Positions 1-64,000 of a stretch of DNA of 64,000 nucleotides are shown piece by piece. Made by a program: the position numbers and the translations under genes. Origin of the DNA: an uncultured Chloroflexia bacterium (lineage in GTDB: Bacteria; Chloroflexota; Limnocylindria; Limnocylindrales; CSP1-4). Within the stretch, counting starts at the first letter, position 1. Every line of letters starts with the position of its first letter. Under the pieces are notes generated by a model that saw nothing but the letters and a program-made list of their open reading frames with translations, did not search any database and was not told the DNA's origin. Location of the stretch: assembly GCA_963788375.1 (NCBI GenBank), contig CAWBGT010000027.1, forward strand, positions 679,020 through 743,019. The letters are read 5' to 3'.

Positions 1-132
1 GATCTCGCCGCGGCCGGACGAGTACCGGGTCGAGAGGTACCGCTGGGTCATGTCCGTGCGCCGGGGACCCTCCATAGCATCCGGAACAGGACGTCGGCGA
101 TCATGGCCGGCGCCACCGGAGAAGCGCCACCG

Positions 133-387
133 ATGTCGGGCCTGCGAGATCGCTGCCCCGGATGCAGCCGTCGCCTCATCATCACGCGCTTCGACGCCAC
201 GTTCCGGCTGTCGGACCGGACCGAGCGGCTGTGCTTCGGCATCCCCGGTGGGCTGTGCGAGGACTGCCACCAGCTGTATATCGACCCGGAGCTGATCGAG
301 CTCCTGGACCTTGGCGATGGCCGGTGCGTGTTCGCGATCGAGAGCGACATCGTGATGCAGGAAGAGGCCTGGTCCTCCGCGGACTGA
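133..387 (+). CDS. YgiT-type (MqsA N-domain-like) zinc-finger protein, about 85 aa. The upstream context is cut off at the window edge.
   Basis: ORF 103..387; internal Met at 133 is preceded by a GGAGAA-like RBS. Cys pairs 'CPGCSRRL...CEDCHQLY' with a 'FGIPGGLCEDC' spacer match the YgiT-type zinc-ribbon pattern. Confidence 0.4.
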   Translation: MSGLRDRCPGCSRRLIITRFDATFRLSDRTERLCFGIPGGLCEDCHQLYIDPELIELLDLGDGRCVFAIESDIVMQEEAWSSAD

Positions 388-399
388 CGTCCCGAGGGT

Positions 400-1506
400 C
401 TACCTCGCGCGTCCGGCGCTTCCCGACGCCCGTGCGGCCCGATCCCGTGCGGCCGAAGTGCCATCCGAACCCGTCCTCCTGATTGCGACCCGGTCCTGCA
501 CCCAGAGCGTGAACGCCAGCCGGACCTGGCGCTCCGTGGACCCGGCATCAGCCGCACCCTTGATCCGTGCGTCGAGCTCGAGCACGCCCTCGAGCGCGTC
601 CTCGAGCTCCGGGAGCGCCCAGTGGCGGGCCTGGTCCACCAGCTTCTGGGCCCGGAACGGATGCCCGCCGATCGCCTTGACGATGTCCGGCGGCCGGCTG
701 CCGGCGGCGATGTGGTCCGCGGCGATCAGCAGCTCCCGGAGGCGGCGGTGGAGCTGGACGATGATGACCGGCAGCGGGGTGGTCTCCAGCAGCCGGTCCA
801 GCAGCGGCGCAGCGATGTCCGCCCGGCGCTCCGCGAGCGCGTCGAGCATCGCCCACGTGGAGTCGGGGACGACCTCAGGGACGAGCGCGCGGACGTCCGC
901 GATCGTGATCGGTGCCGCCTGGCGGTAGAGCGCCAGCTTCTCCAGCTCGGCGGCCGCCAGGGTGCCCTGCCGCTGGCGGTCCACGTCACCCTCGCTCACG
1001 AAGCCGCCGACGCGACGCGCAAGCTCATCCGCCGCGTCACGATCGAGCTCGAGGCCGCGTTCCGTGGCCAGGTTGCGCAGCCAGCCGGAGAGCTCGCCGG
1101 CCCTCGGCGCCGCGAAGGCCCTGGCCTCGCCACCGGCCCTGAGCACCGACGCCTCCAGCCCCTGGAGCATCGCGGCCCGCTTGGTCCCCGTGTCGCCCTG
1201 CTCCACGAACACGAGGGCGTTGCCCGGGGCGACCGTGCCGAGAGCCCGGTCCAGCGCCTCACGAGCGTCCTTGGACCGGACCAGCGCTCCCGGGTCCGTG
1301 ACCACGGCAACGCATCCGCCGCCGAACATCGGGGCCGTCCCGACGCGCTCGGCGATCTGGGCCGCGTTCGTCTCGACGCCCGTCACGCGCCAGCGGTCCG
1401 GCGCGGCACCGGTCTCCTCCTCCAGGCGCCGGGCCACCTTCGCCACTGCCTTGTCCAGCGCGTACCCGTCGCCGCCACGGTAGTAGGCGATGACCGGTGC
1501 CGTCAC
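400..1506 (-). CDS. holA: DNA polymerase III delta subunit (HolA).
   Basis: Translation 'VTAPVIAYYRGGDGYALDKAV...ELDARIKGAADAGSTERQVRLAFTLW' is typical of HolA. GTG start at 1506 is preceded by GGGAGG. A 4-nt overlap with the upstream HD gene indicates an operon. Confidence 0.8.
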   Translation of the reverse strand: MTAPVIAYYRGGDGYALDKAVAKVARRLEEETGAAPDRWRVTGVETNAAQIAERVGTAPMFGGGCVAVVTDPGALVRSKDAREALDRALGTVAPGNALVFVEQGDTGTKRAAMLQGLEASVLRAGGEARAFAAPRAGELSGWLRNLATERGLELDRDAADELARRVGGFVSEGDVDRQRQGTLAAAELEKLALYRQAAPITIADVRALVPEVVPDSTWAMLDALAERRADIAAPLLDRLLETTPLPVIIVQLHRRLRELLIAADHIAAGSRPPDIVKAIGGHPFRAQKLVDQARHWALPELEDALEGVLELDARIKGAADAGSTERQVRLAFTLWVQDRVAIRRTGSDGTSAARDRAARASGSAGRAR

Positions 1507-2126
1507 GCGGAGGCCTCCCGGATGGCCCGTCTCGACCAGCGGAGTCGGCGCACCTCGGAGGGGTCGACGCCGGCGGCCGCGCAGACCTCCCACTCGAGCG
1601 CAATGGCTCGCGCCTCCGTGCGGGCAAACGTCTCCTCGTCCCACGCCGTTCCGCCAGTCCGCTTGACCCGCACGCCCGATCCCGGCGGATAGCGGCGGTG
1701 CCACGAGGCGAAGCGCTCGGCCATGGACTCGAGCTGCTGGCCGGCCCGCTTGTCGGCGTAGGCGACGACCTTGGCCTCGATCGGTGCAGCCGCCAGGCGG
1801 GCGGCATCCGTGTCGTCGGCGAGGCGCGTCACGGGATGGTCGCGCACCAGCACAGCCAGCTCGCCGTGGCCACGAGTCTCGAGCCAAGCGGCCGAGCCGT
1901 CACCGTGGCGGATCCCTTCCTGGCGGCCAGCCGACAGCTTGTCGACGTCGTGGAGCAGGGCCGCGGTCTCGACGGCCAGGACGTCCATGGGGTGTCCCGC
2001 CCGCGCGATCGCGTGCGCCAGCCAGGACGCCACGTCGGCGACGGCGCACGCGTGGCGGAGGGACCATTCTGGCGGGTCCAGCGAGAGCAGCAGGCTGGCG
2101 GCCTCGCGGCGCGCCGGGATGGTCAT
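1503..2126 (-). CDS. HD-domain phosphohydrolase (YqeK-like).
   Basis: HD motif 'AALLHDVDK' with an upstream His (RHACAV). ATG at 2126 (M29 of the ORF); start could instead be at 2210. Translationally coupled to holA. Confidence 0.65.
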   Translation of the reverse strand: MTIPARREAASLLLSLDPPEWSLRHACAVADVASWLAHAIARAGHPMDVLAVETAALLHDVDKLSAGRQEGIRHGDGSAAWLETRGHGELAVLVRDHPVTRLADDTDAARLAAAPIEAKVVAYADKRAGQQLESMAERFASWHRRYPPGSGVRVKRTGGTAWDEETFARTEARAIALEWEVCAAAGVDPSEVRRLRWSRRAIREASA

Positions 2127-4581
2127 GGCATGAATCGTAGCCGGTGTCGGCGGCGCGGGCGATCCGGCGGCCCTCGAATGCCCGACGTCGGGCGCCTGAC
2201 GTCGTGACACCCAACCCGTCGGGACGGAGGTCTACCTCGATGCTGCCCTCGAGGTCCGTCCGATGGACCTGGGCACCCGCCTCACGGAGTCGCTCGAGCG
2301 TGGATGGGGCGGGGTGCCCGTAGTCGTTGTCCGCGCCGACCGAGATGAGGGCGAGGGCCGGCTGGGTCGCCGCCAGCAGGGCCGCGCTCGTCGCCGTCGC
2401 GCTCCCATGATGGGCAACCTTGAGGACGTCGAGATGCGGCAGTCCGCCCGCCACCAGCGCGGGATCGACGTCGTCCTCCGCGTCGCCGGTCAGCAGGAAC
2501 CGGCGCCCCTCGGCCTCGCCCAGGAGGATGATCGAGGTGTCGTTGATGCCGCGCCCCGTCGAGGCCGGCTGCGTGGGAACCCCGGGCGGCGGCCACAGCA
2601 CCCGGAACGCGATCTCGTCGAGGGTCACGCCGGCACCGGCGGCCAGGGTCGAGCGGGGTGGACCGTGCGCCAGGGCATCGTCCCAAGCCGCCCAGCCCGA
2701 CCCGGGACCGTGCATCCCGGGCTCGAAGACGCGGCCCACCCGGTATCGCTCCAGGACCCGCACGAGCCCCGCGACGTGGTCCTCGTGGGGGTGCGTGAGC
2801 ACGACCAGGTCGATCCGGCGATCCCACGGCGGGATGCGCGCGTCGAGCTCCACGATCAGCCGGTCCGGGTCTGGCCCGCCGTCGACCAGCATCCGGCCGC
2901 CGCCGCGGCTCTCGACCAGGATGGCGTCGCCCTGGCCGACGTCGAGCATCACGAGCCTGGTGGCGCGGCCGGTGGCATCGCCGAGGGCCAGGGTCGAGAC
3001 GGCAACGATCACGGCTGCCGCCCCGAGCACGAGCCGGTCCCGGCGCGACAGGCGCGGTGGTGCGGCCCGGCGTCCGGAGGCGCCAGGAGTGCCGTGTGCT
3101 CGTGGCCGGCTGGATCGTCGCCGCAACCGCTCCTTCGTCGCGCGCAGGAGACGCGGGGCGAGCAGCACGGCGGCCGCGGCACCGAGTGCGGCGACGCCTC
3201 CGGCCTCCGGAGGGATCGAGACGGCGGCGAAGGGCAGGCCCGCGGATGCCCGCACGACGGCCACCATCACGTGCAGGAGGAGCCACGCCGGGAGGCCCAG
3301 GAGCGTCGCGATGATGGCGGGCAACCCGAGCATCGCCGCCCCTCCGCCCGCCATGGCGAGCACGCCGGCACCCATGGCCGCGGGCACCAGGGGCACGACG
3401 GCGAGGTTGGTGACCGGAGCCACGAGCGAGAGCCGCCCGAAGGTCATCAGCACGTCTGGCAGCGTGGCGGCCTGGGCCGCGAGGGAGATCCCGAGCCCCT
3501 CGGCGAGCCACCCGGGCATGCGCCCACCGGCGAGGCCCCCGAACCAGCGGCCGAGCGGCGTGCCCCAGGCGAGCAACCCCGCCGTCGCGGCGACCGACAG
3601 GCGGAACCCGGCGTCGCCGATCATCGCCGGCTCCACGGCCGGCATGCCCACGGCGGCGAGCGCCAGCGCGGCCGGAGCCCGCGCCGCGCGCCCCGACTCA
3701 CGGGCGCCGAGCACCACCCCCGCCATGACGGCCGCCCGCACCACGGACGGCGACGCGCCCGCGGCGACGACGTAGGCCGCGATCGTGCCGGCCACCGCCA
3801 TGGCCACGACCCGCCGAGGCCGTCCGCGCATGACCGCGACCACGATCCCCGCCACGATCGCGATGTTCCAGCCCGAGATCGCGACCACGTGGCTGGTCCC
3901 CGCCGTGGCGAAGTCCGCCGCGAGCGCACGGTCCACGCGTTCGCGGAGGCCGATCAGGATCCCCGCCGCCAGCCCCGCCTCGGGCTCCGGGAGCGCGAGG
4001 CGCAGTGCGTCGCCGGCGGATTCCCGTGCCCGCTGGAGCGTGATCCCGTCGGAGGCTGTCACGATCCGGACCGAGGCCGCCCGCAGGCTGCCGGCGGCAC
4101 CCGTCCGCCGCAGGTACTCGCCGTACGGGTCGTCGTCCGGCGGTGGCCGGAGGCGGCCGCCCACCTCGATCAGGTAGCCCGATCGGACTGCCGGGAACGC
4201 TGGGAGCGTGGCCGCGACCGGCACCGGCCCAGGATCCACCTCCAGGTTCAGGCGGACGGTCTGCTGGCCGTCCAGCGGCGATCCCACGGCCACCACCTCG
4301 GCAGTCCACGGACCGGATCCCGTCGGCAGGGGTGGGGGCGGCGGCGCCGCCGGGCCGAGGAGGACGCGCATCCCGATCAGGAGCGCTCCCCCTCCGGCGG
4401 CAATCGTCGCGACCGCGGATCCGGCCCGCGGCGGACGGACCGCGAGCCCAAAGAGCAGGGCGACCAGCCCGGCCACGATGGGCACGACCGCGGGCAGGCT
4501 GAACCACGCCCAGGCTGCAGCCGCAGCGGCCCCGGCCGCCACCCAGGCGCCGCGAGGCACCCGGGCCGGCGCGCCGCTCAC
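1900..4581 (-). CDS. comEC: ComEC/Rec2 DNA-internalisation competence protein (membrane domain plus metallo-beta-lactamase domain). The 3' end is probably over-extended by a frame error.
   Basis: Multi-TM N-terminal region. MBL motif 'LVVLTHPHEDHVAGL...KVAHHGSATATS'. The last ~95 codons after '...IEVDLRPDGLGVTT' are low-complexity and overlap the HD gene in another frame. The ATG overlaps the comEA stop (ATGA). Confidence 0.8.
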   Translation of the reverse strand: MSGAPARVPRGAWVAAGAAAAAAWAWFSLPAVVPIVAGLVALLFGLAVRPPRAGSAVATIAAGGGALLIGMRVLLGPAAPPPPPLPTGSGPWTAEVVAVGSPLDGQQTVRLNLEVDPGPVPVAATLPAFPAVRSGYLIEVGGRLRPPPDDDPYGEYLRRTGAAGSLRAASVRIVTASDGITLQRARESAGDALRLALPEPEAGLAAGILIGLRERVDRALAADFATAGTSHVVAISGWNIAIVAGIVVAVMRGRPRRVVAMAVAGTIAAYVVAAGASPSVVRAAVMAGVVLGARESGRAARAPAALALAAVGMPAVEPAMIGDAGFRLSVAATAGLLAWGTPLGRWFGGLAGGRMPGWLAEGLGISLAAQAATLPDVLMTFGRLSLVAPVTNLAVVPLVPAAMGAGVLAMAGGGAAMLGLPAIIATLLGLPAWLLLHVMVAVVRASAGLPFAAVSIPPEAGGVAALGAAAAVLLAPRLLRATKERLRRRSSRPRAHGTPGASGRRAAPPRLSRRDRLVLGAAAVIVAVSTLALGDATGRATRLVMLDVGQGDAILVESRGGGRMLVDGGPDPDRLIVELDARIPPWDRRIDLVVLTHPHEDHVAGLVRVLERYRVGRVFEPGMHGPGSGWAAWDDALAHGPPRSTLAAGAGVTLDEIAFRVLWPPPGVPTQPASTGRGINDTSIILLGEAEGRRFLLTGDAEDDVDPALVAGGLPHLDVLKVAHHGSATATSAALLAATQPALALISVGADNDYGHPAPSTLERLREAGAQVHRTDLEGSIEVDLRPDGLGVTTSGARRRAFEGRRIARAADTGYDSCHDHPGAPRGRQPAALAGPARMVPPPRVRRRRRGVLAGARDRAGGTPHGRPGRRDRGPAPRRRQAVGWPPGRDPPR

Positions 4582-5285
4582 GGAACGGCAGTGGCGAGCG
4601 GGCGCACCTTCTCGAGCGTGGCTGCACCCACGATCTTGCGGGCCAGCAGGTCGTCCACGCCGGCGAACGGCTGCTCCTCGCGGGCGGCGATGATCTTCGC
4701 GACCGTCACGGGCCCAACGCCCGGCAGCGTGTCCAGGGCCTCGGCCGTGGCGTGGTTCAGATCTACCGGACCGCCCGCAGCCGGGGCGCCACCCCCATCC
4801 GATGTGCCCCCGCCTGCGGTTGTCGCCGGCGCTTCACCGCGGATGGGCACGCGGACCTTCTGGCCGTCGGTCACGGAGGCCGCCAGGTTCAACTGGCGGT
4901 CGACGAGCGCCGCGTCCACGGTCGTGCCGTAGCCGCCGGCCGCCACGATCGCATCGCCGATGCGGGAACCTGCGGGGAGGCGGTACACCCCGGGTCGCAG
5001 TACCGCGCCGCCCACATCCACCACCAGATCGGGGGCGGGTGACGCCGGATCCGCGGACCGGGTCCCCCCTAGTCCAGCAGCTCCGGCGTCAAGGCCTGCC
5101 GCGCCGTCCACGCCGATGACCGGCTCGGGTCGTGCGGTGACCAGCAAGGCCGCTCCGGCCACGACGACGGCGACGAGCGCTGCGCCGATGGCCGGCCACG
5201 GCAGGCCGCGCGACGCGGGCCCGGGCTCGGGCGGTGCGGATTCGGTTGTCTCGAGGACGCGCCACGGCGCGCTGGAGGGCTCCAC
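4578..5285 (-). CDS. comEA: ComEA, a competence DNA receptor with a helix-hairpin-helix domain.
   Basis: N-terminal TM anchor, SLBB-like region ('VVDVGGAVLRPGVYRLPAGSRIGDAI'), and a C-terminal HhH motif ('VDLNHATAEALDTLPGVGPVTVAKIIAARE'). Confidence 0.8.
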   Translation of the reverse strand: MEPSSAPWRVLETTESAPPEPGPASRGLPWPAIGAALVAVVVAGAALLVTARPEPVIGVDGAAGLDAGAAGLGGTRSADPASPAPDLVVDVGGAVLRPGVYRLPAGSRIGDAIVAAGGYGTTVDAALVDRQLNLAASVTDGQKVRVPIRGEAPATTAGGGTSDGGGAPAAGGPVDLNHATAEALDTLPGVGPVTVAKIIAAREEQPFAGVDDLLARKIVGAATLEKVRPLATAVP

Positions 5286-5479
5286 GGGTCGGACGTCTCC
5301 CCGGCGGGCCCGGCGGCGGGCAATGGGGTGACCGCCGCCCCGTAGGGGGCACGTCCTGCGGGGCGTCGGTCCGGGGCGAACGCTACGCGCGGCCGCTTAT
5401 GTGCGACTTATGCGGTGCCCGGCCCAGCGGCATGCCCGGTCGGGACGGGCTAGGATCGGGTCAGGACAGGGGAGCATCC

Positions 5480-6199
5480 ATGGCCGACGATCCGTTCCCG
5501 CGCGCACGCACCGCCGCAACGCTGCGGCGCATGCCCGCGTACCTGCGCCTGGCGTGGCGGCTCGGACGCGATCCGGTGCTCGGCCGCGTTCGTCGCGGGG
5601 CGGTTATCGCCGCTGCGGGCTATCTCGCCTCGCCCGTCGATCTCGTTCCGGGCGTGATCCCCGTCCTCGGCCAGCTGGACGACATCGCCTTCGCGCTTGC
5701 CGCCCTCAAGTTCGCCCTGGCGGGCCTGGACCCGGAGCGTCGCCGCGGCCATCTCGACGCGGTGGGCCTGGCCGACGGGGACCTGATGGAGGATCTCCGG
5801 ACGATGCTCGTCGCGACCGCTTGGGTGGTCCGGGCTGGAGTGCGCACGACAGGCAAGGCCGCGCGGGGCGGTAGCAGGCTGGCCGTCACCGGGACGAGGG
5901 TGGCCGGTCGGGCGACGCGGAAGACCGCGTCCGCTGCGGCAATCGCGGCGTCGAAGGCGGCGCCCGCCGCCAGGGTCGCCGCGGCGAAGGCGGGACCGGC
6001 CGCCCGAGATGCCGCTACAAGGGGCGGGTCCGCTGCCCGGGGGGCGGCTGGCCACCGGCCGACGGTCAGGATCACGCTCAGGCGCCCGCCGTTACTTCGT
6101 CGTGGTCGCCGGACCGGTGGAGACGCCCTCGACGTCGAGTCCGATGTGATCGCCCTCCCGGCTCCGCGGGAGGGCGGGCCAGAGGAGCCTCAGGCCTAG
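5480..6199 (+). CDS. DUF1232 (YkvA-like) membrane protein with a low-complexity Ala/Arg-rich C-terminal tail.
   Basis: Motif 'YLASPVDLVPGVIPVLGQLDDIAFALAAL'. ATG at 5480 is preceded by an AGGGGAG RBS. The tail length is uncertain. Confidence 0.55.
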   Translation: MADDPFPRARTAATLRRMPAYLRLAWRLGRDPVLGRVRRGAVIAAAGYLASPVDLVPGVIPVLGQLDDIAFALAALKFALAGLDPERRRGHLDAVGLADGDLMEDLRTMLVATAWVVRAGVRTTGKAARGGSRLAVTGTRVAGRATRKTASAAAIAASKAAPAARVAAAKAGPAARDAATRGGSAARGAAGHRPTVRITLRRPPLLRRGRRTGGDALDVESDVIALPAPREGGPEEPQA

Positions 6200-6202
6200 G
6201 GC

Positions 6203-6502
6203 TCAGGCGGCGGGTCCTCCGGCGCCCCCCGCCTCAACGGTCCGCCCGGCCCGCCCTTCGATCCTGGTGGCCGCCGCGCAGGCGGACCCGGCCAGTGATC
6301 CCGCGCCCGCCCCAACTTGCCGCAGCGTGGCCGCCAGCGCACGGCGGGGCGCCGCGATGGCCCGCATCGGCGCGAGGTCGGGGTGGGCGAGCCGCTCGGT
6401 CGCCGCGCTCTCCTCGGCGCGGCGCCACGCTGAGCGCTTCTCGGCCTCCTGCTGGCGCTCCCGCGCGAGGTCGCGCGCCATCTCGGCGTAGATCTGCCAC
6501 AT
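6203..6502 (-). CDS. Hypothetical protein, about 99 aa.
   Basis: ORF with an internal Met ('MWQIYAEMARDLARERQQEAEK...') preceded by GGAGGA. No recognisable domain. Confidence 0.3.
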   Translation of the reverse strand: MWQIYAEMARDLARERQQEAEKRSAWRRAEESAATERLAHPDLAPMRAIAAPRRALAATLRQVGAGAGSLAGSACAAATRIEGRAGRTVEAGGAGGPAA

Positions 6503-6518
6503 CGTCGTGTCCTCCGTC

Positions 6519-6638
6519 AGCGGCTGGTGGAGCCGCGGGTATCGGTTCCGTCGAATGCATCCCGGCTCTCCGCACCCGCGGCGGCGGCGACCAGGGCGAA
6601 GATCGCGAGCACGATCAGGGTGGTGATGATGGCGTCCA
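6519..6638 (-). CDS. Small single-TM peptide (40 aa: MDAIITTLIVLAIFALVAAAAGAESRDAFDGTDTRGSTSR).
   Basis: Read by hand from the reverse strand. ATG is preceded by AGGAGAC. The stop overlaps the RBS of the downstream ORF. It is below the ORF-track length cutoff. Confidence 0.3.
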
Positions 6639-6654
6639 TCGGGTGTCTCCTCGC

Positions 6655-6732
6655 GTCCGATCACGTAACCGGACCAGTACATCTAACTAGTTACGAACTC
6701 TACCCGCTTGCGCGTAACCTGTCAACAGGTTT
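6655..6732. promoter_or_regulatory. Divergent intergenic region with three GTAAC(C)...GGTTAC inverted repeats and a perfect 14-bp palindrome ACCTGTCAACAGGT.
   Basis: Palindromes read directly from the sequence. They lie between the small-peptide operon (minus) and the CGNR regulator gene (plus). Confidence 0.4.
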
Positions 6733-7399
6733 ATGGTGGTTACGACGCCAAGATGCCGAACCAAGCCCCCTCCACCCCCAGCCCACGTCCACGCCGCCAC
6801 TCTCGACGCCTGTCTCGAGTTCATCAACACGGTCGAGCTCACCGACGGCCGGCCCGAAGACCACCTGCCCACTGCCGATGATGCGGTCGCGTTCCTGGTG
6901 GACCGCGGCCTCGCACACGAGCAGGATCTCCAGCGGCAGGCAGACCGGGACGGCTCGCGCTGGCTGGCGCGGATCCAGGCGGCGCCGGCAGGCACTGCGC
7001 GACGTCTGGGACGCCCAGGTCGAGGGTCGCGCCGCCGCGGCCGAGGCGCTCGCCACGCTCAACGTGCTCCTCGATGGAGGTCCGCGGGTCGAGTTGCGGC
7101 CGGGGCCCATCGGGATCGAGGTCGCCCACCGGCACTCGGAGGACGACCCCACCGGCGAGGCACTGGCGCTGCTGGCGGCCCCGCTCGTCGAGGTGCTCGC
7201 CTCGGGCGCGACCGACCGCCTCAGGATCTGCGCCAACGACGGCTGCCGCTGGGTGTTCGAGGACACGTCGCGCGCGGGCCGCCGTCGCTGGTGCGACATG
7301 ACCACCTGCGGGAACCGCGCGAAGGCGCGGCGCTTCCGCTCGAAGGCGCGGAGCGACCACGCGGAGGAGGCGCTGCCCCCCTCGGGGGAGGGTCGGTGA
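6733..7399 (+). CDS. ABATE plus CGNR zinc-finger putative stress-responsive regulator, interrupted by a +1 frame change near 6985 (pseudogene or sequencing indel).
   Basis: The N-terminal ABATE-like part ('LDACLEFINTVELTDGRPEDHL') is in the frame of ORF 6733. The C-terminal part ('CANDGCRWVFEDTSRAGRRRWCDMTTCGNRAKARRFR') is in the frame of ORF 6527..7399. Confidence 0.6.
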
Positions 7400-7624
7400 G
7401 CCTCTCCGCGGGTCGCATCGGTGGCCAACCGATTCCAGATCACCGGCGGTGCTATCGGCGGTCAGGATCGATGGCGGCGCGGTCGATCACTGGCCGGAGA
7501 ACGGGATAATCGGCCTCGCAGCACGGCCGGTGATTTGCGGGTCGATTTCGACTCTGTGTGAGCCGCGGGAGGCGGCGATACCCGCCTGATAGCACTGCGG
7601 GTGATCCGAGGGGTGCTAGCGCCT

Positions 7625-7745
7625 CGGCCGGCGCCACGCCCGAGGCTACGGCCGGCGCCACGCCGAGGCTACGGCCGGCGCCACGCCCGAGGCTACGGCC
7701 GGCGCCAGGGGCCGCCGGCGCCACGCCCGAGGCTACGGCCGGCGC
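7625..7745. repeat. Imperfect tandem repeat of a ~24 bp unit (GGCGCCACGCCCGAGGCTACGGCC), about 4-5 copies, intergenic.
   Basis: Seen directly in the sequence. It lies between the CGNR gene and the convergent LLM oxidoreductase gene. Confidence 0.7.
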
Positions 7746-7783
7746 CGCCGCCGCCGGCGCCACGGCCGGTGCCAACCCTGGAG

Positions 7784-8728
7784 CTACACCTGGCCCTTCT
7801 CGAGCAGCGGCCTGACCTCGGTGGCGAACCGGGTCATCGACTCCTCGTCGTAGTCGGCCGGCGTGCCGGCGATCAGGTGCCGGTAGCCGATCTCCAGGTA
7901 CGGGGCGATCTTCTCGGCCACGTCCTCGGGTGTTCCGACAGGCTGGTCCTCCCACGGAACGGCCACCCGGTTGCGATCGAACGCGGCCCGGTACAGGCGC
8001 TCTGCCTCCGCCCGGTCGTCGCGGATGAACACCGTGCCCACGCCCGTCGTGCGCTCGATCTCGGACGGGTCGCGACCCACGGTCTCGCAGTGCTGGAGCA
8101 GCACCTGCTCCTTGTGCCGGACGCCGGCCACGCCGCCGCCGACGTTGTTCATGTCGCCGTACTTCGCGACCAGCTTGAGCGTGACCTTCTCGCCGCCGCC
8201 GCCGATGCAGATCGGCAGGTGGGCCTGGACGGGCCCCGGCAGATTCCGGGTATCGCGGCTCACGTAGTGGGGACCGGCGGCCGTGGGCTCCGTGCCGTCG
8301 AGCATGCCGCGCATGATCGGCAGCGCCTCGCCCAGCCAGCGCAGCCGCTCCGGGAAGCCGGACCCGAAGTCGAGCCCGAAGTCCTCGTGCTCCTCCTCGA
8401 ACCACGCCCCGCCGATGCCGAGGATGGCGCGGCCGTTGCTGATGTGGTCGAGCGTGGTCGCCATCTTGGCCGTGAGCGTGGGCGCCCGGAAGGTGTTGGC
8501 ACCGACCATCAGGCCGATCCGGATCTGCTTCGTCGCCTGGGCCCAGGCCGCCAGCGTCAGCCAGCCCTCGAAGTTGGGCCCCGTCGAGTCACCGACGATC
8601 GGATAGACGTGGTCCCAGGTCCAGAGCGTGTCGTAGCCCAGCTCGTCAGCCCGAATGCCGGCCCGCAGCAGAGCGGGCCATTCGGTGTACTGGTTCCAGC
8701 AGAGTGCGCCGATCTTGACCTGGGCCAT
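7784..8728 (-). CDS. Luciferase-like monooxygenase (LLM) class F420-dependent oxidoreductase.
   Basis: 'MAQVKIGALCWNQYTEWPALLRAGIRADELGYDTLWTWDH...LIAGTPADYDEESMTRF' is a typical LLM fold sequence. ATG at 8728 is preceded by GGAGAC. Confidence 0.75.
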   Translation of the reverse strand: MAQVKIGALCWNQYTEWPALLRAGIRADELGYDTLWTWDHVYPIVGDSTGPNFEGWLTLAAWAQATKQIRIGLMVGANTFRAPTLTAKMATTLDHISNGRAILGIGGAWFEEEHEDFGLDFGSGFPERLRWLGEALPIMRGMLDGTEPTAAGPHYVSRDTRNLPGPVQAHLPICIGGGGEKVTLKLVAKYGDMNNVGGGVAGVRHKEQVLLQHCETVGRDPSEIERTTGVGTVFIRDDRAEAERLYRAAFDRNRVAVPWEDQPVGTPEDVAEKIAPYLEIGYRHLIAGTPADYDEESMTRFATEVRPLLEKGQV

Positions 8729-8897
8729 GGGGCAGTCTCCGTGACGGGCGGGTTGGGGCGCCTCCGTCAGGGTACCCGTGAACGCCTGGGCTGGGCCCGA
8801 CGCGCCCGGTTCGCGACGAGCGCGTATCCTTCGGCCTGCTCCGGCTCTCGCCGGATAGTGGGCAGCGTTCCCGCTCGTTACCGGAGGACACCACCGC

Positions 8898-9359
8898 ATG
8901 ACCAGCAGCCAGCCAGCTCGCCCGTCCCACCGCCGCCGGTCCATCGCCGCGCTCGCGCTCGCCGTTGCGGCTGTCGCGATCATCGTGTCAGCGTGCTCGT
9001 CCTCGGGCGGCCTGACCGGCAAGACCTGGCAGCTCACCGCGATCACGGAGAAGGTGCCCGCGTTCCAGGGCGTCGTCCCGGCGGCCGACCAGCCGAACTA
9101 CACGATCGCCTTCAACGACGACGGGACGGCGACCATCCAGGCCGACTGCAACAGCGTCACCGGCACCTACACCACGACCTCGGACGGGGCCATGACAATC
9201 ACGCTCGGCGCGTCGACGATGATGGCCTGCCCGGAGGGCTCGATGGCGGACCAGTACATGGCCGGCCTGTCGGCGACCAAGAGCTACGCCGTTGACGGCG
9301 ACCAGCTCACGCTGACCCTCGCCGACGAGGGCACGCTGGAGTTCGCAGCCGCGAAATAG
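8898..9359 (+). CDS. Lipoprotein with a META/HslJ-like (DUF306) domain.
   Basis: Signal peptide with lipobox 'IVSAC'. GGAGGA RBS. '...YTIAFNDDGTATIQADCNSVTGTY...DGDQLTLTLAD' resembles the META domain. Confidence 0.55.
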   Translation: MTSSQPARPSHRRRSIAALALAVAAVAIIVSACSSSGGLTGKTWQLTAITEKVPAFQGVVPAADQPNYTIAFNDDGTATIQADCNSVTGTYTTTSDGAMTITLGASTMMACPEGSMADQYMAGLSATKSYAVDGDQLTLTLADEGTLEFAAAK

Positions 9360-9521
9360 CGTTCAACGGGGCCGCCTGGGAGCGGCCGATCACACCACTG
9401 GACGCGGCGTCACCGGGGGACCGGGCGCCGCGTCGGTGCGTCCGCTGCGTCCGCGCACCTGGCAGCCGGCCCGGGCGGGCGGCCGCGGCCCACGCCGCCC
9501 GCCAAGGGGACCGCTCGGCCG

Positions 9522-12140
9522 TCAGTCCTTGAGGACGATGTTGACGAGCCTGCCGCCGCCGGCGTGGATGATCCGCGCGGGCTTGCGGCCGCCCATCGCC
9601 GCAACGACCTTGTCGCGCTCCAGGACGATCTTCTCCAGCTTCCGCTCGGAGGTGTCGCTGGGGACGGTGACCTTGTCCCGCAGCCTGCCGTTGACCTGGA
9701 TCGGCACCTCGCGGGTCGCCTCGGCGAGGGCTCGCTCGTCCAGCTCGGGCCAGCGCTGGACGTGGATGGACTTCCACACCTCGCCCCGGGTCTCGAGCCG
9801 CCGGGCCCACAGCTCCTCGGTGATGTGCGGCGCGGCCGGTGACAGCATCAGGAGCAGCAGATCGACCGCCTCGTCCCACTCCGGCTGGCCGGCAGCTGGG
9901 GTCCCCCGGTATCGGGACAGGAGGTTGCTCAGCTCCATGAGCTTCGCCACCATCGTGTTCCAGCGGAAGCCCTCGTAGTCATCGGTGACGTCGCGCAGGG
10001 TGCGGTGGGCCGCGGCGTGCATCCGGTGGCGCGCGACCTCCTCGGTCTCACCCTCCGGCAGGGTCACACCCGATGGATCGCCGGGCTCGCGGCCGTGCGG
10101 GTCGAGCGCGATCGCCCAGACGCGGTTGAGGAACTTGCCCACGCCGCCGATGCCGGTGGGGCTCCACGGGCCACCCTGGTCCCAGGGGCCCATGAACATC
10201 AGGAACAGCCGGACGGCGTCCGCCCCATAGCGTGCGACCAGCTCGTCGGGGTCCTGGACGTTGCCGCGGCTCTTGCTCATGCGCTCGCCATCGGCGCCCA
10301 GGATCTGGCCCTGGTTGAACAGGCGGCGGAATGGCTCCTCCTCGTGGACGAGGCCCAGATCCTGCATCGCCTTGGTGAAGAAGCGGCTGTACAGCAGGTG
10401 CATCACCGCGTGCTCGGCGCCCCCGGTGTACTGGTCCACCGGCGTCCAGTCCTTGACCTTGTCGCGGTCGACCGGCCCGTCGGACTTGTGCGGGGAGAGG
10501 TATCGGAACCAGTACCACGATGAGTCGATGAACGTGTCCATCGTGTCCGTCTCGCGCCGGGCCGCGGCGCCGCACTGCGGACAGGGGACGTTGAGGAACG
10601 CCTCGTCGCGGTTGAGCGGGTTGTCCCCGGAGCCGCGGTAGTCCACGGTCTCGGGCAGCAGGACGGGCAGGTCCTGCTCGGGGACCGGGACGGCCCCGCA
10701 CTGCTCGCAGTGGATGACCGGGATCGGCGTGCCCCAGTAGCGCTGGCGGCTGATCAGCCAGTCGCGCAGGCGGTACGTGACGGCCTGGCGGCCCTTGCCC
10801 CGCTCCTCGAGCGAGGACACGATCTGGTGCCAGGCATCGACTGCCGGCCGCCCGGTGAACTCGCCGGAGTTGACCATCACGATCTGGTCGGTTGCCGTGC
10901 GCCCCCGGGTGAGGAGGTCCACCTCATCGAGGATGCCGCCCAGGAGCCCGTGGTGCTCCGGGGTGGCGGCGGCTGCGAAGTCGGCCGCCTTCTCAACGAA
11001 CGCCTCGGTCAGTGGCGCATCGGGATCGGCACCCTTGGGCATGACGACCCGCACGATCGGCAGGCCGAACTTCTGGGCGAAGGCGAAGTCGCGCTCGTCG
11101 TGGGCGGGGACGGCCATGATCGCGCCCGTGCCGTAGGTGCCCAGCACGTAGTCCGCGATGAAGATTGGGATCCGCTCCCCGTTGACCGGGTTGATGGCGT
11201 CCGCGCCGATGGGGACGCCGGACTTGTCCCTGTCGGTGGACAGGCGGTCGATCTCCGTCTTGGCGGCGGACGCCGCGACGTAGGCGTCCACGTCGGTCTT
11301 GCGCTCGGGCGCCGTCAGCGCCGCAACCAGCGGGTGCTCGGGTGCCAGGACCATGAAGGTGGCGCCGAATAGCGTGTCCGGGCGCGTGGTGAAGACCCGC
11401 AGCTCCTCGCCGCCGGCGTGGTGGGGGGAGGGGGCCGTCTCGAACACGATCTCGGCGCCGGACGAGCGCCCGATCCAGTTCGTCTGCATGATCCGGACGG
11501 GATCCGGCCAGTCGATGCCGCCGAAGTCGAGCAGGTCGTCAGCGTAGTTGGTGATGCCCAGGTACCACTGGGGCAGCTCGCGCTTCTCGACTTGCGCGCC
11601 GCATCGCCAGCAGTGCCGGTCCGTGCCCTCGACCTGCTCGCGCGCCAGCGTGCCGTCGTTGGGGCACCAGTCCACAGCGGAGACCGAGCGGTAGGCCAGC
11701 CCCTTCTCCATGAACTTGAGGAACAGCCACTGGTTCCAGCGGTAGTACTCGGGGTCGCATGTGACGACCTCGCTGGTCCAGTCGAACGACGCGCCCATCG
11801 TGCGCAGCTGGCTGCGCATCTTCTCGATATTGGCCATCGTCCAGTCGCGCGGGTTGATGTTGTTCTTGATGGCGGCGTTCTCGGCCGGCAGCCCAAAGGC
11901 GTCGAAGCCCACCGGCAGGAACACGTTGTCGCCATGCATGCGGCGGTAGCGGGCGATCGCGTCCGTGGGCGTCTTCACGTACCAGTGGCCGATGTGCAGG
12001 GACCCCGAGGGATAGTCGTACATCGTGAGCAGGTAGTAGGGGCGCTTCGAGCGGTCGTCGAGGTCGGTCTCGTACAGGCGGAGGTCGGCCCAGCGCTGCT
12101 GCCATCTGGGCTCGATGGCCGCGGGCTCGTAGCGCTCCAT
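9522..12140 (-). CDS. leuS: Leucyl-tRNA synthetase.
   Basis: '[17 protein letters not shown]...[23 protein letters not shown]...' plus a KMSKS-region equivalent ('MSKSRGN'). An alternative GTG start lies at 12203. Confidence 0.95.
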
Positions 12141-12284
12141 GCGTGAGCGCCCCACGCTGGCGTCGCCCTGACCGGTGCTGTCGGTATCGCCTGTCGTCGT
12201 CACGGTCCCGTCCCTGCTCGGTATGAAGAACGAACCCCCCGCCGGTCCCGGCGAGGGGTCAGGGTGTCGGCGTCAGCGGGGTGT

Positions 12285-12360
12285 TGGTGGAGCTAAAGGG
12301 ATTCGAACCCTTGACCTTCTGAATGCCATTCAGACGCTCTTCCAGCTGAGCTATAGCCCC
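12285..12360 (-). tRNA. tRNA-Ala (anticodon GGC), with encoded CCA.
   Basis: The cloverleaf was folded by hand: acceptor GGGGCUA with G3:U70, anticodon loop AUGGCAU, T-loop TTCGAAT. Confidence 0.9.
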
Positions 12361-12392
12361 ACGCCGGAGCGGCAGTATAGCGCCAGCCGCAG

Positions 12393-13846
12393 TCAGCCGC
12401 CTCCGATTTCGGACTGGCCGTGCTGCAGCCACTCGGCCGTCCGGGGTGCCCAGCGCCCGTCCGGTTCAAGCAGGACCGCCAGACGGCGGAGGTCCGCCAG
12501 CGTGTCGACGTCCGGCCAGGACTCGACGTCGGCCACCTGCCAGCCGGCCGACGCGAGGCCGTTCCTTGCGGAATCGAACGCGGTGGTGCCGGCGGTGGCG
12601 CCATCGGTGAAGGCTCCCCTCAGCCTGGCCGCCAGGTTGCGCCGGACCCGGCGTCGGAATGGGGCCGGGGTTGTCCGCGGAAGCTGCCGCCAGCGGGCGC
12701 CGACCAGGTGGTAGCCGCCGTCCTCGGCAGGTCCCAGGACGGCACTTCGAGGGCCACGGGCGAGCACGGCCATCGCGGCCTCGATGCGGGCCGGCGGCAA
12801 CCCGGGCGCGTCACCCGCGACGGCGATGGCACGATCCGCGCCGCGGTCGAACGCCGCGAGGAAGACATCGGCAAGCGCCGCTCCCAGCCCCGGGCCCGTC
12901 TGGATGACCGGCGTCCAGGCCGGACCGATGATCCGGGCGACCGAGTCCACATCAGCGACGGACGGGAGCATGGCCATCGGGTTCCAGCGAGCGGATCGCG
13001 CCGCCGCGAGCGCGCCATCGGCGGCATCGGCCATGCAGGCGGTCCAGAAGGCCGTCGTGGCCTCGTCGCCGATCTCGGCGGCCAGGCGCGTCTTGGCCCG
13101 GCCCGGCCCGGGAGCCTTGACCATGAGGGCGAGGAGGGGTCGCGCCGCCGTCTCCGACCAGGCACGCCCGACCATGGCCCGGCCGGCCGCCACGGACGCT
13201 CGCAATGAGCCGGAGACCTTGCTCGTGCCGCCCCGGCGTCGCCGGAAACGGACCGGCACCTCCCGGTACCGGATGGTGGGCTCGGCGAGCACCCGCGCGA
13301 CCAGCTGGGTCGTCCAGCCGTAGCCCGCATCGTCGAGGTCGAGCCGGCCGAGGACGGGAGCGCGCAGGGCCTTGAACGGCGGCAGGTCGTGGACGATGCG
13401 CCCGGTCCGGATCGACATCACGGCGGCGACCAGGTCGTTGCCGAGCCGGGCATGCCAGGGCATCGCGCCGTCCTCGACCAGGCGACCCGGTCGCCTGCCG
13501 AACGCCACGTCCGCCGACCTCAGCGCCACGACCAGGGCCGGCAGGTCCGCAGGGTCGCAAGAACCGTCGCCGTCCAGGAACGCCACCCCGTCATGGGTGT
13601 GGCCGGACGTAGTGGGATCCAGGGCATGTTCGGCGCCGGTGAGGCAGGCGCGCCCGTAGCCGCGTCGCGGCTCGTCGATGAGGATGCCGCCTGCTTCCGC
13701 CGCAGCGCGCCGCGTCCCGTCGCGCGACCCACCGTCGACCACGAAGGCACAGCACGCCCCCGATGCGCGCATGCCGCGGACGACGGCCCCGATCGCGGTC
13801 TGCTCGTCGATGACCGGGATGACGGCGGCGATGGCCGGGCTCATGG
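12393..13846 (-). CDS. GT2 glycosyltransferase (TIGR04283-like), fused or translationally contiguous with a DUF2064 / TIGR04282-like nucleotidyltransferase-like domain.
   Basis: N-terminal 'MSPAIAAVIPVIDEQTAIGAVV...DGGSRDGT' is a GT-A fold motif. C-terminal 'LLALMVKAPGPGRAKTRL...AIAVAGDAPGLP...GGYHLVG' matches DUF2064. No stop separates the two domains, so they may be two genes if a frame error exists. ATG overlaps the upstream stop (ATGA). Confidence 0.65.
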
Positions 13847-15401
13847 TGTGGCCCCATCCGGCTCGGGTGCCCAGACGATGAACTCGCCATCGTCGACCAG
13901 CACCGCGCGATCCCCGGCCAGGAGCGAGGCGAGCATCTTGTCGTGGCGGTTCCGGGCCCGAAGCGTCGGCGACCATGGCGTGCGGTCCATGACGACATAC
14001 GCATTCGCGGGAGGGACCGGGCCGGCCATCAGGCGCCGGATGTCGGTTCGCGCGGCGAGTGGCGCCACCAGCCCCTCGTCTGCCGCAAGGATCGCTTCGG
14101 CAGGCACGATGGCGGCCGCCAACTCCAGTCCATCCAGCCGGGCAGGCCGGGCGGCGAACGCTGGGTCGCTCATGTCGAACGGCGGGATTGAGCCCTGGAC
14201 CCAGGCGCCGACCGCCGCCGGGATGATCAGCAGCAAGGCCAGCAGAGGAGCGAGCCGCCGGGTCTGGGAATCGGGGGCGCCGCGACCCGGCGCGTCCCGC
14301 GGTCGGCGACGCGGGCCCCGCCGCCACCTTCGCTCGGCGACCGCCAGTACCCGTCGCCCGCCGAACCCGGCGGCAACGATCAGCGGCACCACCAGGATCA
14401 GCCCGTACTGGAGCCGCAGGTTCGCCTGGAAGTCGTTGGCGGACAGGAGTGCGGCGGCCATCGGTGGCAGGGCCAGGAGCAGCCAGCGCGGACGGACCAG
14501 GGGCAGGCCGAGGAGGGCGACGACCATCCCGGCTGCGGCAAGCCACGGCGTGGCCCGGGCGATGTGGGCAACGACCGCGGCAGTCCGCTCGAACGGCGCC
14601 AGCAGGACGGCAAGCCCGCCGCCAAGCCAGGCGTAGTAGCGGTCGGTATCGGCCCCGGCGCCGTCGCGGATGGCCGGCATCACGAGGCCGAAGGCCGCGA
14701 TCGCCCAGGCGGCGGCCACGAGCACGAGGAACCGGCCCTGGCGGCGGGTCGAGCCGCGGCCCCGGACCGCCACCGCCAGTCCGACCACGGCGACCGCGTA
14801 GCCAACGTCCTCGCGGGTCGCGAGCGCCAGCAGCGCGAGCGCCCACATCGCGCGATGGCGCTTCGTGAGCCCCGCCCATCCGGCGAGGAGCGCGAGCGCG
14901 ATGCCCGCGGTCTCGGGATGGAAGTCGGCCCGGATGACGTCCTGTATCGTGCCCCACAGCGGGATCCCAATCGCCAGGACCGCGGCGAGCACCGGCCCGA
15001 ACTCGGCCGGGACGGAGCAGCGCGCGGAGGAACAGGAAGGTGGCCGGGATCAGCGCCGCGACCGACACGGCGTGGGCCAGGTTGAGGACGCGCACGTCCG
15101 GCCCGACGAGGCGCTCGATCGCGGCCGGGACCACCAGGATCGGCGAGAAGTGGAGCCCGAGGAACGACCCCTCGTGGAAGCTCGAGACCCAGCGACCGCT
15201 GTCGGCGACGTTCCAGACGACCTGCTGGAAGAAGGCCAGGTCGTATGGCGGGGCCGCGAGACCCACGGTGCGGCTCACGAGGAGTGCGGCCACCCAGGCC
15301 GCTGTCGCGATCGTCGCCAGCCCAACGAGGCCGGCCGGGATCGCCCCGCGCCCGAGCCCAGGGTTCACCCGGCTCCCGATCAGCCGGCCGCCGGAGCGGC
15401 G
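13842..15401 (-). CDS. DUF2079-family polytopic membrane protein, with an apparent frameshift near 15005.
   Basis: 'YDLAFFQQVVWNVADSGRWVSSFHEGSFLGLHFSPILV' is in the frame of the 1344-aa ORF. The continuation 'EFGPVLAAVLAIGIPLWGTIQDV...' is in the frame of ORF 13841..14992. Confidence 0.55.
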
Positions 15402-16418
15402 TGTCCGCTCGGAACGGGTCAGGAGTGGCTTCCCCGACGCGCGATAGCCATCCGCGATCCCCCGCGCCGCGGTCTCGATGGCCTGGGCAGCGGACAGCCG
15501 CGGCTCCCAGCCAAGGGCCCGCAGCGCCGAGGTCTCGAACTCGACATAGGGCGTGTCACCCGCCCAGCCGCCGCCACCGGGGCCGCGGCCCGCGTACGTC
15601 AGCTCGACCGACGCGGGCGCGAGTCCCAGGGCCTCGATCACGATCGCGGCCACGCGCTGGACGGTGACGGTCCCCTCGGTCCCGACGTTCAGGATCGTCA
15701 TCGGGGACCGCGCCGCCGCCGCAACTCCGCGCCGGATCCCGGCGACCAGGTCGTCCACGGCGATGTAGGGCTTCGCCTGGGTGCCGTCGCCCAGCATCTC
15801 GAGGCGGGTCGGGTCCCGCAGGAGCTTGACCACGAAGTCATGGACCACGCCATGGTTCGATCGCGGGCCGACCGTGTTGCCGAAGCGGAACGCGTGCGCC
15901 CGCCAGCCGTACAGGCTTGCGAAGCCCGAGATCAGCGCCTCGCCGGCAAGCTTCGCGGCCGCGTAGTGCGACTCCGGCAGCAGCGGGCCGTCGCCTTCCC
16001 CGGTCGGGATCCGGGCCGGGCGGCCGTAAACGACCCCGGAGGAGGCGAACCAGATCTCGTCAATCCCGACCGCGTGCATCGTCTCGCACACGAGTTCGGT
16101 GCCCACGACGCCGCTCGCGAAGTCCCGCTCGGGGTGGTCGAAGCCCCCGGCGATGTCTGTTCCCGATGCGAGGTGGACCACGCGACGGTGGCCGGCCATG
16201 GCGTCCCGGAGCGCGTCGCGGTCCGTGATGTCGCCGCGGACAAAGTCCAGGAGCGGGTCTCCGTCGAACCGGGTCGCCCAGTCCGGCTCCGCGGTCGAGA
16301 GGTTGTCGAAGACGGTGACGGGTGCCCCGTCACGCAGCAGCGATGCGACCACCTCGCCGCCGATGAACCCGGCGCCGCCGGTGACGAAGGTCCGGACCGG
16401 CTCCAGGCGGTCCGTCAT
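15402..16418 (-). CDS. NAD-dependent epimerase/dehydratase (SDR family). There is no in-frame stop before the DUF2079 region, so the 3' boundary is approximate.
   Basis: 'TFVTGGAGFIGGEVVASLL' Rossmann motif and an 'YAAAK' catalytic motif. ATG at 16418 overlaps the DoxX stop (ATGA). Confidence 0.7.
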
Positions 16419-16975
16419 CCGGGCCATCGGCGACGAGCGAGCGCCAGCCGGGCGTCAAGGCCGTGCCAGCGGCCGGCGCGGAAGACGGCGAGGCACAGGA
16501 GCGGCACCCATTCCACCGAGTACTCGTAGATCCACTTGTCGTTCCACAGCGTCGCGAACTGCAGGTGGAGCGCCATGCCCGCCGCGACCAGCGCCGCGAT
16601 CGGGGTGACCAGGCCCAGGATCAGCAGGACGCCGACGATCGTCTCGACCAGTCCCACCGAGAAGCCGAAGAACCCGAAGTTGGGCAGCACGACGCCCTCG
16701 ATGAAGGAGCGGTAGGGCTCGATCGGATGCGGCTGGGTGATCACCTCGTACTTGAGGATCGACTGGGCGCTGCGACCACCCTCGGCGTTGATGACGAACC
16801 CCAGCGGCGTGTCGGGCCACAGGTTCGGGACGGCCGGCAGGATCTTGGCCAGGCCGTTGTGCAGGAAGACCACGCCGAAGAAGATCCGCAGCGTGGCCAT
16901 CGCGCGGCCGAACCACAGCCCGGTCGCGATGGCGGCGATCGCCTCGGATTGCGCGCTGCGTGCGCTGGTTTCCAC
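16415..16975 (-). CDS. DoxX-family membrane protein.
   Basis: 'LRIFFGVVFLHNGLAKIL' and four predicted TM helices. Confidence 0.65.
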   Translation of the reverse strand: METSARSAQSEAIAAIATGLWFGRAMATLRIFFGVVFLHNGLAKILPAVPNLWPDTPLGFVINAEGGRSAQSILKYEVITQPHPIEPYRSFIEGVVLPNFGFFGFSVGLVETIVGVLLILGLVTPIAALVAAGMALHLQFATLWNDKWIYEYSVEWVPLLCLAVFRAGRWHGLDARLALARRRWPG

Positions 16976-17111
16976 GGATGCCCTCCCAGGAGCCTGAATT
17001 CAGTGAGCGTGTGGCTCCGACCTTAGCCCTGCCTCGTGACGCGCGGGTGACGATCCCGGGCGCCGACCCGGGCGCCGACCCGGGCGCCGACCCGGGTGGC
17101 CGCGCCGCCGC

Positions 17112-18251
17112 TCACCCGCAGACGAACCGGTCGAGCCTGGCCGGCCCCGATGCCAGGATCTCGTCCAGGCGCCGGCGGACCGCGACCAGCGCCTCGGCCA
17201 TCGACGAATCCGCCGGCAGGTCGAGCCGCATGTCGGGATCGTTGGACAGCGGGTGCCAGAACCAGCCCAGCGCATCGCAGGTCAGCTCGGGTGCGACGTC
17301 CTGGGGCCGGATGGGCTCGCCCTCCGAAGCGGCTCCGCGCAGCGCGATCGGCCGGAAGATCCGGTCGTCGGGCCGGATGCCGAAGTCGTCCGCCAGGCGG
17401 TGGAGGTGCGGGATCTCGTCGAGCGCCTCCTCGGGCAACGATGCCGCGAGCCGGACGCGGGCCCCGGCATCGACCAGGGTCCGGATCCCGCGCAGGGCGC
17501 CGGCATGGGCACCGCGGCCACGGTGGGCGTCGTGGCGCTCCGGCGTCACGGAATCGAGGCTCACCTGGAAGGCGATCGGCCGGCCGGCATCGATCAGCGG
17601 CCGGATCCGGTCCCAGCGCGGTCCGCGGAGCAGCATCGCGTTGGTGAGCAGCGTCAGCGGCAGGCGATCGGTCACGTAGGCGATCAGGTCGGCGATGTCG
17701 GGCCGCAGCGTCGGCTCGCCGCCGGTCACGAACACTGCGTCCATGCCGGCCCCAACGGCCTCGTCCACCAGGGCGCGGATCCGAGCGTCCGACAGGCGTC
17801 GCGGGTCGGCCTTCGGACCGGCAACCACGCAGCAGTAGTCGCAGGCGAGGTTGCAGTCGTAGTTGGTGTACAGCCACAGGCGGGTGGGCATGAACGACTC
17901 GCCTTGCGACACCGCCACGACCGCCTCGGCCCCACCCTCGTGTGCGCCGTCCGCCGGCCAGTCCGTCCGCGCCGGCCCCTTGCGCAGGTAGTGGAGGGTC
18001 CACCCGGGCCGCTCGGGATCGGGGATCACCGACAGTAGCCCGTGACGGCTCACGGCCTCGAAGGTCTGGAGCTGCCCGGTGAGCCGGTCGCTGGGGCTGG
18101 CGATTCGCACGATCTGGCCGTCGCGGATGCCGAGCAGCGCCCGATGGAGCGGCAGCAGGAGCCCGGACTCCAGGTCGGCCTCCGGGTCCTCGACCATGGC
18201 ATGGACGGGCAGCGCCCGGCCGCCGCCGTAGTTGGCCGGGTCGGCGGTCAC
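17112..18251 (-). CDS. Radical SAM enzyme with a ~120-aa N-terminal extension of unknown function.
   Basis: CxxxCxxC motif 'YTNYDCNLACDYCCV'. Glycine-rich SAM motif 'VFVTGGEPTL'. Start overlaps the upstream methyltransferase stop. Confidence 0.7.
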   Translation of the reverse strand: MTADPANYGGGRALPVHAMVEDPEADLESGLLLPLHRALLGIRDGQIVRIASPSDRLTGQLQTFEAVSRHGLLSVIPDPERPGWTLHYLRKGPARTDWPADGAHEGGAEAVVAVSQGESFMPTRLWLYTNYDCNLACDYCCVVAGPKADPRRLSDARIRALVDEAVGAGMDAVFVTGGEPTLRPDIADLIAYVTDRLPLTLLTNAMLLRGPRWDRIRPLIDAGRPIAFQVSLDSVTPERHDAHRGRGAHAGALRGIRTLVDAGARVRLAASLPEEALDEIPHLHRLADDFGIRPDDRIFRPIALRGAASEGEPIRPQDVAPELTCDALGWFWHPLSNDPDMRLDLPADSSMAEALVAVRRRLDEILASGPARLDRFVCG

Positions 18252-18889
18252 GGTTCCTTCCGCTCGACGCGGCGGAAGGTCGAGTACTGGAACTGCTGGG
18301 GGATCCCCGCCGGCGTGTGGTGGAGATACCGGCGGCTGTCCACCAGCCGGAAGCCCTCGCCGAGCTCCGCCGCGAGCGCATCGGGCTCGTAGCGCTGGAC
18401 CGGCATGCCGCTGCAGCGCTCGGGACCGTCGTCCGCGAAGGTCGCGATGATGGCCGTGCCCCCGTCGGGGATCGTTCGCCGGGCCAGGTCGGCGTAGCGC
18501 CGCCGGGCGTCTGGATCCAGGAGGAAGTGGAACGCCGCACGGTCGTGCCAGATGTCAAAGGCCCCCACGTCGTCGAGGACGGATGCATCGCCCACGATCC
18601 AGGCGATCCGCCCGGCGCGGTCGCCGAGCCGGTGGCGGGCCAGCGTCAGGGCCGCCTCGGAGATGTCGAGGACCGCGATCCGGTCGAGGTCGAGCTCGAG
18701 GAGGTGGTCCACCAGCCAGGACGCACCGCCGCCGATGTCGATGATGCTGCGCGCCCCACGCTCGATGGCGGCCGCCACCAGCTCCCGCGAGTTGAACGGA
18801 TCCGGCTCGTACCAGCCGACACCGGTCATCTCGCGCGTGGCGTAGATCCAGTCCCACGCGCTCGCCGGGGCTGTGGCTTCCGAGGACAC
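18248..18889 (-). CDS. Class I SAM-dependent methyltransferase.
   Basis: Motif I 'IIDIGGGASWLVDHL'. GTG start is preceded by AGGGAG. Confidence 0.7.
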   Translation of the reverse strand: MSSEATAPASAWDWIYATREMTGVGWYEPDPFNSRELVAAAIERGARSIIDIGGGASWLVDHLLELDLDRIAVLDISEAALTLARHRLGDRAGRIAWIVGDASVLDDVGAFDIWHDRAAFHFLLDPDARRRYADLARRTIPDGGTAIIATFADDGPERCSGMPVQRYEPDALAAELGEGFRLVDSRRYLHHTPAGIPQQFQYSTFRRVERKEP

Positions 18890-18994
18890 GGGTACTCCCT
18901 TGTTGAGACGGATCGGGGCTGAGGCTAAGGATATTGGGTGACGCCTCGATGACGACGGGGTGACCGCGCCTGGCCGGAGTGCCGCCGACGCCGC

Positions 18995-19435
18995 CTAGCC
19001 CGGGTCGGACGCGGGCTCCACCGGGAGGCCCGCCGCGGCCCACGCCTCGAACCCGCCGACGACGTCCGTGGCTCGATCGAAGCCGAGGTCGCGAAGGGTG
19101 GCCGCGGCCAGGCTCGAGCTGTAGCCATGGGCGCACAGCAGGACGATCCGGGCCGCTGGATCGGAGAGGCGCGGATCGTCGTGGCCCGACGCCGGATCGA
19201 GGCGCCAGTACAGGACCGACCACGGGACGTGGATCGAACCCGGGACCACGCCGGTCTCCCGTCGCAGCTCCGCGCACCGGGTGTCGACCAGGATGGCCCC
19301 GTCGTCGGCCATCGCCTTGTGGACATCCGCCGGCTCGAGCCGGTCAAGCCGCGCCCGCGCGTCGGCCAGGAGGTCGTTCACGGTCCGCCGTCGGTTCGGT
19401 GGGCCCCCGGCTTCGGTCGGCCGGTTGTCGCTCAT
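18995..19435 (-). CDS. Single-domain rhodanese (sulfurtransferase).
   Basis: 'ILVDTRCAELRRETGVVPGSIHVP...IVLLCAHGYSSSLAA' with an active-site Cys in the CAHG loop. ATG at 19435 is preceded by GGAGGAGAGG. Confidence 0.75.
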   Translation of the reverse strand: MSDNRPTEAGGPPNRRRTVNDLLADARARLDRLEPADVHKAMADDGAILVDTRCAELRRETGVVPGSIHVPWSVLYWRLDPASGHDDPRLSDPAARIVLLCAHGYSSSLAAATLRDLGFDRATDVVGGFEAWAAAGLPVEPASDPG

Positions 19436-19691
19436 CGGTGCCTCTCCTCCAGGTTGCCCGGCATTGTGACCGCTCCGGGGATCGGTGGCCCGTCGAGGCG
19501 CACGATCGGGCGCTTGAAGAGGCCGGGGCCACCGGGATCGTCCGGGCGCGCGTGAACACCATCGGGTATTCGTGCGGACTGGAGGCGGTACTCCGGCCCG
19601 CGGATGTGGGCCGCACGGCTCCTGCCCGGCGTTCTCCGGCGTGCGAGCCTCAAGCCGCTTCTCAGGGCGTCGGCAGTCAGGAGATTCGAGC

Positions 19692-20075
19692 GTGGATGCC
19701 ATTGTCGGGCTAGCCGTGGTCGTGGGCCTCGCGGTCGTCGTGGCCTGGTTCGTGCTCTACCGGTGGAGCGGCGGCAGAGGGTCAGGCGACGTGGCCGCGG
19801 GAGCCGAGGAATGGGGCGACTTCCTCGTCCGGACCTACCGTGGGCACCAGCAGAGCGAGGCGATCGCGAGCTACGTGAAGGATGCGGAGACGCTCGCCCA
19901 GCGCGGCTATGCGCCAGCGGGCCAGAGCTGGGGCGACGGGCAGTGGGATGGTGGCACCTTCGTCATCGCGTTGATCCTCTCCTTGTTCGGGATCGGCCTC
20001 ATCGTGCTCGCCTACATGGCGATCATCAGGCCTGACGGAACGCTGTGCGTCACCTACCGGCTCGGGGCCACATAG
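19692..20075 (+). CDS. Small two-TM membrane protein (hypothetical).
   Basis: GTG start is preceded by AGGAGA. Hydrophobic helices 'IVGLAVVVGLAVVVAWFVLY' and 'FVIALILSLFGIGLIVLAYMAII'. Confidence 0.35.
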   Translation: MDAIVGLAVVVGLAVVVAWFVLYRWSGGRGSGDVAAGAEEWGDFLVRTYRGHQQSEAIASYVKDAETLAQRGYAPAGQSWGDGQWDGGTFVIALILSLFGIGLIVLAYMAIIRPDGTLCVTYRLGAT

Positions 20076-20200
20076 CCTCACGCCCATCCGACAGGCGGAG
20101 CAGCCGCTCGACGGTGCGCGCGCGCCCTTCCGGGATGGCGAGCACGACTTGGTGCCGCCCGCCGACGGCTCCTGACGTATCGGCCGCCAAGACTCGCACA

Positions 20201-20241
20201 CTGTTGTATTTCCACAACAGCACGCCTATTGTATGAATACA
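20201..20241. promoter_or_regulatory. AT-rich operator-like palindromes: CTGTTGT-N6-ACAACAG and TTGTAT-GA-ATACAA, sharing a TTGTAT half-site.
   Basis: Seen directly in the sequence. It is a local GC drop in a ~70% GC background, 45-85 bp upstream of the membrane-protein/XRE operon. Confidence 0.4.
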
Positions 20242-20284
20242 ACAGCCCACCGGGCTGATCACCCCCGCGGGGGAGGAGTGCGGC

Positions 20285-20932
20285 ATGGAGGCCTGGTTCC
20301 TCACGGCGATCTGCGTCGTCAGCCTGGTCGCGTTCGTGCGGAGCTCGGACCTTGTGCGCCGGTTCCTGCCCCGGCGCGATGCCACGGCCGAACCCGGTCG
20401 CTTCGAGCGATTCTGGTCGGGCGTGGACGGTCGGCTCCTGGCCGTCGGCTGGCTGGTGTTGTTCGCGCTCGCCATTGGCGATGCCGGCATGATCTGGAGC
20501 GAGACATGGAAGCCCGTGTTCGATGCGTTCCTCGTGCTCCAGCAGGTCGCCGCCGCCGCGCTCGTCCCGGTGACCGCCGGGCTCTACGTCTACAAGCGGG
20601 CGATCCCGCAGATTGCCCGTGAGGAGGCGGACGAGCGCGAGCGCGCGATCCAGGGCGACGTGTATCGGCGGGCCCACGGGATCGCCATCGGCGGGCTGGC
20701 GATCGGGTGCGCCCTGCTCGTCTTCAACCCGGCGATCGGCATCGGTCTGGCGCTCCACGCGGAGAGCCGTGGCGTCGAGCTCATCGACGTGCTCCTGCCG
20801 ACGTTCCTGCTGCTGTTCATGCTCCCGAGCGTCGCCTACGCCTGGATGAACCCGCAGCGCGACGACACCACGCCCGAGGCGCAGCGTGCGTCGCGCCTGA
20901 CGGGTTGGCTCGACCGAGCCACGGCGAGGTGA
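20285..20932 (+). CDS. Four-TM membrane protein (hypothetical), first gene of an operon with the XRE regulator.
   Basis: GGGGGAGGAG RBS. Hydrophobic segments. The stop overlaps the GTG of the next gene (GTGA). Confidence 0.5.
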   Translation: MEAWFLTAICVVSLVAFVRSSDLVRRFLPRRDATAEPGRFERFWSGVDGRLLAVGWLVLFALAIGDAGMIWSETWKPVFDAFLVLQQVAAAALVPVTAGLYVYKRAIPQIAREEADERERAIQGDVYRRAHGIAIGGLAIGCALLVFNPAIGIGLALHAESRGVELIDVLLPTFLLLFMLPSVAYAWMNPQRDDTTPEAQRASRLTGWLDRATAR

Positions 20933-21171
20933 CCGGCCGCAAGCCTGCGACCGAGGCACCGCTCCCGAACCGGATCGCCGACCTCCGCGAGACAGCGGGC
21001 ATGAGTCGTGTCGAGCTTGCCGAGCGGATCGGGGTCAATCCGCAGACCATCGGCTATCTCGAGCGGGGTGAGTACAACCCGAGTCTGGCGCTTGCCTTCC
21101 GCCTCGCCGAGCTCTTCGAGCTTCCGATCGAGCAGGTGTTCCTCCGGGACGGGGCACCCCACCGGACGTAG
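20929..21171 (+). CDS. XRE-family (Cro/C1-type) HTH transcriptional regulator, about 80 aa.
   Basis: 'RIADLRETAGMSRVELAERIGVNPQTIGYLERGEYNPSLALAFRLAELFELPIEQVF' is a canonical XRE HTH sequence. Confidence 0.7.
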   Translation: MTGRKPATEAPLPNRIADLRETAGMSRVELAERIGVNPQTIGYLERGEYNPSLALAFRLAELFELPIEQVFLRDGAPHRT

Positions 21172-21279
21172 CCAGACTCGCCACCGACCGGCGTCCGACG
21201 GTGCCGGGAAGTCTAGGCCGAGCGCCCTGCGCGGGCCCGTTGGTGTCTCTATGGGGCGGTTGCAGGCGCAATGACCGTG

Positions 21280-21310
21280 GCCGGGCTCCGTTGACAGCCG
21301 GGCTCCGTTA
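21280..21310. repeat. 13-bp direct repeat GCCGGGCTCCGTT x2 (4-bp spacer) abutting the truncated lepB 5' end.
   Basis: Seen directly in the sequence. Confidence 0.6.
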
Positions 21311-21317
21311 GGTCGTC

Positions 21318-21691
21318 GTGTTCCGCCCGCCCCCCGCCTGGACCGACCGGCCCGAGCCATACATCAAGCGCGTCATCGGAGTCGGCGGCGACACCGTCGA
21401 GGTCCGCGACGGCCGGGTCTCCGTGAATGGCATGGTGCTCGACGAACGCTATCTGTTCCGCAACGACGCCGGCGTGATCGAGCCGACCGAGGCCGGTGAC
21501 CAGGCCCGCTGGGTCGTGCCAGACGATGAGCTGTTCGTGATGGGTGACCATCGCCAGGTGTCGGCAGACAGTCGCTGTTCGGTTCGATCCCCGTCTCGTC
21601 CGTGATCGGGCGAGGGGTTGTCCGATACTGGCCACTCCCGGCGTTCGGGATCGCTGAGACTCCGTCCTATGCGAACGTCCCAGTCCCTTGA
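21318..21691 (+). pseudogene. lepB: Signal peptidase I (LepB) remnant. Only the C-terminal half is present, and it also carries a +1 frameshift near 21575.
   Basis: 'YIKRVIGVGGDTVEVRDGRVSVNGMVLDERYL...VPDDELFVMGDHRQVSADSR' corresponds to SPase I boxes D and E. The catalytic Ser/Lys N-terminal half is absent. The shifted frame continues 'LFGSIPVSSVIGRGVVRYWP'. Confidence 0.7.
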
Positions 21692-21990
21692 CGCGCGCCG
21701 GGGCGCTTGAACCAGCGCACAGCGGCCCCTGTCGTCGAGGCGGATCCCATCGCGCCCTTTCGGGGCGGCATCGACAGGTCGTCCCAGGGTCTCCCGCGGA
21801 TCGGCCACGTCCCACGTGACGTAAGGCACCCGTGTGCCACCAGCGCATTCTTTGAGGTACCGGGGGGAATCGCGGTGGGGCAGCCGCCGGATGGCGACAC
21901 GACGACGCGCGCCGAGGATGTGGACATCAGGAGTTGCCGGTCGCAATGGCCCCGAATGACGGGACCGAGCCGGCATCCAAGGAGGATCAG

Positions 21991-22401
21991 ATGTCCGCAG
22001 CCACCCGCACCGCACCCGCCAGCCCAGACATGCGCCGGGCCGGCGCCGCATTGGGTGCCCTCACCCTGGCGGCCGCACTCGTCATCGCCGCGGCGTTCAG
22101 CCAGGCGTCCTCGACGAAGTCCCAGGCCGCTCCCGCCGCCGGGTTGGCGGCGGGAGCTCACGACCACGGCTGGAGCACCGCGAGCTCATCCGACACCCTG
22201 GGCCGCCAGGAGCTCGTCGTCAGCGGCTCGAAGGCCGGTGGTCTCACCTACACGGGTATCCCGTACCCGGCGGCCGGCAGCGGCCAGGAGCTCGTCATCC
22301 GCGGCACCAACGGCGGCGGGCTCAAATTCACGGGCATCCCCAATCCGGCGGCCGGCAGCAGCCGTGCCGGTGGCGCGAACGGGACCCGCTTCGCCCAGTG
22401 A
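21991..22401 (+). CDS. Small secreted or membrane-anchored protein with an internal repeat (GGLxYTGIPxPAAGS).
   Basis: AAGGAGGA RBS. Signal/anchor 'LGALTLAAALVIAAAF'. Repeat 'GGLTYTGIPYPAAGSGQELVIRGTNGGGLKFTGIPNPAAGSS'. Confidence 0.45.
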   Translation: MSAATRTAPASPDMRRAGAALGALTLAAALVIAAAFSQASSTKSQAAPAAGLAAGAHDHGWSTASSSDTLGRQELVVSGSKAGGLTYTGIPYPAAGSGQELVIRGTNGGGLKFTGIPNPAAGSSRAGGANGTRFAQ

Positions 22402-22704
22402 CCAAGCGATCGGCGCCCGAGCGCCGGCGACGCGTCAACTCCAGCGACCACGTGCAGGCGCCGTCCCGGGTCGGGACGGCGCTTCGCCTTTCCCCCGCCG
22501 GCTCTGCCGGCGGTCGTGGGCGCGTCAGCCCGTGCCTGCTCGAAGTCGGTGCCCCGGCCGGCCGGAGGATCCGGGCCAAGGCGGGCACGCCATCGTGCGC
22601 CCCGATCACCCTCGCCCGGCAGGCGGCCAGCTCGCCCGCAGCCAGCCAGGCGCTGGTCTGGGCTGTCCAGGGCACCTGGACAGCCCCGGGTCCAGGGGCC
22701 GCTC

Positions 22705-24105
22705 TCAGGGTTCGACGATGACTCGCGCGTAGTACGGCACGCTGAACCGGTCACCATCCTTCGTGCCGGTGAGGTTCAAGCGCACGCTCCAATCGCCGGC
22801 GTCCGGCACATCGAAGGTGAACCCCTTGGCGGTCCGGCGGATTGCCAATGGCTGGCTTTCCGGGTTCCGGCCGCTGGGCAGCACATGGTCCTGCGCGGCA
22901 AGGGCACCGTTCACGCCATCGATCGTCCAGCCTTCGGTCAGCGACAGCGACACCGTCGATCCCGGCGCCGCGCGCAGCGCGCCGGCCACGGGCTGCCAGG
23001 AAGGCCCGCAGTCGTCGAAGAACCCGCCTCCCACCGCGGGTTGCCAGCCCAGGCCGCAGCCCGCATACGCCGACTGCTTGGACCCGGCACCCTTGCCCGC
23101 AGGCCCCTCGAGGGTCAGTTTCGGTGGGATCCAGGCGACGCCATCGGCGCGCTCCAGATCGCGTGCGATCACCTGGCCAGCCACCAGGGCCGAGCCCGTC
23201 GTCCAGGCGCGGATGTCGAGCCAGGTGTTGTCGGGCACGAACACCTCCGGGCCGAAGTCGGCGCAGGGATACACCGCACGCACCCCATCGATCTCGATCG
23301 TCACCTCACCATCGCCGGCGCACTGGCCGCTGACAAGGATGTCGTCGGTGCCTTCGGGCACGGCCACTCCCGTGTCAACCGGCCTGCTGGCGTCGCTCTC
23401 GAACCGCACCAGCGGTCTCTCGCCGGAGCCGGGCGAGGGCATCACGATTCCTGGCCCGGTGAAGCCTGAGGCATCCGGGGACGCGCCGTCTGCAAAGGGA
23501 TCCGCGATCACGATGCGCCACCGCATCCCCTTGGCGGCGATGACCACGACCTGCGCCTCGGCTGGTGGCGTCGCCGCAAACGGGTCGATCTGGGATGTGG
23601 AGGGGCCCTGCGCGGAGCAGGCGATGTGGTGGGTCCCCACCTCGGCGCCGTCGGCGCGCAGCATGACGATCAGGTCGCCACCCAGGCAGGAGGTGGACAG
23701 CTTCACCGACGGCGTGACCAGGACCGAACCCAGGTCAGTCTCAACGGCCTCGGCCGCGTCGCCGGGCGTCTCGCCCTCACCCTGGAGGGTCGCCGAGTCG
23801 ACCGGGCCGATCGCGGCGAGGAGGTCCTCATACGATGCCAGCGGGCGCTCTGACGGAGGTGATGACGGAGATCCACCGACCTCGATCGACTGGCTCGCCC
23901 GCCAGGCCCCGCCGACGATCACGAGAATGGCCAGCACCGCCGCCAGGCCCACGAGTGATGCCGGCAAGGCAAGACGCCTGCCCCCGCGCCGGCGCCTGGC
24001 CCGTTCGATGTCGTCCCAGCGGACGAGCAGCGGCAGCTGGCCGGCCTCGGCATGGAGGGCATCCCGTAGCCGTGCCTCCAGCCGCGGATCGAGCTCGTCA
24101 GCCAT
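22705..24105 (-). CDS. Anti-sigma factor-like membrane protein (short cytoplasmic N-terminus, one TM, large extracytoplasmic domain).
   Basis: It lies immediately downstream of, and overlapping, the ECF sigma gene. 'LALPASLVGLAAVLAILVIVGGAW' is the TM helix. GGGAGG RBS. Confidence 0.5.
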   Translation of the reverse strand: MADELDPRLEARLRDALHAEAGQLPLLVRWDDIERARRRRGGRRLALPASLVGLAAVLAILVIVGGAWRASQSIEVGGSPSSPPSERPLASYEDLLAAIGPVDSATLQGEGETPGDAAEAVETDLGSVLVTPSVKLSTSCLGGDLIVMLRADGAEVGTHHIACSAQGPSTSQIDPFAATPPAEAQVVVIAAKGMRWRIVIADPFADGASPDASGFTGPGIVMPSPGSGERPLVRFESDASRPVDTGVAVPEGTDDILVSGQCAGDGEVTIEIDGVRAVYPCADFGPEVFVPDNTWLDIRAWTTGSALVAGQVIARDLERADGVAWIPPKLTLEGPAGKGAGSKQSAYAGCGLGWQPAVGGGFFDDCGPSWQPVAGALRAAPGSTVSLSLTEGWTIDGVNGALAAQDHVLPSGRNPESQPLAIRRTAKGFTFDVPDAGDWSVRLNLTGTKDGDRFSVPYYARVIVEP

Positions 24106-24630
24106 GGGAGGCCTCCCGCGTCTCGCCGGCATCGCCGTTCCCGCCCATCGCCCGGCGCATGTGCGCCAGCGCCTCGCGGAGCTGGGTCTTCACGGTGTTC
24201 TCGCTGATCCCAAGCGCCTCGGCCACGTCACGTACTGACAGGTCAGCGTAGTAGCGCAGTACCACGGCAGCACGCATGCGCGGCGCGAGCCGGTCCACGC
24301 AGGACAGCAGGGTGAGGCGCTCGTCCTCGTCGGTCGGGCGCCCGGACGGTCCGGTACCACGCGGAGCTGGACGACGCGGGACGATGATCGCCGCACGCCG
24401 AGTGCCCGGTTGGTCGCGATGCGCAGGAGCCACGCCCGCAGCTTCTCCGGTTCCCGGAGCTGGTCGCCGCGATCGAGCGCGGTCAGCAAGGTGTCCACCA
24501 CCACGTCCTCCGCCGCCGCCCGATCCCGGAGGATCAGGTAGGCCACGCCCTGGATCTCGCGTCCGTACCGTGCCAGGAGGTCGTCGAGGACCTCGGGGCG
24601 GTGCTTGCGCAGGGCTTCCACGGTCATTGC
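24100..24630 (-). CDS. ECF (sigma-70 family) sigma factor with an apparent frameshift between region 2 and region 4 (~24330-24370).
   Basis: Region 2: 'DVVVDTLLTALDRG...LLRIATNRALGVRR' (frame of ORF 24190..24675). Region 4: 'ERLTLLSCVDRLAPRMRAAVVLRYYADLSVRDVAEALGISENTVKTQLREAL' (frame of ORF 24098..25066). Confidence 0.6.
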
Positions 24631-24797
24631 GTGCTGTTCCCCAGCAGGATCGGCGGCATTGGGCGACCGCCTCACAGGGTAGATGCACGGGCGCGACGAA
24701 TTGGGTGACCCGCGCCACCGCTACGATCCATCGCATGGCAACTGACGTCTCGACCGGCGCGTGAACCCGCGGACAGTGGCCCCAATCGTCGAGACGG

Positions 24798-25556
24798 ATG
24801 CCGTCGCGCACCTGCCTGGCGGCGTGCGTCCGGTACACGCTGCGCCAGTCACCGAGGGCGACGCGCCTGCGCGTGACCATCCACCCGGCGCGCGGGGTCG
24901 TCGTCACCGTGCCCGAGGCCGCCCGTCGTGGCTGGCGGCGTCCGGAGTCCCAGGTCCACGCGTTCCTGACGGATCGCGAGCCGTGGATCCGCCGCCACCT
25001 CGCCCGCCAGGCCGCGACGAGAGACCGGCTCGAGGGACGCGCACCGCTCGACGCCGGCAGGGTCATCCCGTACCGGGGGGCGCCTCATGTCGTGCGCGTC
25101 GTCCTGGCCCCGCCCAGTACGCGGTCCAGCCGGATATCGCGCGTGGGCGGCGACGATGGCGACGAGCTGCTGGTGGAGCGCACGTTCCGCGACCGGCGTC
25201 CGACGGCCGTGATCCTGGAGGCCTGGCTGCGTGAACGGGCACGCGCCGACCTCGCCCTCGCGATCGAGCGCCATGCACCCGCATTGGCCGTGACGCCCGC
25301 GAGCATCACCATCCGCGACACCACCACGCGCTGGGGCAGCTGTTCCCGCAAGGGCGCGCTGTCCTTCTCATGGCGCCTCGTTCTGGCGCCGCCCGAAGCC
25401 CTGGAGGCCGTCGCCGCGCACGAGCTGTGCCATCTGCGGGTCTTCGGCCACAGCGAGCGGTTCTGGGCGCTCCTCGCGACGCGCGTCCCGGACCACGCGG
25501 AGTGGCGCCGCTGGCTTCGTCGCCACGCCCCGGAGTTCCACGGCGCCCTCGACTGA
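24798..25556 (+). CDS. M48-family / DUF45 (YgjP-like) metal-dependent hydrolase.
   Basis: 'WGSCSRKGALSFSWRLVLAPPEALEAVAAHELCHLRVFGHSERFWALL' contains the HExxH-like motif typical of YgjP/SprT-like proteins. Confidence 0.7.
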   Translation: MPSRTCLAACVRYTLRQSPRATRLRVTIHPARGVVVTVPEAARRGWRRPESQVHAFLTDREPWIRRHLARQAATRDRLEGRAPLDAGRVIPYRGAPHVVRVVLAPPSTRSSRISRVGGDDGDELLVERTFRDRRPTAVILEAWLRERARADLALAIERHAPALAVTPASITIRDTTTRWGSCSRKGALSFSWRLVLAPPEALEAVAAHELCHLRVFGHSERFWALLATRVPDHAEWRRWLRRHAPEFHGALD

Positions 25557-25650
25557 AATCGAGGGCCCCGGGAGGGAACCATTTCGGGCGGCTCGCGCGT
25601 CACAGGGGCGCACACAACGCAGCTGCCCACATTGATCCATTCGAGGTTCC

Positions 25651-26307
25651 ATGGCCCCGCGCTTGTTCCTGATCATCGCCACCGCCGCGCTTGTCGCCGC
25701 AGGCTGTGGCAGCGCAACCGGCTCGCCTGTTCCGCCGGCGTCGTCCGCCCCGAGCGTGCCGGTTCCCACCCTGACGCCGGTCCCCGTGCCGTCCCTGCCG
25801 GCCGTCGAGGGCCCGAAGGCTTCGCCCGTGATGGGCGACGTGGATGGAGCCGCCAAGGGCCCGCAACTGACCATCGAGACCGTCGATGCGTCCACCATTC
25901 AGGCCACCATCCAGGACCCTGGGGCCAAGGCCTGGCGCCTGGTGGTCTCGGGCACGGGTGAGCAGGGCGGGGACCGCTGGGAGATCGTCGTGGAGACCGG
26001 CGACGTGGCCCCGGACATCACGGCCACCGAGGTCCGCGACGGCCAGGTCGTGGACGTGATGGACCTGTCGGGCTTCTACGACGGGACCGCGGTGGCGGGC
26101 GGCTGCCACTCCTCGTTGCCCGTGTGCCTGGACTCGGCCGGGTTCGTGCTCCCGCACGACGGCAACGGCCTGTTCTCGGCCCGGCTGGAGCTGCCCGAGG
26201 CGCAGGTGCCGCTCGTGATCCGCGGCGGAACCGCCGGGTGGGAGTCGGAGCCATTCATCCTGGGGCCGTGGCACGACACCGACCCGTTCCCGTGGGGCGA
26301 GGGCTGA
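25651..26307 (+). CDS. Lipoprotein (hypothetical).
   Basis: Signal peptide with lipobox 'LVAAGC', followed by a Pro/Ser/Thr linker. Confidence 0.5.
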   Translation: MAPRLFLIIATAALVAAGCGSATGSPVPPASSAPSVPVPTLTPVPVPSLPAVEGPKASPVMGDVDGAAKGPQLTIETVDASTIQATIQDPGAKAWRLVVSGTGEQGGDRWEIVVETGDVAPDITATEVRDGQVVDVMDLSGFYDGTAVAGGCHSSLPVCLDSAGFVLPHDGNGLFSARLELPEAQVPLVIRGGTAGWESEPFILGPWHDTDPFPWGEG

Positions 26308-26383
26308 GGGCCCGAACCCGTCGGCACCTCCCGGACACGACGACGCCCGTCGCAAGCGCGACGGGCGTTTCGATTGGCGTTGT

Positions 26384-26468
26384 TGGTGGGCCGGGGCGGA
26401 ATCGAACCGCCAAAGTCGAAGACGAGGGTTTTACAGACCCTTGGGCTCACCACCTGCCCGACCGACCC
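26384..26468 (-). tRNA. tRNA-Tyr (anticodon GTA), type II with a long variable arm, CCA encoded.
   Basis: Hand-folded: acceptor GGGTCGG/CCGGCCC, anticodon loop CTGTAAA, variable arm CGTCTTCGACTTT, T-loop TTCGATT. Confidence 0.85.
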
Positions 26469-26472
26469 ACGA

Positions 26473-26548
26473 TGGTGGAGATGAGGGGACTCGAACCCCT
26501 GGCCTCCGCGATGCGAACGCGGCGCTCTTCCAGCTGAGCTACATCCCC
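26473..26548 (-). tRNA. tRNA-Ala (anticodon CGC), CCA encoded.
   Basis: Hand-folded: acceptor GGGGAUG with G3:U70, anticodon loop TTCGCAT, T-loop TTCGAGT. It is 4 nt from tRNA-Tyr. Confidence 0.9.
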
Positions 26549-26640
26549 ACGGAGCCACACCCGACGGATCGGGTTGACGGCCGGGAAGTGTAGCACGCGA
26601 CACCCCTCCCTCCGGCTCGGCGGGTGGCTAGACTCGCGCG

Positions 26641-27540
26641 ATGCCCACCGGTCTTGCGCTCGGCCTGTTCGCCTCGTTCGCGTGGGGAATTGTGGACGTG
26701 ACCGCCGCCGTCTCCACCCGGCTGATCGGGAGCCTGCGGGTGCTGGTGGGGGCACAGCTGGTGAGCCTCGCCGCGCTCGCGCTGATCGCCTTCGCCCAAC
26801 CGGAGCTCCTCGGCGCGGCACCCATCGAGGGCATCGTGGCTGGGTTCCCGCTCGGCATCCTGGCGGCCGCTGCCTATCTCGCCTACTTCACGGCGCTGCG
26901 GATCGGCCCGGTGAGCATCGTCAGCCCGGTGATCATGGCCTACGGCGGCGCAACGGTGATCCTGGCGGTGCTGGTGCGGGGCGAGACGCTGTCGACGCAG
27001 CAGGCTGCCGGAGCCATCCTGGCCACGGCGGGCGTGGTGCTGGCGGGCGTGACCTTCGAGGCAGGTGCGCTGCGGGGGATGCGGGTCGTGGGGCCGGGCG
27101 TGGTCGCGGCGGTGCTGACGCTGGTCGGGTTCGCGGTGCTGACGGTGGGCCTCGCGTCACCTATCCGGGATCACGGCTGGCTGCCGGTGGTGATCGGCTC
27201 GCGGATCGGGAACAACGTCGGTTCGCTGGCGCTGCTGGCCGTGGCCCTGGTGTCGGGTTCGAGGCGGTTCCAGCCGCTCCTGGAGCCGTCGGGCGGGTGG
27301 TCGCGCACCGCGCTGGCGCTGGTCGTGGCCTGCGGTGCATTCGATATCGCGGCCTTCGTGGCCTACGCGATCGGGCTGAGCATCGCGCCGGTGTGGCTGG
27401 TTGGGCTGTCGAGCTCGTTCGGGCCGGTCCTTGCGGTGGCCTACGCGGTGACACGGCTGGGCGAGCGTCCGCACCGGACGCAGTGGGCCGGTCTCGCGCT
27501 GATCGGCGCGGGCGTCGTGGTCCTTGCCGTGGCCTGGTAG
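26641..27540 (+). CDS. EamA/DMT-family transporter (10 TM).
   Basis: Two EamA-like halves. Hydrophobic profile of the ORF 26641..27540 translation. Confidence 0.75.
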   Translation: MPTGLALGLFASFAWGIVDVTAAVSTRLIGSLRVLVGAQLVSLAALALIAFAQPELLGAAPIEGIVAGFPLGILAAAAYLAYFTALRIGPVSIVSPVIMAYGGATVILAVLVRGETLSTQQAAGAILATAGVVLAGVTFEAGALRGMRVVGPGVVAAVLTLVGFAVLTVGLASPIRDHGWLPVVIGSRIGNNVGSLALLAVALVSGSRRFQPLLEPSGGWSRTALALVVACGAFDIAAFVAYAIGLSIAPVWLVGLSSSFGPVLAVAYAVTRLGERPHRTQWAGLALIGAGVVVLAVAW

Positions 27541-27589
27541 CGGCGGACCCGGCGCAGCAGATGATGGGCCCGCGGCCACCATTTCGACC

Positions 27590-27617
27590 TTGACGGATAG
27601 AACAGACGTTCTATTAT
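27590..27617 (+). promoter_or_regulatory. SOS promoter with a LexA box (GATAGAAC-AGAC-GTTCTATT) between a -35 TTGACG and a -10 TATTAT, 11 nt upstream of the imuA' ATG (likely leaderless or short-leader mRNA).
   Basis: GAAC-N4-GTTC palindrome of the Gram-positive/actinobacterial LexA type. Nearly identical to the box upstream of dnaE2. Confidence 0.7.
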
Positions 27618-27627
27618 TGGACGTCCG

Positions 27628-28914
27628 ATGGCTCGCACATCCGACGTCTCCGAGGCTCTCGCAACGCTCCAGGCTCGCTGGGGAGCGGCTGCTCCACGAC
27701 GTGGCGGCGACATGGGGCTCGTGGTCGAGGGCGCGCTGGCCAGGGCGCCGATGCCGGAGCCGGACTCGGAGTCGGATCGGGCCCCGGATCCGCTTGCGCC
27801 AACGCCACTCATGCCGGCCATCCGGCACCGTCCGGGGGTACCGGTCCCGGACGCGGACGGACGGATCGTTTCCACGGGGTTCGCGGAGCTGGACGCCATC
27901 CTGGGCATGGGCGGGCTGCCGCGCTCGGCCACGGTCGCGCTGCGTGGGGACGCGTCGTCGGGCAGGACCACGGTCGCGCTGCGGGTGGCGGCGGAGGCGC
28001 AGGCCGGCGGGGCGATCGTCGCGTGGCTGGACCTGGCCCGCGCCTTCGACCCCGTGGAGGCCGTCGCGCGTGGCATCCGGCCGGAGTGGCTGGTGGTGCT
28101 GACGCCCGTGGACCTGGAGGAGGCGCTCGCCATGGCGGGAGCCCTGCTGGCCGCCCGGACCGTGGACCTGCTGGTGATGGACCTGCCGGACGGCCGTGCC
28201 CCGGCGCTCGCCGGGAAGCGGGTGGGGGACCGGCTGAACCGGCTTGCCGCGCTGGCGAGACGGGCCGGGACGCTGCTCGTCGTCCTGGAGCCCGCGTCCC
28301 TCGGGCGGGGCCTGGCGGCCGCCGTGGAGGCGGCGAGCGGCCTGCGCCTGGAGCTTCGCCGGTCGGGCTGGATCCGCCTGGGCCGGGACGTCGTCGGGCA
28401 GCGAAGCGCCGTGGAGGTGGCCCGCAACCGGTACGGCCCGCCCGGCCGCCGCACCGTCCTCGAGATCCTGTACGCGGAGGGCGGTCCACGGGATGCATGC
28501 CTGCTCCGCCCGGAGCTGCTGGCCGGGCTTGCCGCCCCGGTCGCGCCTCCGGGGACAAGGACTGCGGCTGGCCCGCCGGCAACCGCCGTGCCACCGGCAC
28601 TCACCGATCTGAAAGGCCCCCCGGCATCGATCGATACCCATGCGCCTGCTGCACCTGCTCTGGCCACACCTGCCCCTGCTCCTGGCGAGGACACGGATGG
28701 AGGCACCGACCCCGGGGAGCCACGGCTCCTTGTCGGACGGCACCTCCGGCTCGTGGCCGCCCGGCCCGATCGTCCTCGGCGGCCAACCCTGGATGGACGG
28801 GACCGTGGTGGACGCGGATCCCCTCGCCCGGGCCCTCGGCGTGCGCCGGGGGATCCCGCTCGGGAGCGCCCACCGGCTCGCGCCCGAGGCGACCTTCCTG
28901 GACCTCGCGCCTGA
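27628..28914 (+). CDS. imuA: ImuA' (RecA-fold SOS mutasome accessory protein) with a low-complexity C-terminal tail.
   Basis: RecA/KaiC-like core 'STGFAELDAILGMGGLPRSATVALRGDASSGRTTVALRVAAEAQAGGAIVAWLD'. LexA box upstream. imuB and dnaE2 downstream. Confidence 0.65.
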   Translation: MARTSDVSEALATLQARWGAAAPRRGGDMGLVVEGALARAPMPEPDSESDRAPDPLAPTPLMPAIRHRPGVPVPDADGRIVSTGFAELDAILGMGGLPRSATVALRGDASSGRTTVALRVAAEAQAGGAIVAWLDLARAFDPVEAVARGIRPEWLVVLTPVDLEEALAMAGALLAARTVDLLVMDLPDGRAPALAGKRVGDRLNRLAALARRAGTLLVVLEPASLGRGLAAAVEAASGLRLELRRSGWIRLGRDVVGQRSAVEVARNRYGPPGRRTVLEILYAEGGPRDACLLRPELLAGLAAPVAPPGTRTAAGPPATAVPPALTDLKGPPASIDTHAPAAPALATPAPAPGEDTDGGTDPGEPRLLVGRHLRLVAARPDRPRRPTLDGRDRGGRGSPRPGPRRAPGDPARERPPARARGDLPGPRA

Positions 28915-29953
28915 CGCGGACCGGGACGCGGTCGAAGCCGCCTGCGAGCGGCTTGCCACGTTCAGTCCCGGGATTGCCGGCACGAGCGACGTCACGGATC
29001 CCTCGTTCGGTCGGATCGCCGTCCACGTCGACGGCCTGACGCGCCTGTGGGGCGTGGAGGAGACGCTGGTCGCGCGGATGACGGCGGCGCTTGCCCCGGT
29101 CCTCCCGGGCCGGCCCCGTGCCGGCATCGCTGGGACAGCCTTCGCCGCCTCCGTGGCCGCCGCGCACGCGCAGGAGGGCGGCCCCCCGCTCCTGGTCCCG
29201 CCCGGCGACGACGACCGGTTCCTCGCACCCTACCCGGCGGGGCTGCTCACGCGGGACCCGGACGTGCGGGCGCGACTCGCCCGCTTCGGGCTCCGGTCGA
29301 TCGGGGCCGTGGCGGAGCTCTCGCGCTCCGCGCTGGTGGCGCGCTTCGGCGAGGAGGGAGCGAGGATCCACGCGCATGCCCGCGGGGAGGAGACGGAGCG
29401 GTTCCAGCCGCGCAGGGCCCCGGAGCGGATGGTCCTCGGCCTCTCGCTGGAGCCGTCGGCAGAGGGCCTCGAGGCGGTCCGGTTCGTGCTCCGCCGGCTC
29501 GCGGCGGCATTGGCGGAGCAGCTCGCGACGCGCGGGCGCGCGGCGGGGCTGGCGCGACTCGTCGTCACCCACGACCTGGCCTTCGCGCGTCGCGGGACGC
29601 CGCCGGAGCTCCGCCTCGAGCAGCGGTTCCCGGAGCCAACGGCGGATGCCGAGGCCATCGAGCGCCTCCTCGTCGCCCGTCTCGAGCAGATCCCGCCGCC
29701 GGCCGCCGTGGCGCGTCTCGAGCTGGAGCTGGCGCTGGTGGAGCCTGCCCGGGGCCAGCAGCTCCCGCTGTTCACCCCGCAGGCGGCACGGGACGCACGT
29801 CTCGGCTGGCAGCTGGCGCGCCTGGCGATCGCGTTCGGGTCGGACCGGGTGCGGAGGGTGGAGCTGGCCGACACCGAGGCCCCGCTCGCCGAGGCCCGCT
29901 GGCGCTGGCATGCCGTTGCCGGGGCGGCGGTGGTGGGCGAGGAACGGCGATGA
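28640..29953 (+). CDS. imuB: ImuB, a catalytically inactive Y-family polymerase paralog of the SOS mutasome.
   Basis: DinB-like fold regions ('IAVHVDGLTRLWGVEETLVARM...', 'FGLRSIGAVAELSRSALVARFG'). Position between imuA' and dnaE2. Start is uncertain and overlaps the imuA' 3' tail. Confidence 0.75.
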   Translation: MRLLHLLWPHLPLLLARTRMEAPTPGSHGSLSDGTSGSWPPGPIVLGGQPWMDGTVVDADPLARALGVRRGIPLGSAHRLAPEATFLDLAPDADRDAVEAACERLATFSPGIAGTSDVTDPSFGRIAVHVDGLTRLWGVEETLVARMTAALAPVLPGRPRAGIAGTAFAASVAAAHAQEGGPPLLVPPGDDDRFLAPYPAGLLTRDPDVRARLARFGLRSIGAVAELSRSALVARFGEEGARIHAHARGEETERFQPRRAPERMVLGLSLEPSAEGLEAVRFVLRRLAAALAEQLATRGRAAGLARLVVTHDLAFARRGTPPELRLEQRFPEPTADAEAIERLLVARLEQIPPPAAVARLELELALVEPARGQQLPLFTPQAARDARLGWQLARLAIAFGSDRVRRVELADTEAPLAEARWRWHAVAGAAVVGEERR

Positions 29954-30190
29954 CCCGTCTGCTGCACGAGCATCCGCTGGTCGACGCGGAGCTGGACCCG
30001 GGAGGACGCCTTGTGGCGATCCGCTGGAACGGCCGGCGGGAGCCCGTCGAGGTCTGCAACCGCTGGCGGGTGGAGGAGTCCTGGTGGCGGGAGCCGATCG
30101 CCCGGGACTACTTCAAGGTGGTCGGGGACGTCGTGGCTGGCACTCGTCTACCTGGACCGGACGGCCGGGACGTGGCACCTGGAGCGGCTC
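29950..30190 (+). CDS. Small conserved-looking ORF (~80 aa) translationally coupled to imuB (ATGA overlap), with an apparent frameshift in a G-run near 30130.
   Basis: 'MTRLLHEHPLVDAELDPGGRLVAIRWNGRREPVEVCNRWRVEESWWREPIARDYFKVVGD' continues in the +1 frame as '...SWLALVYLDRTAGTWHLERLYD*'. Confidence 0.4.
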
Positions 30191-30265
30191 TACGATTGAC
30201 CCGGCCCAGGATGGTCAGGCAGGAGTCGGAGCGTGGCGGCGACCGGTCGGACGACGGTCGGGAAC

Positions 30266-30374
30266 GTCAGCGGAGCGCCGGCGACCCGAACGCGATCGAG
30301 ACCACGAGCAGCACGAGGAACAGCCCCACGACCAGGGCGAGGGCGCCGAGGTCACGCGGTCGTGTCGTCTGCAT
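30266..30374 (-). CDS. Single-TM micro-peptide (35 aa: MQTTRPRDLGALALVVGLFLVLLVVSIAFGSPALR).
   Basis: Read by hand from the reverse strand. Below the ORF-track cutoff. In tandem with a second, similar peptide. Confidence 0.3.
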
Positions 30375-30478
30375 TCGTTCCCATTCCCCCAAAGTTCGGA
30401 CCGGTTCCCGGCCGGTCGCCGGCGTATGGACGCCGGGCCCCCGCCAGATGTTGCGGCAGCCAGACGCTCCCGCGCCGG

Positions 30479-30578
30479 ATCAGGCCGGCATTCCCGCGAA
30501 GACCACCAACACCACGAGCACGGCCAGCAGAAGCACCAGCAGGCCGGCGCTCACGAACTCGCGCGTCTTGGGTTCCAT
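30479..30578 (-). CDS. Single-TM micro-peptide (32 aa: MEPKTREFVSAGLLVLLLAVLVVLVVFAGMPA).
   Basis: Read by hand from the reverse strand. Strong AGGAGG RBS 7 nt upstream of the ATG. Below the ORF-track cutoff. Confidence 0.35.
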
Positions 30579-30603
30579 GCGGTCGCGCCTCCTCTTGTCC
30601 GGT

Positions 30604-31206
30604 TCAGCCCTCGCCGCCGGCACAGCCGGCGCCGTAGAGCACGATGATCATCGTCGATTCGCCCGCCGGGCGGAAGGTCGTCTGGATCCGGCACTCCGGG
30701 AGGTCCGAGACCGTGTCAAGGACACGGCTCCCGTCCTCGAGCGCGGACGACAGGTTGTCGGTCGTGAAGCCCAGCTCCTCGAGCGTGTCGCGGTACCAGC
30801 GGGCGACCGCGCTCACGTCGTCGCCAGTCAGCCAGGCACCACTCGCCGGGCCGCCGGACGGCTCCACGGCACTGGCCCCCGGGTAGACCGGGAACCCCTC
30901 GGGGACGGCGTCCAGGATGGTGCCCCAGTCGGTTGCCGTCGTGGACGTTGCGGCCGGCTCCTCGGGTGGGACGTCCGACGGACCGCCCGGGACGATGGTC
31001 GGCGGCGGTGCCTGCGTCAGGACCGGGGTGGGCTCGATCACACCGGGCGTCGATGCCGGGCCGGCCACCGACGGCGCTGCCGTTGTGGATGGCCCGGGTC
31101 CTCCGCATGCGGCCAGGCCGGCGACCATGCCGGCCAGTGCCAGTGTCCACATGAGGAGGACAGGAGTGGAGGTCGGGCGGCAAGGCTCGATGCGCATCGG
31201 CCTCAT
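30604..31206 (-). CDS. Lipoprotein (hypothetical); start is uncertain.
   Basis: 'MWTLALAGMVAGLAACGGPGPS' signal peptide with lipobox, then a Pro/Thr linker and a ~110-aa domain. Confidence 0.45.
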   Translation of the reverse strand: MRPMRIEPCRPTSTPVLLMWTLALAGMVAGLAACGGPGPSTTAAPSVAGPASTPGVIEPTPVLTQAPPPTIVPGGPSDVPPEEPAATSTTATDWGTILDAVPEGFPVYPGASAVEPSGGPASGAWLTGDDVSAVARWYRDTLEELGFTTDNLSSALEDGSRVLDTVSDLPECRIQTTFRPAGESTMIIVLYGAGCAGGEG

Positions 31207-31700
31207 GGTAGCGGCCACCCGGCGACGACACGCCCGGGCGAGCAAGGACCCTCGCCGCCCCAGCGGCGAGGGTCCTTTCGGCGGTCTCCGGGCTGCCCAA
31301 GCTCCGGGGACAGGTCGGCGGTCGCGATGGCGCGACCGCCGCCGGTGCGCTAGACGGCCGCCTCCGCGATTGCGGGAAGGAGGCCGAAGATTGCGATCGC
31401 GACCAGCGCGGCCGCCGCCAGCCGCAGGAGGAGCTCGCGGGCGACGCGGTGGTCGGGGCGGTGGCCCAGGTTCGTGATCACGCGCATCAGACGCGCGACC
31501 GGCTGGTTTGGTTGCGCTCCGGGACAGGCAATTTCCGGCGACGAGCAAGCTCCGGCGACGCGCAAGCTCCGGCTGCGCCTGGTTCGCAGCCTACAATTCC
31601 CCGGCCCGCCGCCGCCCAGCTCCGCACCGCCCCGCCGAGGACCTCGTTGACCCTGCGCCCGCTCCAGCCCACTGCCCCACCGTCCAAGTCGACGCTCGTC

Positions 31701-32333
31701 CTGCCGGGACGCTTTCGGGCCGCGGTGTTCGACATGGACGGGCTCCTCCTGGACACGGAGCCGCTGTGGCACGACGCCGAGCGCGAGCTGCTCGAGCGGC
31801 ACGGCGACACGTTCTCGCCCGCCGACATGGAGGCGTCCCACGGCCGGGCGGTGTCCGAGACCGCGACGGCCTACTCGGGGCGGCTCGGGCTGCCCCCGGA
31901 GGTCATCGAGCGCGAGATCGTCGAGATCATGCTCGCCCACTACGCGGCCGGCGCCACACCGTGCGCCGGAGCGCGGGAGCTGGTCGATGCCCTCGATGGA
32001 CGGCTGGCGCTCGCCGTCGCGTCCAACACCTCGGCGGGGCTGGTGCGCCGGGCGCTGGACACCTCGGGCCTGGCGATGCTGCAGGTGGTGGTCTCGGGGG
32101 CGGACATGGGCCGGCCCAAGCCCCTGCCGGACGTCTACCTGGCGGCCTGTCGGGCGCTGGGCGTGGCGCCTGGCGATGCGGTCGCCTTCGAGGATTTGCC
32201 GATGGGCGTCCGCTCTGCCGTCGATGCCGGCCTGTTCGTGGTCGGGGTTCCGGATCGCGACGACGTGGACCTCGCGACTGCCGGGGCACACGTCGTGCTG
32301 AGGTCGCTGGTGGAGGTCGTCGTCAGCGCCTGA
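31701..32333 (+). CDS. HAD-superfamily hydrolase (beta-phosphoglucomutase / phosphatase-like); start is approximate.
   Basis: Motif I 'AAVFDMDGLLLDTEPLW'. Motif III/IV 'VVSGADMGRPKPLPDVYL...VAFEDLPMGVRSAVDAGLFVVGV'. Confidence 0.7.
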   Translation: MPGRFRAAVFDMDGLLLDTEPLWHDAERELLERHGDTFSPADMEASHGRAVSETATAYSGRLGLPPEVIEREIVEIMLAHYAAGATPCAGARELVDALDGRLALAVASNTSAGLVRRALDTSGLAMLQVVVSGADMGRPKPLPDVYLAACRALGVAPGDAVAFEDLPMGVRSAVDAGLFVVGVPDRDDVDLATAGAHVVLRSLVEVVVSA

Positions 32334-32353
32334 CGCCCGGAGGGACTGGTATC

Positions 32354-32373
32354 GATAGAACAGATGTTCTATC
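32354..32373 (+). promoter_or_regulatory. LexA box GATAGAAC-AGAT-GTTCTATC (perfect palindrome), 30 nt upstream of the dnaE2 start.
   Basis: Differs at only 2 positions from the imuA' box. Confidence 0.7.
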
Positions 32374-32403
32374 ATTCCGATCCGCCCCCCGGAGACCGTC
32401 GCC

Positions 32404-35400
32404 GTGGCCCCTCCTCCCTACGCCGAGCTGCACTGCCACAGCCACTTCTCGTTCCTGGACGGGGCGTCCGCTCCCGACGATCTCGTTGCCCAAGCCGTGG
32501 AGCTGGGGCTGGCCGGTCTCGCCATCACGGACCACCAGGGCCTGTACGGGGCCGTCCGGTTCTCCGCCGCCGCGGAGGCCGCGGGGCTGCGCCCGGTGAT
32601 CGGGATCGAGGTGGAGCTCGTCGATGCGGCGGTGCCGGACCCTGCCGGGATCGTGGTGCCGGCGAGGCGTGCATGGAAGCCGGGGCGTCGAGCGCCCGTC
32701 CAGCCCGAGGCACCCCGGGTGATCGACGGCCGTCCTGTCCGCCCTCGCCCCGAGCGCGCCCGGCTGCCGGGCCATCGGCAGGTGGTCAAGGAGGATCACC
32801 GGGGAGTCGGCGAGGCGCAGCGTGGCCCGCACCTGGTCCTGCTGGCGCGCGACGCGACGGGCTGGCGGAGCCTGTGCCGGCTGGTGTCGCGGGCGAACCT
32901 AGCCGGCACGAAGGCGGTCCCCGGGTTCAGCCAGGCTCTCCTGGCCGAGCACGCCGAGGGGCTGATCGCGCTGTCTGGCTGCCGCCACGGGGAGGTGGCG
33001 AGACGCCTTCGGGCGGGGGATCGCGAGGGGGCGCGGGCCGTGGCGGAGCGGTACGCGGTGCTGTACGGGCCGCGCGGCACGGGCGGTGGAAGGGGCACGA
33101 GCGGTGGAATGGGCGCGGCCGGGGGCGCGGCGGGGGGGCCGGCCGCCGCCGGCTTCGTCCTGGAGCTCACGCACCACCTGCTGCCCGACGACGACTGGCT
33201 CGCATCCGAGACCGCGCGCCTGGCCGAGGAGCTGGGGCTGCCGGTGGTGGTCACCAACGACGTCCACTACGCCCTCCCCGAGGGCCGCGAGCTGCAGGAC
33301 GTCCTGACCGCGATCCGGCACGGACGGTCCCTGTCGGACCTGGCGGACCTGCGCCGGCCGGACGGGGAGTCGTATATCAAGGGTGCGCCGGAGCTCCTTG
33401 CCCTGCCACCCGGGGAGCCGGCCACCGAGGCCGCCGACCCGGTGCTGGCCCGGGCATGGCGGGCAGGGATCGCGGCATCGGTCGAGATCGCCGCGGCCTG
33501 CCGGGTCGAGCTGGCGTTCGAGCGCTACCGCTTCCCGGGCTTCGCCGTACCGAAGGGGCAGACGCCGTTCAGCCACCTGTCTGAGCTGTGCTGGGAGGGC
33601 GCCCGGCGCCGGTATCACCCGCTCACGCCGGCCGTGCTCCGGCAGCTGGCCCACGAGCTGGACGTCATCGAGCGGACCGGCCTCGCGGAGTTCTTCCTCA
33701 TCTGCTGGGACCTGATGCAGTTCGCGAAGTCGCGTGGCATCCCGGCGCAGGGACGGGGGAGCGCGGCGGGTTCGATCGTGACCTACGTGCTGGGTATCGC
33801 GCGGGTGGACCCGATCCGTCACGAGCTGCTGTTCGAGCGGTTCATCAACGAGGGGCGGACGGCCTACCCGGACGTCGACATCGACTTCTCCTCCGAGCGG
33901 CGGGAGGAGGTGATCCAGTACGTCTACGAGAAGTACGGCCCCGAGCACACCGGGATGGTCTGCAACCTCGTCACGTACCGGGCCCGGTCGGCGGTCCGCG
34001 AGGTGGGGCGCGCGCTGGGGTTCCCGGGACCGCTGGTGGACCGGGTGGCGAAGGCGCTCGAGACGTACGACTCGGTGATGGTGCGGCGGGACCTGGAGGC
34101 CGAGGGCGGGTTTGGGGCGTTCTTCGCGCAGCCGGGCGAGGGCACGGGCGGGGGCACGGGCGGGGGACCCTCGGACGCCGTGCGGGGCTCGCGACGGGTC
34201 GTGGCCGAGCTGGAGGTGGCCCGCGCGGCCGCCCTGACCGGCGAGCGCGGGCTCACGGACTCGATGGGGCAGCTCAACCACGCGCGTGGCGGGCGGCTCG
34301 GGATGGACCTCGCGGCGGCCAGCGGGACCTGGGCGGGCGCTCCAGGCTCAGCACCTGCGATCCGGCCCGGTGGGCGGGCTGACGACGAGGGCGGTCCGGG
34401 TGACACCCCGGCCAGCGTCGCCTGGCTGCGGGCGGGCCGTGGGACCGGATCCAGCGTCGCCCGCATCGGGCCGGAGCCCGTGAAGGTCCCGGACCCGGCC
34501 CCGGACTCGGTCCCGGACCCGGCACGCCACGAGGGATCCGTCGCGGGCCTCTCGGACTGGGAGCGCTGGCTGGAGCTGTGCGCCCGCATCGACGGCTTCC
34601 CTCGCCACCTCTCGATCCACAGCGGCGGCATGCTGGTGACCGCAGCCCCCCTCATCGACATCGCCCCCATCGAGCGGGCGACCATGCCGGGGAGGGTCGT
34701 CGTCCAGTTCGACAAGCGCGACGTCGAGACGATGAAGCTGATCAAGCTCGACCTGCTCGGCCTCGGCATGCTCGCCGCCATCGACGAGACGGTCCAGCTC
34801 ATCGAGCACGACTGCGCCGTCTGCCTGGACCTCGACCGCCTGCCGGAAGAGGTCCCCGAGGTCTTCGCCATGCTCCAGGCGGCGGACACCGTGGGCGTGT
34901 TCCAGGTCGAGAGCCGGGCGCAGATGCAGACCCTGCCCAAGTCGCGTCCGGCCAGCCTCGACGACCTGGTGGTGGAGGTGGCGATCATCCGGCCGGGCCC
35001 GATCCAGGGGAACGCTGTCCACCCGTACCTGCGTCGCAAACAGGGCCTGGAGCCGGTCACGTACCTCCATCCCAGCCTGGAGCCGATCCTCCACGACACC
35101 CTGGGCGTGATCCTCTATCAGGAGCAGGTGATGAAGATCGCGATCGACGTCGCGGGGTTCACGCCTGCGGGCTCCGACGGGTTCCGGCGGGCGATGGGGA
35201 CGTATCGCTCCGCCGGCGAGATGGAGCGGCTCCACGTGGAGTTCGTCGAGGGTTGCCGACGCGTCCATGGGATCCCGCCCGACGACGCCGAGGAGCTGTT
35301 CCGCCGCTGTGCCGCATTCGCCTCGTTCGGGTTCGCGAAGAGTCACGCCGCGGCGTTCGCCCGGACCGCGTACGAGTCCAGCTTCCTCAAGCTGTTCTAC

Positions 35401-36531
35401 CCGGCGCAGTTCACCGTCGGGCTGGTCAATGCGCAGCCGATGGGCTTCTACCCCGTCGAGGTGCTGGTCAACGACGCGAAGCGCCACGGGGTCGCGGTCC
35501 TCCCGGTGGACGTCAACCGGAGCTCGTATCGCACGACGACCGAGTGGGTCGGCCGCCCCGGCTGGGCGCTGGCGGGGCCCGCAGGCGATGACGGCTCGTC
35601 CGACCGGGATGCCGGCGAGGCACTGCCCGACGGGTGCGGGATCGACGCCCGCCCGACCCCGGTGCGCTCGAGCGCGTGCGTGATCCCCGGCGCGGCGGCG
35701 CGGGAACGCTGGGCCGCCGAGAGCATGACCGGCTGGGGGGTCCGCATCGGGCTGCACCTGGTCAAGGGGATCGGCGAGGAGCACCAGGCGCGCCTGGACG
35801 CGGAGCTGGCTCGCGGGCCCTACACGGACCTGGCCGACTTGGTCGAGCGGACGGGCCTCGCCGAGGACGTTGTGGAGCGCCTGATCCGGGCGGGTGCACT
35901 GGATTCGCTGGGACGTCCTCGCCGGGAGCTGCTGTGGCAGCTGCGCGAGGTGGCCGGGGCGGCGAAGGGACGCGTGGACGGGAAGAGGCGGGGCCCGAGA
36001 GGGATCACGCGAGCCGCGGGCCGGCCGGTGGACCTGCGCCTGCCCGCCACGGAGGCGCCGGCGCTCCCGGCGTTCACGGAGCCAGAGCGCTTGGGAGATG
36101 CCTACGCCGTGGTGGGGCTGGACGCCCGGCGCCAGGTCGTGGCGCTGTTCAGGGGTGCGCTGGACCGGATGGGCGCCGTGCCCAACGCGGCGCTGGCGGA
36201 CCGGCGCCCGGGAAGGGTCCTTCTCGGCGGACTCGTGGTCACGCGGCAGCACCCGATGACGGCACGAGGCACCGTGTTCCTTGCGCTGGAGGACGAGACG
36301 GGCATGGTCAACGTCACGCTCTGGCCCAATACATGGCAGCGGCTTCGCTCCGTCGTCCGGCGCCACGCGCTGCTGCTGGTGGACGGGGACCTGCAACGGG
36401 AGGGCGAGGTCGTGAACGTCGTGGCGCGGGAGGTGCGACCGCTGGTCGAGGCCGCCTCGGAGGCAGGCGGGCCCTCCTCACCGGCAGGGGTCCGCCAGAT
36501 GGGCCAGGCGGGGATGCGGCGCCTCGGCTAG
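32404..36531 (+). CDS. dnaE2: Error-prone DNA polymerase III alpha-like subunit DnaE2 (ImuC), with long low-complexity insertions.
   Basis: PHP domain 'ELHCHSHFSFLDGAS'. Pol III alpha core ('IERTGLAEFFLICWDLMQFAKSRGI', 'PDVDIDF'). OB-fold C-terminus. LexA box upstream. Confidence 0.9.
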   Translation: MAPPPYAELHCHSHFSFLDGASAPDDLVAQAVELGLAGLAITDHQGLYGAVRFSAAAEAAGLRPVIGIEVELVDAAVPDPAGIVVPARRAWKPGRRAPVQPEAPRVIDGRPVRPRPERARLPGHRQVVKEDHRGVGEAQRGPHLVLLARDATGWRSLCRLVSRANLAGTKAVPGFSQALLAEHAEGLIALSGCRHGEVARRLRAGDREGARAVAERYAVLYGPRGTGGGRGTSGGMGAAGGAAGGPAAAGFVLELTHHLLPDDDWLASETARLAEELGLPVVVTNDVHYALPEGRELQDVLTAIRHGRSLSDLADLRRPDGESYIKGAPELLALPPGEPATEAADPVLARAWRAGIAASVEIAAACRVELAFERYRFPGFAVPKGQTPFSHLSELCWEGARRRYHPLTPAVLRQLAHELDVIERTGLAEFFLICWDLMQFAKSRGIPAQGRGSAAGSIVTYVLGIARVDPIRHELLFERFINEGRTAYPDVDIDFSSERREEVIQYVYEKYGPEHTGMVCNLVTYRARSAVREVGRALGFPGPLVDRVAKALETYDSVMVRRDLEAEGGFGAFFAQPGEGTGGGTGGGPSDAVRGSRRVVAELEVARAAALTGERGLTDSMGQLNHARGGRLGMDLAAASGTWAGAPGSAPAIRPGGRADDEGGPGDTPASVAWLRAGRGTGSSVARIGPEPVKVPDPAPDSVPDPARHEGSVAGLSDWERWLELCARIDGFPRHLSIHSGGMLVTAAPLIDIAPIERATMPGRVVVQFDKRDVETMKLIKLDLLGLGMLAAIDETVQLIEHDCAVCLDLDRLPEEVPEVFAMLQAADTVGVFQVESRAQMQTLPKSRPASLDDLVVEVAIIRPGPIQGNAVHPYLRRKQGLEPVTYLHPSLEPILHDTLGVILYQEQVMKIAIDVAGFTPAGSDGFRRAMGTYRSAGEMERLHVEFVEGCRRVHGIPPDDAEELFRRCAAFASFGFAKSHAAAFARTAYESSFLKLFYPAQFTVGLVNAQPMGFYPVEVLVNDAKRHGVAVLPVDVNRSSYRTTTEWVGRPGWALAGPAGDDGSSDRDAGEALPDGCGIDARPTPVRSSACVIPGAAARERWAAESMTGWGVRIGLHLVKGIGEEHQARLDAELARGPYTDLADLVERTGLAEDVVERLIRAGALDSLGRPRRELLWQLREVAGAAKGRVDGKRRGPRGITRAAGRPVDLRLPATEAPALPAFTEPERLGDAYAVVGLDARRQVVALFRGALDRMGAVPNAALADRRPGRVLLGGLVVTRQHPMTARGTVFLALEDETGMVNVTLWPNTWQRLRSVVRRHALLLVDGDLQREGEVVNVVAREVRPLVEAASEAGGPSSPAGVRQMGQAGMRRLG

Positions 36532-36995
36532 GGCCCGAACCCCACATCTCCGGCCGCTTGATGCGGCACCGGTTCAGCCAGGGCCCGAACCGCGCATCCC
36601 TTGCCGCCTGATGCGGCACCGGTTCAGCTAGGGCCCGAACCGCGCATCTCCGGCCGCTTGATGCGGCACCGGCTCAGGAGCGCATCCCTTGCCGCCTGAT
36701 GCGGCACCGGTTCAGCCAGGGCCCGAACCGCGCATCCCTTGCCGCCTGATGCGGCACCGGTTCAGCCAGGGCCCGAACCGCGCATCCCTTGCCGCCTGAT
36801 GCGGCACCGGTTCAGGAGCGTATCCCTTGGACGCCTGATGCGGCACCGGTTCAGCCAGGGCCCGAACCGCGCATCCCTTGCCGCCTGATGCGGCACCGGT
36901 TCAGGAGCGTATCCCTTGCCGCCTGATGCGGCACCGGTTCAGGAGCGCCCGAACCGCGCATCCCTTGCCGCCTGATGCGGCACCGGCTCAGGAGC
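36531..36995. repeat. Tandem array of ~11 copies of a 38-nt hairpin-containing repeat (GCGCATCCCTTGCCGCCTGATGCGGCACCGGTTCAG; stem TGCCGC/GCGGCA). Copies are joined alternately by a 12-16-nt connector (CCAGGGCCCGAACC) or a short GAGC connector.
   Basis: Seen directly in the sequence. The array starts at the dnaE2 stop codon and lies between convergent genes. Stop codons occur in all frames. Confidence 0.85.
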
Positions 36996-37118
36996 GCATC
37001 CCGCAAGCGTGGCTGGACCCGGGAAAGGGCACCTCGTGCCCGCGCTCACGCTCGCCGGTTGCCGTGCTGAGTCAGGCGCGCATCCGCGCATCAGCGGCCA
37101 CGGCCACGTCCGCGGCAT

Positions 37119-37196
37119 CAGCGGCAGCGGCCACGGCCACGTCCGCGGCCACGTCCGCGGCCACGTCCGCGGCCACGTCCGCGGCCACGGCCACGG
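37119..37196. repeat. 12-bp microsatellite (GCCACGTCCGCG) x ~5 with a GGCCAC-rich flank.
   Basis: Seen directly in the sequence. Intergenic, downstream of the minus-strand membrane-protein gene. Confidence 0.7.
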
Positions 37197-37247
37197 TCGC
37201 GGGGTCCAGCCCGTCTCGTATGCGTGCCGGACCGCCCCGCGGACCGA

Positions 37248-37994
37248 TCAGCGGACGCTCTTGGCCTTCGTCGTCTTGGACTTGCCCTGCTGGGCCTTGC
37301 CGCGCTGGCCACGGTTCGGGTTGGCGAGATCCAGGAACCGGCGATACCAGGCGGCCGCCGATGCGAACAGCATTGCGCCCACCGGCGACCAGGCCGCGTG
37401 ACCAACCAGGACGGCGTCTGCCGAGCCATCGCCCGTCAGCAGGCGACCGGCAGGCGTCTGGAGCACAACGATGGCGAGGATCGTGACGAAGATCCCGTAG
37501 ATGAATCCACCCAGCCAGCTCGCGCGCTTGGCCGCGAAACCGATCAAGAACGCTCCGATTGCCGGCGGCGGCTGCAGCGCCATCGTCCCCAGGAAGTACG
37601 GGATCGTGTTGGTCCCGACGACGGCCTCGAGCTGGGCGGTCGTCGCCGTGCCAACCGGGATCTCGGAGAGCCCGGGCGAGTAAGCGATGACGAACCACAC
37701 GGCGGCAGCAAGGGTGACGCCCATCGCCGCAAGGAAGCCCCAGTTCGTGAGCACCTTGGGCAGGGCGCGGAGGTCGCCCGGGAGATCGAGCGGCGTGACC
37801 GCCCCCCTGAACGAGCTCATGATGCCCGGGCGCGGCGCAGGGGTGGACTGGCCCGCCTTGACACTCGGCTTGCGGACCGCGGTCGCCGTCCCGTCCGCGG
37901 TGTCGTCGCCGGGCTCGGTCTCGGCCAGCACGGCCTGCTCCGCCCGGTAGCGGCGACGGGCGTCGGTGCGATCAGTGCGCTTGGCGCGGGCCAC
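37248..37994 (-). CDS. Polytopic membrane protein with a Lys-rich C-terminal tail (hypothetical).
   Basis: GTG start is preceded by AGGAGGAG. TM segments 'WGFLAAMGVTLAAAVWFVIAY', 'GAFLIGFAAKRASWLGGFIYGIFVTILAIVVL'. Tail 'NRGQRGKAQQGKSKTTKAKSVR'. Confidence 0.45.
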   Translation of the reverse strand: MARAKRTDRTDARRRYRAEQAVLAETEPGDDTADGTATAVRKPSVKAGQSTPAPRPGIMSSFRGAVTPLDLPGDLRALPKVLTNWGFLAAMGVTLAAAVWFVIAYSPGLSEIPVGTATTAQLEAVVGTNTIPYFLGTMALQPPPAIGAFLIGFAAKRASWLGGFIYGIFVTILAIVVLQTPAGRLLTGDGSADAVLVGHAAWSPVGAMLFASAAAWYRRFLDLANPNRGQRGKAQQGKSKTTKAKSVR

Positions 37995-38154
37995 GAGCTC
38001 CTCCTGTCGGAAACGGGGCCGCACGAGTTGGGCGCGGCCGCAGCATGGTACCGGCTTGCTGCCGGGATGGAGTTGAGCGGCGCGTAAGTGGCGCCGCGTA
38101 GCCTGTCGCTCGCTCTCCCGTCCCCGCCGTCGAACCCCGCCCCGGAGGTCCTCG

Positions 38155-41100
38155 ATGGCGCGTGTCCGTCTCGCGGCGTTTGCCGCCTTCCTCGTCGTCC
38201 TGCTGTTTGGCGCGGCCGCGTGGCCCTCGGCGCCCCGGGTTCGCCTGGTTCCACTGGCGCCGGTGGCCGCCGTGGGATGGCCACCGTCGGGGGGCCTCGT
38301 GGTCGCCGAGGTCGTGACGGGTGGCGCATCCGCATCGGACGAGTTCGTCGAGCTCGCCAACATCGGGCCGGGCGTCGTCGACCTCGCCGGCCTCGAGGTC
38401 GCGTACGTCACCAGCTCCGGTGCGACCGTCACGCGCAAGGCCGCGTGGACGACCACGATCGTCGTGGATCCGGGTCGTCGCGTCCTGCTCGCGAACGGCG
38501 CCGGGCTCTATGCGGCCGTTGCCGATGCCACCTACTCGGGTGGGCTCGCGGCCACGGGCGGGGCGATCGTCCTGCGGCCCACCGGCGGGACCGCCATCGA
38601 TGCCGTGGGCTGGGGTGACGCAGGCAATGCCTATGTCGAGGGAGCGCCAGCACCGGCCCCGGGTGCGGGTCAATCGATCGAGCGTGGTCATGCTGACACG
38701 AACGACAACGCGGCCGACTTCGTCATCAACGCTGCCCCGGCGGCTCAGGGGCTGTCCTGGGTCCCCACGCCGACGCCGACCACTGCTCCGACGCCCACGC
38801 CTGCCCCGACACCGACAGCGGTCCCCACGCCGACGCCCACGCCTGCCCCGACACCGACAGCGGTCCCCACGCCGACGCCGACCACTGCTCCGACGCCCAC
38901 GCCTGCCCCGACACCGACAGCGGTCCCCACGCCGACGCCGACCACTGCTCCGACGCCCACGCCTGCCCCGACACCGACAGCGGTCCCCACGCCGACGCCC
39001 ACGCCTGCCCCGACACCGACAGCGGTCCCCACGCCGACGCCCACGCCTGCCCCGACACCGACTCCAACCCCGTTGCTCCCCATCTCTGCGGCTCGTGCGC
39101 TGCCCGATGGGTCGCTCGCGCTCGTCGAGGGGATCCTCACCACGGCCCTTGGCACCATCGAGTCGGGGCACGTCGGCTTCGTGCAGGACGGAACCGGCGG
39201 TATCGCGGTCTACCTTGACTCGGCCCTCGGCGAGCCAGTCCCCGCCGGAACCCTGGTGCGCCTCGTCGGAACGCTCGACTCGCGGTACGCGCTGCGAACG
39301 ATCCGCGTCTCATCGGCCGACGTGACCGTTGTCGGCCCCGACAGCCTGCCCACGCCCGTGGCAATTCCAACCCGTGATGCTGCAGAGCAGTACGAGGGGC
39401 TCCGGATCACGCTCCGGGGCACGGTGACAGAGGCGCCATCGGCGCTGAGCGACGGCCTGGGATTGATGATCGATGACGGTTCCGGGTCCGTCCGCGTGAT
39501 CGTCGGTCCAGACGCGCTGGGCGATGTGACCCCGTCGACGGGCGCGGTAGTGACCGCAGTTGGTCCCCTCGGCCAGCGTGACAGCGGCGGGACGGGTCTC
39601 GCCGGCTACCGCCTGCACGCGACCCTGCCGGGAGAGCTCGCGGTCGATCCGCCGGCCCCAAGCCCGACGCCCAGCCCGACGGCGAGCGCATCGCCAGGCG
39701 CCAGCTCGAGCCCGACGCCCAGCCCGACGGCGAGCGCATCGCCAGGCCCCAGCTCGAGCCCGACGCCCAGCCCGACGGCGAGCGCATCGCCAGGCCCCAG
39801 CTCGAGCCCGACGCCCAGCCCGACGGCGAGCGCATCGCCGGCCCCGAGCCCCACGGCGTCGCCATCCGCCACCGACGGTCCTCCCGCCACTGCCTCTCCG
39901 AGCCCTGAGCCGTCGACGGCTCCGCTTGCGATCGGCGCTGCCCGCCGCGAGGCCGAGGGAGCGGTCGTTCTCACTCGAGGCGTCGTGATCGCCGAGGCCG
40001 GCCGCCTCGGCACGCCACCCCTGCTTGCGATCGGTGACGCGACGGGCGGGCTGCCGGTGAGGCTCACTGATGGTCAGGCGCCTCCGGCCCGCGGCACGCT
40101 CGTCGAGGTCCGCGGCAAGCTCGCAGCGCCGTACGGCCAGACCGAGCTTCGGCCGTCAACCGGCGGTCTGGTCGCACTCGGGACGGCGCCGGTTCCGGCG
40201 CCCGTCGCACTCGAAGCCCGCGCGGTCGGGGAGGCAACGGAGGGTCTGCTGGCCACGGTCAAGGGCACGATCTCGTCGGGCGCGACGAAGGCCACGAGCG
40301 GGGACCTGTCGTTCTCGATCACTGGCACCGACGGCGGCATCTTGCGGATCCATGCCGACGCCTCCGCGGGACTGGATCGGAGCATGCTCGGCAAGGGCGC
40401 CACGGTGACGCTGACCGGGATCGTGGGCCAGCGCGCCACACGGAAGGGAGCGCTCGATGGCTACCGCCTGTGGGTCCGCGACGGCGCCGACGTCGTGGCG
40501 AAGCCAGGACCGTCGTCCTCCCCCGGGCCGTCGGCGTCCCCAACGGCGTCCGCTGGGACGGTGCCGCTCCTCACCATCGCCGCAGCTCGTCTGAGGGATG
40601 GCAGGCGCGTGACGGTCGAGGGGACGGTGACGGTGGAACGCTCGCTCCTTGACTCGTCCGGCCGCCGGACCATCCTCGAGGACGGCACCGCGGCAGTCGA
40701 GCTGTACCTGGACAGGCCGGACGCTGCGATCAGGACCGGCGCCAGGGTCCGCGCCACCGGTGTGATCGGCCGTGCATGGGGCGCGCCGCGTCTGCGCGTC
40801 GATGCGATCCGCGTGCTCGGCAAGCGGGAACCTGTCGTGCACGACCTCAAGGTGGCCCCGACCGCGGCAACGGAGTGGCGCCTGATCCGCATGCGGGGGA
40901 CGCTGGCCGAAGTCCACCGGTCCGGCGACCGCTGGACGGCTGAACTCGTGACCGGTAACGGCCGCGTGCCGCTGGTGGGCCTCTCGGGCAGTGCCGTGAA
41001 GGTGGATAAGGTGATCGAGGGCCGCACGGCGACGGTGACCGGGATCGTGAAGCGGGCCTACCCCACCGCCAAGGACCAGCGCTTCGGCATCGTGCCAAGG

Positions 41101-41787
41101 GTAGCGGCGGACCTGGCCCTCGGCCCGGCGACGGCGACAGCCTCCGGCGCGCCAGCCCACGGCGAAGGAGCGCCCGGTTCCCCCGTGCCGGGTGTCACCG
41201 GGTCCGCGTCATCCGACGCCCCCGCCCCCGCCGGTCCGGACATTCCGCTCTCCGATCTCGGCGGGCACCTCGGCACGACCGTGCGCGTTGGAGGTCTGGT
41301 CACGGCCGTCGAGGTGGGGTCAGTCCGGCTGGACGACGGTACGGCGACCGCCGCGATCATCCTCGAGGCTGACGCTGCGGACCTGCTCGCCCTGCTGCAG
41401 CCTGGCGACGCGCTCAACGCCACCGGCACCCCGGAGGCCCGTGACGGCGTCGTGCTCGTGGTCACGGACCCCGCCGGTGTCGTCCTCCTTGGCGACCTGG
41501 AGGGCGGTGGGGAGGAGCCATCGGGCGAACCGGGGCTCCTCCTCGCCACCACGACGGCCAACGAAGACGACCGCCCGGACGCGGGCCTGCTCGGGGCAGC
41601 CATGGTCGCCCGTCGCGGTTCCGACCCACTGCCCGCGATCGTGGCCGCGTTGGTCCTCGCCGTCCTCATCGCCGCCGGGGTGCTGGCCCAGCGTTCCGTG
41701 CGAACCCGTCGTGCGCTGCGCGCGCGGATCGAGGCCCGCGTGGCCGCAATCGCGGACCCCGTGCCGGGCCCATCTGGCGGGTCCTGA
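38155..41787 (+). CDS. Large cell-surface protein: signal peptide, lamin-tail domain (LTD), Pro/Thr linker repeats, about four OB-fold-like ~180-aa domains, acidic stretch, and a C-terminal TM anchor.
   Basis: LTD: '[32 protein letters not shown]...[20 protein letters not shown]'. ([14 protein letters not shown])n and ([16 protein letters not shown])n linkers. C-terminal '[28 protein letters not shown]'. Confidence 0.65.
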
Positions 41788-41820
41788 CCGGCGGATCCTG
41801 GCCCCGAGGCGGGCGCAAGC

Positions 41821-41850
41821 GTGGTCCTGCACACGGCCGTGCAGGACCAC
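41821..41850 (+). terminator. Perfect 12-bp-stem hairpin (GTGGTCCTGCAC-ACGGCC-GTGCAGGACCAC) 34 nt after the surface-protein stop. No U-tract.
   Basis: Seen directly in the sequence. Confidence 0.5.
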
Positions 41851-41877
41851 GCACGCGGCCGGCGTTCGCGGAACGGC

Positions 41878-41907
41878 TTGACGCTCACGGAATCGCACCC
41901 CTATCCT
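41878..41907 (+). promoter_or_regulatory. Sigma-70-like promoter (TTGACG - 18 nt - TATCCT) upstream of the nucleoside phosphorylase gene.
   Basis: Hexamer match and spacing read from the sequence. Confidence 0.4.
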
Positions 41908-41957
41908 CGGGCGAACCGCACGCCACCTGAGCGTGAGCCAAGCATGGGAGCGAGTAC

Positions 41958-42803
41958 TTGCCGAACGAGGACGTACGCGTCGCGGTCCCCACCGGCGAGC
42001 GGCAGTACCACATCGGGCTCGGGCCCGGTGAGCTGGCCGACTACATCCTCCTCCCCGGCGACCAGGACAGGGTTGAACGAGTCGCGGACCGCTTCGACTC
42101 CGTCGAGCGGACCCACCGGCATCGCGAGTTCGCGAGCGCGACCGGTATCTACAAGGGGTTGCGCGTCTCGTGTGTGTCCACCGGCATCGGCACGGACAAC
42201 GTCGAGATCGTCATCGCCGAGATCCTGGCCCTGGTCGAGCGTCCCACATTCATCCGTATCGGCTCCTGCGGCGCCCTCCAGCCCGGGATGGAGCTGGGCG
42301 ACCTGGTCATCTCCACGGGCTCCGTCCGCCTGGAGACGACGACCAGCTGGTTCGTCCACGAGGGGTATCCGGCAGTCGCCCACTACGAGGCGGTCCTCGC
42401 CCTCGTGGAGGCCGCCGAGGGGCTCGGGCACCCGCACCACCTTGGGATCACGGCCACGGCGCCGGGCTTCTACGGTGCGCAGGGTCGAACGATCCCGCAA
42501 CTGCCCATCCGCTACCCTGACCTCGCGGACGAGATGACACGCCAGGGCGTCCTGAACTTCGAGATGGAAGCCTCGGCCGTGCTCGTCCTCGCCGGGCTCG
42601 GTGGCTGTCGTGCGGGCGTCGTGTGCGCCGTGTACGCGAACCGCCGGACCGGAGCGTTCGTCGAGGGCGATATCAAGCACCGGGCGGAAGCCGCCGCGAT
42701 CGATACGGGGCTGGAGAGCCTCCGGATCCTCGCGCAGCTCGACCGCCAGAAATCGATGGCCGGGGCGGCGCGATGGCGCCCGTCGCTCTGGACCCCGTCA
42801 TGA
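41958..42803 (+). CDS. PNP/UDP-family nucleoside phosphorylase (uridine phosphorylase-like).
   Basis: 'VSCVSTGIGTDNVEIVIAEIL...IGSCGAL...VLNFEMEASAVLVLA' is the PNP_UDP_1 fold. TTG start. Confidence 0.7.
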   Translation: MPNEDVRVAVPTGERQYHIGLGPGELADYILLPGDQDRVERVADRFDSVERTHRHREFASATGIYKGLRVSCVSTGIGTDNVEIVIAEILALVERPTFIRIGSCGALQPGMELGDLVISTGSVRLETTTSWFVHEGYPAVAHYEAVLALVEAAEGLGHPHHLGITATAPGFYGAQGRTIPQLPIRYPDLADEMTRQGVLNFEMEASAVLVLAGLGGCRAGVVCAVYANRRTGAFVEGDIKHRAEAAAIDTGLESLRILAQLDRQKSMAGAARWRPSLWTPS

Positions 42804-42878
42804 GCGCCAGCACGACGTGTTTCCGCGGATACGAGGGGCGTCCCCTCGTGACGTGGCTTGCGTGAGGAGGAGCGAACC

Positions 42879-43019
42879 ATGGCTCAGGCCTACTGCGTCA
42901 AGGACAAGGAAAAGGTCGAGGTCCAGAACCCCGAGCAGATCACGATGAAGAACGGCAAGCCCGCGCTCAAGGGCACGTGCCCGAAGTGCGGCGGCAAGGT
43001 GTTCCGCATCGGCGGCTGA
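42879..43019 (+). CDS. 46-aa zinc-ribbon protein (MAQAYCVKDKEKVEVQNPEQITMKNGKPALKGTCPKCGGKVFRIGG), resembling the DUF5679 family.
   Basis: Read by hand; below the ORF-track cutoff. GAGGAGG RBS 8 nt upstream. CxxD...CPKC motif. GC-rich hairpin after the stop. Confidence 0.55.
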   Translation: MAQAYCVKDKEKVEVQNPEQITMKNGKPALKGTCPKCGGKVFRIGG

Positions 43020-43349
43020 CCGCCAACATCGTTCGCGATGACCACGAGCCCCCTCCGGCCCGGCCGGCGGGGGCTCAATGGTGTTCCGGCAGGGTTCCTG
43101 TGGCCCGTGCCAACCGGGCCGGCCGTCGGCAGTGGCCAATTCGACCTTTGCTAAGATTCAGGGCGAACGCTCGAACCAGCCCCGAGGTCACGCCCTGTCC
43201 GCTCCCACGGTCCTCGCTCCCGGCCTCGGCTTGGATTCCCGTCGCACGGGAACGGACCCCAGCCATCACCGATCCCCCGACCGGCGCGACCGCGTGGCCG
43301 TGCTGCTCGTCTTCGGGGTCGCCGCCGCAGCCGCTCGCCCGGCGGCTGA

Positions 43350-44501
<1,152 letters not shown>

Positions 44502-44535
44502 CCCGGAGCCCACAGGGCTCACGGAGGAACAGAAC

Positions 44536-47063
<2,528 letters not shown>

Positions 47064-47115
47064 TCCTGGCCGGTCCGCGTCCCAGCTCACGGCGCGCGCT
47101 CTCCGGAGTCGCGCA

Positions 47116-47856
47116 GTGAGGCGCTTCGTGGACCCCGGCGCCGTGATGGCTGCCTGGGTCGGCCTCGGCATGGCCGTGACGATCGGGGTCTCGTTCCTGC
47201 TGGTGATCCCGATCGAGCCCGTCTACTGGTACCTCGCCCTGCCGGCGGGCCTGCTAATCGGCTACTACGCCAACGCGCGCTCCGAGCGGGCGGGCGGGCC
47301 GTGGAAGCGCATCCTGGCGAACGCCCTGTTCGCGGGCCTGGTCACGGGCGTCACCTACGCCGTCCTGCTGCTCGGCGTGAAGGCGCTGTTCTTCAATGTC
47401 GACGGCGGCTACCGGGACGCCTCGTCGGGCGGGCCGCTGACCTGCACGACCGGCGCCGACTGTGTCTACCAGCGGTACATCGCCGCGGGCCAGGGAGAAG
47501 CGTTCGAGGAGGCCGGCATCACCGACGTGGAGGCGTTCACCTCGTTCTACTGGGGCCAGCAGCTCTCGAACGCGGGCCTGACGTTCGTCCTCTCGACGGG
47601 CGGGGCGCTCCTCGGCGGCGTGATGTATGGCTTCACGAACCGGCGCAAGCCGGAACGACGCCGACGGGGATCGAGCCCACGGGCGTCCCCCAGGGCTGAG
47701 CCGGGTCCGGGCCTCGGCGTGGCCCGTCGCGACCCACCGGGCCCATCCCGGCCTGCCCGGATCCTGGCCCAGCACGCTGCCCTGCCGGAGAGCGGAATCC
47801 ACCCGGCCCACCGCTCTCCCCGGGCCATGCCCGGATCACCCGCGATCCGACCCTGA
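47116..47856 (+). CDS. Membrane protein (hypothetical); the 3' end is uncertain (low-complexity tail after ~47650).
   Basis: TM segments 'MAAWVGLGMAVTIGVSFLLVI', 'LLIGYYAN', 'ALFAGLVTGVTYAVLLLGV', 'LTFVLSTGGALLGGVMYGF'. Confidence 0.35.
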   Translation: MRRFVDPGAVMAAWVGLGMAVTIGVSFLLVIPIEPVYWYLALPAGLLIGYYANARSERAGGPWKRILANALFAGLVTGVTYAVLLLGVKALFFNVDGGYRDASSGGPLTCTTGADCVYQRYIAAGQGEAFEEAGITDVEAFTSFYWGQQLSNAGLTFVLSTGGALLGGVMYGFTNRRKPERRRRGSSPRASPRAEPGPGLGVARRDPPGPSRPARILAQHAALPESGIHPAHRSPRAMPGSPAIRP

Positions 47857-48064
47857 CCGGGTCGCTCCTTGCTACCTGATAGCACCACTGGTGATCGGAG
47901 GCGGCACCAACAGCCGGTGCCCGTGGAAGGTCACGCGCTGGCCTTTCCTCCCGCTGGGCCGAACCGGGCCAACCCGCTGGGGCACTACTCCGCGGGCTGG
48001 GACCCCACTCCCCAAGCCGGCGGGCGACGAATCCAGGGCCCTGATGACCGCTGCCATGTCTGCT

Positions 48065-48097
48065 GAATTGAAAACGCCCCGGCCGATGACCGGGGCG
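48065..48097 (-). terminator. Rho-independent terminator of rpsT (hairpin CGCCCCGG-N8-CCGGGGCG followed by TTTTCAATTC on the minus strand).
   Basis: Seen directly in the sequence; it sits 25 nt after the rpsT stop. Confidence 0.65.
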
Positions 48098-48122
48098 CTC
48101 GGGTGACCGATGGGAATGCGGG

Positions 48123-48848
48123 CTACGCGTCCTTCTTGGCCTTGGTCGTCTTCGGCGCAGCCTTCGCGGCCGCCGGCTTGGCGGTCGCGGCCATGGTCGT
48201 CGTCTTCGCGGCCGCCTTGGTTGCGGTCGCCTTCGGCGCAGCCTTGGTTGCGGTCTTGGCGGTCGAGGTCTTGGCGGTCGCGGTCTTGGCGGTCGCCTTG
48301 CTCGCAGTCTTCGCGGCGGCCTTCGGCGTGGCCCTGGTGGTCTTCGCGGCGGGTGCATCCGCGGCCGACGCGGCGGCCGGAGCGGACTCGGCTCGGGTGG
48401 TCTTGCTCAGCGCGGCGCGGGCCTTGCCGGCGGCGGTCTGGGCGCCCTTGGCCTTGACGGCCTTGCCGGCGGCGATGCGGGCTTTCGCGGCCTTCGCGGC
48501 GGCGGCCTTGCCGGTGGACTTGGTGACGTGGCCGGTGCCGGCAGCGGTCGCGCCGGCGGTGGCTGCGTTCACCTTGATCACGAGGCGGCTCTTGCGGCGG
48601 GCGGCCGCGTTGGGATGGATCGCGCCGGCCTTCGCGGCGCGGTCGAGGGCCGAGATGGCCGCGCTCAGCGAGGTCGCGATGTCCGCGCTCTCGGGCTGGG
48701 CGGTGGCGACCGTGACGGCCTTGGCAACGAGGGTCTTCGCCGCGGACCGACGGGGCTGCAGGATCGCGTGCCGGCGCTCAGCCTGGCGGACGCGCTTCAG
48801 CCCGGACGGGTTGCGAGCGCCCTGCCATTTCCGGGGCGTTCTAGCCAA
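48123..48848 (-). CDS. rpsT: 30S ribosomal protein S20 fused to a ~150-aa Ala/Lys/Thr-rich C-terminal extension.
   Basis: 'LKRVRQAERRHAILQPRRSAAKTLVAKA...AAKAGAIHPNAAARRKSRLVIKVNAA' aligns with bacterial S20. The frame remains open through (A/K/T)-rich repeats to a stop at 48123, followed by a terminator. Confidence 0.75.
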   Translation of the reverse strand: MARTPRKWQGARNPSGLKRVRQAERRHAILQPRRSAAKTLVAKAVTVATAQPESADIATSLSAAISALDRAAKAGAIHPNAAARRKSRLVIKVNAATAGATAAGTGHVTKSTGKAAAAKAAKARIAAGKAVKAKGAQTAAGKARAALSKTTRAESAPAAASAADAPAAKTTRATPKAAAKTASKATAKTATAKTSTAKTATKAAPKATATKAAAKTTTMAATAKPAAAKAAPKTTKAKKDA

Positions 48849-49040
48849 GGTGGCTGATCTCCGTTCCGTGTGTGTGCGAGTGAATCACGACGCGCGCGAG
48901 CGAAGCCTGCCCGAGGCGCGACGGCGAATGGTAGCAGAGCCGCCCCGAATCGGGCCAGCCGTGATTTAGGGTTGGGACGGTGGCAGCGCCGATCGGCTAA
49001 CCTCGGGTCCGAGTTGGCCGAAGGGGAGATCGCGGGCCCG

Positions 49041-52000
49041 ATGAGCTGCACGGTGTGTGGAACGATCAGCCCGGCGGGACGCAAGTTCTGCGGGGAATGC
49101 GGAGCACGGCTTGCGGTCGCCTGCCCGGCGTGCGGCGCCACGCTCGAGGCCGGTCAGAAGTTCTGCGGGGAGTGCGGGGCCCCGGTTTCCGTGAGCGACC
49201 TGGGTCACACCGACGCCTCGACATCGGTGGTCCCGGCTTCGGGCCCGGTCGCGGAACGCCGTCTGGTGTCGGTGCTCTTCGCCGACCTTGTCGGGTTCAC
49301 GCCCTTCAGCGAGGAGCGCGATGCGGAGGAAGTCCGCGAGACGCTCACCCGGTACTTCGACATCGCCCGCGACGCGATCGGGCAGCACGGCGGGACGGTC
49401 GAGAAGTTCATCGGCGATGCGGTGATGGCGGTGTGGGGCACACCCACGGCTCGCGAGGACGACGCGGAACGGGCCGTGCGGGCGGCACTGGAGCTGCTGG
49501 ACGCCGTCCGCGCCCTCGGTCCGGGCATCGAGGCGCGCGCGGGCGTGCTCACCGGCGAAGCCGCGGTGACCCTGGGGGCGACGGATCAGGGCATGGTCGC
49601 GGGCGACCTGGTCAATACGGCGGCGCGACTCCAGGCCGCCGCGGCGCCCGGCACCGTCCTGGTGGGGGAGGCGACATATCGCGCTGCATCGGCCGCGATC
49701 GCGTTCGAGGAAGCCGGCGACCAGCTGATGAAGGGCAAGAGCGCCCCCGTCGCAGCGTGGCGCGCGCTCCGGGTGGTGGCCGAGCGTGGCGGCCGGGGAA
49801 GGGCGGACCTGCTGGAGGCGCCGTTCACCGGCCGGGACGAGGAGCTGCGCCTCCTCAAGTCACTGTTCCACGGCACGGCTCGCGAGGAGCGGGCCCGGCT
49901 GGTGTCCGTCACGGGTCCGGCGGGCATCGGCAAGAGCCGTCTTGCCTGGGAGTTCGAGAAGTACCTCGACGGCGTGGTCGAGCCCGTGTGGTGGCATCAC
50001 GGCCGATCGCCGTCCTACGGCCAGGGCATGACGTTCTGGGCGCTCGGCGAGATGGTCCGGGCCCGGTGTGGTCTGGCGGAGATCGCGGACGAGCCCACGA
50101 CCCGAGCCGCCGTGTCAGAGATGCTTGCCGGCCACGTGCCGGATCCATCCGAACGAGCCTGGATCGAGCCGGCGATCCTGGCGCTGTTGGGCGTCCAGGC
50201 GGCCCCGGTGGCCACGGACGAGCTGTTCGCCCGGTGGCGCCTGCTGTTCGAGCGGCTTGCCGCCACCGGCGCCGTCGTGATGGTGTTCGAGGACCTGCAC
50301 TGGGCGGACGGCGCGACGCTCGACTTCATCGACCACCTGCTTGACTGGGCCAAGGGCATCCCGTTGCTGATCGTCACCCTGGCTCGCCCGGAGCTGCTGG
50401 ACCACCGCCCGGACTGGGGCCTTGGACGCCGCAGCTTCGTCGCCGTCGCCCTCGATCCGCTGCCCGAGCCGGCGATGAGGGCGCTGCTCGCGGGTCTCGT
50501 CCCCGACCTGCCCGAGGACGCGATCCGGCAGGTCGTCGCGCGAGCGGAGGGGATGCCGCTGTACGCGGTCGAGACCGTGCGCATGCTCGTGTCCGACAGG
50601 CGGCTCGTGCAGGAGGGTGGCGTCTACGTCGTCGCCGGCGACATCTCCTCGCTTGCGGTGCCGGAGACGCTCACGGCCCTGATTGCCGCCCGCCTCGACG
50701 CACTCGCCCCATCCGACCGGTCGCTGGTCATGGACGCGGCCGTCCTGGGCCAGCAGTTCACCGTGGAGGGGCTGGCCGCCGTCTCGGGCTCCACGGTCAC
50801 CAGCCTCGAGCCAAGGCTTCACGGCCTCGTGCGGCGCGAGCTGTTCACGCTCCAGGCCGATCCCAGGTCCCCGGAACGCGGACAGTACGGCTTCGTCCAG
50901 GGGCTGATCCGCGAGGTTGCCTACAACACGCTCGCCCGACGTGATCGGAAGGACCGCCACCTTGCCGCCGCCCGCTACTTCGAGAGCATCGGCTCGGACG
51001 AGCTGGCAGGTGCGCTGGCGGGGCACTACCTCGCCGCGCACGCAAACGCGGCAGAGGGCCCCGAGGCGAACGCGCTGGCGACCCAGGCCCGGCTCGCACT
51101 CCGCGGCGCGGCCGAACGTGCCGCAGCGCTGGGATCCTATGCGCAGGCGGCGGAGCTGCTCGGCCAGGCCCTCACCGTCGCCTCCGAACCTGCCGACCGG
51201 GGTGACCTCCTCGAGCGACGGGGACTGGCGCTGTCCGCGATGGGCCGGTATTCGGACGCCCTGGTGGCGCTCGACGAGGCCGGAGCGACGCAGCGCGCGC
51301 TTGGTGACCGGCCCGCCGCCGCCCGCGTCAGCCGAGCTCTCGGCGAGTGCACGATCAACTCCAAGCAGCTCGAGGACGCACAACGCATGCTCGAGGATGC
51401 GGCGATCGAGTTCGCCGATCTCGAGGGCGATCCCAGCCTGCTTGGCATCAAGTCCCAGCTGGTCCGCGCGCACGTGCTCCAGGACCACAACGCCGCCGCC
51501 ATCGCCGTCGCCGACGAGGTCCTCGAGGCGGCCGAGCATGCCGCGCTGACGCCGATCATCGCGGACACCCTGATCTCGAAGGGCACGGCTCTCGCCAGTG
51601 TCGGCCGCACGCTCGAGGGGAGTGCCCTGATCGACCTGGGCGGCCGGCTGGCCGAGGAGAGCGGCCTGATCGTCGCCCGCTTCCGGGCCCTCAACAACAT
51701 GTCCGTGGTCATCAACGACGTGGACCCCGCGGAAGCCCTCCGCGTGACCCGGGAGGGACTGGCGCTGGCGCGCAAGGTCGGCAACACGGGGTGGGAGCGG
51801 AACTTCGTCGGCAACCTCGGCTATGGGGCGTTCCGACTCGGCGAGTGGGACCTGGGCGAGCGCGAGCTTCTGGGCGCCCTCGAGGAGGGACTGGAGCCGG
51901 GGGACGCCCTGCTGATCCTCAACAACCTGATCTCGATCGTCGGCTGCCGCGGCGACGACACGAGCGAGCTGATGGCCCGGCTCGAGCAGGTCTGCGAAGG

Positions 52001-52595
52001 GTTCCCGCCGGCTGCGGTGGCCCCGGTGCTGTTCGAGAGTCGCGCGTTCACCGCCTTCGTGGACGGCCGGTACGGCGAGGCCGCCGACCTGTGGCGCGAA
52101 TCCTCGACGGACACTGCCGCGGGCGCAGGCTCGCTGCTGATCGCGGCGATCGTCCACCTGTGGGCCGGGCGGCCGGACGACGCGCGCTCCGATCTCGCGG
52201 CACTCGACGCGCTCCACCTCCACCTCCCTGCGCTGCAGGCCGGACGCGACGCGATCATCGCGGGGTTCGCGGCGCTCGAGGGTCGGCGAGCCGAGGCGAT
52301 CCGAGGCTTTGGCGACGCGCACGGGAGGCTCACGGAGCTGCAGCTGCCCGAAGAGGCAGGACGCGTCGCGATGACCGCAGGGCTCCTGCTCGGTGCGACC
52401 GATCCAGAGGTCGTGTCCATGCTGCGCAGCGCGAGGGCGTTCTACGTCCGTGTGCGCGCCGTGCCGCTGCAGGCCCAGGTCGACGGTCTCCTCGGCGATA
52501 AGGAATTGGGCGGCACTCGGCCGGCCGGAGAGCCAGCCGAGGGGCGCCTGCTCGTTGGACCGGTGGCAGAGGGTCTCGACGCCGGCCCTGGCTGA
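49041..52595 (+). CDS. Multidomain signalling protein: double zinc-ribbon, class III adenylate/guanylate cyclase, AAA/NB-ARC ATPase, and TPR repeats.
   Basis: 'CTVCGTISPAGRKFCGECG...CPACGATLEAGQKFCGECG'. Cyclase 'LVSVLFADLVGFT...KFIGDAVMAVWG'. P-loop 'VTGPAGIGKSRLAWEF'. ATG at 49041 is preceded by GGGGAG. Confidence 0.8.
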   Translation: MSCTVCGTISPAGRKFCGECGARLAVACPACGATLEAGQKFCGECGAPVSVSDLGHTDASTSVVPASGPVAERRLVSVLFADLVGFTPFSEERDAEEVRETLTRYFDIARDAIGQHGGTVEKFIGDAVMAVWGTPTAREDDAERAVRAALELLDAVRALGPGIEARAGVLTGEAAVTLGATDQGMVAGDLVNTAARLQAAAAPGTVLVGEATYRAASAAIAFEEAGDQLMKGKSAPVAAWRALRVVAERGGRGRADLLEAPFTGRDEELRLLKSLFHGTAREERARLVSVTGPAGIGKSRLAWEFEKYLDGVVEPVWWHHGRSPSYGQGMTFWALGEMVRARCGLAEIADEPTTRAAVSEMLAGHVPDPSERAWIEPAILALLGVQAAPVATDELFARWRLLFERLAATGAVVMVFEDLHWADGATLDFIDHLLDWAKGIPLLIVTLARPELLDHRPDWGLGRRSFVAVALDPLPEPAMRALLAGLVPDLPEDAIRQVVARAEGMPLYAVETVRMLVSDRRLVQEGGVYVVAGDISSLAVPETLTALIAARLDALAPSDRSLVMDAAVLGQQFTVEGLAAVSGSTVTSLEPRLHGLVRRELFTLQADPRSPERGQYGFVQGLIREVAYNTLARRDRKDRHLAAARYFESIGSDELAGALAGHYLAAHANAAEGPEANALATQARLALRGAAERAAALGSYAQAAELLGQALTVASEPADRGDLLERRGLALSAMGRYSDALVALDEAGATQRALGDRPAAARVSRALGECTINSKQLEDAQRMLEDAAIEFADLEGDPSLLGIKSQLVRAHVLQDHNAAAIAVADEVLEAAEHAALTPIIADTLISKGTALASVGRTLEGSALIDLGGRLAEESGLIVARFRALNNMSVVINDVDPAEALRVTREGLALARKVGNTGWERNFVGNLGYGAFRLGEWDLGERELLGALEEGLEPGDALLILNNLISIVGCRGDDTSELMARLEQVCEGFPPAAVAPVLFESRAFTAFVDGRYGEAADLWRESSTDTAAGAGSLLIAAIVHLWAGRPDDARSDLAALDALHLHLPALQAGRDAIIAGFAALEGRRAEAIRGFGDAHGRLTELQLPEEAGRVAMTAGLLLGATDPEVVSMLRSARAFYVRVRAVPLQAQVDGLLGDKELGGTRPAGEPAEGRLLVGPVAEGLDAGPG

Positions 52596-52613
52596 GCCTG
52601 GTCGGCCGATCGG

Positions 52614-54272
52614 TCAGCCCTGTCGCATGCGCCCCCTGCGGTAGCGCCGGATCAGGGCCGCCGTCGACGGGTCGTGGACAAGCTCCGGATCCGCCCCGTC
52701 ATCCGCCAGCTCTGGGGCGATTCGCGTCGCGAGGGCCTTGCCCAGCTCCACGCCCCACTGGTCGAACGAATCGATCCCCCAGATCACGCCCTGGACGAAC
52801 ACCTTGTGCTCGTACAGCGCGACGAGCGAGCCAAGCATCCGTGGCGTCAGCCGGGCGGCGAGGAGCACGGACGTCGGCCGGTTGCCCTCGAACACGCGGG
52901 CGTCCACCTGGTGCGCGGGGACGCCGTCGGCGATGACCTCGGCGCGGGTCTTGCCGAACGCGAGGGCCTCGGCCTGGGCGAATAGGTTGGCGTTGAGCAG
53001 GTCGTGGTGGTCGCCGACCTCCGTGGTCGGGTTCACGAAGCCGATGAGGTCCGCCGGGACGATGCGCGTTCCCTGGTGGAGCAGCTGGTAGTAGGCATGC
53101 TGGCCGTTGGTTCCGGCCGTGCCCCACACGATCGGACCGCTGTCGCAGGTCAGCCGGGTACCGTCGAGGCGCACCGACTTCCCGTTCGATTCCATGTCCA
53201 GCTGCTGGAGATAGGCGGGGAAGCGCGACAGCTCCTGGCTGTAGGGCAGGACGGCGTGCGTCTCGAACCCGAACGCGTTTCCGTACCAGATGCCAAGCAG
53301 GGCCATGAGCACGGGCAGGTTCTGGCCCAGCGGCGCCTCGAGGAAGTGCTCGTCCATGTCCCGGAAGCCGGCGAGCATCTCGCGGAAGTCGTCCGGCCCG
53401 ATGGCCAGCATCAGCGAGAGGCCGACGGCCGAGTCCATCGAGTACCGGCCGCCGACCCAGTCCCAGAAGCCGAACATGTTGACGTTGTCGATGCCGAACT
53501 CGGCCACCTTGGTGGCATTGGTGCTGACGGCCACGAAGTGCCGCGCGACCGCGGCCTGGTCGCCCAACCCGGCCAGGAGCCAGTCTCGCGCCGTGCGGGC
53601 GTTGGTCAGCGTCTCGAGCGTGGTGAAGGTCTTGCTGGCGACCACGAACAGTGTTTCGGCGGGGTCGAGGTCCAGCGTCGCGTCGCGGATGTCGGTGCCA
53701 TCGATGTTGGACACGAACCGGAAGCGCATGGACCGGTCCGTGTAGTGGCGCAGCGCCTCGGTCGCCATCGCCGGCCCCAGGTCAGACCCGCCGATGCCGA
53801 TGTTGACGATGTTGCGGATGGGCTTGCCGGTGAACCCCTTCCACTCGCCCCCGCGGACCCGCAGGGCGAACGCCGCCATCCGATCCAGCACCTCGTGAAC
53901 GTCCGGGACGACATCGTGGCCATCGACGACGACGTGCCGGTCCGCCGGCGTGCGCAGGGCCGTATGGAGAACGGCCCGGTCCTCGGTCTCGTTGATGTGG
54001 GCGCCGGCATACATGTCGGCCCGGCGCTCCTCCACGCGCGCAGCCCTCGCCAGCGCGAGCAGGCCGGCGATGGTCTCGTCCGTGATCCGGTGCTTGCTGT
54101 AGTCGAGGAAGAGGTGCGCGCCCTCGGCAGTGAACCGGGTGGCACGGTCCGGGTCCTCCGCGAACAGGTCCCGCAGGTGGCGGTCGCGCATCGCGGCGTG
54201 GTGCGCGAGGAGGGCCGTCCATTCCGGGGTCTGGTCGAAGGGGGTCGTGGTCGTCGTCTCGTCCGCACTCAT
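52614..54272 (-). CDS. pgi: Glucose-6-phosphate isomerase.
   Basis: '[13 protein letters not shown]', '[13 protein letters not shown]', '[11 protein letters not shown]'. Start could be M1 (54302) or M11 (54272). Confidence 0.9.
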
Positions 54273-54341
54273 GGGGTCATCGTAGACCCCGCGGCGTGGC
54301 ATCGCCCGAGCCCGGCATCGTGTTCCTGCCCGCGGGTCGCC

Positions 54342-54992
54342 CTACCTGCCCGGGACGGCGGCCCAGCCGTCGGTATCCATTGCGTGGAGCTCGCCCAGCC
54401 CGATGTCGAACCAGCAGCCGGCGAGCGACAGGGTCCCAGCCTGCTCGCGGGACCGGATCCAGGGGAAGGTGCGGAGGTTGACGATCGATTGCTCCACCGA
54501 TCGCAGCTCCAGGTCGCGACGGCCCTGCGCCGGATCCCCGGTGCTCCCCGGGCCGCCCGGGTCCAGCTCCCCGACCAGGTCACGCAGGCCTCCGACCCAG
54601 TTGCCCAGAAAGTCCGTTGCGGTGAGTGGAGCCGCATCGTCGAAGGCGACGCCGACCCCTCCGCATCGGCCATGGCCCATCACCACGATCGAACCCACCC
54701 CGAGCTTGAGCACCGCGAACTCCAGCGCCGCGCTGGCCGCATGGCTCCGGGCGTCCGGGGCGTAGACCGGCACCAGCGCGGCCACGTTGCGGATCACGAA
54801 CAGCTCGCCCGGGTTGGCGTCGAAGATCGTCTCCGGCCCCGACCGCGAATCCGAGCAGGCGATGACCATGGTGGACGGGCTCTGCCCCTCCTCGGCCATC
54901 TGCCGGTAGCGCTCGTGCTCGGTCGCGAAGCGCGTGCTGCGGAACCTCCGGAAGCCGGCAACGAGGTGGGCGGGCAGGGCTGGGTCGGGCAC
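54342..54992 (-). CDS. can: Beta-class carbonic anhydrase.
   Basis: 'VIACSDSRSGPETIF', 'GELFVIRNVAALVP', 'VMGHGRCGGV'. Confidence 0.85.
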   Translation of the reverse strand: MPDPALPAHLVAGFRRFRSTRFATEHERYRQMAEEGQSPSTMVIACSDSRSGPETIFDANPGELFVIRNVAALVPVYAPDARSHAASAALEFAVLKLGVGSIVVMGHGRCGGVGVAFDDAAPLTATDFLGNWVGGLRDLVGELDPGGPGSTGDPAQGRRDLELRSVEQSIVNLRTFPWIRSREQAGTLSLAGCWFDIGLGELHAMDTDGWAAVPGR

Positions 54993-55119
54993 GAGGTGAT
55001 GGTAGCGGTCCGATGCGGGTCCGACGCTCCGCCCACGGTTGACGGCTCCCCGACTACGATGGGGATGCTCCTGCTGCCGCTCGATGACGCAGGAACGGCG
55101 CAGGAGGTCTCACGCGACG

Positions 55120-55464
55120 ATGCCCGCTGTCCCCGCGCCGATCATGGTCCGGCGCCTCCTGCTGGGCGTCGTCTGGCTGGGCATCGCGCTTGCGTTCCTC
55201 CGCCTGTTCCTGGGCTCCACGCGGCCGCACGCCGTGGACCTGCATCCGCTCCTCGCCGCGGCCTCGCTCGGCGCACTGGTCCTGGCCCTCGCGGTCGGCG
55301 CGTGGCCGCGTACGGCCCGCCCCTACGGCTTTGCCGGCCTGCTGATCGTGGCCGCTGCGGCCGTGCTGCTGCTGGCCGGGACGGCGCACGAGACGGGCCT
55401 TGTGCTGGGGGTGCTGGGTGCCCTGGCCGCTCTCGTCGCGCTTCGCCAGCCACCCCGCGGGTGA
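55120..55464 (+). CDS. Small 3-4-TM membrane protein (hypothetical); start is uncertain.
   Basis: Hydrophobic segments. AGGAGG lies 13 nt upstream of the ATG at 55120. Confidence 0.35.
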   Translation: MPAVPAPIMVRRLLLGVVWLGIALAFLRLFLGSTRPHAVDLHPLLAAASLGALVLALAVGAWPRTARPYGFAGLLIVAAAAVLLLAGTAHETGLVLGVLGALAALVALRQPPRG

Positions 55465-55546
55465 CGCCCCCCACGACACACCCGCGCGGGGGGGTTGACT
55501 GACCGGCATCGCGGACTAGACTCCAGATCGGCCACGTGGAAGGATC

Positions 55547-56332
55547 ATGTTCGAGCGTCCCGCGATCATGAAGCTCGTGAACGGCCACCCGGCGCTGCTG
55601 CTGGCAGTTGCGCTCGTCGTCGGGGCGTGTTCCGGCTCGGCGCCGGCCCCGGTGTCGGGCGAACCATCCCCGTCCGCGTCGCTCCCGCCCGCGTCGTCCC
55701 CGGCAACGGCCGTCACCACCCCTGGCGCCCCGGCCTCGTCGCCGCCCGCCGCGCCGGGTCCATCGGAATCCCCTGAACCTCCGGCGCCGTCGGCGACCGC
55801 GCTGGCCTGGCCGTCGGGAGTTCCCGTCCTCAACCCGGAGCGCTGCCCCGACGTCCTGCCGGCCGATGCCCATCAGACTGCCGACGGCGTGCAGATCGAC
55901 GGGGACGCCGGCTTCATCGCCCACGTCGAGAAGGCGCTCGCGGTGCTCAAGGCCAAGGCCGCGGATGCCTACGCCGACGTGCGCACCGCGGTCGTGATGA
56001 TCCGGCAGGTCGATGCCTTCTCGGGCATGTGCTACAACAACGGCGCCTACCGCGTCGGCGAGGAGACGGCGCACGCTCCCGGATACGCGGAGGCAGCCCA
56101 GGTCGTCTGGCTTGCGGGAACCATCGTCCACGACGCCTGCCACCGGGCGCGCTTCGTCGCCGGAGAGGCCCCGAGCGGCAAGGACGCCGAGCTGGCCTGC
56201 CTCAAGCTGCAGGCTGCGGCGCTGCGCAAGATCGAGAAGGGCACGGCCTTCGCCAAGTATGTGCAGGGCCTGATCGACGGCGCGGACGATCCCGCCAACC
56301 AGTACTGGACAAACGCGAACCGCCACTGGTAG
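55547..56332 (+). CDS. Lipoprotein (hypothetical) with a Pro/Ser-rich linker.
   Basis: Lipobox 'LVVGAC'. GGAAGGA RBS. Confidence 0.5.
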   Translation: MFERPAIMKLVNGHPALLLAVALVVGACSGSAPAPVSGEPSPSASLPPASSPATAVTTPGAPASSPPAAPGPSESPEPPAPSATALAWPSGVPVLNPERCPDVLPADAHQTADGVQIDGDAGFIAHVEKALAVLKAKAADAYADVRTAVVMIRQVDAFSGMCYNNGAYRVGEETAHAPGYAEAAQVVWLAGTIVHDACHRARFVAGEAPSGKDAELACLKLQAAALRKIEKGTAFAKYVQGLIDGADDPANQYWTNANRHW

Positions 56333-56380
56333 CCGTCCCGGCAACGGTGGCGCAGACACGAACCGCTACACTCCCGCCTC

Positions 56381-58192
56381 GTGACCATCCCCCAGTCCCG
56401 CCTGCGCAACTTCTCGATCATCGCGCACATCGATCACGGCAAGTCCACGCTCGCCGACCGCCTGCTGGAGCTGACCCACACGATCGAGGGCCGGCAGATG
56501 ATGAGCCAGGTCCTGGACTCCATGGACCTGGAGCGCGAGAAGGGGATCACGATCAAGGCCCGCGCCGTCCGGCTGGAGTACACCGCCGATGACGGCCTCG
56601 TCTACGGGCTCAACCTGATCGACACCCCCGGGCACGTTGACTTCGCCTACGAGGTCAGCCGCAGCCTGCAGGCCTGCGAGGGCGCGATCCTCGTGGTGGA
56701 TGCCGCCCAGGGCATCGAGGCCCAGACGCTGGCCAACGTCCACCTCGCCCTGCGCGAGGGGCTGACGATCATCCCGGTCCTCAACAAGATCGACCTCCCG
56801 TCGGCCCAGCCGGATGTCGTGATGGAGGAGCTGGAGAACGTCCTCGCCATCCCCCGCGAGGAGGTCATCCTCGCCTCGGCCAAGGAGGGCACCGGCGTCC
56901 CGGAGATCCTGGAGGCGATCGTCGCCCGGATTCCGCCGCCCAGGGGCGATCCCGCGGCTCCCGTGCAGGGGCTCGTGTTCGACAGCCACTACGACCCCTA
57001 CAAGGGCGTGGTCTGCTACGTGCGGCTCGCGGGCGGCACGCTCCACGACCACGACGTCATCCGCCTGATGGCCAGCGGCGCCGAGGCAGAGCTCCTGGAG
57101 CTGGGTGTGTTCCGCCCGCAGCTCGTGCCGGTGAACAGCCTGGTCGCGGGAGAGGTCGGTTACGTGGCCACCGGCCTCAAGAACGTCCGCGAGGCACAGG
57201 TGGGCGACACCGTGACCACCGTCGTGAAACCGGCCAGGGAACCGCTGCCCGGGTACCAGGAGGCCAAGAGCCTCGTGTTCGCGGGCCTCTATCCGCTCAG
57301 CGGACCGGACTACCCGCTACTCCGGGACGCGATGGAGAAGCTTCACCTCAACGATGCCTCGTTCACCTACGAGCCCGAGAGTTCCGTCGCCCTTGGCTTC
57401 GGGTTCCGGTGCGGCTTCCTTGGGCTGCTCCACATGGAGATCGTCCAGGAGCGGCTGGAGCGGGAGTTCAACCTCGACCTGATCGCGAGCGCGCCGTCCG
57501 TGGAGTACCGGGTCGAGCTGACGATGGGCCGGGGCGTGGTGGCCGTGGACAACCCGGCGAAGTTCCCGGACGTCGGCGAGATCGAGGCGATCGAGGAGCC
57601 CTGGGTGAAGCTGGGCATCGTGACCCCGGATCGCTACATCGGCTCGCTCATGGAGCTCACGACGGGCCGCCGCGGCAGCTTCGAGAACATGGAGTACCTG
57701 GACCCCCAGCGGGTCCACATGCACTTCGAGCTGCCGCTGGCCGAGCTGATCGTGGACTACTACGACCAGCTCAAGAGCCGCACGCAGGGCTACGCGTCAA
57801 TGGACTACGAGGAGACGGGGTACCGCGCGGCCAACCTGGTCAAGCTCGACGTCCTCGTCAACGGGGAGCCGGTCGACGCCCTGAGCCTGATCGTCCATCG
57901 CGATCGAGCCCAGGTCACGGGGCGCCAGCTGGCGGCCAAGCTCAAGCAGCTGATCCCGCGCCAGATGTTCGAGGTGCCCGTCCAGGCGGCGGTCGGCAGC
58001 CACGTCGTCGCGCGCGAGACCATCCGGGCCATGCGCAAGAACGTCCTCGCGAAGTGTTACGGTGGCGATATCACCCGCAAGCGGAAGCTGCTCGAGAAAC
58101 AGAAGGAAGGGAAGCAGCGGATGAAGCGCGTGGGATCCGTGGAGATCCCGCAGGAGGCGTTCCTCGCGATCCTGCGCATGGGCGAGGAATGA
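56381..58192 (+). CDS. lepA: Elongation factor 4 (LepA).
   Basis: '[20 protein letters not shown]', 'DTPGHVDF', 'LNKID'. C-terminal '[23 protein letters not shown]'. Confidence 0.95.
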
Positions 58193-58223
58193 TCGCCCAT
58201 CGTGCCCCGGTGACGCGCGCCTG

Positions 58224-59039
58224 ATGCCGGACCTGCCGATCCCGGACCTCCCGATCCCGGATGTCCTGGGGATGCTCAACGAGATCCCTGACACCCTCCG
58301 GATCCTGATGGTCCTGGGGCTGACCCTGCTGCTGTTCATCCTGCGGCTCGACGCGGAGCGGTTCAACGCCGCCGAGTACGACGACATCGACCGCTGGGGT
58401 CGCCCGCCATCCCTGACTCGGCGCCTCGCCTGGTACCTGCTGGGCATCGGCGGCATCCTGGCCGTGATGAAGATCCACCCCAACCCGGCGGTGGACCTGT
58501 ACCTGAGCCTCGGCGACCGCCTGGGCACCGTCATCCTCGGCCTCGCCTACGGTGCGATCGGGGCCGCGGTCGCGGTGGGCATCGCGCTGATCCGCTACGG
58601 CTACGTGCGCTTCCCTCCCATCGCCTCGTACCCCGCCAAGTTCCTCAACGCGATCGCCACGGCGTTCGTGGACGAAGCGGTCTTCCGCGGCATCCTGTTC
58701 GGGTTCCTGATCGGAACCGGCATGGATCCCAACCTGGCCAACCTGATCCAGGCGCTGCTGTACGCGCTGGCGACACGCCTGGGGGCCCCGGGCCGGCCGT
58801 GGTACATGCTGTTGACGGCCCTCGTGATGGGCCTCGCCGGCGGCTGGCTGACCGCGATCACCGGCGGGATCGGGGCGGCGTTCCTGGGCCACTCGATCAC
58901 CCGCATCGCGATCTTCCTGACCACCGGCCACGCCGCGATCCCCAAGAAGAAGGGGACCGAGGTCGAGGAGGTCGAGCGCCGGCGCCAGACCCCGGAGGGC
59001 TGGCAGATCCTGGGTCCGCGCGACGGCACGGAGCGCTGA
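58224..59039 (+). CDS. CPBP-family (CAAX-type) intramembrane metalloprotease.
   Basis: Motif 1 'FVDEAVFRG'. Downstream His motifs 'FLGHSI'. Multiple TM helices. Confidence 0.65.
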   Translation: MPDLPIPDLPIPDVLGMLNEIPDTLRILMVLGLTLLLFILRLDAERFNAAEYDDIDRWGRPPSLTRRLAWYLLGIGGILAVMKIHPNPAVDLYLSLGDRLGTVILGLAYGAIGAAVAVGIALIRYGYVRFPPIASYPAKFLNAIATAFVDEAVFRGILFGFLIGTGMDPNLANLIQALLYALATRLGAPGRPWYMLLTALVMGLAGGWLTAITGGIGAAFLGHSITRIAIFLTTGHAAIPKKKGTEVEEVERRRQTPEGWQILGPRDGTER

Positions 59040-59098
59040 GCACGCGGTCACCGGACAGCCTCCCGGCCGATGGTCTGCCCGGTCCCGGTCCCGGTCAC

Positions 59099-60322
59099 GT
59101 GGCCCGCCCGCCCGTCGCGCTCTACGTCCACATCCCGTTCTGCATCTCGCTCTGCCCGTACTGCGACTTCGTGGTCTACGCGGGGGCGGCGGCGCGAGGA
59201 CCCGCCGCGCGCGTCGACGCGTTCGTCCACGCCCTGCTCGCTGAGCTGGACCTCCGGGCCGATGCGGCCGACGCCGCGTTCGGGCCGGACCGCCCGCCCC
59301 TGCGTACCGTCTACCTGGGTGGCGGGACGCCGACGCTGCTGTCGGCCGCGTCGGTCGCGGCCATTCTGGACGCCGCCCGACGCCGCTTCGGGGTCGCGCC
59401 CGGCGCGGAGGTCACGATCGAGGCCAATCCCGGCCCGGACGAGCGTGGCGACCTTGCGGCGCTGGCCGCGGCTGGCGTCAACCGCCTGTCGCTGGGCGCC
59501 CAGGCGATGGACGCACCCTCGCTGCGGCGCCTGGGTCGCCGCCACCGGCCCGCGGACGTCGCGGATGCCGTGGCCCGGGCGCGGGCAGCCGGGATCGGGT
59601 CCGTGTCACTGGACCTGCTGTACGACACGCCGGGCCAGACGGTCGCGGCCTGGGCGGCGACGCTGGACGCGGCACTCGATCTGGGACCGGACCACATCTC
59701 GGCCTACGCCCTCACCCTGGACGACCCGGACGAGGAGGGGTTGACCGGCCCGCTGGGCGACCACCTGCCGACGACCGCCGGGGCCCGCCGGTGGCGGACG
59801 ACGGCTGCCGGCGAGCAGGACGAGGACCGGGCGGCGGCGCAGTACCGCCTCGCGTCGGACCGGCTCGTCGCCGCCGGGTTCCGCGGCTACGAGATCTCCA
59901 ACTGGGCCCGGCCCGGGCACGAGAGCCGGCACAACCTCGCCTACTGGCGGCGCGAGCCCTACGAGGCCGTGGGGCCGGGGGCCCACGCGTTCGATGGAGC
60001 GGTCCGGCGCTGGAACGCCGCGCGCATCGACGGCTACCTGGGGGCGCTCGCACCGGCCGACGGATCGGCGCCGGATCTGCCGCCCGGAGGCTCGGAGACC
60101 GTGGATGACGGTTCCGCCAGGACCGAGGCCGTGATCCTGGGCCTGCGCCTGGACGACGGCCTGGCGGTCGCGGACGCCGAGACGGGACCGCTGGGCCCGC
60201 ACCTGGTCTGGGCGCTCGGCGCCGGCCTGCTGGAGGTCGTCGGGACGCCGGTCGGGGACCGGGTCCGCCTCACCACGGAGGGCCGGCTGCTCTCGAACGA
60301 GGTGTTCGCCCGGGTTCTCTGA
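59099..60322 (+). CDS. hemW: Radical SAM heme chaperone HemW (HemN-like, oxygen-independent coproporphyrinogen oxidase family).
   Basis: 'ALYVHIPFCISLCPYCDF' CxxxCxxC. 'YLGGGTPTLL'. Position downstream of lepA. Start is uncertain (GTG 59099). Confidence 0.8.
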   Translation: MARPPVALYVHIPFCISLCPYCDFVVYAGAAARGPAARVDAFVHALLAELDLRADAADAAFGPDRPPLRTVYLGGGTPTLLSAASVAAILDAARRRFGVAPGAEVTIEANPGPDERGDLAALAAAGVNRLSLGAQAMDAPSLRRLGRRHRPADVADAVARARAAGIGSVSLDLLYDTPGQTVAAWAATLDAALDLGPDHISAYALTLDDPDEEGLTGPLGDHLPTTAGARRWRTTAAGEQDEDRAAAQYRLASDRLVAAGFRGYEISNWARPGHESRHNLAYWRREPYEAVGPGAHAFDGAVRRWNAARIDGYLGALAPADGSAPDLPPGGSETVDDGSARTEAVILGLRLDDGLAVADAETGPLGPHLVWALGAGLLEVVGTPVGDRVRLTTEGRLLSNEVFARVL

Positions 60323-60399
60323 ACGCCCCGCCCGCCGATCCACAACAATGGTCGCGGCCGCAGCGCCCCATCGGCTCGTGAGCGGAGGTTCGGACAGGC

Positions 60400-62139
60400 A
60401 TGGCAGGGACCGAGAATCGGCGGCTCGCCGGTGTCGCGGCGGCACCGGGCGTTGCGCGGGGACCATGGGTGCAGGTGCGACGGCAGTCCCTGCCCACGGG
60501 CGGCCGCGTTGCCCCTGACGCGGTGGGGGCCGAGCAGGCGCGACTGCGAGCCGCCGCCACCCGGGCCTCCGACGACCTCATGGACCTCTCCGAGCGCGTG
60601 GGTGCCGCCGGCCACGACGACGAGGCCGCGATCTTCATGGCCCATGGGGCGATGGCCATGGATCCGGCGTTGATCGACGCCGCCGCTGCGCGGATCAGCG
60701 ACGAGCACGAGGACGGCGTGGCCGCGATCCTGGCCGCTGGTGCCGCCGTCGCCGCGATGCTCGCGGCGCTCGACGACGAGATCCTCTCGGCACGCGCCGC
60801 GGACGTGACCGACGTGGCCGACCGGATCGCACGGCTCCTGGCGGGGCTGGCCCCGGAGGGCGACCTGCTGCCATCGCCCGCGATCATCGTGGCCGAGGAC
60901 CTCTCGCCGTCGCTCACGGCGACGCTGCCGCGCGAGCACATCCTGGGCATCGTCCTCGAGGGCGGGTCCCCGACAGCGCATGCGGCGATCCTCGCCCGCG
61001 CCTACGGGATCCCGGCCGTCGTCGGGACGCGCGGGATCCTGGACGCGCTCGGGGCGGCCGGCCATGACGCCGAGGTGGCGATGGACGGGAGCACCGGCGA
61101 GGTGCTGATCGCGCCCGACGGGGCCGCGGTGGCCGACCTCAATGCCCGTGCCGCGCGGTTTGCAGAGGCGCGCTCGGCTGACCTGGCCGAGGTCTCGCTG
61201 CCGTGCGTGACGCGGGACGGCGTCGAGGTCACGCTGCTCGCGAACATCGGCACACCCGGCGACGCGGCGCCGGCCCGTGCGCTGGGGGCGCGGGGCGTTG
61301 GGCTGTTCCGCACCGAGTTCCTGTTCCTGGAGCGCTCCACGCCGCCCGGTGAGGACGAGCAGGCGGCGGCGTACCGCCAGGCTGTCGAGGCGTTCGACGG
61401 CGACCCGGTCACGATCCGCCTGCTCGACATCGGCGGCGACAAGCCGATCCCGTACCTGCCGCTGCCGGCGGAGGACAACCCGTTCCTTGGGGTTCGGGCA
61501 CTGCGCCTGGCCGCGGACCGGCCCGAGGTGTTCATCACGCAGCTGCGGGCCTGTTATCGCGCCGCGGCCGCGGGTCCGGTCAAGGTGATGGCGCCGATGG
61601 TTGCGGACGCCGGAGACGCCGCGTTGCTCCTCGAGCTCGCGGCCCGGGCCCGTGACGGCCTGCTGGCCGAGGGCATCACGATCGGCGACGTGGACCTGGG
61701 CGTGATGCTCGAGATCCCGTCCGCAGTGCTGTCGGCCGACGCCTGGTTCGGCGATGTCGCCTTCGCGAGTCTCGGGACCAACGACCTCACGCAGTACACG
61801 CTGGCGGTGGACCGTGGCAACCCGGCGCTGGAGCGCTACCGCGACGCGATGCACCCGGCCGTGCTCCGGCTGATCGCGATGGCAGCGGGGAGCGCGGAGC
61901 GGGCCCGGATCCCGCTCTCGGTCTGCGGCGAGATGGGCGGCGACCCGGCAGCGGCGCTGGCCCTCGTGGGCCTGGGGGTCCGGCAGCTCTCGATGGGGGC
62001 ATCGTCGCTGCCGGCCGTCCGGCGCGCGATCCGCTCGGCAGATGCGACCGAGCTGCGGGCCCTGGCCCTCGCGGCCCTGGGGGACGCGTCGGCGGCGGCG
62101 GCGCGGGCGAGGTTCGAGGCCATCGTGAGCAAGGCGTGA
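60400..62139 (+). CDS. ptsI: Phosphoenolpyruvate-protein phosphotransferase (PTS enzyme I).
   Basis: 'TAHAAILARAYGIPAVVGT' around the phospho-His. 'GLFRTEFLFLER'. 'SLGTNDLTQYTLAVDRGN'. 'SVCGEMGGDP'. Confidence 0.85.
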   Translation: MAGTENRRLAGVAAAPGVARGPWVQVRRQSLPTGGRVAPDAVGAEQARLRAAATRASDDLMDLSERVGAAGHDDEAAIFMAHGAMAMDPALIDAAAARISDEHEDGVAAILAAGAAVAAMLAALDDEILSARAADVTDVADRIARLLAGLAPEGDLLPSPAIIVAEDLSPSLTATLPREHILGIVLEGGSPTAHAAILARAYGIPAVVGTRGILDALGAAGHDAEVAMDGSTGEVLIAPDGAAVADLNARAARFAEARSADLAEVSLPCVTRDGVEVTLLANIGTPGDAAPARALGARGVGLFRTEFLFLERSTPPGEDEQAAAYRQAVEAFDGDPVTIRLLDIGGDKPIPYLPLPAEDNPFLGVRALRLAADRPEVFITQLRACYRAAAAGPVKVMAPMVADAGDAALLLELAARARDGLLAEGITIGDVDLGVMLEIPSAVLSADAWFGDVAFASLGTNDLTQYTLAVDRGNPALERYRDAMHPAVLRLIAMAAGSAERARIPLSVCGEMGGDPAAALALVGLGVRQLSMGASSLPAVRRAIRSADATELRALALAALGDASAAAARARFEAIVSKA

Positions 62140-62146
62140 GCCGGCC

Positions 62147-62539
62147 ATGACCGCGACGGGGATCGCGACGGCGGTCTACGTCCTGGCGACGGCCGTCGTC
62201 GTCGCGTTCCAGGTGGCGCTGGCGCTTGGCGCGCCGTGGGGCGAGCTCGCAATGGGTGGCCGTTTCCCGGGCCGGTTCCCGCCGCGGATGCGTGTCGCAG
62301 CCGTCCTCCAGGCGACGGTCCTGGTGCTGCTGGCGCTCGTCGTCCTCGACGCGGCCGGCGTCATCTCGCTCGGCTGGACGGCCTCCCTCCCGTTGGCGGT
62401 GTGGTTCCCCGTCGTGTTCTCGGGGATCAGCGTCGCTGTCAACGCGATCTCGCCCAGTCCCCGGGAGCGCCGTCTGTGGGTGCCCGTCGGACTGGTGCTG
62501 CTCGTGAGCAGCATCATCGTCGCGCTGTCTGCCGGCTGA
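62147..62539 (+). CDS. Four-TM membrane protein (hypothetical).
   Basis: Hydrophobic ORF immediately after ptsI. Confidence 0.4.
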   Translation: MTATGIATAVYVLATAVVVAFQVALALGAPWGELAMGGRFPGRFPPRMRVAAVLQATVLVLLALVVLDAAGVISLGWTASLPLAVWFPVVFSGISVAVNAISPSPRERRLWVPVGLVLLVSSIIVALSAG

Positions 62540-62576
62540 GTTCCGCGCTGCGGCCTGCGCTCCGCGCTTCGGCGCG

Positions 62577-62647
62577 TTGACACCCCCGCGGGGCGATTGC
62601 TAGACTGCCAGCAATCTTCGTTAGCACTCTCATGGTGCGAGTGCTAA
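62577..62647 (+). promoter_or_regulatory. hrcA promoter (-35 TTGACA, 18-nt spacer, -10 TAGACT) with an inverted repeat GATTGCT-N8-AGCAATC overlapping the -10, followed by a perfect CIRCE element TTAGCACTC-N9-GAGTGCTAA (62621-62647).
   Basis: Seen directly in the sequence. The CIRCE consensus is matched 9/9 on both arms. Confidence 0.85.
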
Positions 62648-62665
62648 CCAATGCAGGAGAGCCCC

Positions 62666-63730
62666 ATGGCGCGTCGCGTGCGTCGCTCCAGCGGCCCCCT
62701 TGACCTTCGCTCCCAGGCGATCCTCCGGGCCGTCATCGAGGAATACGTCACCAGCGCAACGCCCGTGGGCAGCCATGCCCTGGTGGAGCGCTACCGGCTG
62801 GGCGTGTCCAGCGCCACTGTTCGCGCCGTGCTGGCGGAGCTCGAGGCGGCCGGGCTGCTGATGCATCCGCACACGTCGGCGGGCCGCGTCCCCACCGAGC
62901 AGGGCTACCGCTACTTCGTCGAGTCGATCGTGGAATCCGTGCCGCTGCCACCCGTGGAGCAGCTGATGATCCGCCACCAGTTCGGACAGGTGGAGTACGC
63001 GAGCGAGCACTGGTTCCGGCTGGCCGCCACCACGCTGGCGTCCGTCACGCGGGCCGCCGGGCTGGCGACCCCGGCCAAGCCGAGCGCTGCCCACCTGCGC
63101 CGCCTGGATCTGGTGAGCATCAGTGACCGCCTCGCGAGCCTGATCCTGGTCCTGCGCGAGGGCGCCCTCAAGCAGGTGCTGATCACGTTGGATCGCCCGA
63201 CGGAGCAGGACGAGCTGTCCGCCGTCGCGAACCTTCTCAACGTCCTGCTCGATGGCCTGACCGCCACCGAGGCGGCCGGCGTCCTGGCCGCGCTGGACAC
63301 CGCGGATCCCACCGCCGATCTTCCCCGCCGGGTGGGCGAGCGCGTCGTCCGGGCCCTGGAGGAGTTCGACGGGGCCGCCATCGAGGAGCTGTTCAGCGAC
63401 GGCCTGCTCAACGTCATGGCCGCTCCCGAGTTCGCCCAGAGCGAGAAGCTCCGGCGCGTGTTCGCGGCCCTCGAGAACCGCGCCTACCTGGCCCAGCTGA
63501 TCGACGGCGTCGCCGGCTCCGGCCGGGTGTGCGTCTTCATCGGAAGCGAGAACCCGGCCGAGGAGATGGCCGACGTGTCCCTCGTGCTCGCCCCGTACGG
63601 GCGGCCCGGCCGCGCGGTCGGCGTCGTCGGCGTGCTGGGGCCCACCCGGATGGCCTACCCGCAGGCCATCGGCACCGTGCGCTTCGTGTCCGGGCTCCTC
63701 AACGAGCTGACGGATCACCTCTATGCCTGA
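62666..63730 (+). CDS. hrcA: Heat-inducible transcription repressor HrcA.
   Basis: 'ILRAVIEEYVTSATPVGSHALVERY...VSSATVRAVLAELEAAGLL'. AGGAGA RBS. CIRCE upstream. Confidence 0.9.
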   Translation: MARRVRRSSGPLDLRSQAILRAVIEEYVTSATPVGSHALVERYRLGVSSATVRAVLAELEAAGLLMHPHTSAGRVPTEQGYRYFVESIVESVPLPPVEQLMIRHQFGQVEYASEHWFRLAATTLASVTRAAGLATPAKPSAAHLRRLDLVSISDRLASLILVLREGALKQVLITLDRPTEQDELSAVANLLNVLLDGLTATEAAGVLAALDTADPTADLPRRVGERVVRALEEFDGAAIEELFSDGLLNVMAAPEFAQSEKLRRVFAALENRAYLAQLIDGVAGSGRVCVFIGSENPAEEMADVSLVLAPYGRPGRAVGVVGVLGPTRMAYPQAIGTVRFVSGLLNELTDHLYA

Positions 63731-63757
63731 CCACGCCACCCCTGCGACCCGGAGATC

Positions 63758-64000
63758 CATGAACCGCAAGACCCGCGCCCAGGAGCGCATCGATGAGCTC
63801 GACGTCTCCCCGGCAGCCCTCACCGAGCAGCTCGACACCCTGCGAGCCGAGCGCGATGCCGCGACCGCCCAGTCGGAGGAGTACCTCGTCGCGCTCCAGC
63901 GCGAGCGCGCGGAGTTCACCAACTTCAAGCGCCGCACCGCCGAGGAGCGCCAGCGCGACCTCGGGCTCGCCGGGGTGGACCTGATCGCCAAGGTCCTCAA
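63758..64000 (+). CDS. grpE: GrpE nucleotide exchange factor (5' partial; runs off the window).
   Basis: Hand translation 'MNRKTRAQERIDELDVSPAALTEQLDTLRAERDAATAQSEEYLVALQRERAEFTNFKRRTAEERQRD'. GGAGA RBS. Confidence 0.75.

Follow-up and report, generated by a model that had tools for sequence, protein, structure and literature searches.

A truncated and frameshifted signal peptidase I gene beside a lineage-conserved membrane protein-XRE operon in a soil Chloroflexota bacterium

Results and discussion

Analysis of a 64-kb stretch of DNA from a soil Chloroflexota bacterium (the window) points to a type I signal peptidase (lepB) pseudogene that arose at a recent illegitimate-recombination breakpoint and lies beside an unrelated native operon, an explanation to which we assign a probability of about 0.68. 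In this explanation, the locus would combine two unrelated things, the operon and the pseudogene, adjacent by happenstance. Every element listed in the initial annotation of this region was recovered at or close to where that annotation had placed it (Table 1).

Table 1. Features of the locus, in window coordinates.
Feature	Position	Strand	Description
Small membrane protein, 127 aa	19692-20075	+	Hydrophobic segments at N- and C-terminus
Predicted operator, two imperfect 20-nt palindromes	20201-20220, 20226-20245	.	CTGTTGTATTTCCACAACAG and CTATTGTATGAATACAACAG, core TTGTATnnATACAA
Multi-helix membrane protein, 215 aa	20285-20932	+	First operon gene; lineage-specific; GC3 0.91
XRE/Cro-C1-type HTH regulator, 80 aa	20929-21171	+	HTH_3 (PF01381)
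Non-coding spacer, left side of junction	21172-21279	.	Unique sequence between XRE stop and repeat
Junction repeat	21280-21309	+	GCCGGGCTCCGTT (21280-21292), GACA, GCCGGGCTCCGTT (21297-21309)
Type I signal peptidase (lepB, S26) 3' remnant	21310-21691	+	Residues ~89-213 of 213-aa orthologs

The lepB remnant

The 3' two-thirds of a lepB gene are preserved at the right end of the locus. Positions 21312 to 21602 match positions 60 to 150 of the 168-position Pfam profile Peptidase_S26 (PF10502; E = 1.9e-23, 83.7 bits against a cut-off of 22.9), and an nhmmer DNA profile built from 12 intact orthologs aligned its positions 206 to 591 (of 597) with window positions 21307 to 21688 with a single 1-nt gap after 21575, confirming that the gene is both truncated and frameshifted. 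The frameshift is a 1-nt deletion at 21575/21576, directly 3' of box E. It leaves the last 37 codons, the residues of which are conserved, out of frame, and the tail remains open in the following frame until a TGA at 21689-21691, with the same C-terminus as in the orthologs.

The N-terminal ~88 codons are missing from the remnant, and with them its membrane anchor, the Ser nucleophile of box B ('HSMERTF' in orthologs) and the start of box C. Box D ('YIKRVIGVGGD', 21357-21389), with the Lys general base, and box E ('GDHRQVSADSR') are kept. Thus, only a single residue of the catalytic dyad has been lost, and the initial description of a gene devoid of its N-terminal catalytic half is accurate for the anchor and the Ser box, but not for the Lys box and box E. 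An in-frame TAG (21309-21311) stands in place of the Gln codon that precedes 'VVVF'.

With LepB/SipS enzymes (MEROPS S26A, PF10502), the remnant shares boxes D and E and 85% amino acid identity, over 126 residues, to an intact 213-aa ortholog (P0001). Its nucleotide identity to another ortholog (L087) is ~87% as far as the stop codon, and, judged by sequence, its signal peptidase (S26A) descent is clear. It departs from these enzymes in the absence of the parts listed above and in the frameshift: an N-terminal anchor, a box B Ser and a frame open to the C-terminus, which characterise functional S26A members, are all wanting, which marks the remnant as a pseudogene rather than a working member of the family. 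Given the stop codon immediately upstream, the lost anchor and Ser and the frameshift, it should be unable to make an active enzyme. Accordingly, what has been deposited for this contig as a 95-aa 'signal peptidase' ORF is better flagged as a pseudogene fragment; beyond annotation, the remnant matters little.

The remaining codons are undecayed. The dN/dS between the remnant and intact orthologs is 0.125 to 0.20 (0.15 to 0.36 among intact pairs), and at columns conserved in 74 homologs the remnant carries no private replacement. This suggests that the break is recent or that the frameshift is a long-read error, and the lack of decay would fit an assembly artefact equally well. Low dN/dS is also what speaks for the remnant being a retained, functional truncated paralog, with a non-catalytic C-terminal S26 domain expressed from an internal GTG at 21318, and catalytically inactive type I signal peptidase paralogs do exist. 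One of these is SpsA of Staphylococcus aureus, a paralog without catalytic residues; it is a full-length, membrane-anchored, expressed protein in which these residues are substituted. The remnant resembles SpsA in being derived from S26 and unable to cleave signal peptides, presumably with an active paralog alongside, and differs from it in being a truncated, frameshifted fragment devoid of start signals. SpsA has been studied together with SpsB (PMC12414704). A functional role for the remnant is nevertheless highly improbable. A stop codon lies directly upstream, no Shine-Dalgarno sequence precedes 21318, and neither a membrane anchor nor a signal peptide is encoded, so that the S26 domain would remain cytoplasmic. 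In addition, the frameshift takes the final 37 residues, which are conserved, out of this frame; contig-end cuts aside, none of ~45 relatives has a similarly shortened form; and a recent break explains the low dN/dS equally well.

Relatives and paralogs of lepB

In ~45 related loci, lepB is full-length, except for cuts at contig ends and 3 frameshifted copies, indicating that the truncation is specific to this lineage. A partial-lepB arrangement conserved in relatives, which the initial annotation had named as evidence against an indel at this junction, was sought in the same loci and not found. Related genomes contain 2 types of lepB paralog (L001 and L010 in one MAG, L005 and L012 in another). 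To judge from these genomes, the essential activity is presumably provided by a second, more distant paralog at another place in the genome, on which the organism probably depends. No database protein is more than 85% identical to the remnant, although the contig's own proteins (P0080 and P0121) are present in the database; hence, the remnant is not a recent partial duplicate of a gene that is also present intact in this assembly.

The comparison of gene order recommended initially covered 81 lepB ortholog loci from genome contigs and 80 from metagenome contigs. Across genome contigs, metagenome contigs and the protein-context index, no flanking gene was common to the window and any relative. 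The intact lepB orthologs themselves had no gene order in common, and the absence of synteny is therefore uninformative on the event that affected lepB. On the right flank, the 475-aa anti-sigma-like protein has its closest homolog, at 65% identity, beside a PIN toxin-antitoxin pair rather than beside lepB. Unfiltered tblastx yielded high-GC noise and was discarded.

The breakpoint and the 13-nt repeat

Homology to lepB starts abruptly at 21309/21310. Downstream of this point, the ungapped identity to 7 orthologs is 0.72 to 0.86, whereas 5' of 21310 it is 0.22 to 0.32, equal to the random background of 0.29. A candidate stretch of residual lepB homology 5' of 21310, an 11/18 match to L001, was rejected: it is absent with the 6 other orthologs, and identity there is at background level.

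The window contains exactly 2 copies of GCCGGGCTCCGTT, spaced 4 nt apart and both located 5' of the remnant, the second ending at the final base before lepB homology. The 2 copies immediately 5' of the truncation are thus as initially reported, but they do not flank the fragment as its heading had implied. A close repeat of at least 13 nt is expected by chance 0.34 times in 64 kb, whereas, by our own estimate, the chance that the end of such a repeat coincides exactly with the homology breakpoint is roughly 2e-4. The initial annotation had proposed a search for the repeat elsewhere, and neither the window beyond this junction nor 1.9 Mb of related loci contains a further copy, for which reason the possibility that the 13-mer is a dispersed element or a binding motif was dropped.

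The spacer on the left side of the junction is not homologous to what follows the XRE gene in 4 relatives, and nothing similar occurs in the window or in the 1.9 Mb of related loci. It has no Rfam match, folds no better than shuffled sequences (z = +1.07) and contains no consensus promoter or terminator.

We propose that a single illegitimate (non-homologous) recombination event, a deletion or larger rearrangement, broke this organism's copy of one of the 2 signal peptidase I paralog types within codon ~88. It would have deprived the gene of its promoter, membrane anchor and Ser nucleophile and joined the remaining lepB to sequence that lies 138 nt 3' of the XRE gene. At the junction, 13 nt copied from the sequence 17 nt upstream would have been inserted, and we infer that this copy arose by templated fill-in or slippage, as at non-homologous or replication-template-switch junctions; the repeat could also predate the lepB break. 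Known 5'-truncated pseudogenes produced by illegitimate recombination or deletion show the same features: a sharp, single break in the coding region with loss of the promoter and start, a short local duplication at the junction, and absence of mobile-element genes. Here, the duplication would be a 13-nt templated copy with a 4-nt spacer, whereas simple repeat-mediated deletion keeps a single copy of the microhomology. The initial proposal that an insertion or deletion broke lepB is upheld as far as a DNA rearrangement is concerned, by the drop in identity and the repeat at the junction, but deletion, inversion/translocation and insertion may alike be responsible, and no public relative is close enough to discriminate. 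In the reading that we favour, the junction would be a clean example, from a phylum that has received little study, of a natural non-homologous breakpoint with a short templated duplication.

An artefact of long-read metagenome assembly, namely a chimeric join at 21309/21310 plus an indel error, with lepB intact in the organism, is unlikely. Several observations would suit such an origin: the proteins of the window trace to one 1.24-Mb contig in NCBI/ENA; the closest genomes were assembled as Nanopore MAGs in the Microflora Danica project (PMC12313526), presumably the source of the window too; lepB is frameshifted in 2 of ~16 long-read MAG loci of this kind (L022 and L031); and the remnant is otherwise pristine. 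However, composition and codon usage are alike on both sides of the junction, a chimeric join does not by itself produce a 13-nt local duplication, and the protein database holds no intact, near-identical lepB from this assembly. For the frameshift alone, an artefactual origin is quite plausible, if somewhat short of an even chance; for the truncation it is much less so.

The membrane protein-XRE operon and its predicted operator

Upstream of the junction, a predicted operator, a membrane protein gene and an XRE-family gene are conserved as a unit in 7 related loci from Limnocylindria-like Chloroflexota, with 64% to 87% protein identity. Residues 15 to 67 of the regulator match HTH_3 (E = 8.3e-15, 55 bits against a cut-off of 23), in agreement with its initial assignment. 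The gene for the 215-aa membrane protein always precedes the overlapping XRE gene in the relatives examined. In the window, the GTG start of the latter overlaps the TGA of the former (GTGA, 4 nt), and the same overlap is found in 3 relatives (L082, L083 and L085), indicating that the 2 genes are translationally coupled.

The AT-rich operator noted initially was located as the 2 palindromes, which are 25 nt apart centre to centre and lie just 5' of the translation start signals (Shine-Dalgarno sequence and ATG) of the membrane protein gene. Both palindromes are kept, at about -82 and -57, in the 6 related loci scanned, and also in L084 by alignment; the DNA farther upstream is unrelated. From this conservation and position, the XRE protein is predicted to repress the operon via the 2 TTGTATnnATACAA palindromes. 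Taken on its sequence, the segment 20202-21171 is a lineage-conserved native operon consisting of operator, membrane protein and putative XRE repressor.

Autoregulated XRE/Cro operons, such as the Cro-cI systems of phages 434 and P22 and the C-proteins of restriction-modification systems, likewise combine a small HTH_3 protein with 2 dyad sites, here 25 nt apart, just 5' of its own operon, and the operator is conserved together with the genes; binding in the present case is predicted. What sets the present pair apart is the gene in front of the regulator, which encodes an uncharacterised 215-aa membrane protein that none of the phage, restriction-modification or defence models matches. This protein has 94 homologs among 5.8 billion proteins, all at least 44% identical over the best local alignment. 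Searches of Pfam, NCBIfam, PHROGs and PADLOC returned no match for it, the generic HTH being the only part of the pair to match, and its AlphaFold model is all-helical with low confidence (pLDDT 63, pTM 0.44). The operon thus represents an uncharacterised membrane-protein family restricted to this lineage, and its predicted operator is well conserved.

Gene content and composition around the locus

The membrane proteins, XRE regulator and broken lepB had initially been interpreted as an island remnant, whereby a mobile block comprising the membrane proteins and the regulator would have entered lepB and later lost its integrase, with the lepB 3' half remaining at one border. The neighbours of the operator-membrane protein-XRE cassette differ in every relative examined, 2 relatives have the cassette among AbiEi/AbiEii and toxin-antitoxin modules, typical of variable regions, and it is downstream of the cassette that lepB is broken, as an island would have it. 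Variable neighbours are not diagnostic of an island, however, because the orthologs of housekeeping lepB also have no conserved neighbours, and the other evidence makes an island quite unlikely. In line with the initial annotation, no integrase or transposase is present among the genes examined from 9.5 to 27.5 kb; all of these are ordinary and comprise those for LeuRS, an epimerase/glycosyltransferase fusion, DoxX, a radical SAM protein, a methyltransferase, a rhodanese, the operon, the anti-sigma-like protein, an ECF sigma factor, YgjP and EamA, together with a 223-aa ORF (25636-26304) without a Pfam match. There is no tRNA-derived direct repeat either; the tRNA genes are located at 12285, 26384 and 26473, and none of their segments of at least 13 nt recurs elsewhere, save between the two tRNA-Ala genes. 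Nor does the 13-mer pair qualify, since the borders of an attL/attR pair or of a target-site duplication would flank the insert and these copies are 4 nt apart; the pair is not an att site or a target-site duplication.

Composition also argues against an island. GC3 is 0.84 to 0.91 in every ORF of 19.7-24.1 kb, equal to that of the neighbours (0.90 to 0.92 in left-flank genes), and codon usage is native. Overall GC is locally 0.63 to 0.72, against ~0.72 elsewhere, a mild dip confined to intergenic DNA. The lepB 5' half is found neither within the 21 kb upstream nor elsewhere in the window, where tblastn with the N-terminal 88 residues gave noise only (best E ~0.04), so that the block is not an insert between two lepB halves. 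Finally, the homology of the cassette to relatives stops at the XRE stop codon, 138 nt short of the junction.

The differing neighbours and the AbiE and toxin-antitoxin surroundings in 2 relatives are also the basis for another view, in which the operator-membrane protein-XRE unit would be a self-contained module, perhaps a toxin-antitoxin pair (membrane protein and XRE, respectively) or one for phage exclusion, that relocates between genomic sites and broke lepB on arrival. We regard this view as quite unlikely.

Of the membrane proteins initially listed, the 215-aa protein and the small upstream one are both supported, the latter with a different start. Its ORF had been drawn from 19572, which is probably wrong, as the codon-position GC pattern of 19572-19691 is non-coding; from the GTG at 19692, with AGGAG 8 nt upstream, the pattern is of the coding type (0.66/0.49/0.88). 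The 127-aa protein has no match in Pfam, NCBIfam, PHROG or PADLOC. With 624 representative homologs at E <= 1e-3, the best of which is 89% identical and aligned from residue 1, it represents a widespread uncharacterised family that lies outside the conserved cassette.

Gene content and nearest relatives

The window has a GC content of ~72%, and the nearest homologs of its lepB and membrane-protein genes, in both protein and DNA matches, come from MAGs labelled 'Candidatus Limnocylindrales' or 'uncultured Chloroflexia', a large share of which were generated by the Microflora Danica long-read project (PMC12313526). Judged from these closest matches, the window's genome is that of a Limnocylindria-like member of Chloroflexota. 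The protein collection includes 2 products of the window itself, the 95-aa lepB ORF (P0080) and the 215-aa membrane protein (P0121), both encoded on a single NCBI/ENA contig of 1,239,055 bp. The first ORF of the region probably starts not at 19572, the left end of the stretch given in the initial annotation, but at the position listed below.

Features in and around the lepB region of the window
Feature	Coordinates	Strand
Radical SAM	17112-18251	minus
Methyltransferase	18248-18889	minus
Rhodanese	18995-19435	minus
127-aa membrane protein	19692-20075	plus
Operator	20201-20245	listed among plus-strand features
215-aa membrane protein	20285-20932	plus
XRE regulator	20929-21171	plus
lepB remnant	21310-21691	plus
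136-aa secreted repeat protein	21991-22401	plus
475-aa anti-sigma-like protein	22705-24132	minus
ECF sigma factor	about 24193-24720	minus

A probable recent lepB pseudogene

The locus is best read as an ordinary recent pseudogene adjoining a conserved small regulatory operon. Intact lepB orthologs are 213-214 aa long and follow the pattern ...VQNFVAQPF.V..HSMERTF.EGDYVLVDRLT.RWSPYARGQ/VVVFQPPP...YIKRVIGVGGD...GDHRQVSADSR.FG.IPVSSVIGRGVVRYWP..., and the remnant starts at the slash. Consistent with the truncation and frameshift described initially, positions 60-150 of the 168 in the Pfam Peptidase_S26 profile are matched by window 21312-21602 (E=1.9e-23), and a DNA profile built from 12 orthologs (model length 597) aligns at positions 206-591 with window 21307-21688, with a single gap of 1 nt after 21575. 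The closest ortholog (L087, protein P0001) displays ~87% DNA identity from AGGTCGTCGTG (21310) to the common TGA stop (21689-91), beyond which, on both sides, its DNA is unrelated to the window. The remnant ends at 21691, a small correction to the initial annotation. At the ortholog CAG position, the window carries an in-frame TAG (21309-11). The catalytic half described as missing is lost only in part. Gone are the Ser box, and with it the Ser half of the catalytic dyad, the membrane anchor and the first part of box C; the Lys box and box E are kept. Neither the N-terminal part of lepB nor a second S26 gene was found elsewhere in the 64 kb.

The breakpoint at 21309/21310 is sharp, because anchored, ungapped identity to 7 orthologs is 0.72-0.86 over the 30-90 nt downstream of 21310 but 0.20-0.33 over the 30-90 nt upstream, with a random background of 0.29 ± 0.06. 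Two copies of GCCGGGCTCCGTT (21280-92 and 21297-309) lie just upstream of the truncation, as originally noted, but in tandem rather than flanking the fragment. The last base of the second copy is the last base before lepB homology. The supported part of the initial interpretation is that lepB was interrupted by a rearrangement, with the repeat at the break. A search for further copies, suggested in the initial annotation, was run on the window and 1.9 Mb of related loci and returned none. Close exact repeats of at least 13 nt are expected at 0.34 per 64 kb (Markov-1 simulations); 33 were observed in the window, nearly all within larger tandem arrays. Such a repeat, taken alone, is not rare, and the significant point is its position at the breakpoint. 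The second copy may represent a short templated insertion made during the joining of two ends. Attachment sites or a target-site duplication do not fit this layout, as these would flank an insert, and neither does a simple repeat-mediated deletion, after which a single copy would be left.

The remnant is not decayed. Its dN/dS against 7 intact orthologs is 0.125-0.20, compared with 0.15-0.36 for intact-intact pairs (Nei-Gojobori); dN on the window branch is about 0.03, below both intact branches (three-point partitioning with L087 and a second ortholog, L001); and there are no private substitutions at columns where 74 homologs otherwise agree. Therefore, the break is recent when set against the split from the closest ortholog known (dS about 0.6). 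The undecayed state is also compatible with a sequencing or assembly artefact, a less likely explanation of the break but a quite plausible one of the frameshift. Given that frameshifted lepB genes occur in 2 long-read MAG loci (L022 and L031) and 1 JGI contig (L113), the 1-nt deletion in the window may reflect an error in the consensus. A chimeric join at the breakpoint, by contrast, is harder to reconcile with the identical composition on both sides of the junction, the local duplication there, and a protein collection that contains no intact near-identical gene from the same assembly. The lepB orthologs in L022 (10001-10385), L031 (9799-10376), and L113 (1178-1812) are otherwise intact, with 1 or 2 frameshifts each, probably consensus indel errors, which calls for caution with every frameshift call from the same data source.

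The best relatives of lepB (76-86% protein identity) and of the right-flank gene (65%) are non-syntenic with the window. Two lepB paralog types coexist in OY970218.1 (L001 and L010) and in MFD02416.bin.1.295 (L005 and L012), which makes it plausible that the present genome tolerates the loss of one of them.

The adjoining operon and the question of an island

Region 20202-21171 matches 4 related contigs at 77-85% nucleotide identity, and in all 4 the aligned stretch begins at the first base of the operator and stops at the XRE stop codon. The family of the 215-aa membrane protein is small (94 members) and restricted to the Limnocylindria-like lineage. In each of 7 loci inspected, an XRE gene comes directly after the membrane gene and overlaps its 3' end, and 2 TTGTATnnATACAA palindromes are located at about -82 and -57 in related loci. 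By these sequence features, the unit made up of the operator and the membrane and XRE genes is a conserved, presumably autoregulated operon. A small hairpin, CAGCCC-nnn-GGGCTG (20246-20260), lies directly 3' of the second operator palindrome and 5' of the membrane-gene Shine-Dalgarno sequence, and is conserved at the equivalent position in 6 loci carrying the cassette (L082-L085, L168, and L170).

The interpretation of the region as an island remnant found no positive evidence and is unsupported. All ORFs at 19.7-24.1 kb have the host codon-position GC pattern (GC3 0.84-0.91); among the genes scanned at 9.5-27.5 kb there is no recombinase, in agreement with the reported lack of integrases and transposases; and no partial duplicates of the tRNA genes at 12.3 and 26.4-26.5 kb were found. 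The sole hint of mobility is that the cassette neighbours differ in every relative, including AbiEi/AbiEii and toxin-antitoxin genes in 2 of them, which suggests that the cassette tends to occupy variable, defence-rich regions. However, housekeeping lepB orthologs from the same genomes share no neighbours either, so that variable context is not diagnostic at such distance. In the more distant relatives L168 (1884-3277 and 11220-12645) and L170 (1094-2529 and 4559-6141), the cassette is found amid AbiEi/AbiEii pairs and toxin-antitoxin modules of the PhdYeFM/PIN and RHH/PemK types.

Other features of the window

The 127-aa ORF belongs to a separate, widespread and uncharacterised family (624 homologs at representative level, of which 354 reach E<1e-10), with no linkage to the cassette in relatives. 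The shared domain, its C-terminal ~80 residues, has no Pfam model and is followed by a SHOCT domain in several longer homologs. The 136-aa protein encoded immediately 3' of the lepB remnant has no family match, is predicted to be secreted (RR-containing N-terminal signal-like segment), and carries an internal 78-nt (26-aa) tandem duplication at 22202-22357 (79% identical). A lepA (EF4)-like gene at ~56333-58189, not followed by an S26 gene, is 57-59% identical to the lepB-adjoining lepA of other phyla (L041, L074, and L164). Directly after the stop of a 1375-aa ORF begins an intergenic tandem array (36530-37000) of about 10 units, with a period of 39/50 nt and a unit of roughly AGGGCCCGAACCGCGCATCCCTTGCCGCCTGATGCGGCACCGGTTCAGCC, each unit containing a small inverted repeat (CGCATC and GATGCG separated by 11 nt). 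Several further tandem repeats, whose periods range over 24-102 nt and some of which are Pro/Thr-rich, are located at 38760-39062 and 39661-39845, inside the long ORF 38155-41787, and at 7625-7750 and 48160-48460, which are taken to be likewise coding.

Follow-up and report, generated by a model that had tools for sequence, protein, structure and literature searches.

Error-prone polymerase locus with ImuA', a split ImuB and two predicted LexA-type operators in an uncultured Limnocylindria bacterium

Organisation of the locus

An imuA'-imuB and dnaE2 locus was analysed in a 64,000-nucleotide stretch of DNA (hereafter, the window) from an uncultured Chloroflexota (Limnocylindria) bacterium, a host that had been assigned to Actinobacteria in a preceding interpretation of the sequence (the sequence-only reading). 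The locus was compared with 80 related loci, all from Limnocylindria, with ImuB identities of 64–89%. The features are as follows:

27590..27595, plus strand: -35 hexamer TTGACG of the imuA' promoter (consensus scan)
27596..27615, unstranded: predicted LexA-type operator 1, GATAGAACAGACGTTCTATT (pattern scan and conservation)
27612..27617, plus strand: -10 hexamer TATTAT of the imuA' promoter (consensus scan)
27628..28914, plus strand: imuA', inactive RecA paralogue (Pfam RecA, 2.6e-26)
28640..29953, plus strand: imuB, dead Y-family polymerase homologue, 437 aa (IMS and IMS_C)
29950..30199, plus strand: imuB-C, 82-codon gene (alignment with relatives, profile and AF2 model)
30267..30374, minus strand: tm1, 35-aa single-helix membrane micro-protein, convergent with imuB-C (coding-like GC1/2/3 pattern)
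30480..30578, minus strand: tm2, 32-aa membrane micro-protein (approximately 42 syntenic matches)
30604..31206, minus strand: lipoprotein gene, lipobox LAAC (syntenic in approximately 74 of 80 loci)
31350..31487, minus strand: tm3, 45-aa membrane micro-protein, first gene of the minus-strand block (syntenic matches)
31647..32333, plus strand: HAD-IA phosphatase-like gene, start uncertain (HAD_2, 8e-22)
32354..32373, unstranded: predicted LexA-type operator 2, GATAGAACAGATGTTCTATC (pattern scan and conservation)
32391..32394, plus strand: GGAG as Shine-Dalgarno sequence of the C-rich dnaE2 leader, 9 nt upstream of the GTG start (conservation)
32404..36531, plus strand: dnaE2, error-prone C-family polymerase, 1375 aa (NF004225)

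Mutasome genes

The sequence-only reading had recognised an imuA'-imuB / dnaE2 mutasome locus, and these gene identities were upheld by Pfam and NCBIfam matches. Together, imuA'-imuB and dnaE2 constitute an error-prone polymerase locus that is predicted from its sequence to be inducible by DNA damage. DnaE2 matched the NCBIfam model NF004225 'error-prone DNA polymerase' with 1035 bits (cutoff 939), contained the PHP, DNA_pol3_alpha, finger, HHH_6 and OB domains of Pfam, and held long low-complexity insertions.

The operon is headed by imuA' in the window, as it is in 75 of the 80 related loci, and the remaining five contigs end before that position. ImuA' is composed of a RecA-like core (aa ~77–285), a Pro/Ala linker and an Arg-rich tail, and shared 31% identity with Escherichia coli RecA over the core. 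K72 of E. coli RecA was aligned with R in ImuA' (K, R, A or T in the relatives) and E96 with A; gaps fell at the positions expected for loops L1 and L2. Judged from this alignment, ImuA' is a RecA-derived protein without the ATPase site. The proteobacterial ImuA model gave only 29.8 bits (cutoff 150). The gene had been read as ending before imuB; its reading frame in fact continues to 28914, and the Arg-rich tail is the first 275 nt of imuB read out of frame. An out-of-frame overlap of 200–308 nt was present in 64 of 64 loci tested, and the imuA' stop within imuB was formed by a CCT-GAN codon pair in these 64 loci.

In ImuB, the residues aligned with D103 and E104 of DinB are G and R, the N-terminal strand 'LLWPHLPL' is devoid of Asp, and a QLPLF clamp-type motif is present. 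Catalytic carboxylates are therefore absent and a beta-clamp motif is retained, the combination by which a Y-family protein is classed as ImuB from its residues. ImuB carries no C-terminal domain; the protein closes with '...GEERR' and the TGA at 29951–29953.

A separate imuB-C gene

The interval from the imuB stop (29953) to the dnaE2 start (32404) spans 2450 nt and opens with imuB-C, a gene of the cassette that the sequence-only reading had missed; its ATG overlaps the imuB stop (ATGA). An ORF of 82 codons could be a conserved hypothetical gene with no part in the mutasome, next to an ImuB that is merely truncated, and two observations agree with this: the Limnocylindria sequences had no direct match in Pfam or NCBIfam, and the window copy is frameshifted by a 1-nt insertion (an extra A at 30128 in the alignment with five relatives). 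We consider this view very improbable. The small protein was the best conserved of the locus, with a median identity among relatives of 82%, compared with 77% for ImuB and 73% for ImuA', and the 4-nt stop/start overlap with imuB (ATGA or GTGA) was found in 62 of 80 loci. The profile of the protein matched inactive Y-family proteins at their C-termini (P0247 and P0258), as well as DUF6504; the family also includes the C-terminus of a RecA-like protein, and 63 of its 99 members matched PF20114 (DUF6504). Moreover, imuB-C was an intact, separate gene in 79 of 80 relatives, and in the only fused case (L020) it was joined in frame to ImuB. The AF2 model was all-beta with a pLDDT of 91.7 and had no fold match in the PDB, as likewise reported for ImuB-C (PMC12926913); the same source describes this domain as kept even in the most reduced ImuBs. 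The small ORF is accordingly treated below as the ImuB C-terminal domain on a gene of its own. The frameshift in the window reflects either a base-calling error or a defective mutasome in this strain.

Promoters and operators

The consensus scan found TTGACG and TATTAT where the sequence-only reading had placed them, flanking the imuA' box with a spacer of 16 nt, and this promoter was the sole sigma-70-like site in 27400–32500 (chance expectation 0.1). Operator 1 (core TAGAAC-AGAC-GTTCTA, 27598–27613) occupies the whole spacer and overlaps the -10 hexamer. With the imuA' ATG at 27628, the gap between the -10 hexamer and the ATG is 10 nt, rather than the 11 nt stated before. In the upstream alignment, TTGAC stood at the same column as the -35 of the window in approximately 68 relatives, TANNNT and the imuA' ATG were at fixed columns, and the 10-nt gap was invariant. 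No Shine-Dalgarno sequence is visible before the imuA' ATG, where GGAG is missing, and a leader of approximately 1–5 nt is thus predicted, making the transcript almost leaderless; we infer its start from the -10/ATG spacing. The earlier proposal of a near-leaderless imuA' mRNA consequently stands as a prediction, with a promoter/ATG spacing conserved in approximately 70 related genomes.

Operator 2 (core TAGAAC-AGAT-GTTCTA, 32356–32371) overlaps a -10 hexamer, TATCAT (32370–32375). The predicted dnaE2 leader is approximately 25 nt long and C-rich with a GGAG, and its 'ccccccGGAGa' is kept in the closer relatives.

Two near-identical 20-nt boxes had been reported, and they are present as described: the pattern GATAGAAC-N4-GTTCTAT with up to two mismatches matched operators 1 and 2 only, with 0 matches in 100 shuffles. 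The operators are identical at 19 of 20 positions, and the similarity extends over 23 nt including the -10 hexamer (21/23 identical) and ends there. Within Limnocylindria, GAAC-N4-GTTC was located upstream of imuA' in 71 of 75 loci, in most of them at a distance of 28 nt from the aligned start, and upstream of dnaE2 in 67 of 69 loci. The boxes of the relatives lie in a conserved TTGAC / TANNNT promoter frame, and the phylogenetic footprint comprised the -35, box, -10 and ATG in fixed columns, with variable neighbouring sequence. A repressor bound at either operator would be placed to block RNA polymerase. The view that each half of the cassette has its own LexA-type box was thereby borne out, as palindromes within promoters conserved in approximately 70 related genomes. 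The idea that one box was duplicated from the other was not; their near-identity reflects a shared consensus, since the imuA' and dnaE2 boxes of most other genomes differ in sequence.

The boxes are best described as putative LexA-type operators of the GAAC-N4-GTTC class, an identity that the evidence supports only at the level of the phylum. The dyad, its spacing and its position over the promoter are those of the Gram-positive type LexA operator (Cheo box), and this operator type is reported for Dehalococcoides, Chloroflexi, in work cited in PMC4951493. The predicted operators differ from the Cheo box in that their flanks favour TA (TAGAAC...GTTCTA), the 3' TA being the first two bases of the -10 hexamer at both promoters. 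Neither lexA nor recA was found within the window or the 80 related loci, and because no lexA or recA of imuA'-bearing genomes was seen, the assignment rests on motif type and footprinting. Promoters of lexA in other Chloroflexota MAGs, none tied to Limnocylindria, carry (T/C)AGAAC-N4-GTTCT(A/G); this evidence is largely circular because the box was a required part of the pattern used to pick most of these lexA loci, while one Chloroflexota lexA with the box (L206) was retrieved through protein similarity alone.

The palindromes might alternatively be operators of a non-LexA regulator, such as an XRE-type or other damage-response factor, or mere promoter-associated sequence. LexA-independent damage regulons occur in other phyla (PMC12288472, PMC8682763), and the lack of a lexA or recA site in the loci surveyed would fit them. 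Nevertheless, the same dyad precedes annotated lexA genes of Chloroflexota MAGs and its position suits the blocking of RNA polymerase by a repressor, and we regard a different regulator as improbable.

Genes between imuB-C and dnaE2

A lipoprotein gene, two micro-peptide genes and a HAD hydrolase gene had been named as the separators of imuB and dnaE2. The lipoprotein and HAD genes were confirmed, whereas imuB-C had been left out and the conserved minus-strand micro-ORFs number three. The lipoprotein gene may start at 31206, 31197 or 31152, and its product matched no Pfam or NCBIfam family. Syntenic homologues of tm1 gave 74 tblastn matches, essentially one per locus. The HAD gene was detected between tm3 and dnaE2 in 13 loci and, truncated, in 3 more (49–83% identity) and was absent from the other loci; this distribution marks it as a subclade-specific addition.

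The sequence-only reading had regarded the cassette as remodelled by a 2.4-kb insert and had proposed a comparison with related genomes. A contiguous imuA'-imuB-dnaE2 operon recently broken by such an insertion, with the operator duplicated to keep dnaE2 under SOS control, could explain two boxes identical at 19 of 20 positions (21 of 23 with the -10) and a HAD gene that adjoins the dnaE2 promoter in a subset of relatives only. The comparison makes this history hardly credible. The tm3-lipoprotein-tm2-tm1 minus-strand block separates imuB-C from dnaE2 in nearly all of the 80 relatives, even where ImuB identity falls to 64%; the relatives have both boxes, which differ from each other in most genomes; no similarity extends past 23 nt; and G+C is uniform across the region (0.70–0.75). 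Nor is a split cassette unusual, as had been assumed, since Mycobacterium tuberculosis already has a LexA site on each half (PMC3901139). The two-promoter layout is ancient and ordinary.

The membrane block could also have an SOS function, for example as division inhibitors like SidA or YneA, and share the dnaE2 operator as a divergent promoter. The tm3 start lies only 60–130 bp from the dnaE2 box in approximately 21 relatives, and the position of the block is conserved throughout the order. We judge this unlikely, because the HAD gene stands between the block and the box in the window and 13–16 relatives, no second GAAC-N4-GTTC precedes tm3, and no homology of the proteins with known division inhibitors was detected. 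Like the HAD gene, the block is a neighbour of the mutasome genes and not a component of the machinery.

Discussion

The best explanation of the locus, to which we assign a probability of approximately 0.8, is a four-part SOS mutasome expressed from two promoters under presumed LexA repression. Pairs of transcription units, each with its own LexA-type palindrome in the promoter, are kept in approximately 70 related genomes. In the proposed mechanism, promoter 1 would drive one transcript of imuA', imuB and imuB-C, promoter 2 would drive the dnaE2 transcript, and LexA would occupy both palindromes. Following DNA damage, RecA-stimulated cleavage of LexA would release both units. The catalytically dead Y-family protein ImuB, which has the QLPLF clamp motif, would tether the complex to the beta clamp, and ImuA', a RecA paralogue lacking both the ATPase Lys/Glu and the DNA loops, would bind ImuB. 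In canonical ImuB, DnaE2 and ImuA dock on a surface that the separate 82-aa ImuB-C beta-barrel may provide here in trans, and DnaE2 would carry out mutagenic lesion bypass. The roles of ImuB-C and ImuA' are borrowed from AlphaFold models in the literature and from mycobacterial work.

The closest known arrangement of units is the split cassette of M. tuberculosis, described as an imuA'-imuB operon and a separate dnaE2 in the accounts drawn on here (Erill 2006, Warner 2010; PMC3901139, PMC10421592). Both systems keep imuA' and imuB together and dnaE2 apart with a GAAC-N4-GTTC LexA-type site per unit, and in both an inactive RecA-like ImuA' and a dead Y-family ImuB with a clamp motif accompany a catalytic DnaE2. 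The Limnocylindria locus differs in that the halves are only 2.45 kb apart, the ImuB C-terminal domain is encoded by its own gene, coupled to imuB, the imuA' frame extends 200–308 nt into imuB, and the host belongs to Chloroflexota. In the canonical ImuA(')-ImuB-DnaE2 mutasome, ImuB-C likewise forms the C-terminus of ImuB itself, unlike here.

Split-ImuB systems consist of DnaE2X, an inactive PolY, a standalone ImuB-C and RecA, for example in Kyrpidia tusciae (PMC6511836, PMC12926913). They share with the present locus a small standalone ImuB-C gene downstream of an inactive Y-family gene, in association with DnaE2; LexA control is frequent among them, and LexA-type operators are predicted here. 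Genomes with split ImuB were reported to be without imuA, with RecA as the presumed partner (PMC6511836, PMC12926913), whereas a dedicated ImuA' is encoded here at the head of the same operon. The lexA-imuY-(243-bp ORF)-dnaE2 operon of Deinococcus deserti (PMC3901139) may be of the split-ImuB type, an assignment that is ours, drawn from the size and position of the ORF, with no published counterpart. [quoted passage not shown] The novelty of the locus is an ImuB split over two genes in a system that also encodes ImuA'; ImuA' and split ImuB occur together in the Limnocylindria lineage, and the published split-ImuB systems are without ImuA.

We tentatively propose, at slightly less than even odds, that ImuA', inactive PolY, free ImuB-C and DnaE2 represent an intermediate between RecA-dependent split-ImuB and canonical systems, and that the imuA' overlap is maintained dual-coding. 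If this is true, the 200–308-nt dual-coding region, with its stop fixed by a rare CCT codon, would give ImuA' its Arg-rich tail. A dedicated RecA paralogue would already have been recruited in this lineage, while the ImuB fusion would either not yet have been made or have been secondarily undone, and L020 shows the fused state of ImuB.

Gene order of the cassette among related loci

When species-representative genomes were scanned with ImuB, 80 loci (L001-L080) were found, with ImuB identity to the window of 64-89%. These loci belong to MAGs labelled Chloroflexota, Chloroflexia or Candidatus Limnocylindria/Limnocylindrales, with a few evidently mis-binned exceptions, and the locus is thus assigned to Limnocylindria and not to Actinobacteria. 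The gene order EamA, imuA', imuB, an 82-codon gene (imuB-C), a minus-strand lipoprotein gene and dnaE2 was found in essentially all 80 loci. The main features of the window are listed below.

Features of the mutasome locus, with matches at corresponding places of the related loci for the small membrane-protein genes tm1, tm2 and tm3
27596-27615, palindrome 1, GATAGAACAGACGTTCTATT, before imuA', pattern match
27628-28914, imuA', Pfam RecA 2.6e-26
28640-29953, imuB, IMS and IMS_C domains
29950-30199, imuB-C, 82-codon gene after imuB
30267-30374, minus strand, tm1, 35 aa, 74 matches
30480-30578, minus strand, tm2, 32 aa, about 42 matches
31350-31487, minus strand, tm3, 45 aa, about 40 matches
32354-32373, palindrome 2, GATAGAACAGATGTTCTATC, before dnaE2, pattern match
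32404-36531, dnaE2, NCBIfam 'error-prone DNA polymerase', 1035 bits vs a cutoff of 939

The sequence-only reading had described a cassette remodelled by a 2.4-kb insert, and had proposed a search for this insert in related genomes. The comparison revealed a block conserved at corresponding places: the lipoprotein gene and the three micro-ORFs are kept at the same positions among relatives, and the supposed insert is therefore an old four-gene block (tm3, lipoprotein, tm2, tm1). A split cassette containing this block is the ordinary, ancient state of the order. The lipoprotein and HAD hydrolase genes noted earlier between imuB and dnaE2 were recovered, but three micro-peptide genes were present rather than two, and imuB-C had been overlooked. 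No family assignment was obtained for the four genes of the block (30267-31487, minus strand).

The HAD gene (49-83% identity) separates tm3 from the dnaE2 box in the window, in 13 relatives and in 3 more on truncated contigs, and a few relatives have larger insertions at this site. About 21 relatives have tm3 divergent from dnaE2, with a start 60-130 bp away from the box, and the block may be under divergent control shared with dnaE2 in these other species. No second box was found before tm3 where the HAD gene intervenes; hence, the block was treated as a neighbour and not as a regulon member. A HAD gene also precedes lexA in L206, a lexA locus of another assembly. The HAD gene was rejected as an SOS-linked neighbour, the similarity being generic (33% over 83 aa).

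Two sequence features were observed around tm3. The tm3-lipoprotein spacer (31244-31277) carries a 14-bp G+C-rich hairpin, AAGGACCCTCGCCG-ccCCA-GCGGCGAGGGTCCTT, which has no T-run and was not called by the terminator scan. The tm3-HAD intergenic region (31536-31579) contains a tandem 17-nt repeat, CCGGCGACGAGCAAGCT / CCGGCGACGCGCAAGCT, with a partial third copy.

Mutasome proteins and the separate ImuB-C gene

The imuA' product scored far under the RecA and ImuA equivalog cutoffs. Its core shares 31% identity with E. coli RecA, with K72 replaced by R, E96 replaced by A and gaps at the expected L1 and L2 DNA loops; the Walker lysine position is occupied by K, R, A or T among the relatives. The product is accordingly predicted from its residues to be an inactive ImuA'-type paralogue of RecA. 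A GC3 phase change near 28480 raised the suspicion of a frameshift in imuA'; this was rejected because the segment is a Pro/Ala linker, whose composition raises G+C at the first two codon positions, and the same continuous ORF is found in all relatives. In ImuB, D103/E104 of DinB are replaced by G/R, the N-terminal strand 'LLWPHLPL' is devoid of Asp, and the protein has a clamp-type motif, QLPLF. DnaE2 (1375 aa) carries long Gly/Ala/Pro-rich insertions between recognised domains (about aa 567-719), and its match length among the relatives ranges from about 4.1 to 5.0 kb.

The imuB-C start codon (ATG at 29950) and the imuB stop overlap as ATGA, and this 4-nt overlap recurs in 62 of the 80 loci. 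The median identity of the imuB-C protein (82%) is the highest of the locus, followed by those of ImuB (77%), DnaE2 (75%) and ImuA' (73%). The Limnocylindria imuB-C sequences gave no direct Pfam or NCBIfam match. A profile built from these proteins matched 490 proteins, mostly standalone and of 82-86 aa, and also the extreme C-termini of two inactive Y-family proteins, namely, P0247 (501 aa, IMS and IMS_C, match at 441-501) and P0258 (538 aa). PF20114 (DUF6504) was matched by 63 of 99 family members. The AlphaFold2 model (pLDDT 91.7) comprises eight beta strands, and a fold search of the PDB returned no match. PMC12926913 describes the ImuB C-terminal domain as a novel-fold beta-barrel in contact with ImuA and the PHP domain of DnaE2. 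The profile matches, the DUF6504 assignment and an all-beta model without a PDB counterpart, as in that report, together identify the 82-codon gene as a predicted standalone ImuB-C, and ImuB is thus, on sequence and model, split in the Limnocylindria lineage. A further profile match, P0216 (371 aa), has a RecA-like (ImuA-like) N-terminal domain and an ImuB-C domain at its C-terminus, a fusion that directly links two accessory modules.

L020 (10001-11656) is the sole relative with the fused state, in which the ImuB frame is open through a Gly/Arg linker of ~45 aa into ImuB-C; the fusion is either natural or due to an indel error.

The imuB-C gene is intact in 79 of the 80 relatives. In the window, the first 59 codons and a second frame running to the TGA at 30197-30199 together match the 82-aa protein, and the frame is shifted by one extra A at 30128 (GGGGACG vs GGGGCG in five relatives). 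Either the assembly is wrong at this base or the gene was recently inactivated. A real frameshift would deprive this strain of the docking module and probably leave its mutasome inactive, whereas with an assembly error the locus would be intact. Independent assemblies of the strain were sought with the window ImuB (two alternative starts) and tm1, and no record was found.

Extension of imuA' into imuB

The imuB start at 28640 is preceded by an in-frame stop 27 nt upstream, opens a conserved ImuB-typical N-terminus and falls at an aligned start codon in 64 loci. The imuA' frame remains open until the stop at 28912-28914, 275 nt inside imuB in another frame. Across the 64 loci, the overlap is always present and measures 200-308 nt, imuA' ending at either of two aligned sites; the stop is always TGA, formed from an imuB-frame CCT (Pro) followed by GAN. 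CCT accounts for 4.7% of imuB Pro codons, the clade without an imuA' stop at a given site has CCC or CCG there, and ImuA' of the window would be longer by 812 codons without that T. The use of a rare codon at the stop, its replacement in the non-stopping clade and the long extension otherwise expected suggest that the imuA' stop is under selection. The ImuA' tail overprinted on imuB is Arg-rich and of low complexity. Such a long conserved overlap is an unusual gene architecture.

LexA-type boxes and promoters

Both palindromes lie exactly where the sequence-only reading had placed them. In a window of ~72% G+C, they are the sole matches in 64 kb at ≤2 mismatches, and 100 shuffles gave 0 matches; a relaxed TAGAAC-N4-GTTCTA search added two 3-mismatch matches, both in coding sequence and at chance level. 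The likeness of the two copies spans 23 nt (21/23) and diverges beyond.

The consensus scan of 27400-32500 detected a single sigma-70-like promoter, namely, TTGACG from 27590, a 16-nt spacer and TATTAT to 27617 (score 10/12; chance expectation 0.1 sites). The palindrome fills the spacer and overlaps the -10. The imuA' box therefore lies between -35 and -10 as proposed earlier, but the distance of 11 nt to the ATG needed correction, since the ATG at 27628 is 10 nt past the -10; no Shine-Dalgarno sequence precedes it. On the dnaE2 side, the palindrome overlaps TATCAT (32370-32375), and a C-rich leader with GGAG at 32391-32394 leads to the GTG at 32404.

An inverted repeat, GGACGTCcGATG-N7-CATCcGACGTC (27619-27655), spans the imuA' start codon, with a predicted hairpin of ~ -16 to -21 kcal/mol in the closer clade and a shorter counterpart (ACGTCCG/CGGACGT) in the distant clade. 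Its 5' arm starts 2 nt past the -10 and is thus expected to be mostly untranscribed from the imuA' promoter. An element GACGTCCGATG / ACGTCCGATG follows the TANNNT -10 once per locus, at imuA' only, and GACGTCCGATG was accordingly rejected as a general promoter feature. The Rfam search found no known RNAs in 27590-36531; its only matches were two adjacent minus-strand tRNA genes (26387-26548), located directly upstream of the gene for an EamA transporter, which in turn lies before the imuA' promoter.

GAAC-N4-GTTC was present before imuA' in 71 of 75 loci and before dnaE2 in 67 of 69. In box-anchored alignments, TTGAC, box, TANNNT and ATG occupy fixed columns and the flanks are variable. Closer relatives have the C-rich GGAG leader at dnaE2, and distant relatives the short-leader design of imuA'. 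The two boxes differ within most related genomes, and their near-identity in the window thus reflects a shared consensus and not a recent copy.

In Firmicutes and Actinobacteria, the LexA motif is GAAC-N4-GTTC, and Chloroflexi variants have been reported. Neither lexA nor recA was found in the window or L001-L080 by tblastn with the LexA of B. subtilis and the RecA of E. coli. When metagenomes were searched for the box ahead of a LexA coding motif, 120 lexA loci were obtained (L081-L200), a circular result as the pattern requires the box. The high-G+C loci among them carry CTAGAAC-N4-GTTCTAG adjoining a TTGAC/-10 promoter, and their proteins are labelled LexA by NCBI, with 'Chloroflexota bacterium' as the only organism label. 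L206, fetched by protein similarity alone, likewise has a pair of these dyads, 45-75 nt ahead of lexA. Since the lexA-bearing assemblies differ from those with the imuA' locus, the LexA identity of the boxes is supported only at the phylum level. In Chloroflexota-type lexA promoters (L081-L200, e.g. L144, L081, L117 and L186), the dyad directly follows the -10, whereas it lies between -35 and -10 at imuA' and dnaE2. Extra GAAC-N4-GTTC sites in the related loci L057 and L069 had no clear neighbouring SOS gene. Overall, operator footprint and gene content argue well for the SOS reading originally put forward.

Discussion

The division of an SOS cassette into two halves with a LexA box each adds little in itself, for layout and operator type are established and the split is ancestral here. 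In M. tuberculosis, imuA'-imuB and dnaE2 occupy separate loci, both LexA-controlled, according to PMC3901139, which also states that 'almost all configurations exist'; a split with two operators was therefore already known. The interest of the locus, which is moderate, lies in the split ImuB together with ImuA' and in the long conserved imuA'/imuB overlap.

An inactive Y-family protein (iPolY) with ImuB-C is named 'split ImuB' in the 2026 survey of bacterial polymerases (PMC12926913). In this survey, ImuB-C is kept even by the most reduced ImuBs and standalone ImuB-C was found only in ImuA-less genomes; PMC6511836 likewise reports standalone ImuB-C systems lacking imuA in operon and genome. 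In contrast to these systems, the free ImuB-C of Limnocylindria is paired with ImuA'. The portions of PMC6511836 and PMC12926913 covered describe no type with the combination of ImuA', iPolY, free ImuB-C and DnaE2.

Promoter and operator anatomy, gene content, coupling signals and their conservation are direct observations from sequence and comparison. Following the established SOS pathway, LexA would repress both promoters, and RecA-stimulated LexA cleavage would free them. In the manner of known mutasomes, ImuB would be the beta-clamp anchor of the complex, ImuA' and ImuB-C the bridge to DnaE2, and DnaE2 the polymerase for mutagenic bypass.

The findings bear on bacterial mutasome evolution. 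The survey proposes that ImuA-ImuB-DnaE2 derived from DnaE2-iPolY-ImuB-C-RecA systems (PMC12926913), and the occurrence of ImuA' with an unfused ImuB-C in a widespread soil and freshwater lineage provides a natural test case for this scenario. About 140 aligned operator instances are on hand for the Limnocylindria SOS motif, and the DnaE2-docking module is open to study as a separate 82-aa protein.

Follow-up and report, generated by a model that had tools for sequence, protein, structure and literature searches.

The 64-kb stretch of Limnocylindria DNA analysed here (the window) contains a small open reading frame (ORF) whose start codon overlaps the stop codon of imuB and whose frame is broken by one base. 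This arrangement raises the question whether the small ORF is a gene at all and, if so, whether it adds a further component to the DnaE2-dependent mutasome, as the first-pass annotation had considered, or corresponds to one already described. In the reading which we favour, and which we consider very probable, the ORF is the gene of a standalone ImuB-C domain split off imuB, and its frame break is most likely an assembly error. The features on which the argument is based are compiled in Table 1.

Table 1. Features of the imuA'-like/imuB/dnaE2 region (positions counted from the first base of the window)
Feature	Position	Strand	Basis or remark
Putative sigma-70-like promoter ahead of imuA', TTGACG-16 nt-TATTAT	27590..27617	+	10/12 matches; no other promoter-like site between 27400 and 32500
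LexA-box-like palindrome ATAGAACAGACGTTCTAT in the promoter spacer	27597..27614		GAAC-N4-GTTC motif
imuA'-like gene, predicted RecA paralogue	27628..28914	+	ORF open to 28914, overlaps imuB from 28640; true end uncertain
imuB, predicted inactive Y-family polymerase homologue, 437 aa, without C-terminal ImuB-C	28640..29953	+	Pfam IMS, IMS_C
Putative beta-clamp-binding motif QLPLF, ImuB aa 374-378	29759..29773	+	Read from the sequence; conserved in relatives
Probable RecA-NT-like motif AARDARLGWQLARLAIAFGSDRVRRVEL, ImuB aa 382-409	29783..29866	+	Follows the clamp motif directly and resembles the N-terminus of RecA; conserved in relatives
Gene, very probably for a standalone ImuB-C domain protein, 82 codons, one extra base inside	29950..30199	+	Translation, homologues, profile comparison, conserved loci
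CGGGG, site of the frame-breaking extra base	30123..30127	+	Relatives one base fewer; deletion restores 82 aa
Second LexA-box-like palindrome ATAGAACAGATGTTCTAT ahead of dnaE2	32355..32372		GAAC-N4-GTTC motif
dnaE2, predicted error-prone C-family polymerase, 1375 aa	32404..36531	+	Pfam PHP, DNA_pol3_alpha, finger, HHH_6, OB

The 82-codon gene behind imuB and the origin of its frame break

The start codon of the small ORF (ATG) and the imuB stop codon (TGA) share the bases ATGA at 29950–29953, an overlap already described in the first-pass annotation and now also found in 73 of 83 related loci. Relative to imuB, the small ORF occupies the −1 frame. In the sequence as given, the frame opened at 29950 reads MTRLL...VEVCNRWRVEESWWREPIARDYFKVVGD (in full MTRLLHEHPLVDAELDPGGRLVAIRWNGRREPVEVCNRWRVEESWWREPIARDYFKVVGD) and meets no stop codon past the break before 31353, while the imuB frame past the break reads ...SWLALVYLDRTAGTWHLERLYD and terminates at 30197–30199. 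Deletion of C30123 or of any single G of 30124–30127 leads to an identical 82-aa product ending at 30199, and the relatives are exactly one base shorter at this CGGGG sequence. Left uncorrected, the small ORF would lose its last 23 residues, including the invariant W75. The earlier demand for a one-nucleotide correction within a G run was thus justified in so far as a one-base deletion restores the frame, but the break is located at 30123–30127 and not at 30128–30135; likewise, the start assigned to the ORF (29950) can be retained, whereas its end has to be shifted from 30190 to 30199.

Searched against 5.8 billion proteins, the corrected peptide has 685 homologues at E ≤ 0.01, nearly all of exactly 82 aa and with identities of up to 93%. 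The closest of them, P0001, shares the junction KVVGTSWLALVY created by the correction. A scan covering one genome per GTDB species detected an encoded relative in 441 genomes, those listed being metagenome-assembled genomes (MAGs) of Limnocylindria or other Chloroflexota; long-read MAGs account for many of the related genomes. The ORF comprises 82 intact codons in every one of the 83 related loci. Among 84 distinct DNA copies the mean pairwise differences per site amount to 0.12 at the first, 0.09 at the second and 0.37 at the third codon position, a variation which indicates purifying selection on the frame of the small ORF on the plus strand. The small ORF is a real, strongly conserved gene under purifying selection. 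A chance ORF is ruled out by the homologues, the uninterrupted loci and the codon-position variation, and the earlier view of a non-random ORF of ~80 aa is confirmed, both peptides quoted for it being found in the sequence. The residues W75, R3, R30, R40, R52 and R79 are invariant in 16 sequences of the family, in agreement with the consensus of the 84 copies. In the databases the family is annotated as ‘hypothetical protein’, with an empty precomputed Pfam column. ORFs on the minus strand that overlap the small ORF are the usual open frames of DNA with a G+C content of 72%.

We regard the frame break as probably a one-base insertion error of the assembly, with the caveat that a run of four G is short for a typical homopolymer error. 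This assignment profits from a second case in the window: a conserved gene on the minus strand, encoding a DUF2079 membrane protein, is likewise split by a one-base insertion, and deletion of one C of the CCC at ~15011–15013 (GGG on the plus strand) merges two partial Pfam DUF2079 matches (27 bits and 79 bits) into a single match that scores 109 bits and spans profile positions 7–319. The occurrence of a similar insertion in a G/C run of this gene makes an assembly artefact likely. Alternatively, the frameshift might be genuine and mark a fresh ImuB-C pseudogene, by which the DnaE2 mutasome of the window strain would be crippled or lost. Such a scenario takes the extra base as it is given in the sequence, and mutagenic cassettes do get lost in nature. 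It appears unlikely, however, because both halves of the product are still fully family-like (scores of 78.7 and 25.9 bits with the family HMM), the relative P0004 has exactly the same 23 residues past the break, imuA', imuB and dnaE2 are intact in the window, none of the 83 related loci carries a frameshift, and the insertion in the unrelated DUF2079 gene within the same 64 kb points to the assembly. Annotators should accordingly take the break to be a probable assembly error and should not score it as gene loss.

The location of the break in a short G run of a mutagenesis-controlling gene might also be taken as the sign of a contingency locus, at which slipped-strand changes toggle the mutasome. 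We attach almost no probability to this idea, as the run consists of only four G, the relatives contain GGA, GGC or GGG instead of a long tract, and the length of the G-run site does not vary among the 83 loci. Two exact-pattern scans of metagenome contigs found no near-identical allele around the frameshift site, and the contig collection held no record of the exact ImuB of the window. A GC3 frame scan of the window indicated three other possible frame switches, at ~2.2 kb, at ~18.3 kb and at the 3' end of imuA'. On the basis of Pfam matches, the first corresponds to ordinary adjacent genes for ComEC and an HD protein and the second to those for a radical SAM protein and a methyltransferase.

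Conserved cassette and putative LexA control

The 83 related loci exhibit a conserved order composed of a GAAC-N4-GTTC box, a RecA-like imuA'-like gene, imuB, the 82-aa ORF and, usually, a second box and dnaE2; in most Limnocylindria loci dnaE2 is placed behind its own box ~0.5–7 kb downstream of the 82-aa ORF. The search for homologues beside imuB in other genomes, proposed as a check in the first-pass annotation, gave a uniform answer, the ORF directly following imuB in 83 of 83 loci. In all of them it begins within the context ATGA or GTGA, and a purine stretch resembling a Shine-Dalgarno (SD) sequence precedes the start in 63 of 86. Apart from the 73 loci with the four-base overlap, ca. 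10 loci remain in which the imuB stop codon is situated 10–103 nt upstream of the ORF, and in one locus (L017) the imuB frame runs into the ORF.

This geometry also bears on the possibility that no separate protein is made and that ribosomes shift by −1 near the imuB stop codon to produce a full-length ImuB–ImuB-C fusion. The −1 position of the ORF relative to imuB, the fused organization of canonical ImuB and the direct continuation of the imuB frame into the ORF in L017 would be compatible with such an event. Nevertheless, we judge it to be extremely improbable in view of the invariably conserved ATG/GTG start and the frequent SD-like stretch. Moreover, the region preceding the start varies between loci and lacks a slippery heptamer, imuB stops upstream of the ORF in the ca. 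10 loci mentioned, and some loci have stop codons within the spacer. We therefore proceed from separate translation of the 82-aa protein.

Within the window the motif GAAC-N4-GTTC occurs only twice, namely before imuA' and before dnaE2. The first palindrome is embedded in the spacer of the sigma-70-like promoter, whose −10 hexamer is separated from the imuA' ATG by 10 nt; a palindrome inside a promoter spacer is the classical layout for LexA repression. Of the 76 related loci in which at least part of the imuA'-like gene is preserved, 75 have a box at the equivalent place before the imuA' match, the exception being cut at the contig end; the 72 related loci containing dnaE2 all have a box upstream of their dnaE2 match. 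The motif evidence suggests that both the imuA'-like/imuB/imuB-C operon and dnaE2 are under putative LexA control. An intrinsic terminator after the small ORF was not found, and the RNA fold of the 3' region was no better than those of shuffled sequences. The first-pass annotation had read the tight coupling to imuB under LexA control as a hint of a common function in SOS mutagenesis. This suggestion is well supported by the context, i.e. the prevalent overlap with imuB, the promoter with its LexA-box-like palindrome and the conserved imuA'-like, imuB and dnaE2 neighbours.

According to its profile matches, the product of the imuA'-like gene is a truncated RecA paralogue. It matches Pfam RecA with 93 bits over residues 80–185 only and the recA model TIGR02012 with 96.8 bits (cut-off 325), and scores 29.8 bits against NCBIfam ImuA (cut-off 150). 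Its Walker A motif reads GDASSGRTT, in which the lysine is replaced by arginine (GRT versus GKT). This ImuA-like RecA paralogue is encoded by the first gene of the operon in the window, in each of the 75 related loci whose upstream sequence is long enough, and also in the more distant locus L092. The polymerase homologue ImuB contains no acidic residues in its first 17 aa and, as seen by inspection and alignment with DinB, no DE dyad where DinB has SLDE. Its QLPLF motif has a counterpart in 352-QLPLW-356 of M. smegmatis (PMC11791113). The segment after the clamp motif, assigned by inspection, is probably RecA-NT-like, and ImuB ends 28 residues past it. An ImuB-C domain is fused to ImuB neither in the window nor in 82 of the 83 related loci. 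A related gene set is also found around the more distant homologue P0161, whose compact four-gene operon (locus L092) encodes a RecA-like protein of 202 aa, an inactive polymerase-like protein of 402 aa, an ImuB-C of 84 aa and a DnaE2 of 1016 aa.

Relationship of the 82-aa protein to ImuB-C

The corrected window protein gave no Pfam or NCBIfam match at E ≤ 1. A search with a family profile constructed from 16 members retrieved, from 1.84 billion representative proteins, 498 relatives at E ≤ 0.001, most of which are standalone proteins of 80–86 aa. In P0245 (501 aa, E = 2.6e-9) and P0266 (538 aa, E = 1.2e-8), however, HMMER places the family domain at the extreme C-terminus of a larger polypeptide. 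Both are Y-family polymerase homologues without catalytic residues from other Chloroflexota, and the P0266 gene is directly followed by dnaE2.

For comparison with canonical ImuB, two Streptomyces plasmid cassettes, consisting of a hypothetical gene, a Y-family protein and an error-prone polymerase, served as the starting point. From the C-terminus of the Streptomyces ImuB 77 relatives were collected, most of them named ‘protein ImuB’ in their source, and a profile was built from 70 actinobacterial C-termini. Alignment of this profile with that of the 82-aa family by hhalign resulted in a probability of 94.5% and an E-value of 7.7e-8 over 63 columns extending to the last residue of both, while the reversed and ten column-shuffled controls reached at most 4.2%. 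The pattern W..ERWW...AR..V...G.A.LL......W..E..YD is common to the 82-aa family and the actinobacterial ImuB C-termini. With plain HMMER the family profile scores 7.8 bits against the two canonical Streptomyces ImuB proteins, a co-linear and C-terminal but not significant match; the link to canonical ImuB is therefore derived from the profile–profile comparison and the fused intermediates. By these comparisons, the 82-aa protein is homologous to the ImuB-C domain of canonical ImuB.

The missing direct Pfam match and the weak HMMER score against canonical ImuB could alternatively be explained by a mutasome accessory protein unrelated to ImuB-C, the profile match arising from convergence or composition. 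This explanation is highly improbable, since inactive Y-family polymerases are found, with E-values of ~1e-9 over the whole library, to carry the domain at their C-terminus, and the hhalign probability far exceeds that of the controls in an alignment reaching the C-terminal residue in both families. The designation as a ‘further’ mutasome component in the first-pass annotation consequently has to be replaced: the small ORF encodes, in all likelihood, the ImuB-C domain that normally forms the C-terminus of ImuB itself. Identified as ImuB-C, it leaves the domain content of the mutasome unchanged and alters only its gene structure.

The AlphaFold2 model of the 82-aa protein (pLDDT 91) predicts eight beta strands and no helix. 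No significant relative of the protein was detected among the solved structures; among PDB chains the family profile had no meaningful match, and canonical ImuB matched only REV1. These data agree with a published account in which ImuB-C forms a beta-barrel of novel fold that has no close relative in the PDB (PMC12926913). The ImuB-C superfamily was described by Aravind et al. in 2013 as a beta-rich domain of ~80 residues with a conserved C-terminal tryptophan and basic residues, occurring fused to ImuB or alone (PMC3765255). The 82-aa protein exhibits the corresponding size and beta content, the profile relationship, W75 and the arginines as well as the neighbourhood of translesion polymerases.

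A connection also emerges to the Pfam family DUF6504 (PF20114; gathering threshold 24.2 bits), against which distant members of the HMMER family score as follows: P0148 reaches 30.6 bits and thus passes the threshold, P0161 reaches 19.6 bits, and P0245 and P0266 each give ~15 bits with their C-termini. The window protein and its close relatives stay below the gathering score and had no match to DUF6504 at E ≤ 1. Judged from these family overlaps, DUF6504 presumably corresponds to ImuB-C; a search of the literature for the name DUF6504 was without result.

Proposed working of the split mutasome and comparison with known systems

[quoted passage not shown] The imuB product would end after the QLPLF and RecA-NT-like motifs, and ImuB-C would be translated separately as an 82-aa protein. 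Its ATG or GTG, overlapping the imuB stop codon, would couple ImuB-C synthesis to that of ImuB and keep both products in step. ImuB would then tether the whole complex to the beta clamp via QLPLF and hold the ImuA-like protein by its RecA-NT-like motif, while the free ImuB-C would bridge the ImuA-like protein and DnaE2.

Compared to the canonical ImuA–ImuB–DnaE2 cassette, the Limnocylindria version shares the dead Y-family polymerase, the clamp motif followed by a RecA-NT-like segment, and DnaE2, but its ImuB-C has an own start codon and is not fused to ImuB. At the level of the domain itself, represented by residues 422–525 of M. smegmatis ImuB (PMC11791113, PMC12926913), profile homology, the all-beta character and the W-x-x-E-x-x-Y-D/G tail are common to both. 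Equally common are the position after the clamp and RecA-NT motifs in the gene order and the association with an ImuA-like protein, DnaE2 and LexA-type boxes. They differ in that a separate protein of 82 aa contrasts with an attached domain of ~104 aa and in the low plain HMMER score. A functional analogy has been drawn between ImuB-C and UmuD' or YolD/YqjX of Pol V-type mutasomes, likewise small beta-rich partners of a Y-family polymerase with a RecA-NT motif (PMC6511836). Unlike these, ImuB-C is not an SH3-like barrel (PMC12926913), and the 82-aa protein shows neither a sequence or structure match to them nor an autoproteolysis motif.

Standalone ImuB-C or ‘split ImuB’ systems are known from publications of 2013, 2019 and 2026 (PMC3765255, PMC6511836, PMC12926913). 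They include the standalone ImuB-C of the GSU0042 type (PMC3765255), the Kyrpidia tusciae operon for an inactive polymerase, ImuB-C and DnaE2 (PMC6511836), and the DnaE2X-iPolY-ImuB-C-RecA class of 2026, referred to as ‘a split ImuB’ and as a possible precursor of ImuA-ImuB-DnaE2 (PMC12926913). The Limnocylindria cassette resembles them in its inactive Y-family polymerase, which carries clamp and RecA-NT-like motifs, the free ImuB-C of ~80 aa, DnaE2 and the often encountered LexA control. The published split systems, surveyed on complete genomes, are reported to lack ImuA, and RecA is presumed to be the partner (PMC6511836, PMC12926913); in contrast, the Limnocylindria and L092 operons encode a truncated ImuA-like RecA paralogue. 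That an ImuA-like protein occurs together with a split ImuB limits the published rule that split systems are devoid of ImuA. The novelty is thus modest and consists in the operon-encoded ImuA-like RecA paralogue beside a split ImuB, for which the published surveys contain no case; Limnocylindria is absent from the main text of the 2026 paper (PMC12926913).

From an evolutionary point of view, we tentatively consider the Limnocylindria cassette as a possible, though not the probable, surviving intermediate between RecA-dependent split systems and the canonical ImuA–ImuB–DnaE2 mutasome. If this were true, a dedicated ImuA would have been recruited before ImuB-C became fused to ImuB. Alternatively, a fused ancestor may have undergone secondary fission, which comes into consideration because fused forms (P0245, P0266) occur in other Chloroflexota.

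Irrespective of the direction of change, a function can be assigned to a family which is annotated as ‘hypothetical protein’ without a Pfam domain in hundreds of Limnocylindria genomes, and a class of uncultured soil and freshwater Chloroflexota appears to carry a four-polypeptide version of the DnaE2 mutasome. [quoted passage not shown]

ImuB-C arrangements and DnaE2 size in other loci

The ImuB-C domain, which in the window is encoded by a separate 82-aa gene behind imuB, occurs in other arrangements among the related loci of other genomes. P0232, a protein of 371 aa (locus L094, 6001-7116), consists of a RecA-like domain fused to an ImuB-C domain, the latter scoring 67.7 bits against the profile HMM of the 82-aa family. 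Its gene has a dnaN (beta-clamp) paralogue and a further 82-aa gene in its vicinity, and neither imuB nor dnaE2 is present within 6 kb. Loci L092 (284-5493) and L093 contain a compact operon of overlapping genes coding for a RecA-like protein (202 aa), an inactive Y-family polymerase (402 aa), ImuB-C (84 aa) and DnaE2 (1016 aa); this lineage is only distantly related to the family found in the window. In L017 (ca. 6600-7249), no stop codon separates the imuB frame from the 82-aa ORF, and the apparent ImuB-ImuB-C fusion has a junk-like linker. Either the two genes have re-fused naturally, or that long-read MAG contains an indel.

DnaE2 comprises 1375 aa in the window and up to ca. 1500 aa in its relatives, whereas the enzymes of L092 and of the Streptomyces plasmids examined are shorter, with 1016-1047 aa. 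The DNA_pol3_alpha match of the window DnaE2 is split into two stretches separated by long Gly/Ala/Pro-rich inserts.

Reading-frame continuity within the window

The imuA'-like ORF continues without a stop codon for 275 nt inside imuB, and a similarly long overlap (239 nt) is found in L002. The overlap may be real or merely an open off-frame of GC-rich DNA, and the end of ImuA' is tentative.

Besides the extra base in the 82-aa gene, the DUF2079 gene is distributed over two frames by one extra base within a CCC run, which reads GGG on the + strand. Removal of one base yields a single Pfam match covering profile positions 7-319 with 108.9 bits, and the frame break is probably a second indel error within the window. 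The neighbouring epimerase ORF lacks a stop codon and extends into the beginning of the DUF2079 gene, which represents either a fusion or another unrecognised indel.

Features of the window discussed in this part
Feature	Position	Strand	Remark
DUF2079 membrane-protein gene	13841-15260	-	break at ~15011-15013
NAD-dependent epimerase ORF	15330-16427 into 15260	-	
tRNA-Tyr(GTA) + tRNA-Ala(CGC)	26384-26548	-	
LexA-box promoter to imuA' ATG	27590-27628		includes the -10 hexamer
imuA'/imuB overlap	28640-28914		
Conserved element GTGGCGGCGACCGGTCGG	30232-30249		palindrome CGACCGGTCG; directly 3' of small ORF
Hydrophobic peptide ORFs MQTTRPRDLGALALVVGLFLVLLVVSIAFGSPALR and MEPKTREFVSAGLLVLLLAVLVVLVVFAGMPA	30267-30374 and 30480-30578	-	two small ORFs
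dnaE2	32404-36531	+	

Regions flanking the imu operon

Only 10 nt separate the end of the -10 hexamer in the LexA-box promoter from the imuA' ATG, so that transcripts of the operon may be leaderless or have a very short leader. Further upstream, the tRNA pair immediately precedes the EamA transporter gene and the imu cassette. Since a similar tRNA-derived translation is also seen upstream in L002, the pair probably reflects synteny and not an island boundary.

At the 3' side, the conserved element is common to the window, L006, L007, L086 and L087; its RNA hairpin is not unusually stable and no terminator was detected there. The stretch from the imu operon to dnaE2 contains the two hydrophobic peptide ORFs, and L001-L003 and L086-L088 have predicted genes of 32-34 aa at this position. 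The encoded products are putative single-helix membrane peptides and may resemble TisB, DinQ and other small toxins linked to the SOS response.

Follow-up and report, generated by a model that had tools for sequence, protein, structure and literature searches.

Bacterial minisatellites, or VNTRs, consist of units of 10-100 bp and are used for MLVA typing in Mycobacterium, Yersinia, Bacillus, and Wolbachia. BIME mosaics are known for connectors of differing length. MIRUs (mycobacterial interspersed repetitive units) are reportedly dispersed over ~40 loci, lie between co-directional genes of operons, and contain small ORFs that couple stop and start codons. In Borgs, extrachromosomal elements of archaea, tandem repeats are perfect, A-rich, and genome-wide (Schoelmerich et al. 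2023, PMC9879509). The stretch of DNA analysed here (the window; 64,000 nt) carries an array of ten tandem units at the 3' end of a dnaE2 gene. The array is probably a young, lineage-specific minisatellite of the VNTR type that was born in place from the dnaE2 3' end, and not an inserted or dispersed element; most likely it is neither mobile, nor CRISPR-like, nor demonstrably functional.

An array at this place had been reported in a preliminary description made from the letters of the sequence, and both its existence and its position were confirmed. TRF delimited it at 36530-37002 (period 50, score 475), with super-periods of 88/89 and 138 nt (94% match), and the invariant 13-mer GATGCGGCACCGG occurs ten times within it, at spacings of 50, 50, 38, 50, 50, 39, 50, 38, and 49 nt, and nowhere else in the 64-kb window. 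Segmentation of the array, which runs from the dnaE2 stop codon to ~37002, gave ten complete units (36528..36991, plus strand), all in direct orientation and head-to-tail, with lengths inside the range of roughly 10-100 bp that defines a minisatellite unit: U1 (36528-36577, 50 nt, including the dnaE2 TAG), U2 (36578-36627, 50 nt), U3 (36628-36677, 50 nt, including a copy of cTAG), U4 (36678-36715, 38 nt), U5 (36716-36765, 50 nt), U6 (36766-36815, 50 nt), U7 (36816-36854, 39 nt), U8 (36855-36904, 50 nt), U9 (36905-36942, 38 nt), and U10 (36943-36991, 49 nt, with a hybrid connector). The earlier count of about eleven copies is thus replaced by ten complete units with an extra partial copy at either end. 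The left partial copy (36513..36531, plus strand) lies inside the dnaE2 coding sequence, where it was recognized by in-register alignment, and is the probable seed of the array; the right one, gagcgcatccc (36992..37002, plus strand), is the start of an eleventh, short-type unit and coincides with the TRF end at 37002, past which unique sequence begins.

The core string, previously given as 38 nt, is 36 nt long (38 nt is the short period, i.e. the core plus GA), and matches the window seven times at ≤3 mismatches versus none expected in shuffled sequence. The two connector types and the two periods (50 and 38) described for the array both occur, but they do not strictly alternate, the order being L L L S L L S L S H (L, long; S, short; H, the 49-nt hybrid unit). 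The connectors that separate the cores measure 2 or 13-14 nt and recur along the array, and the difference between the 38- and 50-nt units is a 12-nt connector segment. Seven distinct unit types are present, and the variants that they have in common form a nested pattern: U2, U5, U6, and U8 are 50-mers without a single difference, cTAG and ctccggccgctt are common to U1 and U3, and gagcgTatccc is common to U7 and U9. Mean column identity across the units is 93% and the array is GC-rich; the 19-nt segment TGATGCGGCACCGG.TCAG, which makes up the unit 3' half, is the same in every one of the ten units, the variation lying in the 5' half. The unit contains several palindromic parts (ACCGGT, GGGCCC, and CGGTTC..GAACCG with GTTC/GAAC half-sites). 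In agreement with the preliminary description, none of the six frames of the array is coding, with GC3 flat at ~0.72 across all three phases.

The identity of the upstream gene and the convergent arrangement of the two flanking genes, which had also been proposed, hold as well. The upstream gene (32404..36531, plus strand; stop TAG at 36529-36531) encodes an error-prone DNA polymerase, DnaE2, of 1375 aa, assigned by NCBIfam NF004225 (1035 bits vs a cutoff of 939) and by its Pfam domains (PHP, DNA_pol3_alpha, finger, HHH_6, and OB). The protein is 86% identical over its full length to the ortholog at locus L004; its nearest relative, at 86% identity, is not accompanied by the array. The exact protein (P0001) has one member on one contig and is carried by one genome only. 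Located 35 nt upstream of the dnaE2 start is GAACAGATGTTC (32358..32369, plus strand), an exact GAAC-N4-GTTC which, going by the known Gram-positive-type SOS box, we take to be a LexA site; the pattern occurs twice in the window versus 0.33 expected. This Cheo-type LexA/SOS box indicates that the gene whose 3' end bears the array is presumably SOS-regulated. The convergent gene (37248..37994, minus strand; stop at 37248-37250) encodes a conserved membrane-type protein of ~248 aa with no Pfam or NCBIfam match. The 251-aa protein of L004 aligned by tblastn at 83% identity over its full length at 37994-37251, and the gene that the orthologs have at this position is a homolog of the minus-strand frame at 37251-37994.

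The locus was compared with ~87 orthologous dnaE2 loci of related Limnocylindrales-like Chloroflexota, of which six were fetched directly (DnaE2 81-86% identical) and 80 came from metagenomes. These loci keep the order of dnaE2 followed by a convergent gene of ~250 aa, together with the same DnaE2 C-terminus. The gap between the two genes is 716 bp in the window versus -4 to ~470 bp in the orthologs (a few exceed 900 bp), and many orthologous gaps are <30 bp. The array unit is absent from all ~87 loci, by fuzzy matching as well as by nhmmer with unit profiles; judged by this sequence comparison, the array is specific to the lineage of the window. Two likenesses seen by eye, that of the unit 3' half to the post-stop GACGCGGCACCCGGGCCAGCGG of L005 and that of the short connector to TAGGAGTGCGCC of L004, are not used as evidence because the unit profiles did not detect them.

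The origin of the array can be read at its left end. The last 6 codons of dnaE2 and its stop, GATGCGGCGCC..TCGGCTAG, align in register with the 3' part of the unit, GATGCGGCACCGGTTCAGCTAG, and in this global alignment 71 of 197,890 random 19-mers from the window score as well (p ~3.6e-4). Given that orthologs without the array end in the same ...GMRRLG*, the coding end is the ancestral member of the pair; and given that the partial copy at the left end of the array belongs to the coding sequence of dnaE2 itself, local birth is to be preferred over insertion. The partial copies at both ends and the block duplications likewise speak for a local origin. The array starts at the stop codon, as had been noted, the TAG occupying bases 2-4 of U1; U3 holds a copy of the stop-codon context, cTAGggcccgaacc, the real stop being that of U1. 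The DnaE2 C-terminus is unchanged relative to the orthologs, and the array overlaps the coding end without altering the protein.

We infer a neutral history of slippage and recombination, with events in the following order: (i) slipped-strand mispairing would have duplicated a short segment reaching from the final dnaE2 codons across the stop and a few dozen bases into the 3' flank, the seed being the coding end that survives as the left partial copy; (ii) the stop would then have been lost in the duplicated copies (TAG to CAG), with the exception of U3; (iii) loss of 11 nt between direct GCGC repeats (GAGCGC/CCGAACCGCGC/ATCCC) would have made 38-nt units out of long or hybrid ones; and (iv) the array would have grown by unequal recombination or slippage of blocks of one, two, and three units (periods 50, 88, and 138), which would have left four identical units and the variants common to U1/U3 and U7/U9. 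The inverted repeats TGCCGC/GCGGCA and GAACCG/CGGTTC probably aided slippage by forming hairpins in single-stranded DNA. The main consequence is a dnaE2 3' untranslated region and a convergent spacer ~470 nt longer; any terminator or mRNA-stabilizing effect would be incidental.

A REP- or MITE-like identity had been offered for the array, which would in that case be one clustered locus of a REP/BIME- or MIRU-like dispersed intergenic family of the source genome. Its imperfect palindrome fits such a family, as does its location between convergent genes at the 3' end of one of them, and the two connector lengths recall BIME mosaics. At a REP-like density of ~one per 8-10 kb, however, 6-8 copies would be expected in the window, and motif, fuzzy, and profile searches returned no other copy of the unit or core in the rest of its 64 kb; a family at MIRU-like density (one locus per 100 kb) is compatible with this result. 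The unit was likewise not found in ~445 kb from related genomes, in the JGI metagenomes, in IMG/VR, or in plasmids and phages. Among 185,579 species genomes, three exact 22-mer matches (Frankia, Streptomyces, and an alphaproteobacterial MAG) were recovered, against ~4 expected by chance according to our own estimate; they are not treated as relatives because they are single copies in unrelated contexts and their number is near chance. The Streptomyces match reaches 28 nt and, like the array, has convergent genes on either side. A six-frame translation of the array had no match among 5.8e9 protein clusters, a weak negative since it depends on ORFs having been called, and no paper combining Limnocylindria with tandem repeats was found. 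Further evidence against a dispersed family comes from the array itself: the units are all direct, without the alternating orientation of BIMEs, no GTAG-type motif, target-site duplications, or terminal inverted repeats were seen, no transposase is among the genes mapped by synteny, and the left end is dnaE2 coding sequence. We regard membership in a dispersed family as decidedly unlikely, and the absence of the core elsewhere in the window and in the public collections favours what the preliminary description had kept as its fallback, a locus-specific VNTR.

The hairpin TGCCGC-CTGAT-GCGGCA (6-bp stem, 5-nt loop), described as a feature of the core, is intact in seven units; U1 and U3 retain 5 bp of it, and in U7 it is destroyed. 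The array could be functional as RNA, its hairpins in the dnaE2 3' UTR acting either as a U-tract-independent terminator or insulator, or as a 3'-exonuclease barrier stabilizing the SOS-induced mRNA. This would be compatible with a VNTR origin, and the position directly after the stop codon and between convergent genes is where such elements act. Each long unit is predicted to be able to form an outer GAACCG/CGGTTC stem around the TGCCGC/GCGGCA hairpin, giving nested stems of -16.8 kcal/mol, and on the plus strand a pair of neighbouring units folds more stably than shuffled sequence (z -2.7). Single units, on the other hand, have no advantage in folding over dinucleotide shuffles (z -0.4 to -0.8), nor is the whole array significantly more stable (z -0.8 and -1.1). 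Compensatory changes are absent from the hairpin, with two-sided changes across units in 0/6 pairs; its 3' arm does not vary, and pairs are lost through changes in the 5' arm, so that the variants of U1, U3, and U7 weaken or abolish the stem. Searches revealed no terminator-like site (GC-rich hairpin plus U-tract) in 36000-38700, no promoter-like site at the array region, and no Rfam match at gathering thresholds, the best permissive match of the array (xerDC RNA, 24.3 bits vs a threshold of 72.5) not rising above noise. Nothing comparable is found in any ortholog, and the many orthologous gaps of <30 bp imply that the locus needs no such insulator. The inverted repeats of the unit do not appear to be selected structures; the multi-hairpin insulator suggested earlier gained no support, and a functional RNA array is unlikely.

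In the dnaE2 gap of at least 16 related loci we observed a conserved element of ~230-260 nt, which has covarying stems and belongs to no Rfam family, and to which nhmmer gave no match in the gap of the window. It is a candidate new non-coding RNA, which the window's genome has lost. Derivation of the array unit from this element was considered when MAFFT put unit 1 on its core, GGCCCGAGCTTCC...GGCCGCCGAC, and rejected as an alignment artefact, the nhmmer profile of the element, with E allowed to reach 100, having no match between 36.5 and 37.3 kb. As the window is without the structured element conserved in the gap of 16 orthologous loci, a replacement function of the array is conceivable, a point that counts in favour of the RNA reading.

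Other lineages have duplicated sequence at the same place. Independent small tandem duplications contain or adjoin the dnaE2 stop at L007, L066, L088, L052/L074, and L026, and the orthologous gaps, with the window excluded, hold 10 arrays in 9.1 kb versus 1.9 expected (P ~3e-5), although the background of this statistic is mostly coding DNA, which tolerates fewer repeats than intergenic DNA. That unrelated duplications occur at the same stop codon in other lineages marks the site as a duplication hotspot. A second tandem array, GGCCACGTCCGC (37095..37196; TRF; 12-nt period, 6-nt sub-period, ~7.7 copies), lies in the same gap of the window, 55 nt past the stop of the convergent gene; it is unrelated to the main array and occurs in none of the orthologous gaps. 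One could combine these observations by supposing that the dnaE2 3' end is a hotspot that was struck independently in the window, L007, L066, and L088, and that the array was retained, replacing the RNA-like element as a 3'-UTR stabilizer or insulator; SOS-induced convergent transcription or a stalling structure could then provoke template slippage. This combined reading strikes us as quite improbable.

It had also been proposed that the array binds protein, and iteron-like, centromere-like, or regulator sites repeated ten times over would account for the invariance of TGATGCGGCACCGG.TCAG in units that vary elsewhere, as well as for the palindromes of the unit. Homogenization explains the invariant 3' half and varying 5' half too, just as selection on a binding site would. 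The gene context gives no pointer to binding: the surroundings are syntenic chromosome with housekeeping genes, identical in relatives without the array, and include no gene for replication, partition, or regulation. The motif is found nowhere else in the window, and periods of 38 and 50 bp correspond to 3.6 and 4.8 helical turns rather than to whole multiples, which would leave successive sites out of phase. The GTTC/GAAC halves of the unit were considered as LexA boxes and rejected, their order and spacing being wrong relative to the Cheo-type box upstream of dnaE2. A protein-binding array is, in our assessment, very doubtful.

Assemblies are known to go wrong at tandem repeats (curation section of the Borg paper, PMC9879509), and a repeat mis-extended or collapsed in a metagenome-assembled contig deserves consideration here, as the assembly is that of an uncultured organism and the DnaE2 protein is found on a single contig of at least 1.24 Mb. 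The internal variation is nevertheless structured, with seven nested unit types, the junctions to the conserved flanks are clean, and the dnaE2 C-terminus and the downstream gene are intact, all of which is untypical of spurious concatenation. An artefact is exceedingly improbable; at most the copy number is uncertain, and the number of units in this metagenome assembly may be wrong.

With a local minisatellite as the preferred reading, the array offers a clean example, from an uncultured Chloroflexota lineage, of a minisatellite that took its seed from a coding end, where the seed copy is still visible in the gene, and expanded through block duplication; it could become a strain-typing marker if more genomes of the species appear. 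The array itself matters little; of more interest are the recurrent duplications at the stop codon, seen in many related lineages, and the conserved RNA-like element of the gap. Among known systems, it resembles CRISPR in its regularly spaced palindromic repeat of ~36 nt, a likeness remarked on from the start along with the lack of unique spacers. An array without unique spacers is not a CRISPR, and no cas genes are among the genes mapped within ~10 kb, the mapped neighbours being housekeeping genes. Its boundaries are partial unit and coding copies, unlike those of a MITE, without terminal inverted repeats and target-site duplications, and no other insertions were found. With REP/BIME elements of enterobacteria and pseudomonads it shares palindromic units at gene 3' ends, clustering, and discrete connector lengths, whereas REPs number in the hundreds, are dispersed, take alternating orientations in BIMEs, and go with RAYT transposases; no such feature was seen here. 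Like MIRUs, it is made of tandem units in an intergenic region of a high-GC bacterium, within a common size range of 40-100 bp, and its end overlaps the upstream stop codon; unlike MIRUs, it lies between convergent genes, has no ORF through its units, and is single-locus in everything searched. It differs from Borg repeats in being imperfect (93%) and GC-rich, and in being, as far as can be seen, one of only two such arrays in the non-coding DNA of 64 kb of a bacterial chromosome. From typical minisatellites it departs in having two unit lengths and in overlapping the end of a coding sequence. It is like them in its direct repeats of 38-50 bp at one intergenic locus (within the sequence searched), its high unit identity with few variants, its higher-order blocks, its partial copies at both ends, and the dynamics of slippage and unequal recombination by which it would have grown.

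The tandem array at 36530-37002, found by TRF with a period of 50 (score 475) and super-periods of 88/89 and 138 nt (94% match), is probably a lineage-specific minisatellite that arose in place at the dnaE2 stop codon and has expanded recently. In this window of 72% G+C, the 13-mer GATGCGGCACCGG is invariant in the array, occurring 10 times between 36560 and 36974 (spacings 50, 50, 38, 50, 50, 39, 50, 38, and 49 nt) and nowhere else in the whole 64 kb, while a 36-nt core gave 7 matches at ≤3 mismatches in the window versus 0 in 100 shuffles. Cutting after each YTCAG delimits ten units: U1 (36528-36577), U2 (36578-36627), U3 (36628-36677, containing a cTAG copy), U5 (36716-36765), U6 (36766-36815), and U8 (36855-36904) of 50 nt; U4 (36678-36715) and U9 (36905-36942) of 38 nt; U7 (36816-36854) of 39 nt; and U10 (36943-36991) of 49 nt, followed by a partial eleventh copy (gagcgcatccc) ending at 37002. 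Long units start with cYAGGGCCCGAACC and short units with GA, and U10 starts with GAGCGCCCGAACC, a hybrid connector; loss of 11 nt between GCGC direct repeats would turn U10 into a short unit. The array is thus present much as the preliminary description had it, with ten units rather than ~11, a core string of 36 rather than 38 nt, and connectors whose order is not strictly alternating. Its reading as non-coding was borne out, as no frame is open through the array and third-position G+C within it falls to ~0.72 in all three phases.

The array does begin at the dnaE2 stop, as had been proposed, with the real stop codon (TAG) sitting in U1. The last 18 nt of dnaE2 plus the stop (GATGCGGCGCC and TCGGCTAG, on either side of a three-position alignment gap) align to the 3' part of the unit (GATGCGGCACCGGTTCAGCTAG) in the exact array register, a match equalled by 71 of 197,890 random window 19-mers; with placement left free, the similarity is unremarkable (p ~0.11). 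U3 repeats 'cTAGggcccgaacc' together with the private variant of U1, 'ctccggccgctt', the other long units having cCAG where U1 and U3 have cTAG. U2, U5, U6, and U8 are identical, and gagcgTatccc is common to U7 and U9. The in-register partial copy, the shared stop context, the identical units, and the U7/U9 variant are signatures of a tandem duplication that was probably seeded from local sequence and enlarged one to three units at a time.

Orthologous loci were collected through exact protein look-ups (six) and with a DnaE2 C-terminal profile run on metagenomes (80). Neither fuzzy matching nor nhmmer with core and long-unit profiles found the unit in any of them, and the DnaE2 C-terminus (...GQAGMRRLG*) and stop position are conserved in all, so that the array was added in one lineage with the protein unchanged. 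At loci where both gene ends were located, dnaE2 and its convergent neighbour are -4 to ~470 bp apart, with a few gaps >900 bp; the window's gap (36532-37247) is 716 bp.

A low-density dispersed family of the REP/MIRU type, distinctly unlikely in our estimation, would have copies elsewhere; no related copy was found in the rest of the 64-kb window. A 22-mer matching all ten units, scanned against 185,579 species-representative genomes, gave three single-copy matches (a Frankia symbiont, a Streptomyces, and an alphaproteobacterial MAG), all in unrelated contexts, where by our estimate ~4 are expected by chance (20 specified GC-rich bases, ~1.2e12 positions). The unit was likewise not found in JGI metagenomes, IMG/VR, or, by blastn, PLSDB plasmids and INPHARED phages, and the six-frame translation of the array matched none of 5.8e9 protein clusters. 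The database check suggested in the preliminary description thus left the unit absent from the public collections scanned, bar the three chance-level matches. In Streptomyces sp. NPDC057424 (L002:5937-5964), an exact 28-nt match to the unit (GCCGCCTGATGCGGCACCGGTTCAGGAG), hairpin included, exceeds the length used in the 22-mer scan; it is a single copy between two convergent genes of an unrelated actinobacterium and probably reflects chance. Locus-specificity rests on the 64-kb window, the orthologous loci, and public collections, the >1.2 Mb making up the rest of the source genome being the main weakness of the case.

The TGCCGC-CTGAT-GCGGCA hairpin noticed earlier appears in minimum-free-energy folds of units, and in long units a GAACCG/CGGTTC stem surrounds it (-16.8 kcal/mol). 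An incidental or selected hairpin function in the 3'-UTR draws on the one fold that stands out, a plus-strand stretch of two units (z -2.7, owed in part to pairing between repeated GGGCCC segments), but single units are no more stable than shuffles that preserve dinucleotides (z -0.43 to -0.76; U7, in which the hairpin is lost, +0.58), and neither is the whole array (z -0.83 plus strand, -1.13 minus strand). The 3' arm is the same in all ten units and every 5'-arm change breaks a pair, with two-sided changes in 0/6 pairs; we consider such a function unlikely. Neither a U-tract terminator nor a sigma-70-like promoter was found at the array, nor an Rfam family (best permissive match, xerDC RNA, 24 bits versus a gathering score of 72.5). 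The inverted repeat does exist, but its stability is unexceptional and nothing indicates selected structure. That the units form a protein-binding array is very improbable, and that they arose as an artefact of assembly is scarcely credible. For the minisatellite, a mutational role of the hairpins may be most economical, as hairpins in single-stranded DNA would promote slippage.

The adjoining gene, dnaE2 (32404-36531, plus strand; PHP, DNA_pol3_alpha, finger, HHH_6, and OB domains), scores 1035 bits versus a cutoff of 939 on NCBIfam NF004225 ('error-prone DNA polymerase'), with named homologs from Chloroflexota/Candidatus Limnocylindrales MAGs. The product is unusually long (1375 aa; homologs 1290-1690 aa; profile 1047 positions), with Gly/Ala/Pro-rich low-complexity inserts (e.g. 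GTGGGRGTSGGMGAAGGAAGG) that vary widely in length among relatives, and a ~150-residue stretch separates its NTPase and finger domains. Exact Cheo-type LexA boxes number 2 in the window versus 0.33 expected: GAACAGATGTTC (32358-32369), 35 nt before the dnaE2 start, and GAACAGACGTTC (27600-27611), near the 3' end of a 391-aa homolog on the minus strand and upstream of an ORF that starts at 27628 on the plus strand. The two boxes suggest a mutagenesis cluster under SOS control, though not a contiguous imuA-imuB-dnaE2 operon, because a HAD hydrolase and other genes lie in between. Genes called in L004, the closest relative (DnaE2 86% identical), map collinearly onto the window between 24.8 and 47 kb: YgjP-like, two tRNAs, an IMS-family (imuB/dinB-like) gene, HAD, dnaE2, a convergent membrane-type protein, an LTD/OB protein, PNP_UDP, DUF5679, GAPDH, PGK, and enolase, none of them a cas, transposase, replication, or partition gene. 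The convergent setting described earlier holds, the minus-strand gene (~250 aa, 37994-37251) facing dnaE2. The adjoining LTD/OB-fold protein (~1160-1210 aa), rapidly evolving, nuclease-like, and probably extracellular, carries long in-frame tandem repeats (window 38760-39062 and 39661-39845; L004:15927-16158; L005:15813-16212) of Pro/Thr/Asp-rich 42-102-nt units, and a 48-nt x3.9 repeat at 98% identity, which vary in unit and copy number between relatives. Another GC-rich tandem repeat (7619-7774; 24/47-nt period, 3-5 copies, 83-92% match) sits where a long plus-strand ORF (7601-9295) begins.

A conserved element of ~230-260 nt fills the gap in 16 related Limnocylindrales-like loci (L006:7213-7484, L012:3401-3694, L004:14171-14401, L008:7222-7496, L005:14063-14318, and 11 others; nhmmer E from 1e-59 to 1e-22), with a weaker, opposite-strand match in a 17th, L031, extending the range to 1e-11. 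Of 36 pairs predicted by RNAalifold, 15 show compensatory changes on both sides; the cores GGCCCGAGCTTCC and GGATTG do not vary, and the minus strand presents CCUCCUCC-type, anti-Shine-Dalgarno-like loops. With no Rfam family matched (only CcsR1, 14 bits, far sub-threshold), the element is a candidate for a new ncRNA and could be an sRNA derived from the 3'-UTR of the minus-strand gene. The profile found no trace of it in the window's gap; descent of the repeat unit from it, raised when MAFFT placed unit 1 on the element core, was rejected on that negative search.

In other lineages, small, unrelated tandem duplications that arose independently of each other (units of 13-27 nt in 2.5-3.6 copies) include or border the dnaE2 stop: GGCTCGGGTGACC x2.8 covering the last codons and TGA (L066:821-856), gcTGAgcgctctc x3.6 with TGA within the unit (L088:857-926), cagccgcTAGgagcccgccccggggt x3 with TAG within the unit (L007:5149-5227), and, starting ~20 nt past the stop, 15 nt x2.5 (L052:3422-3459, and L074) and 17 nt x2.9 (L026:1984-2033). 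With the window left out, gaps hold 10 arrays in 9.1 kb versus 1.9 predicted from the remainder of these loci (Poisson P ~3e-5), a ~5-fold density that points to a duplication hotspot, with the caveat that the surrounding DNA used for comparison is mostly coding. The window's own gap contains a second TRF array (37095-37196; GGCCACGTCCGC x7.7; 12-nt period, 6-nt sub-period), unrelated to the main one, 55 nt beyond the minus-strand gene's stop and absent from orthologs. Two leads are worth following, the recurrent duplications at the stop codon and the conserved RNA-like element; the array itself belongs to a known kind, the minisatellite.
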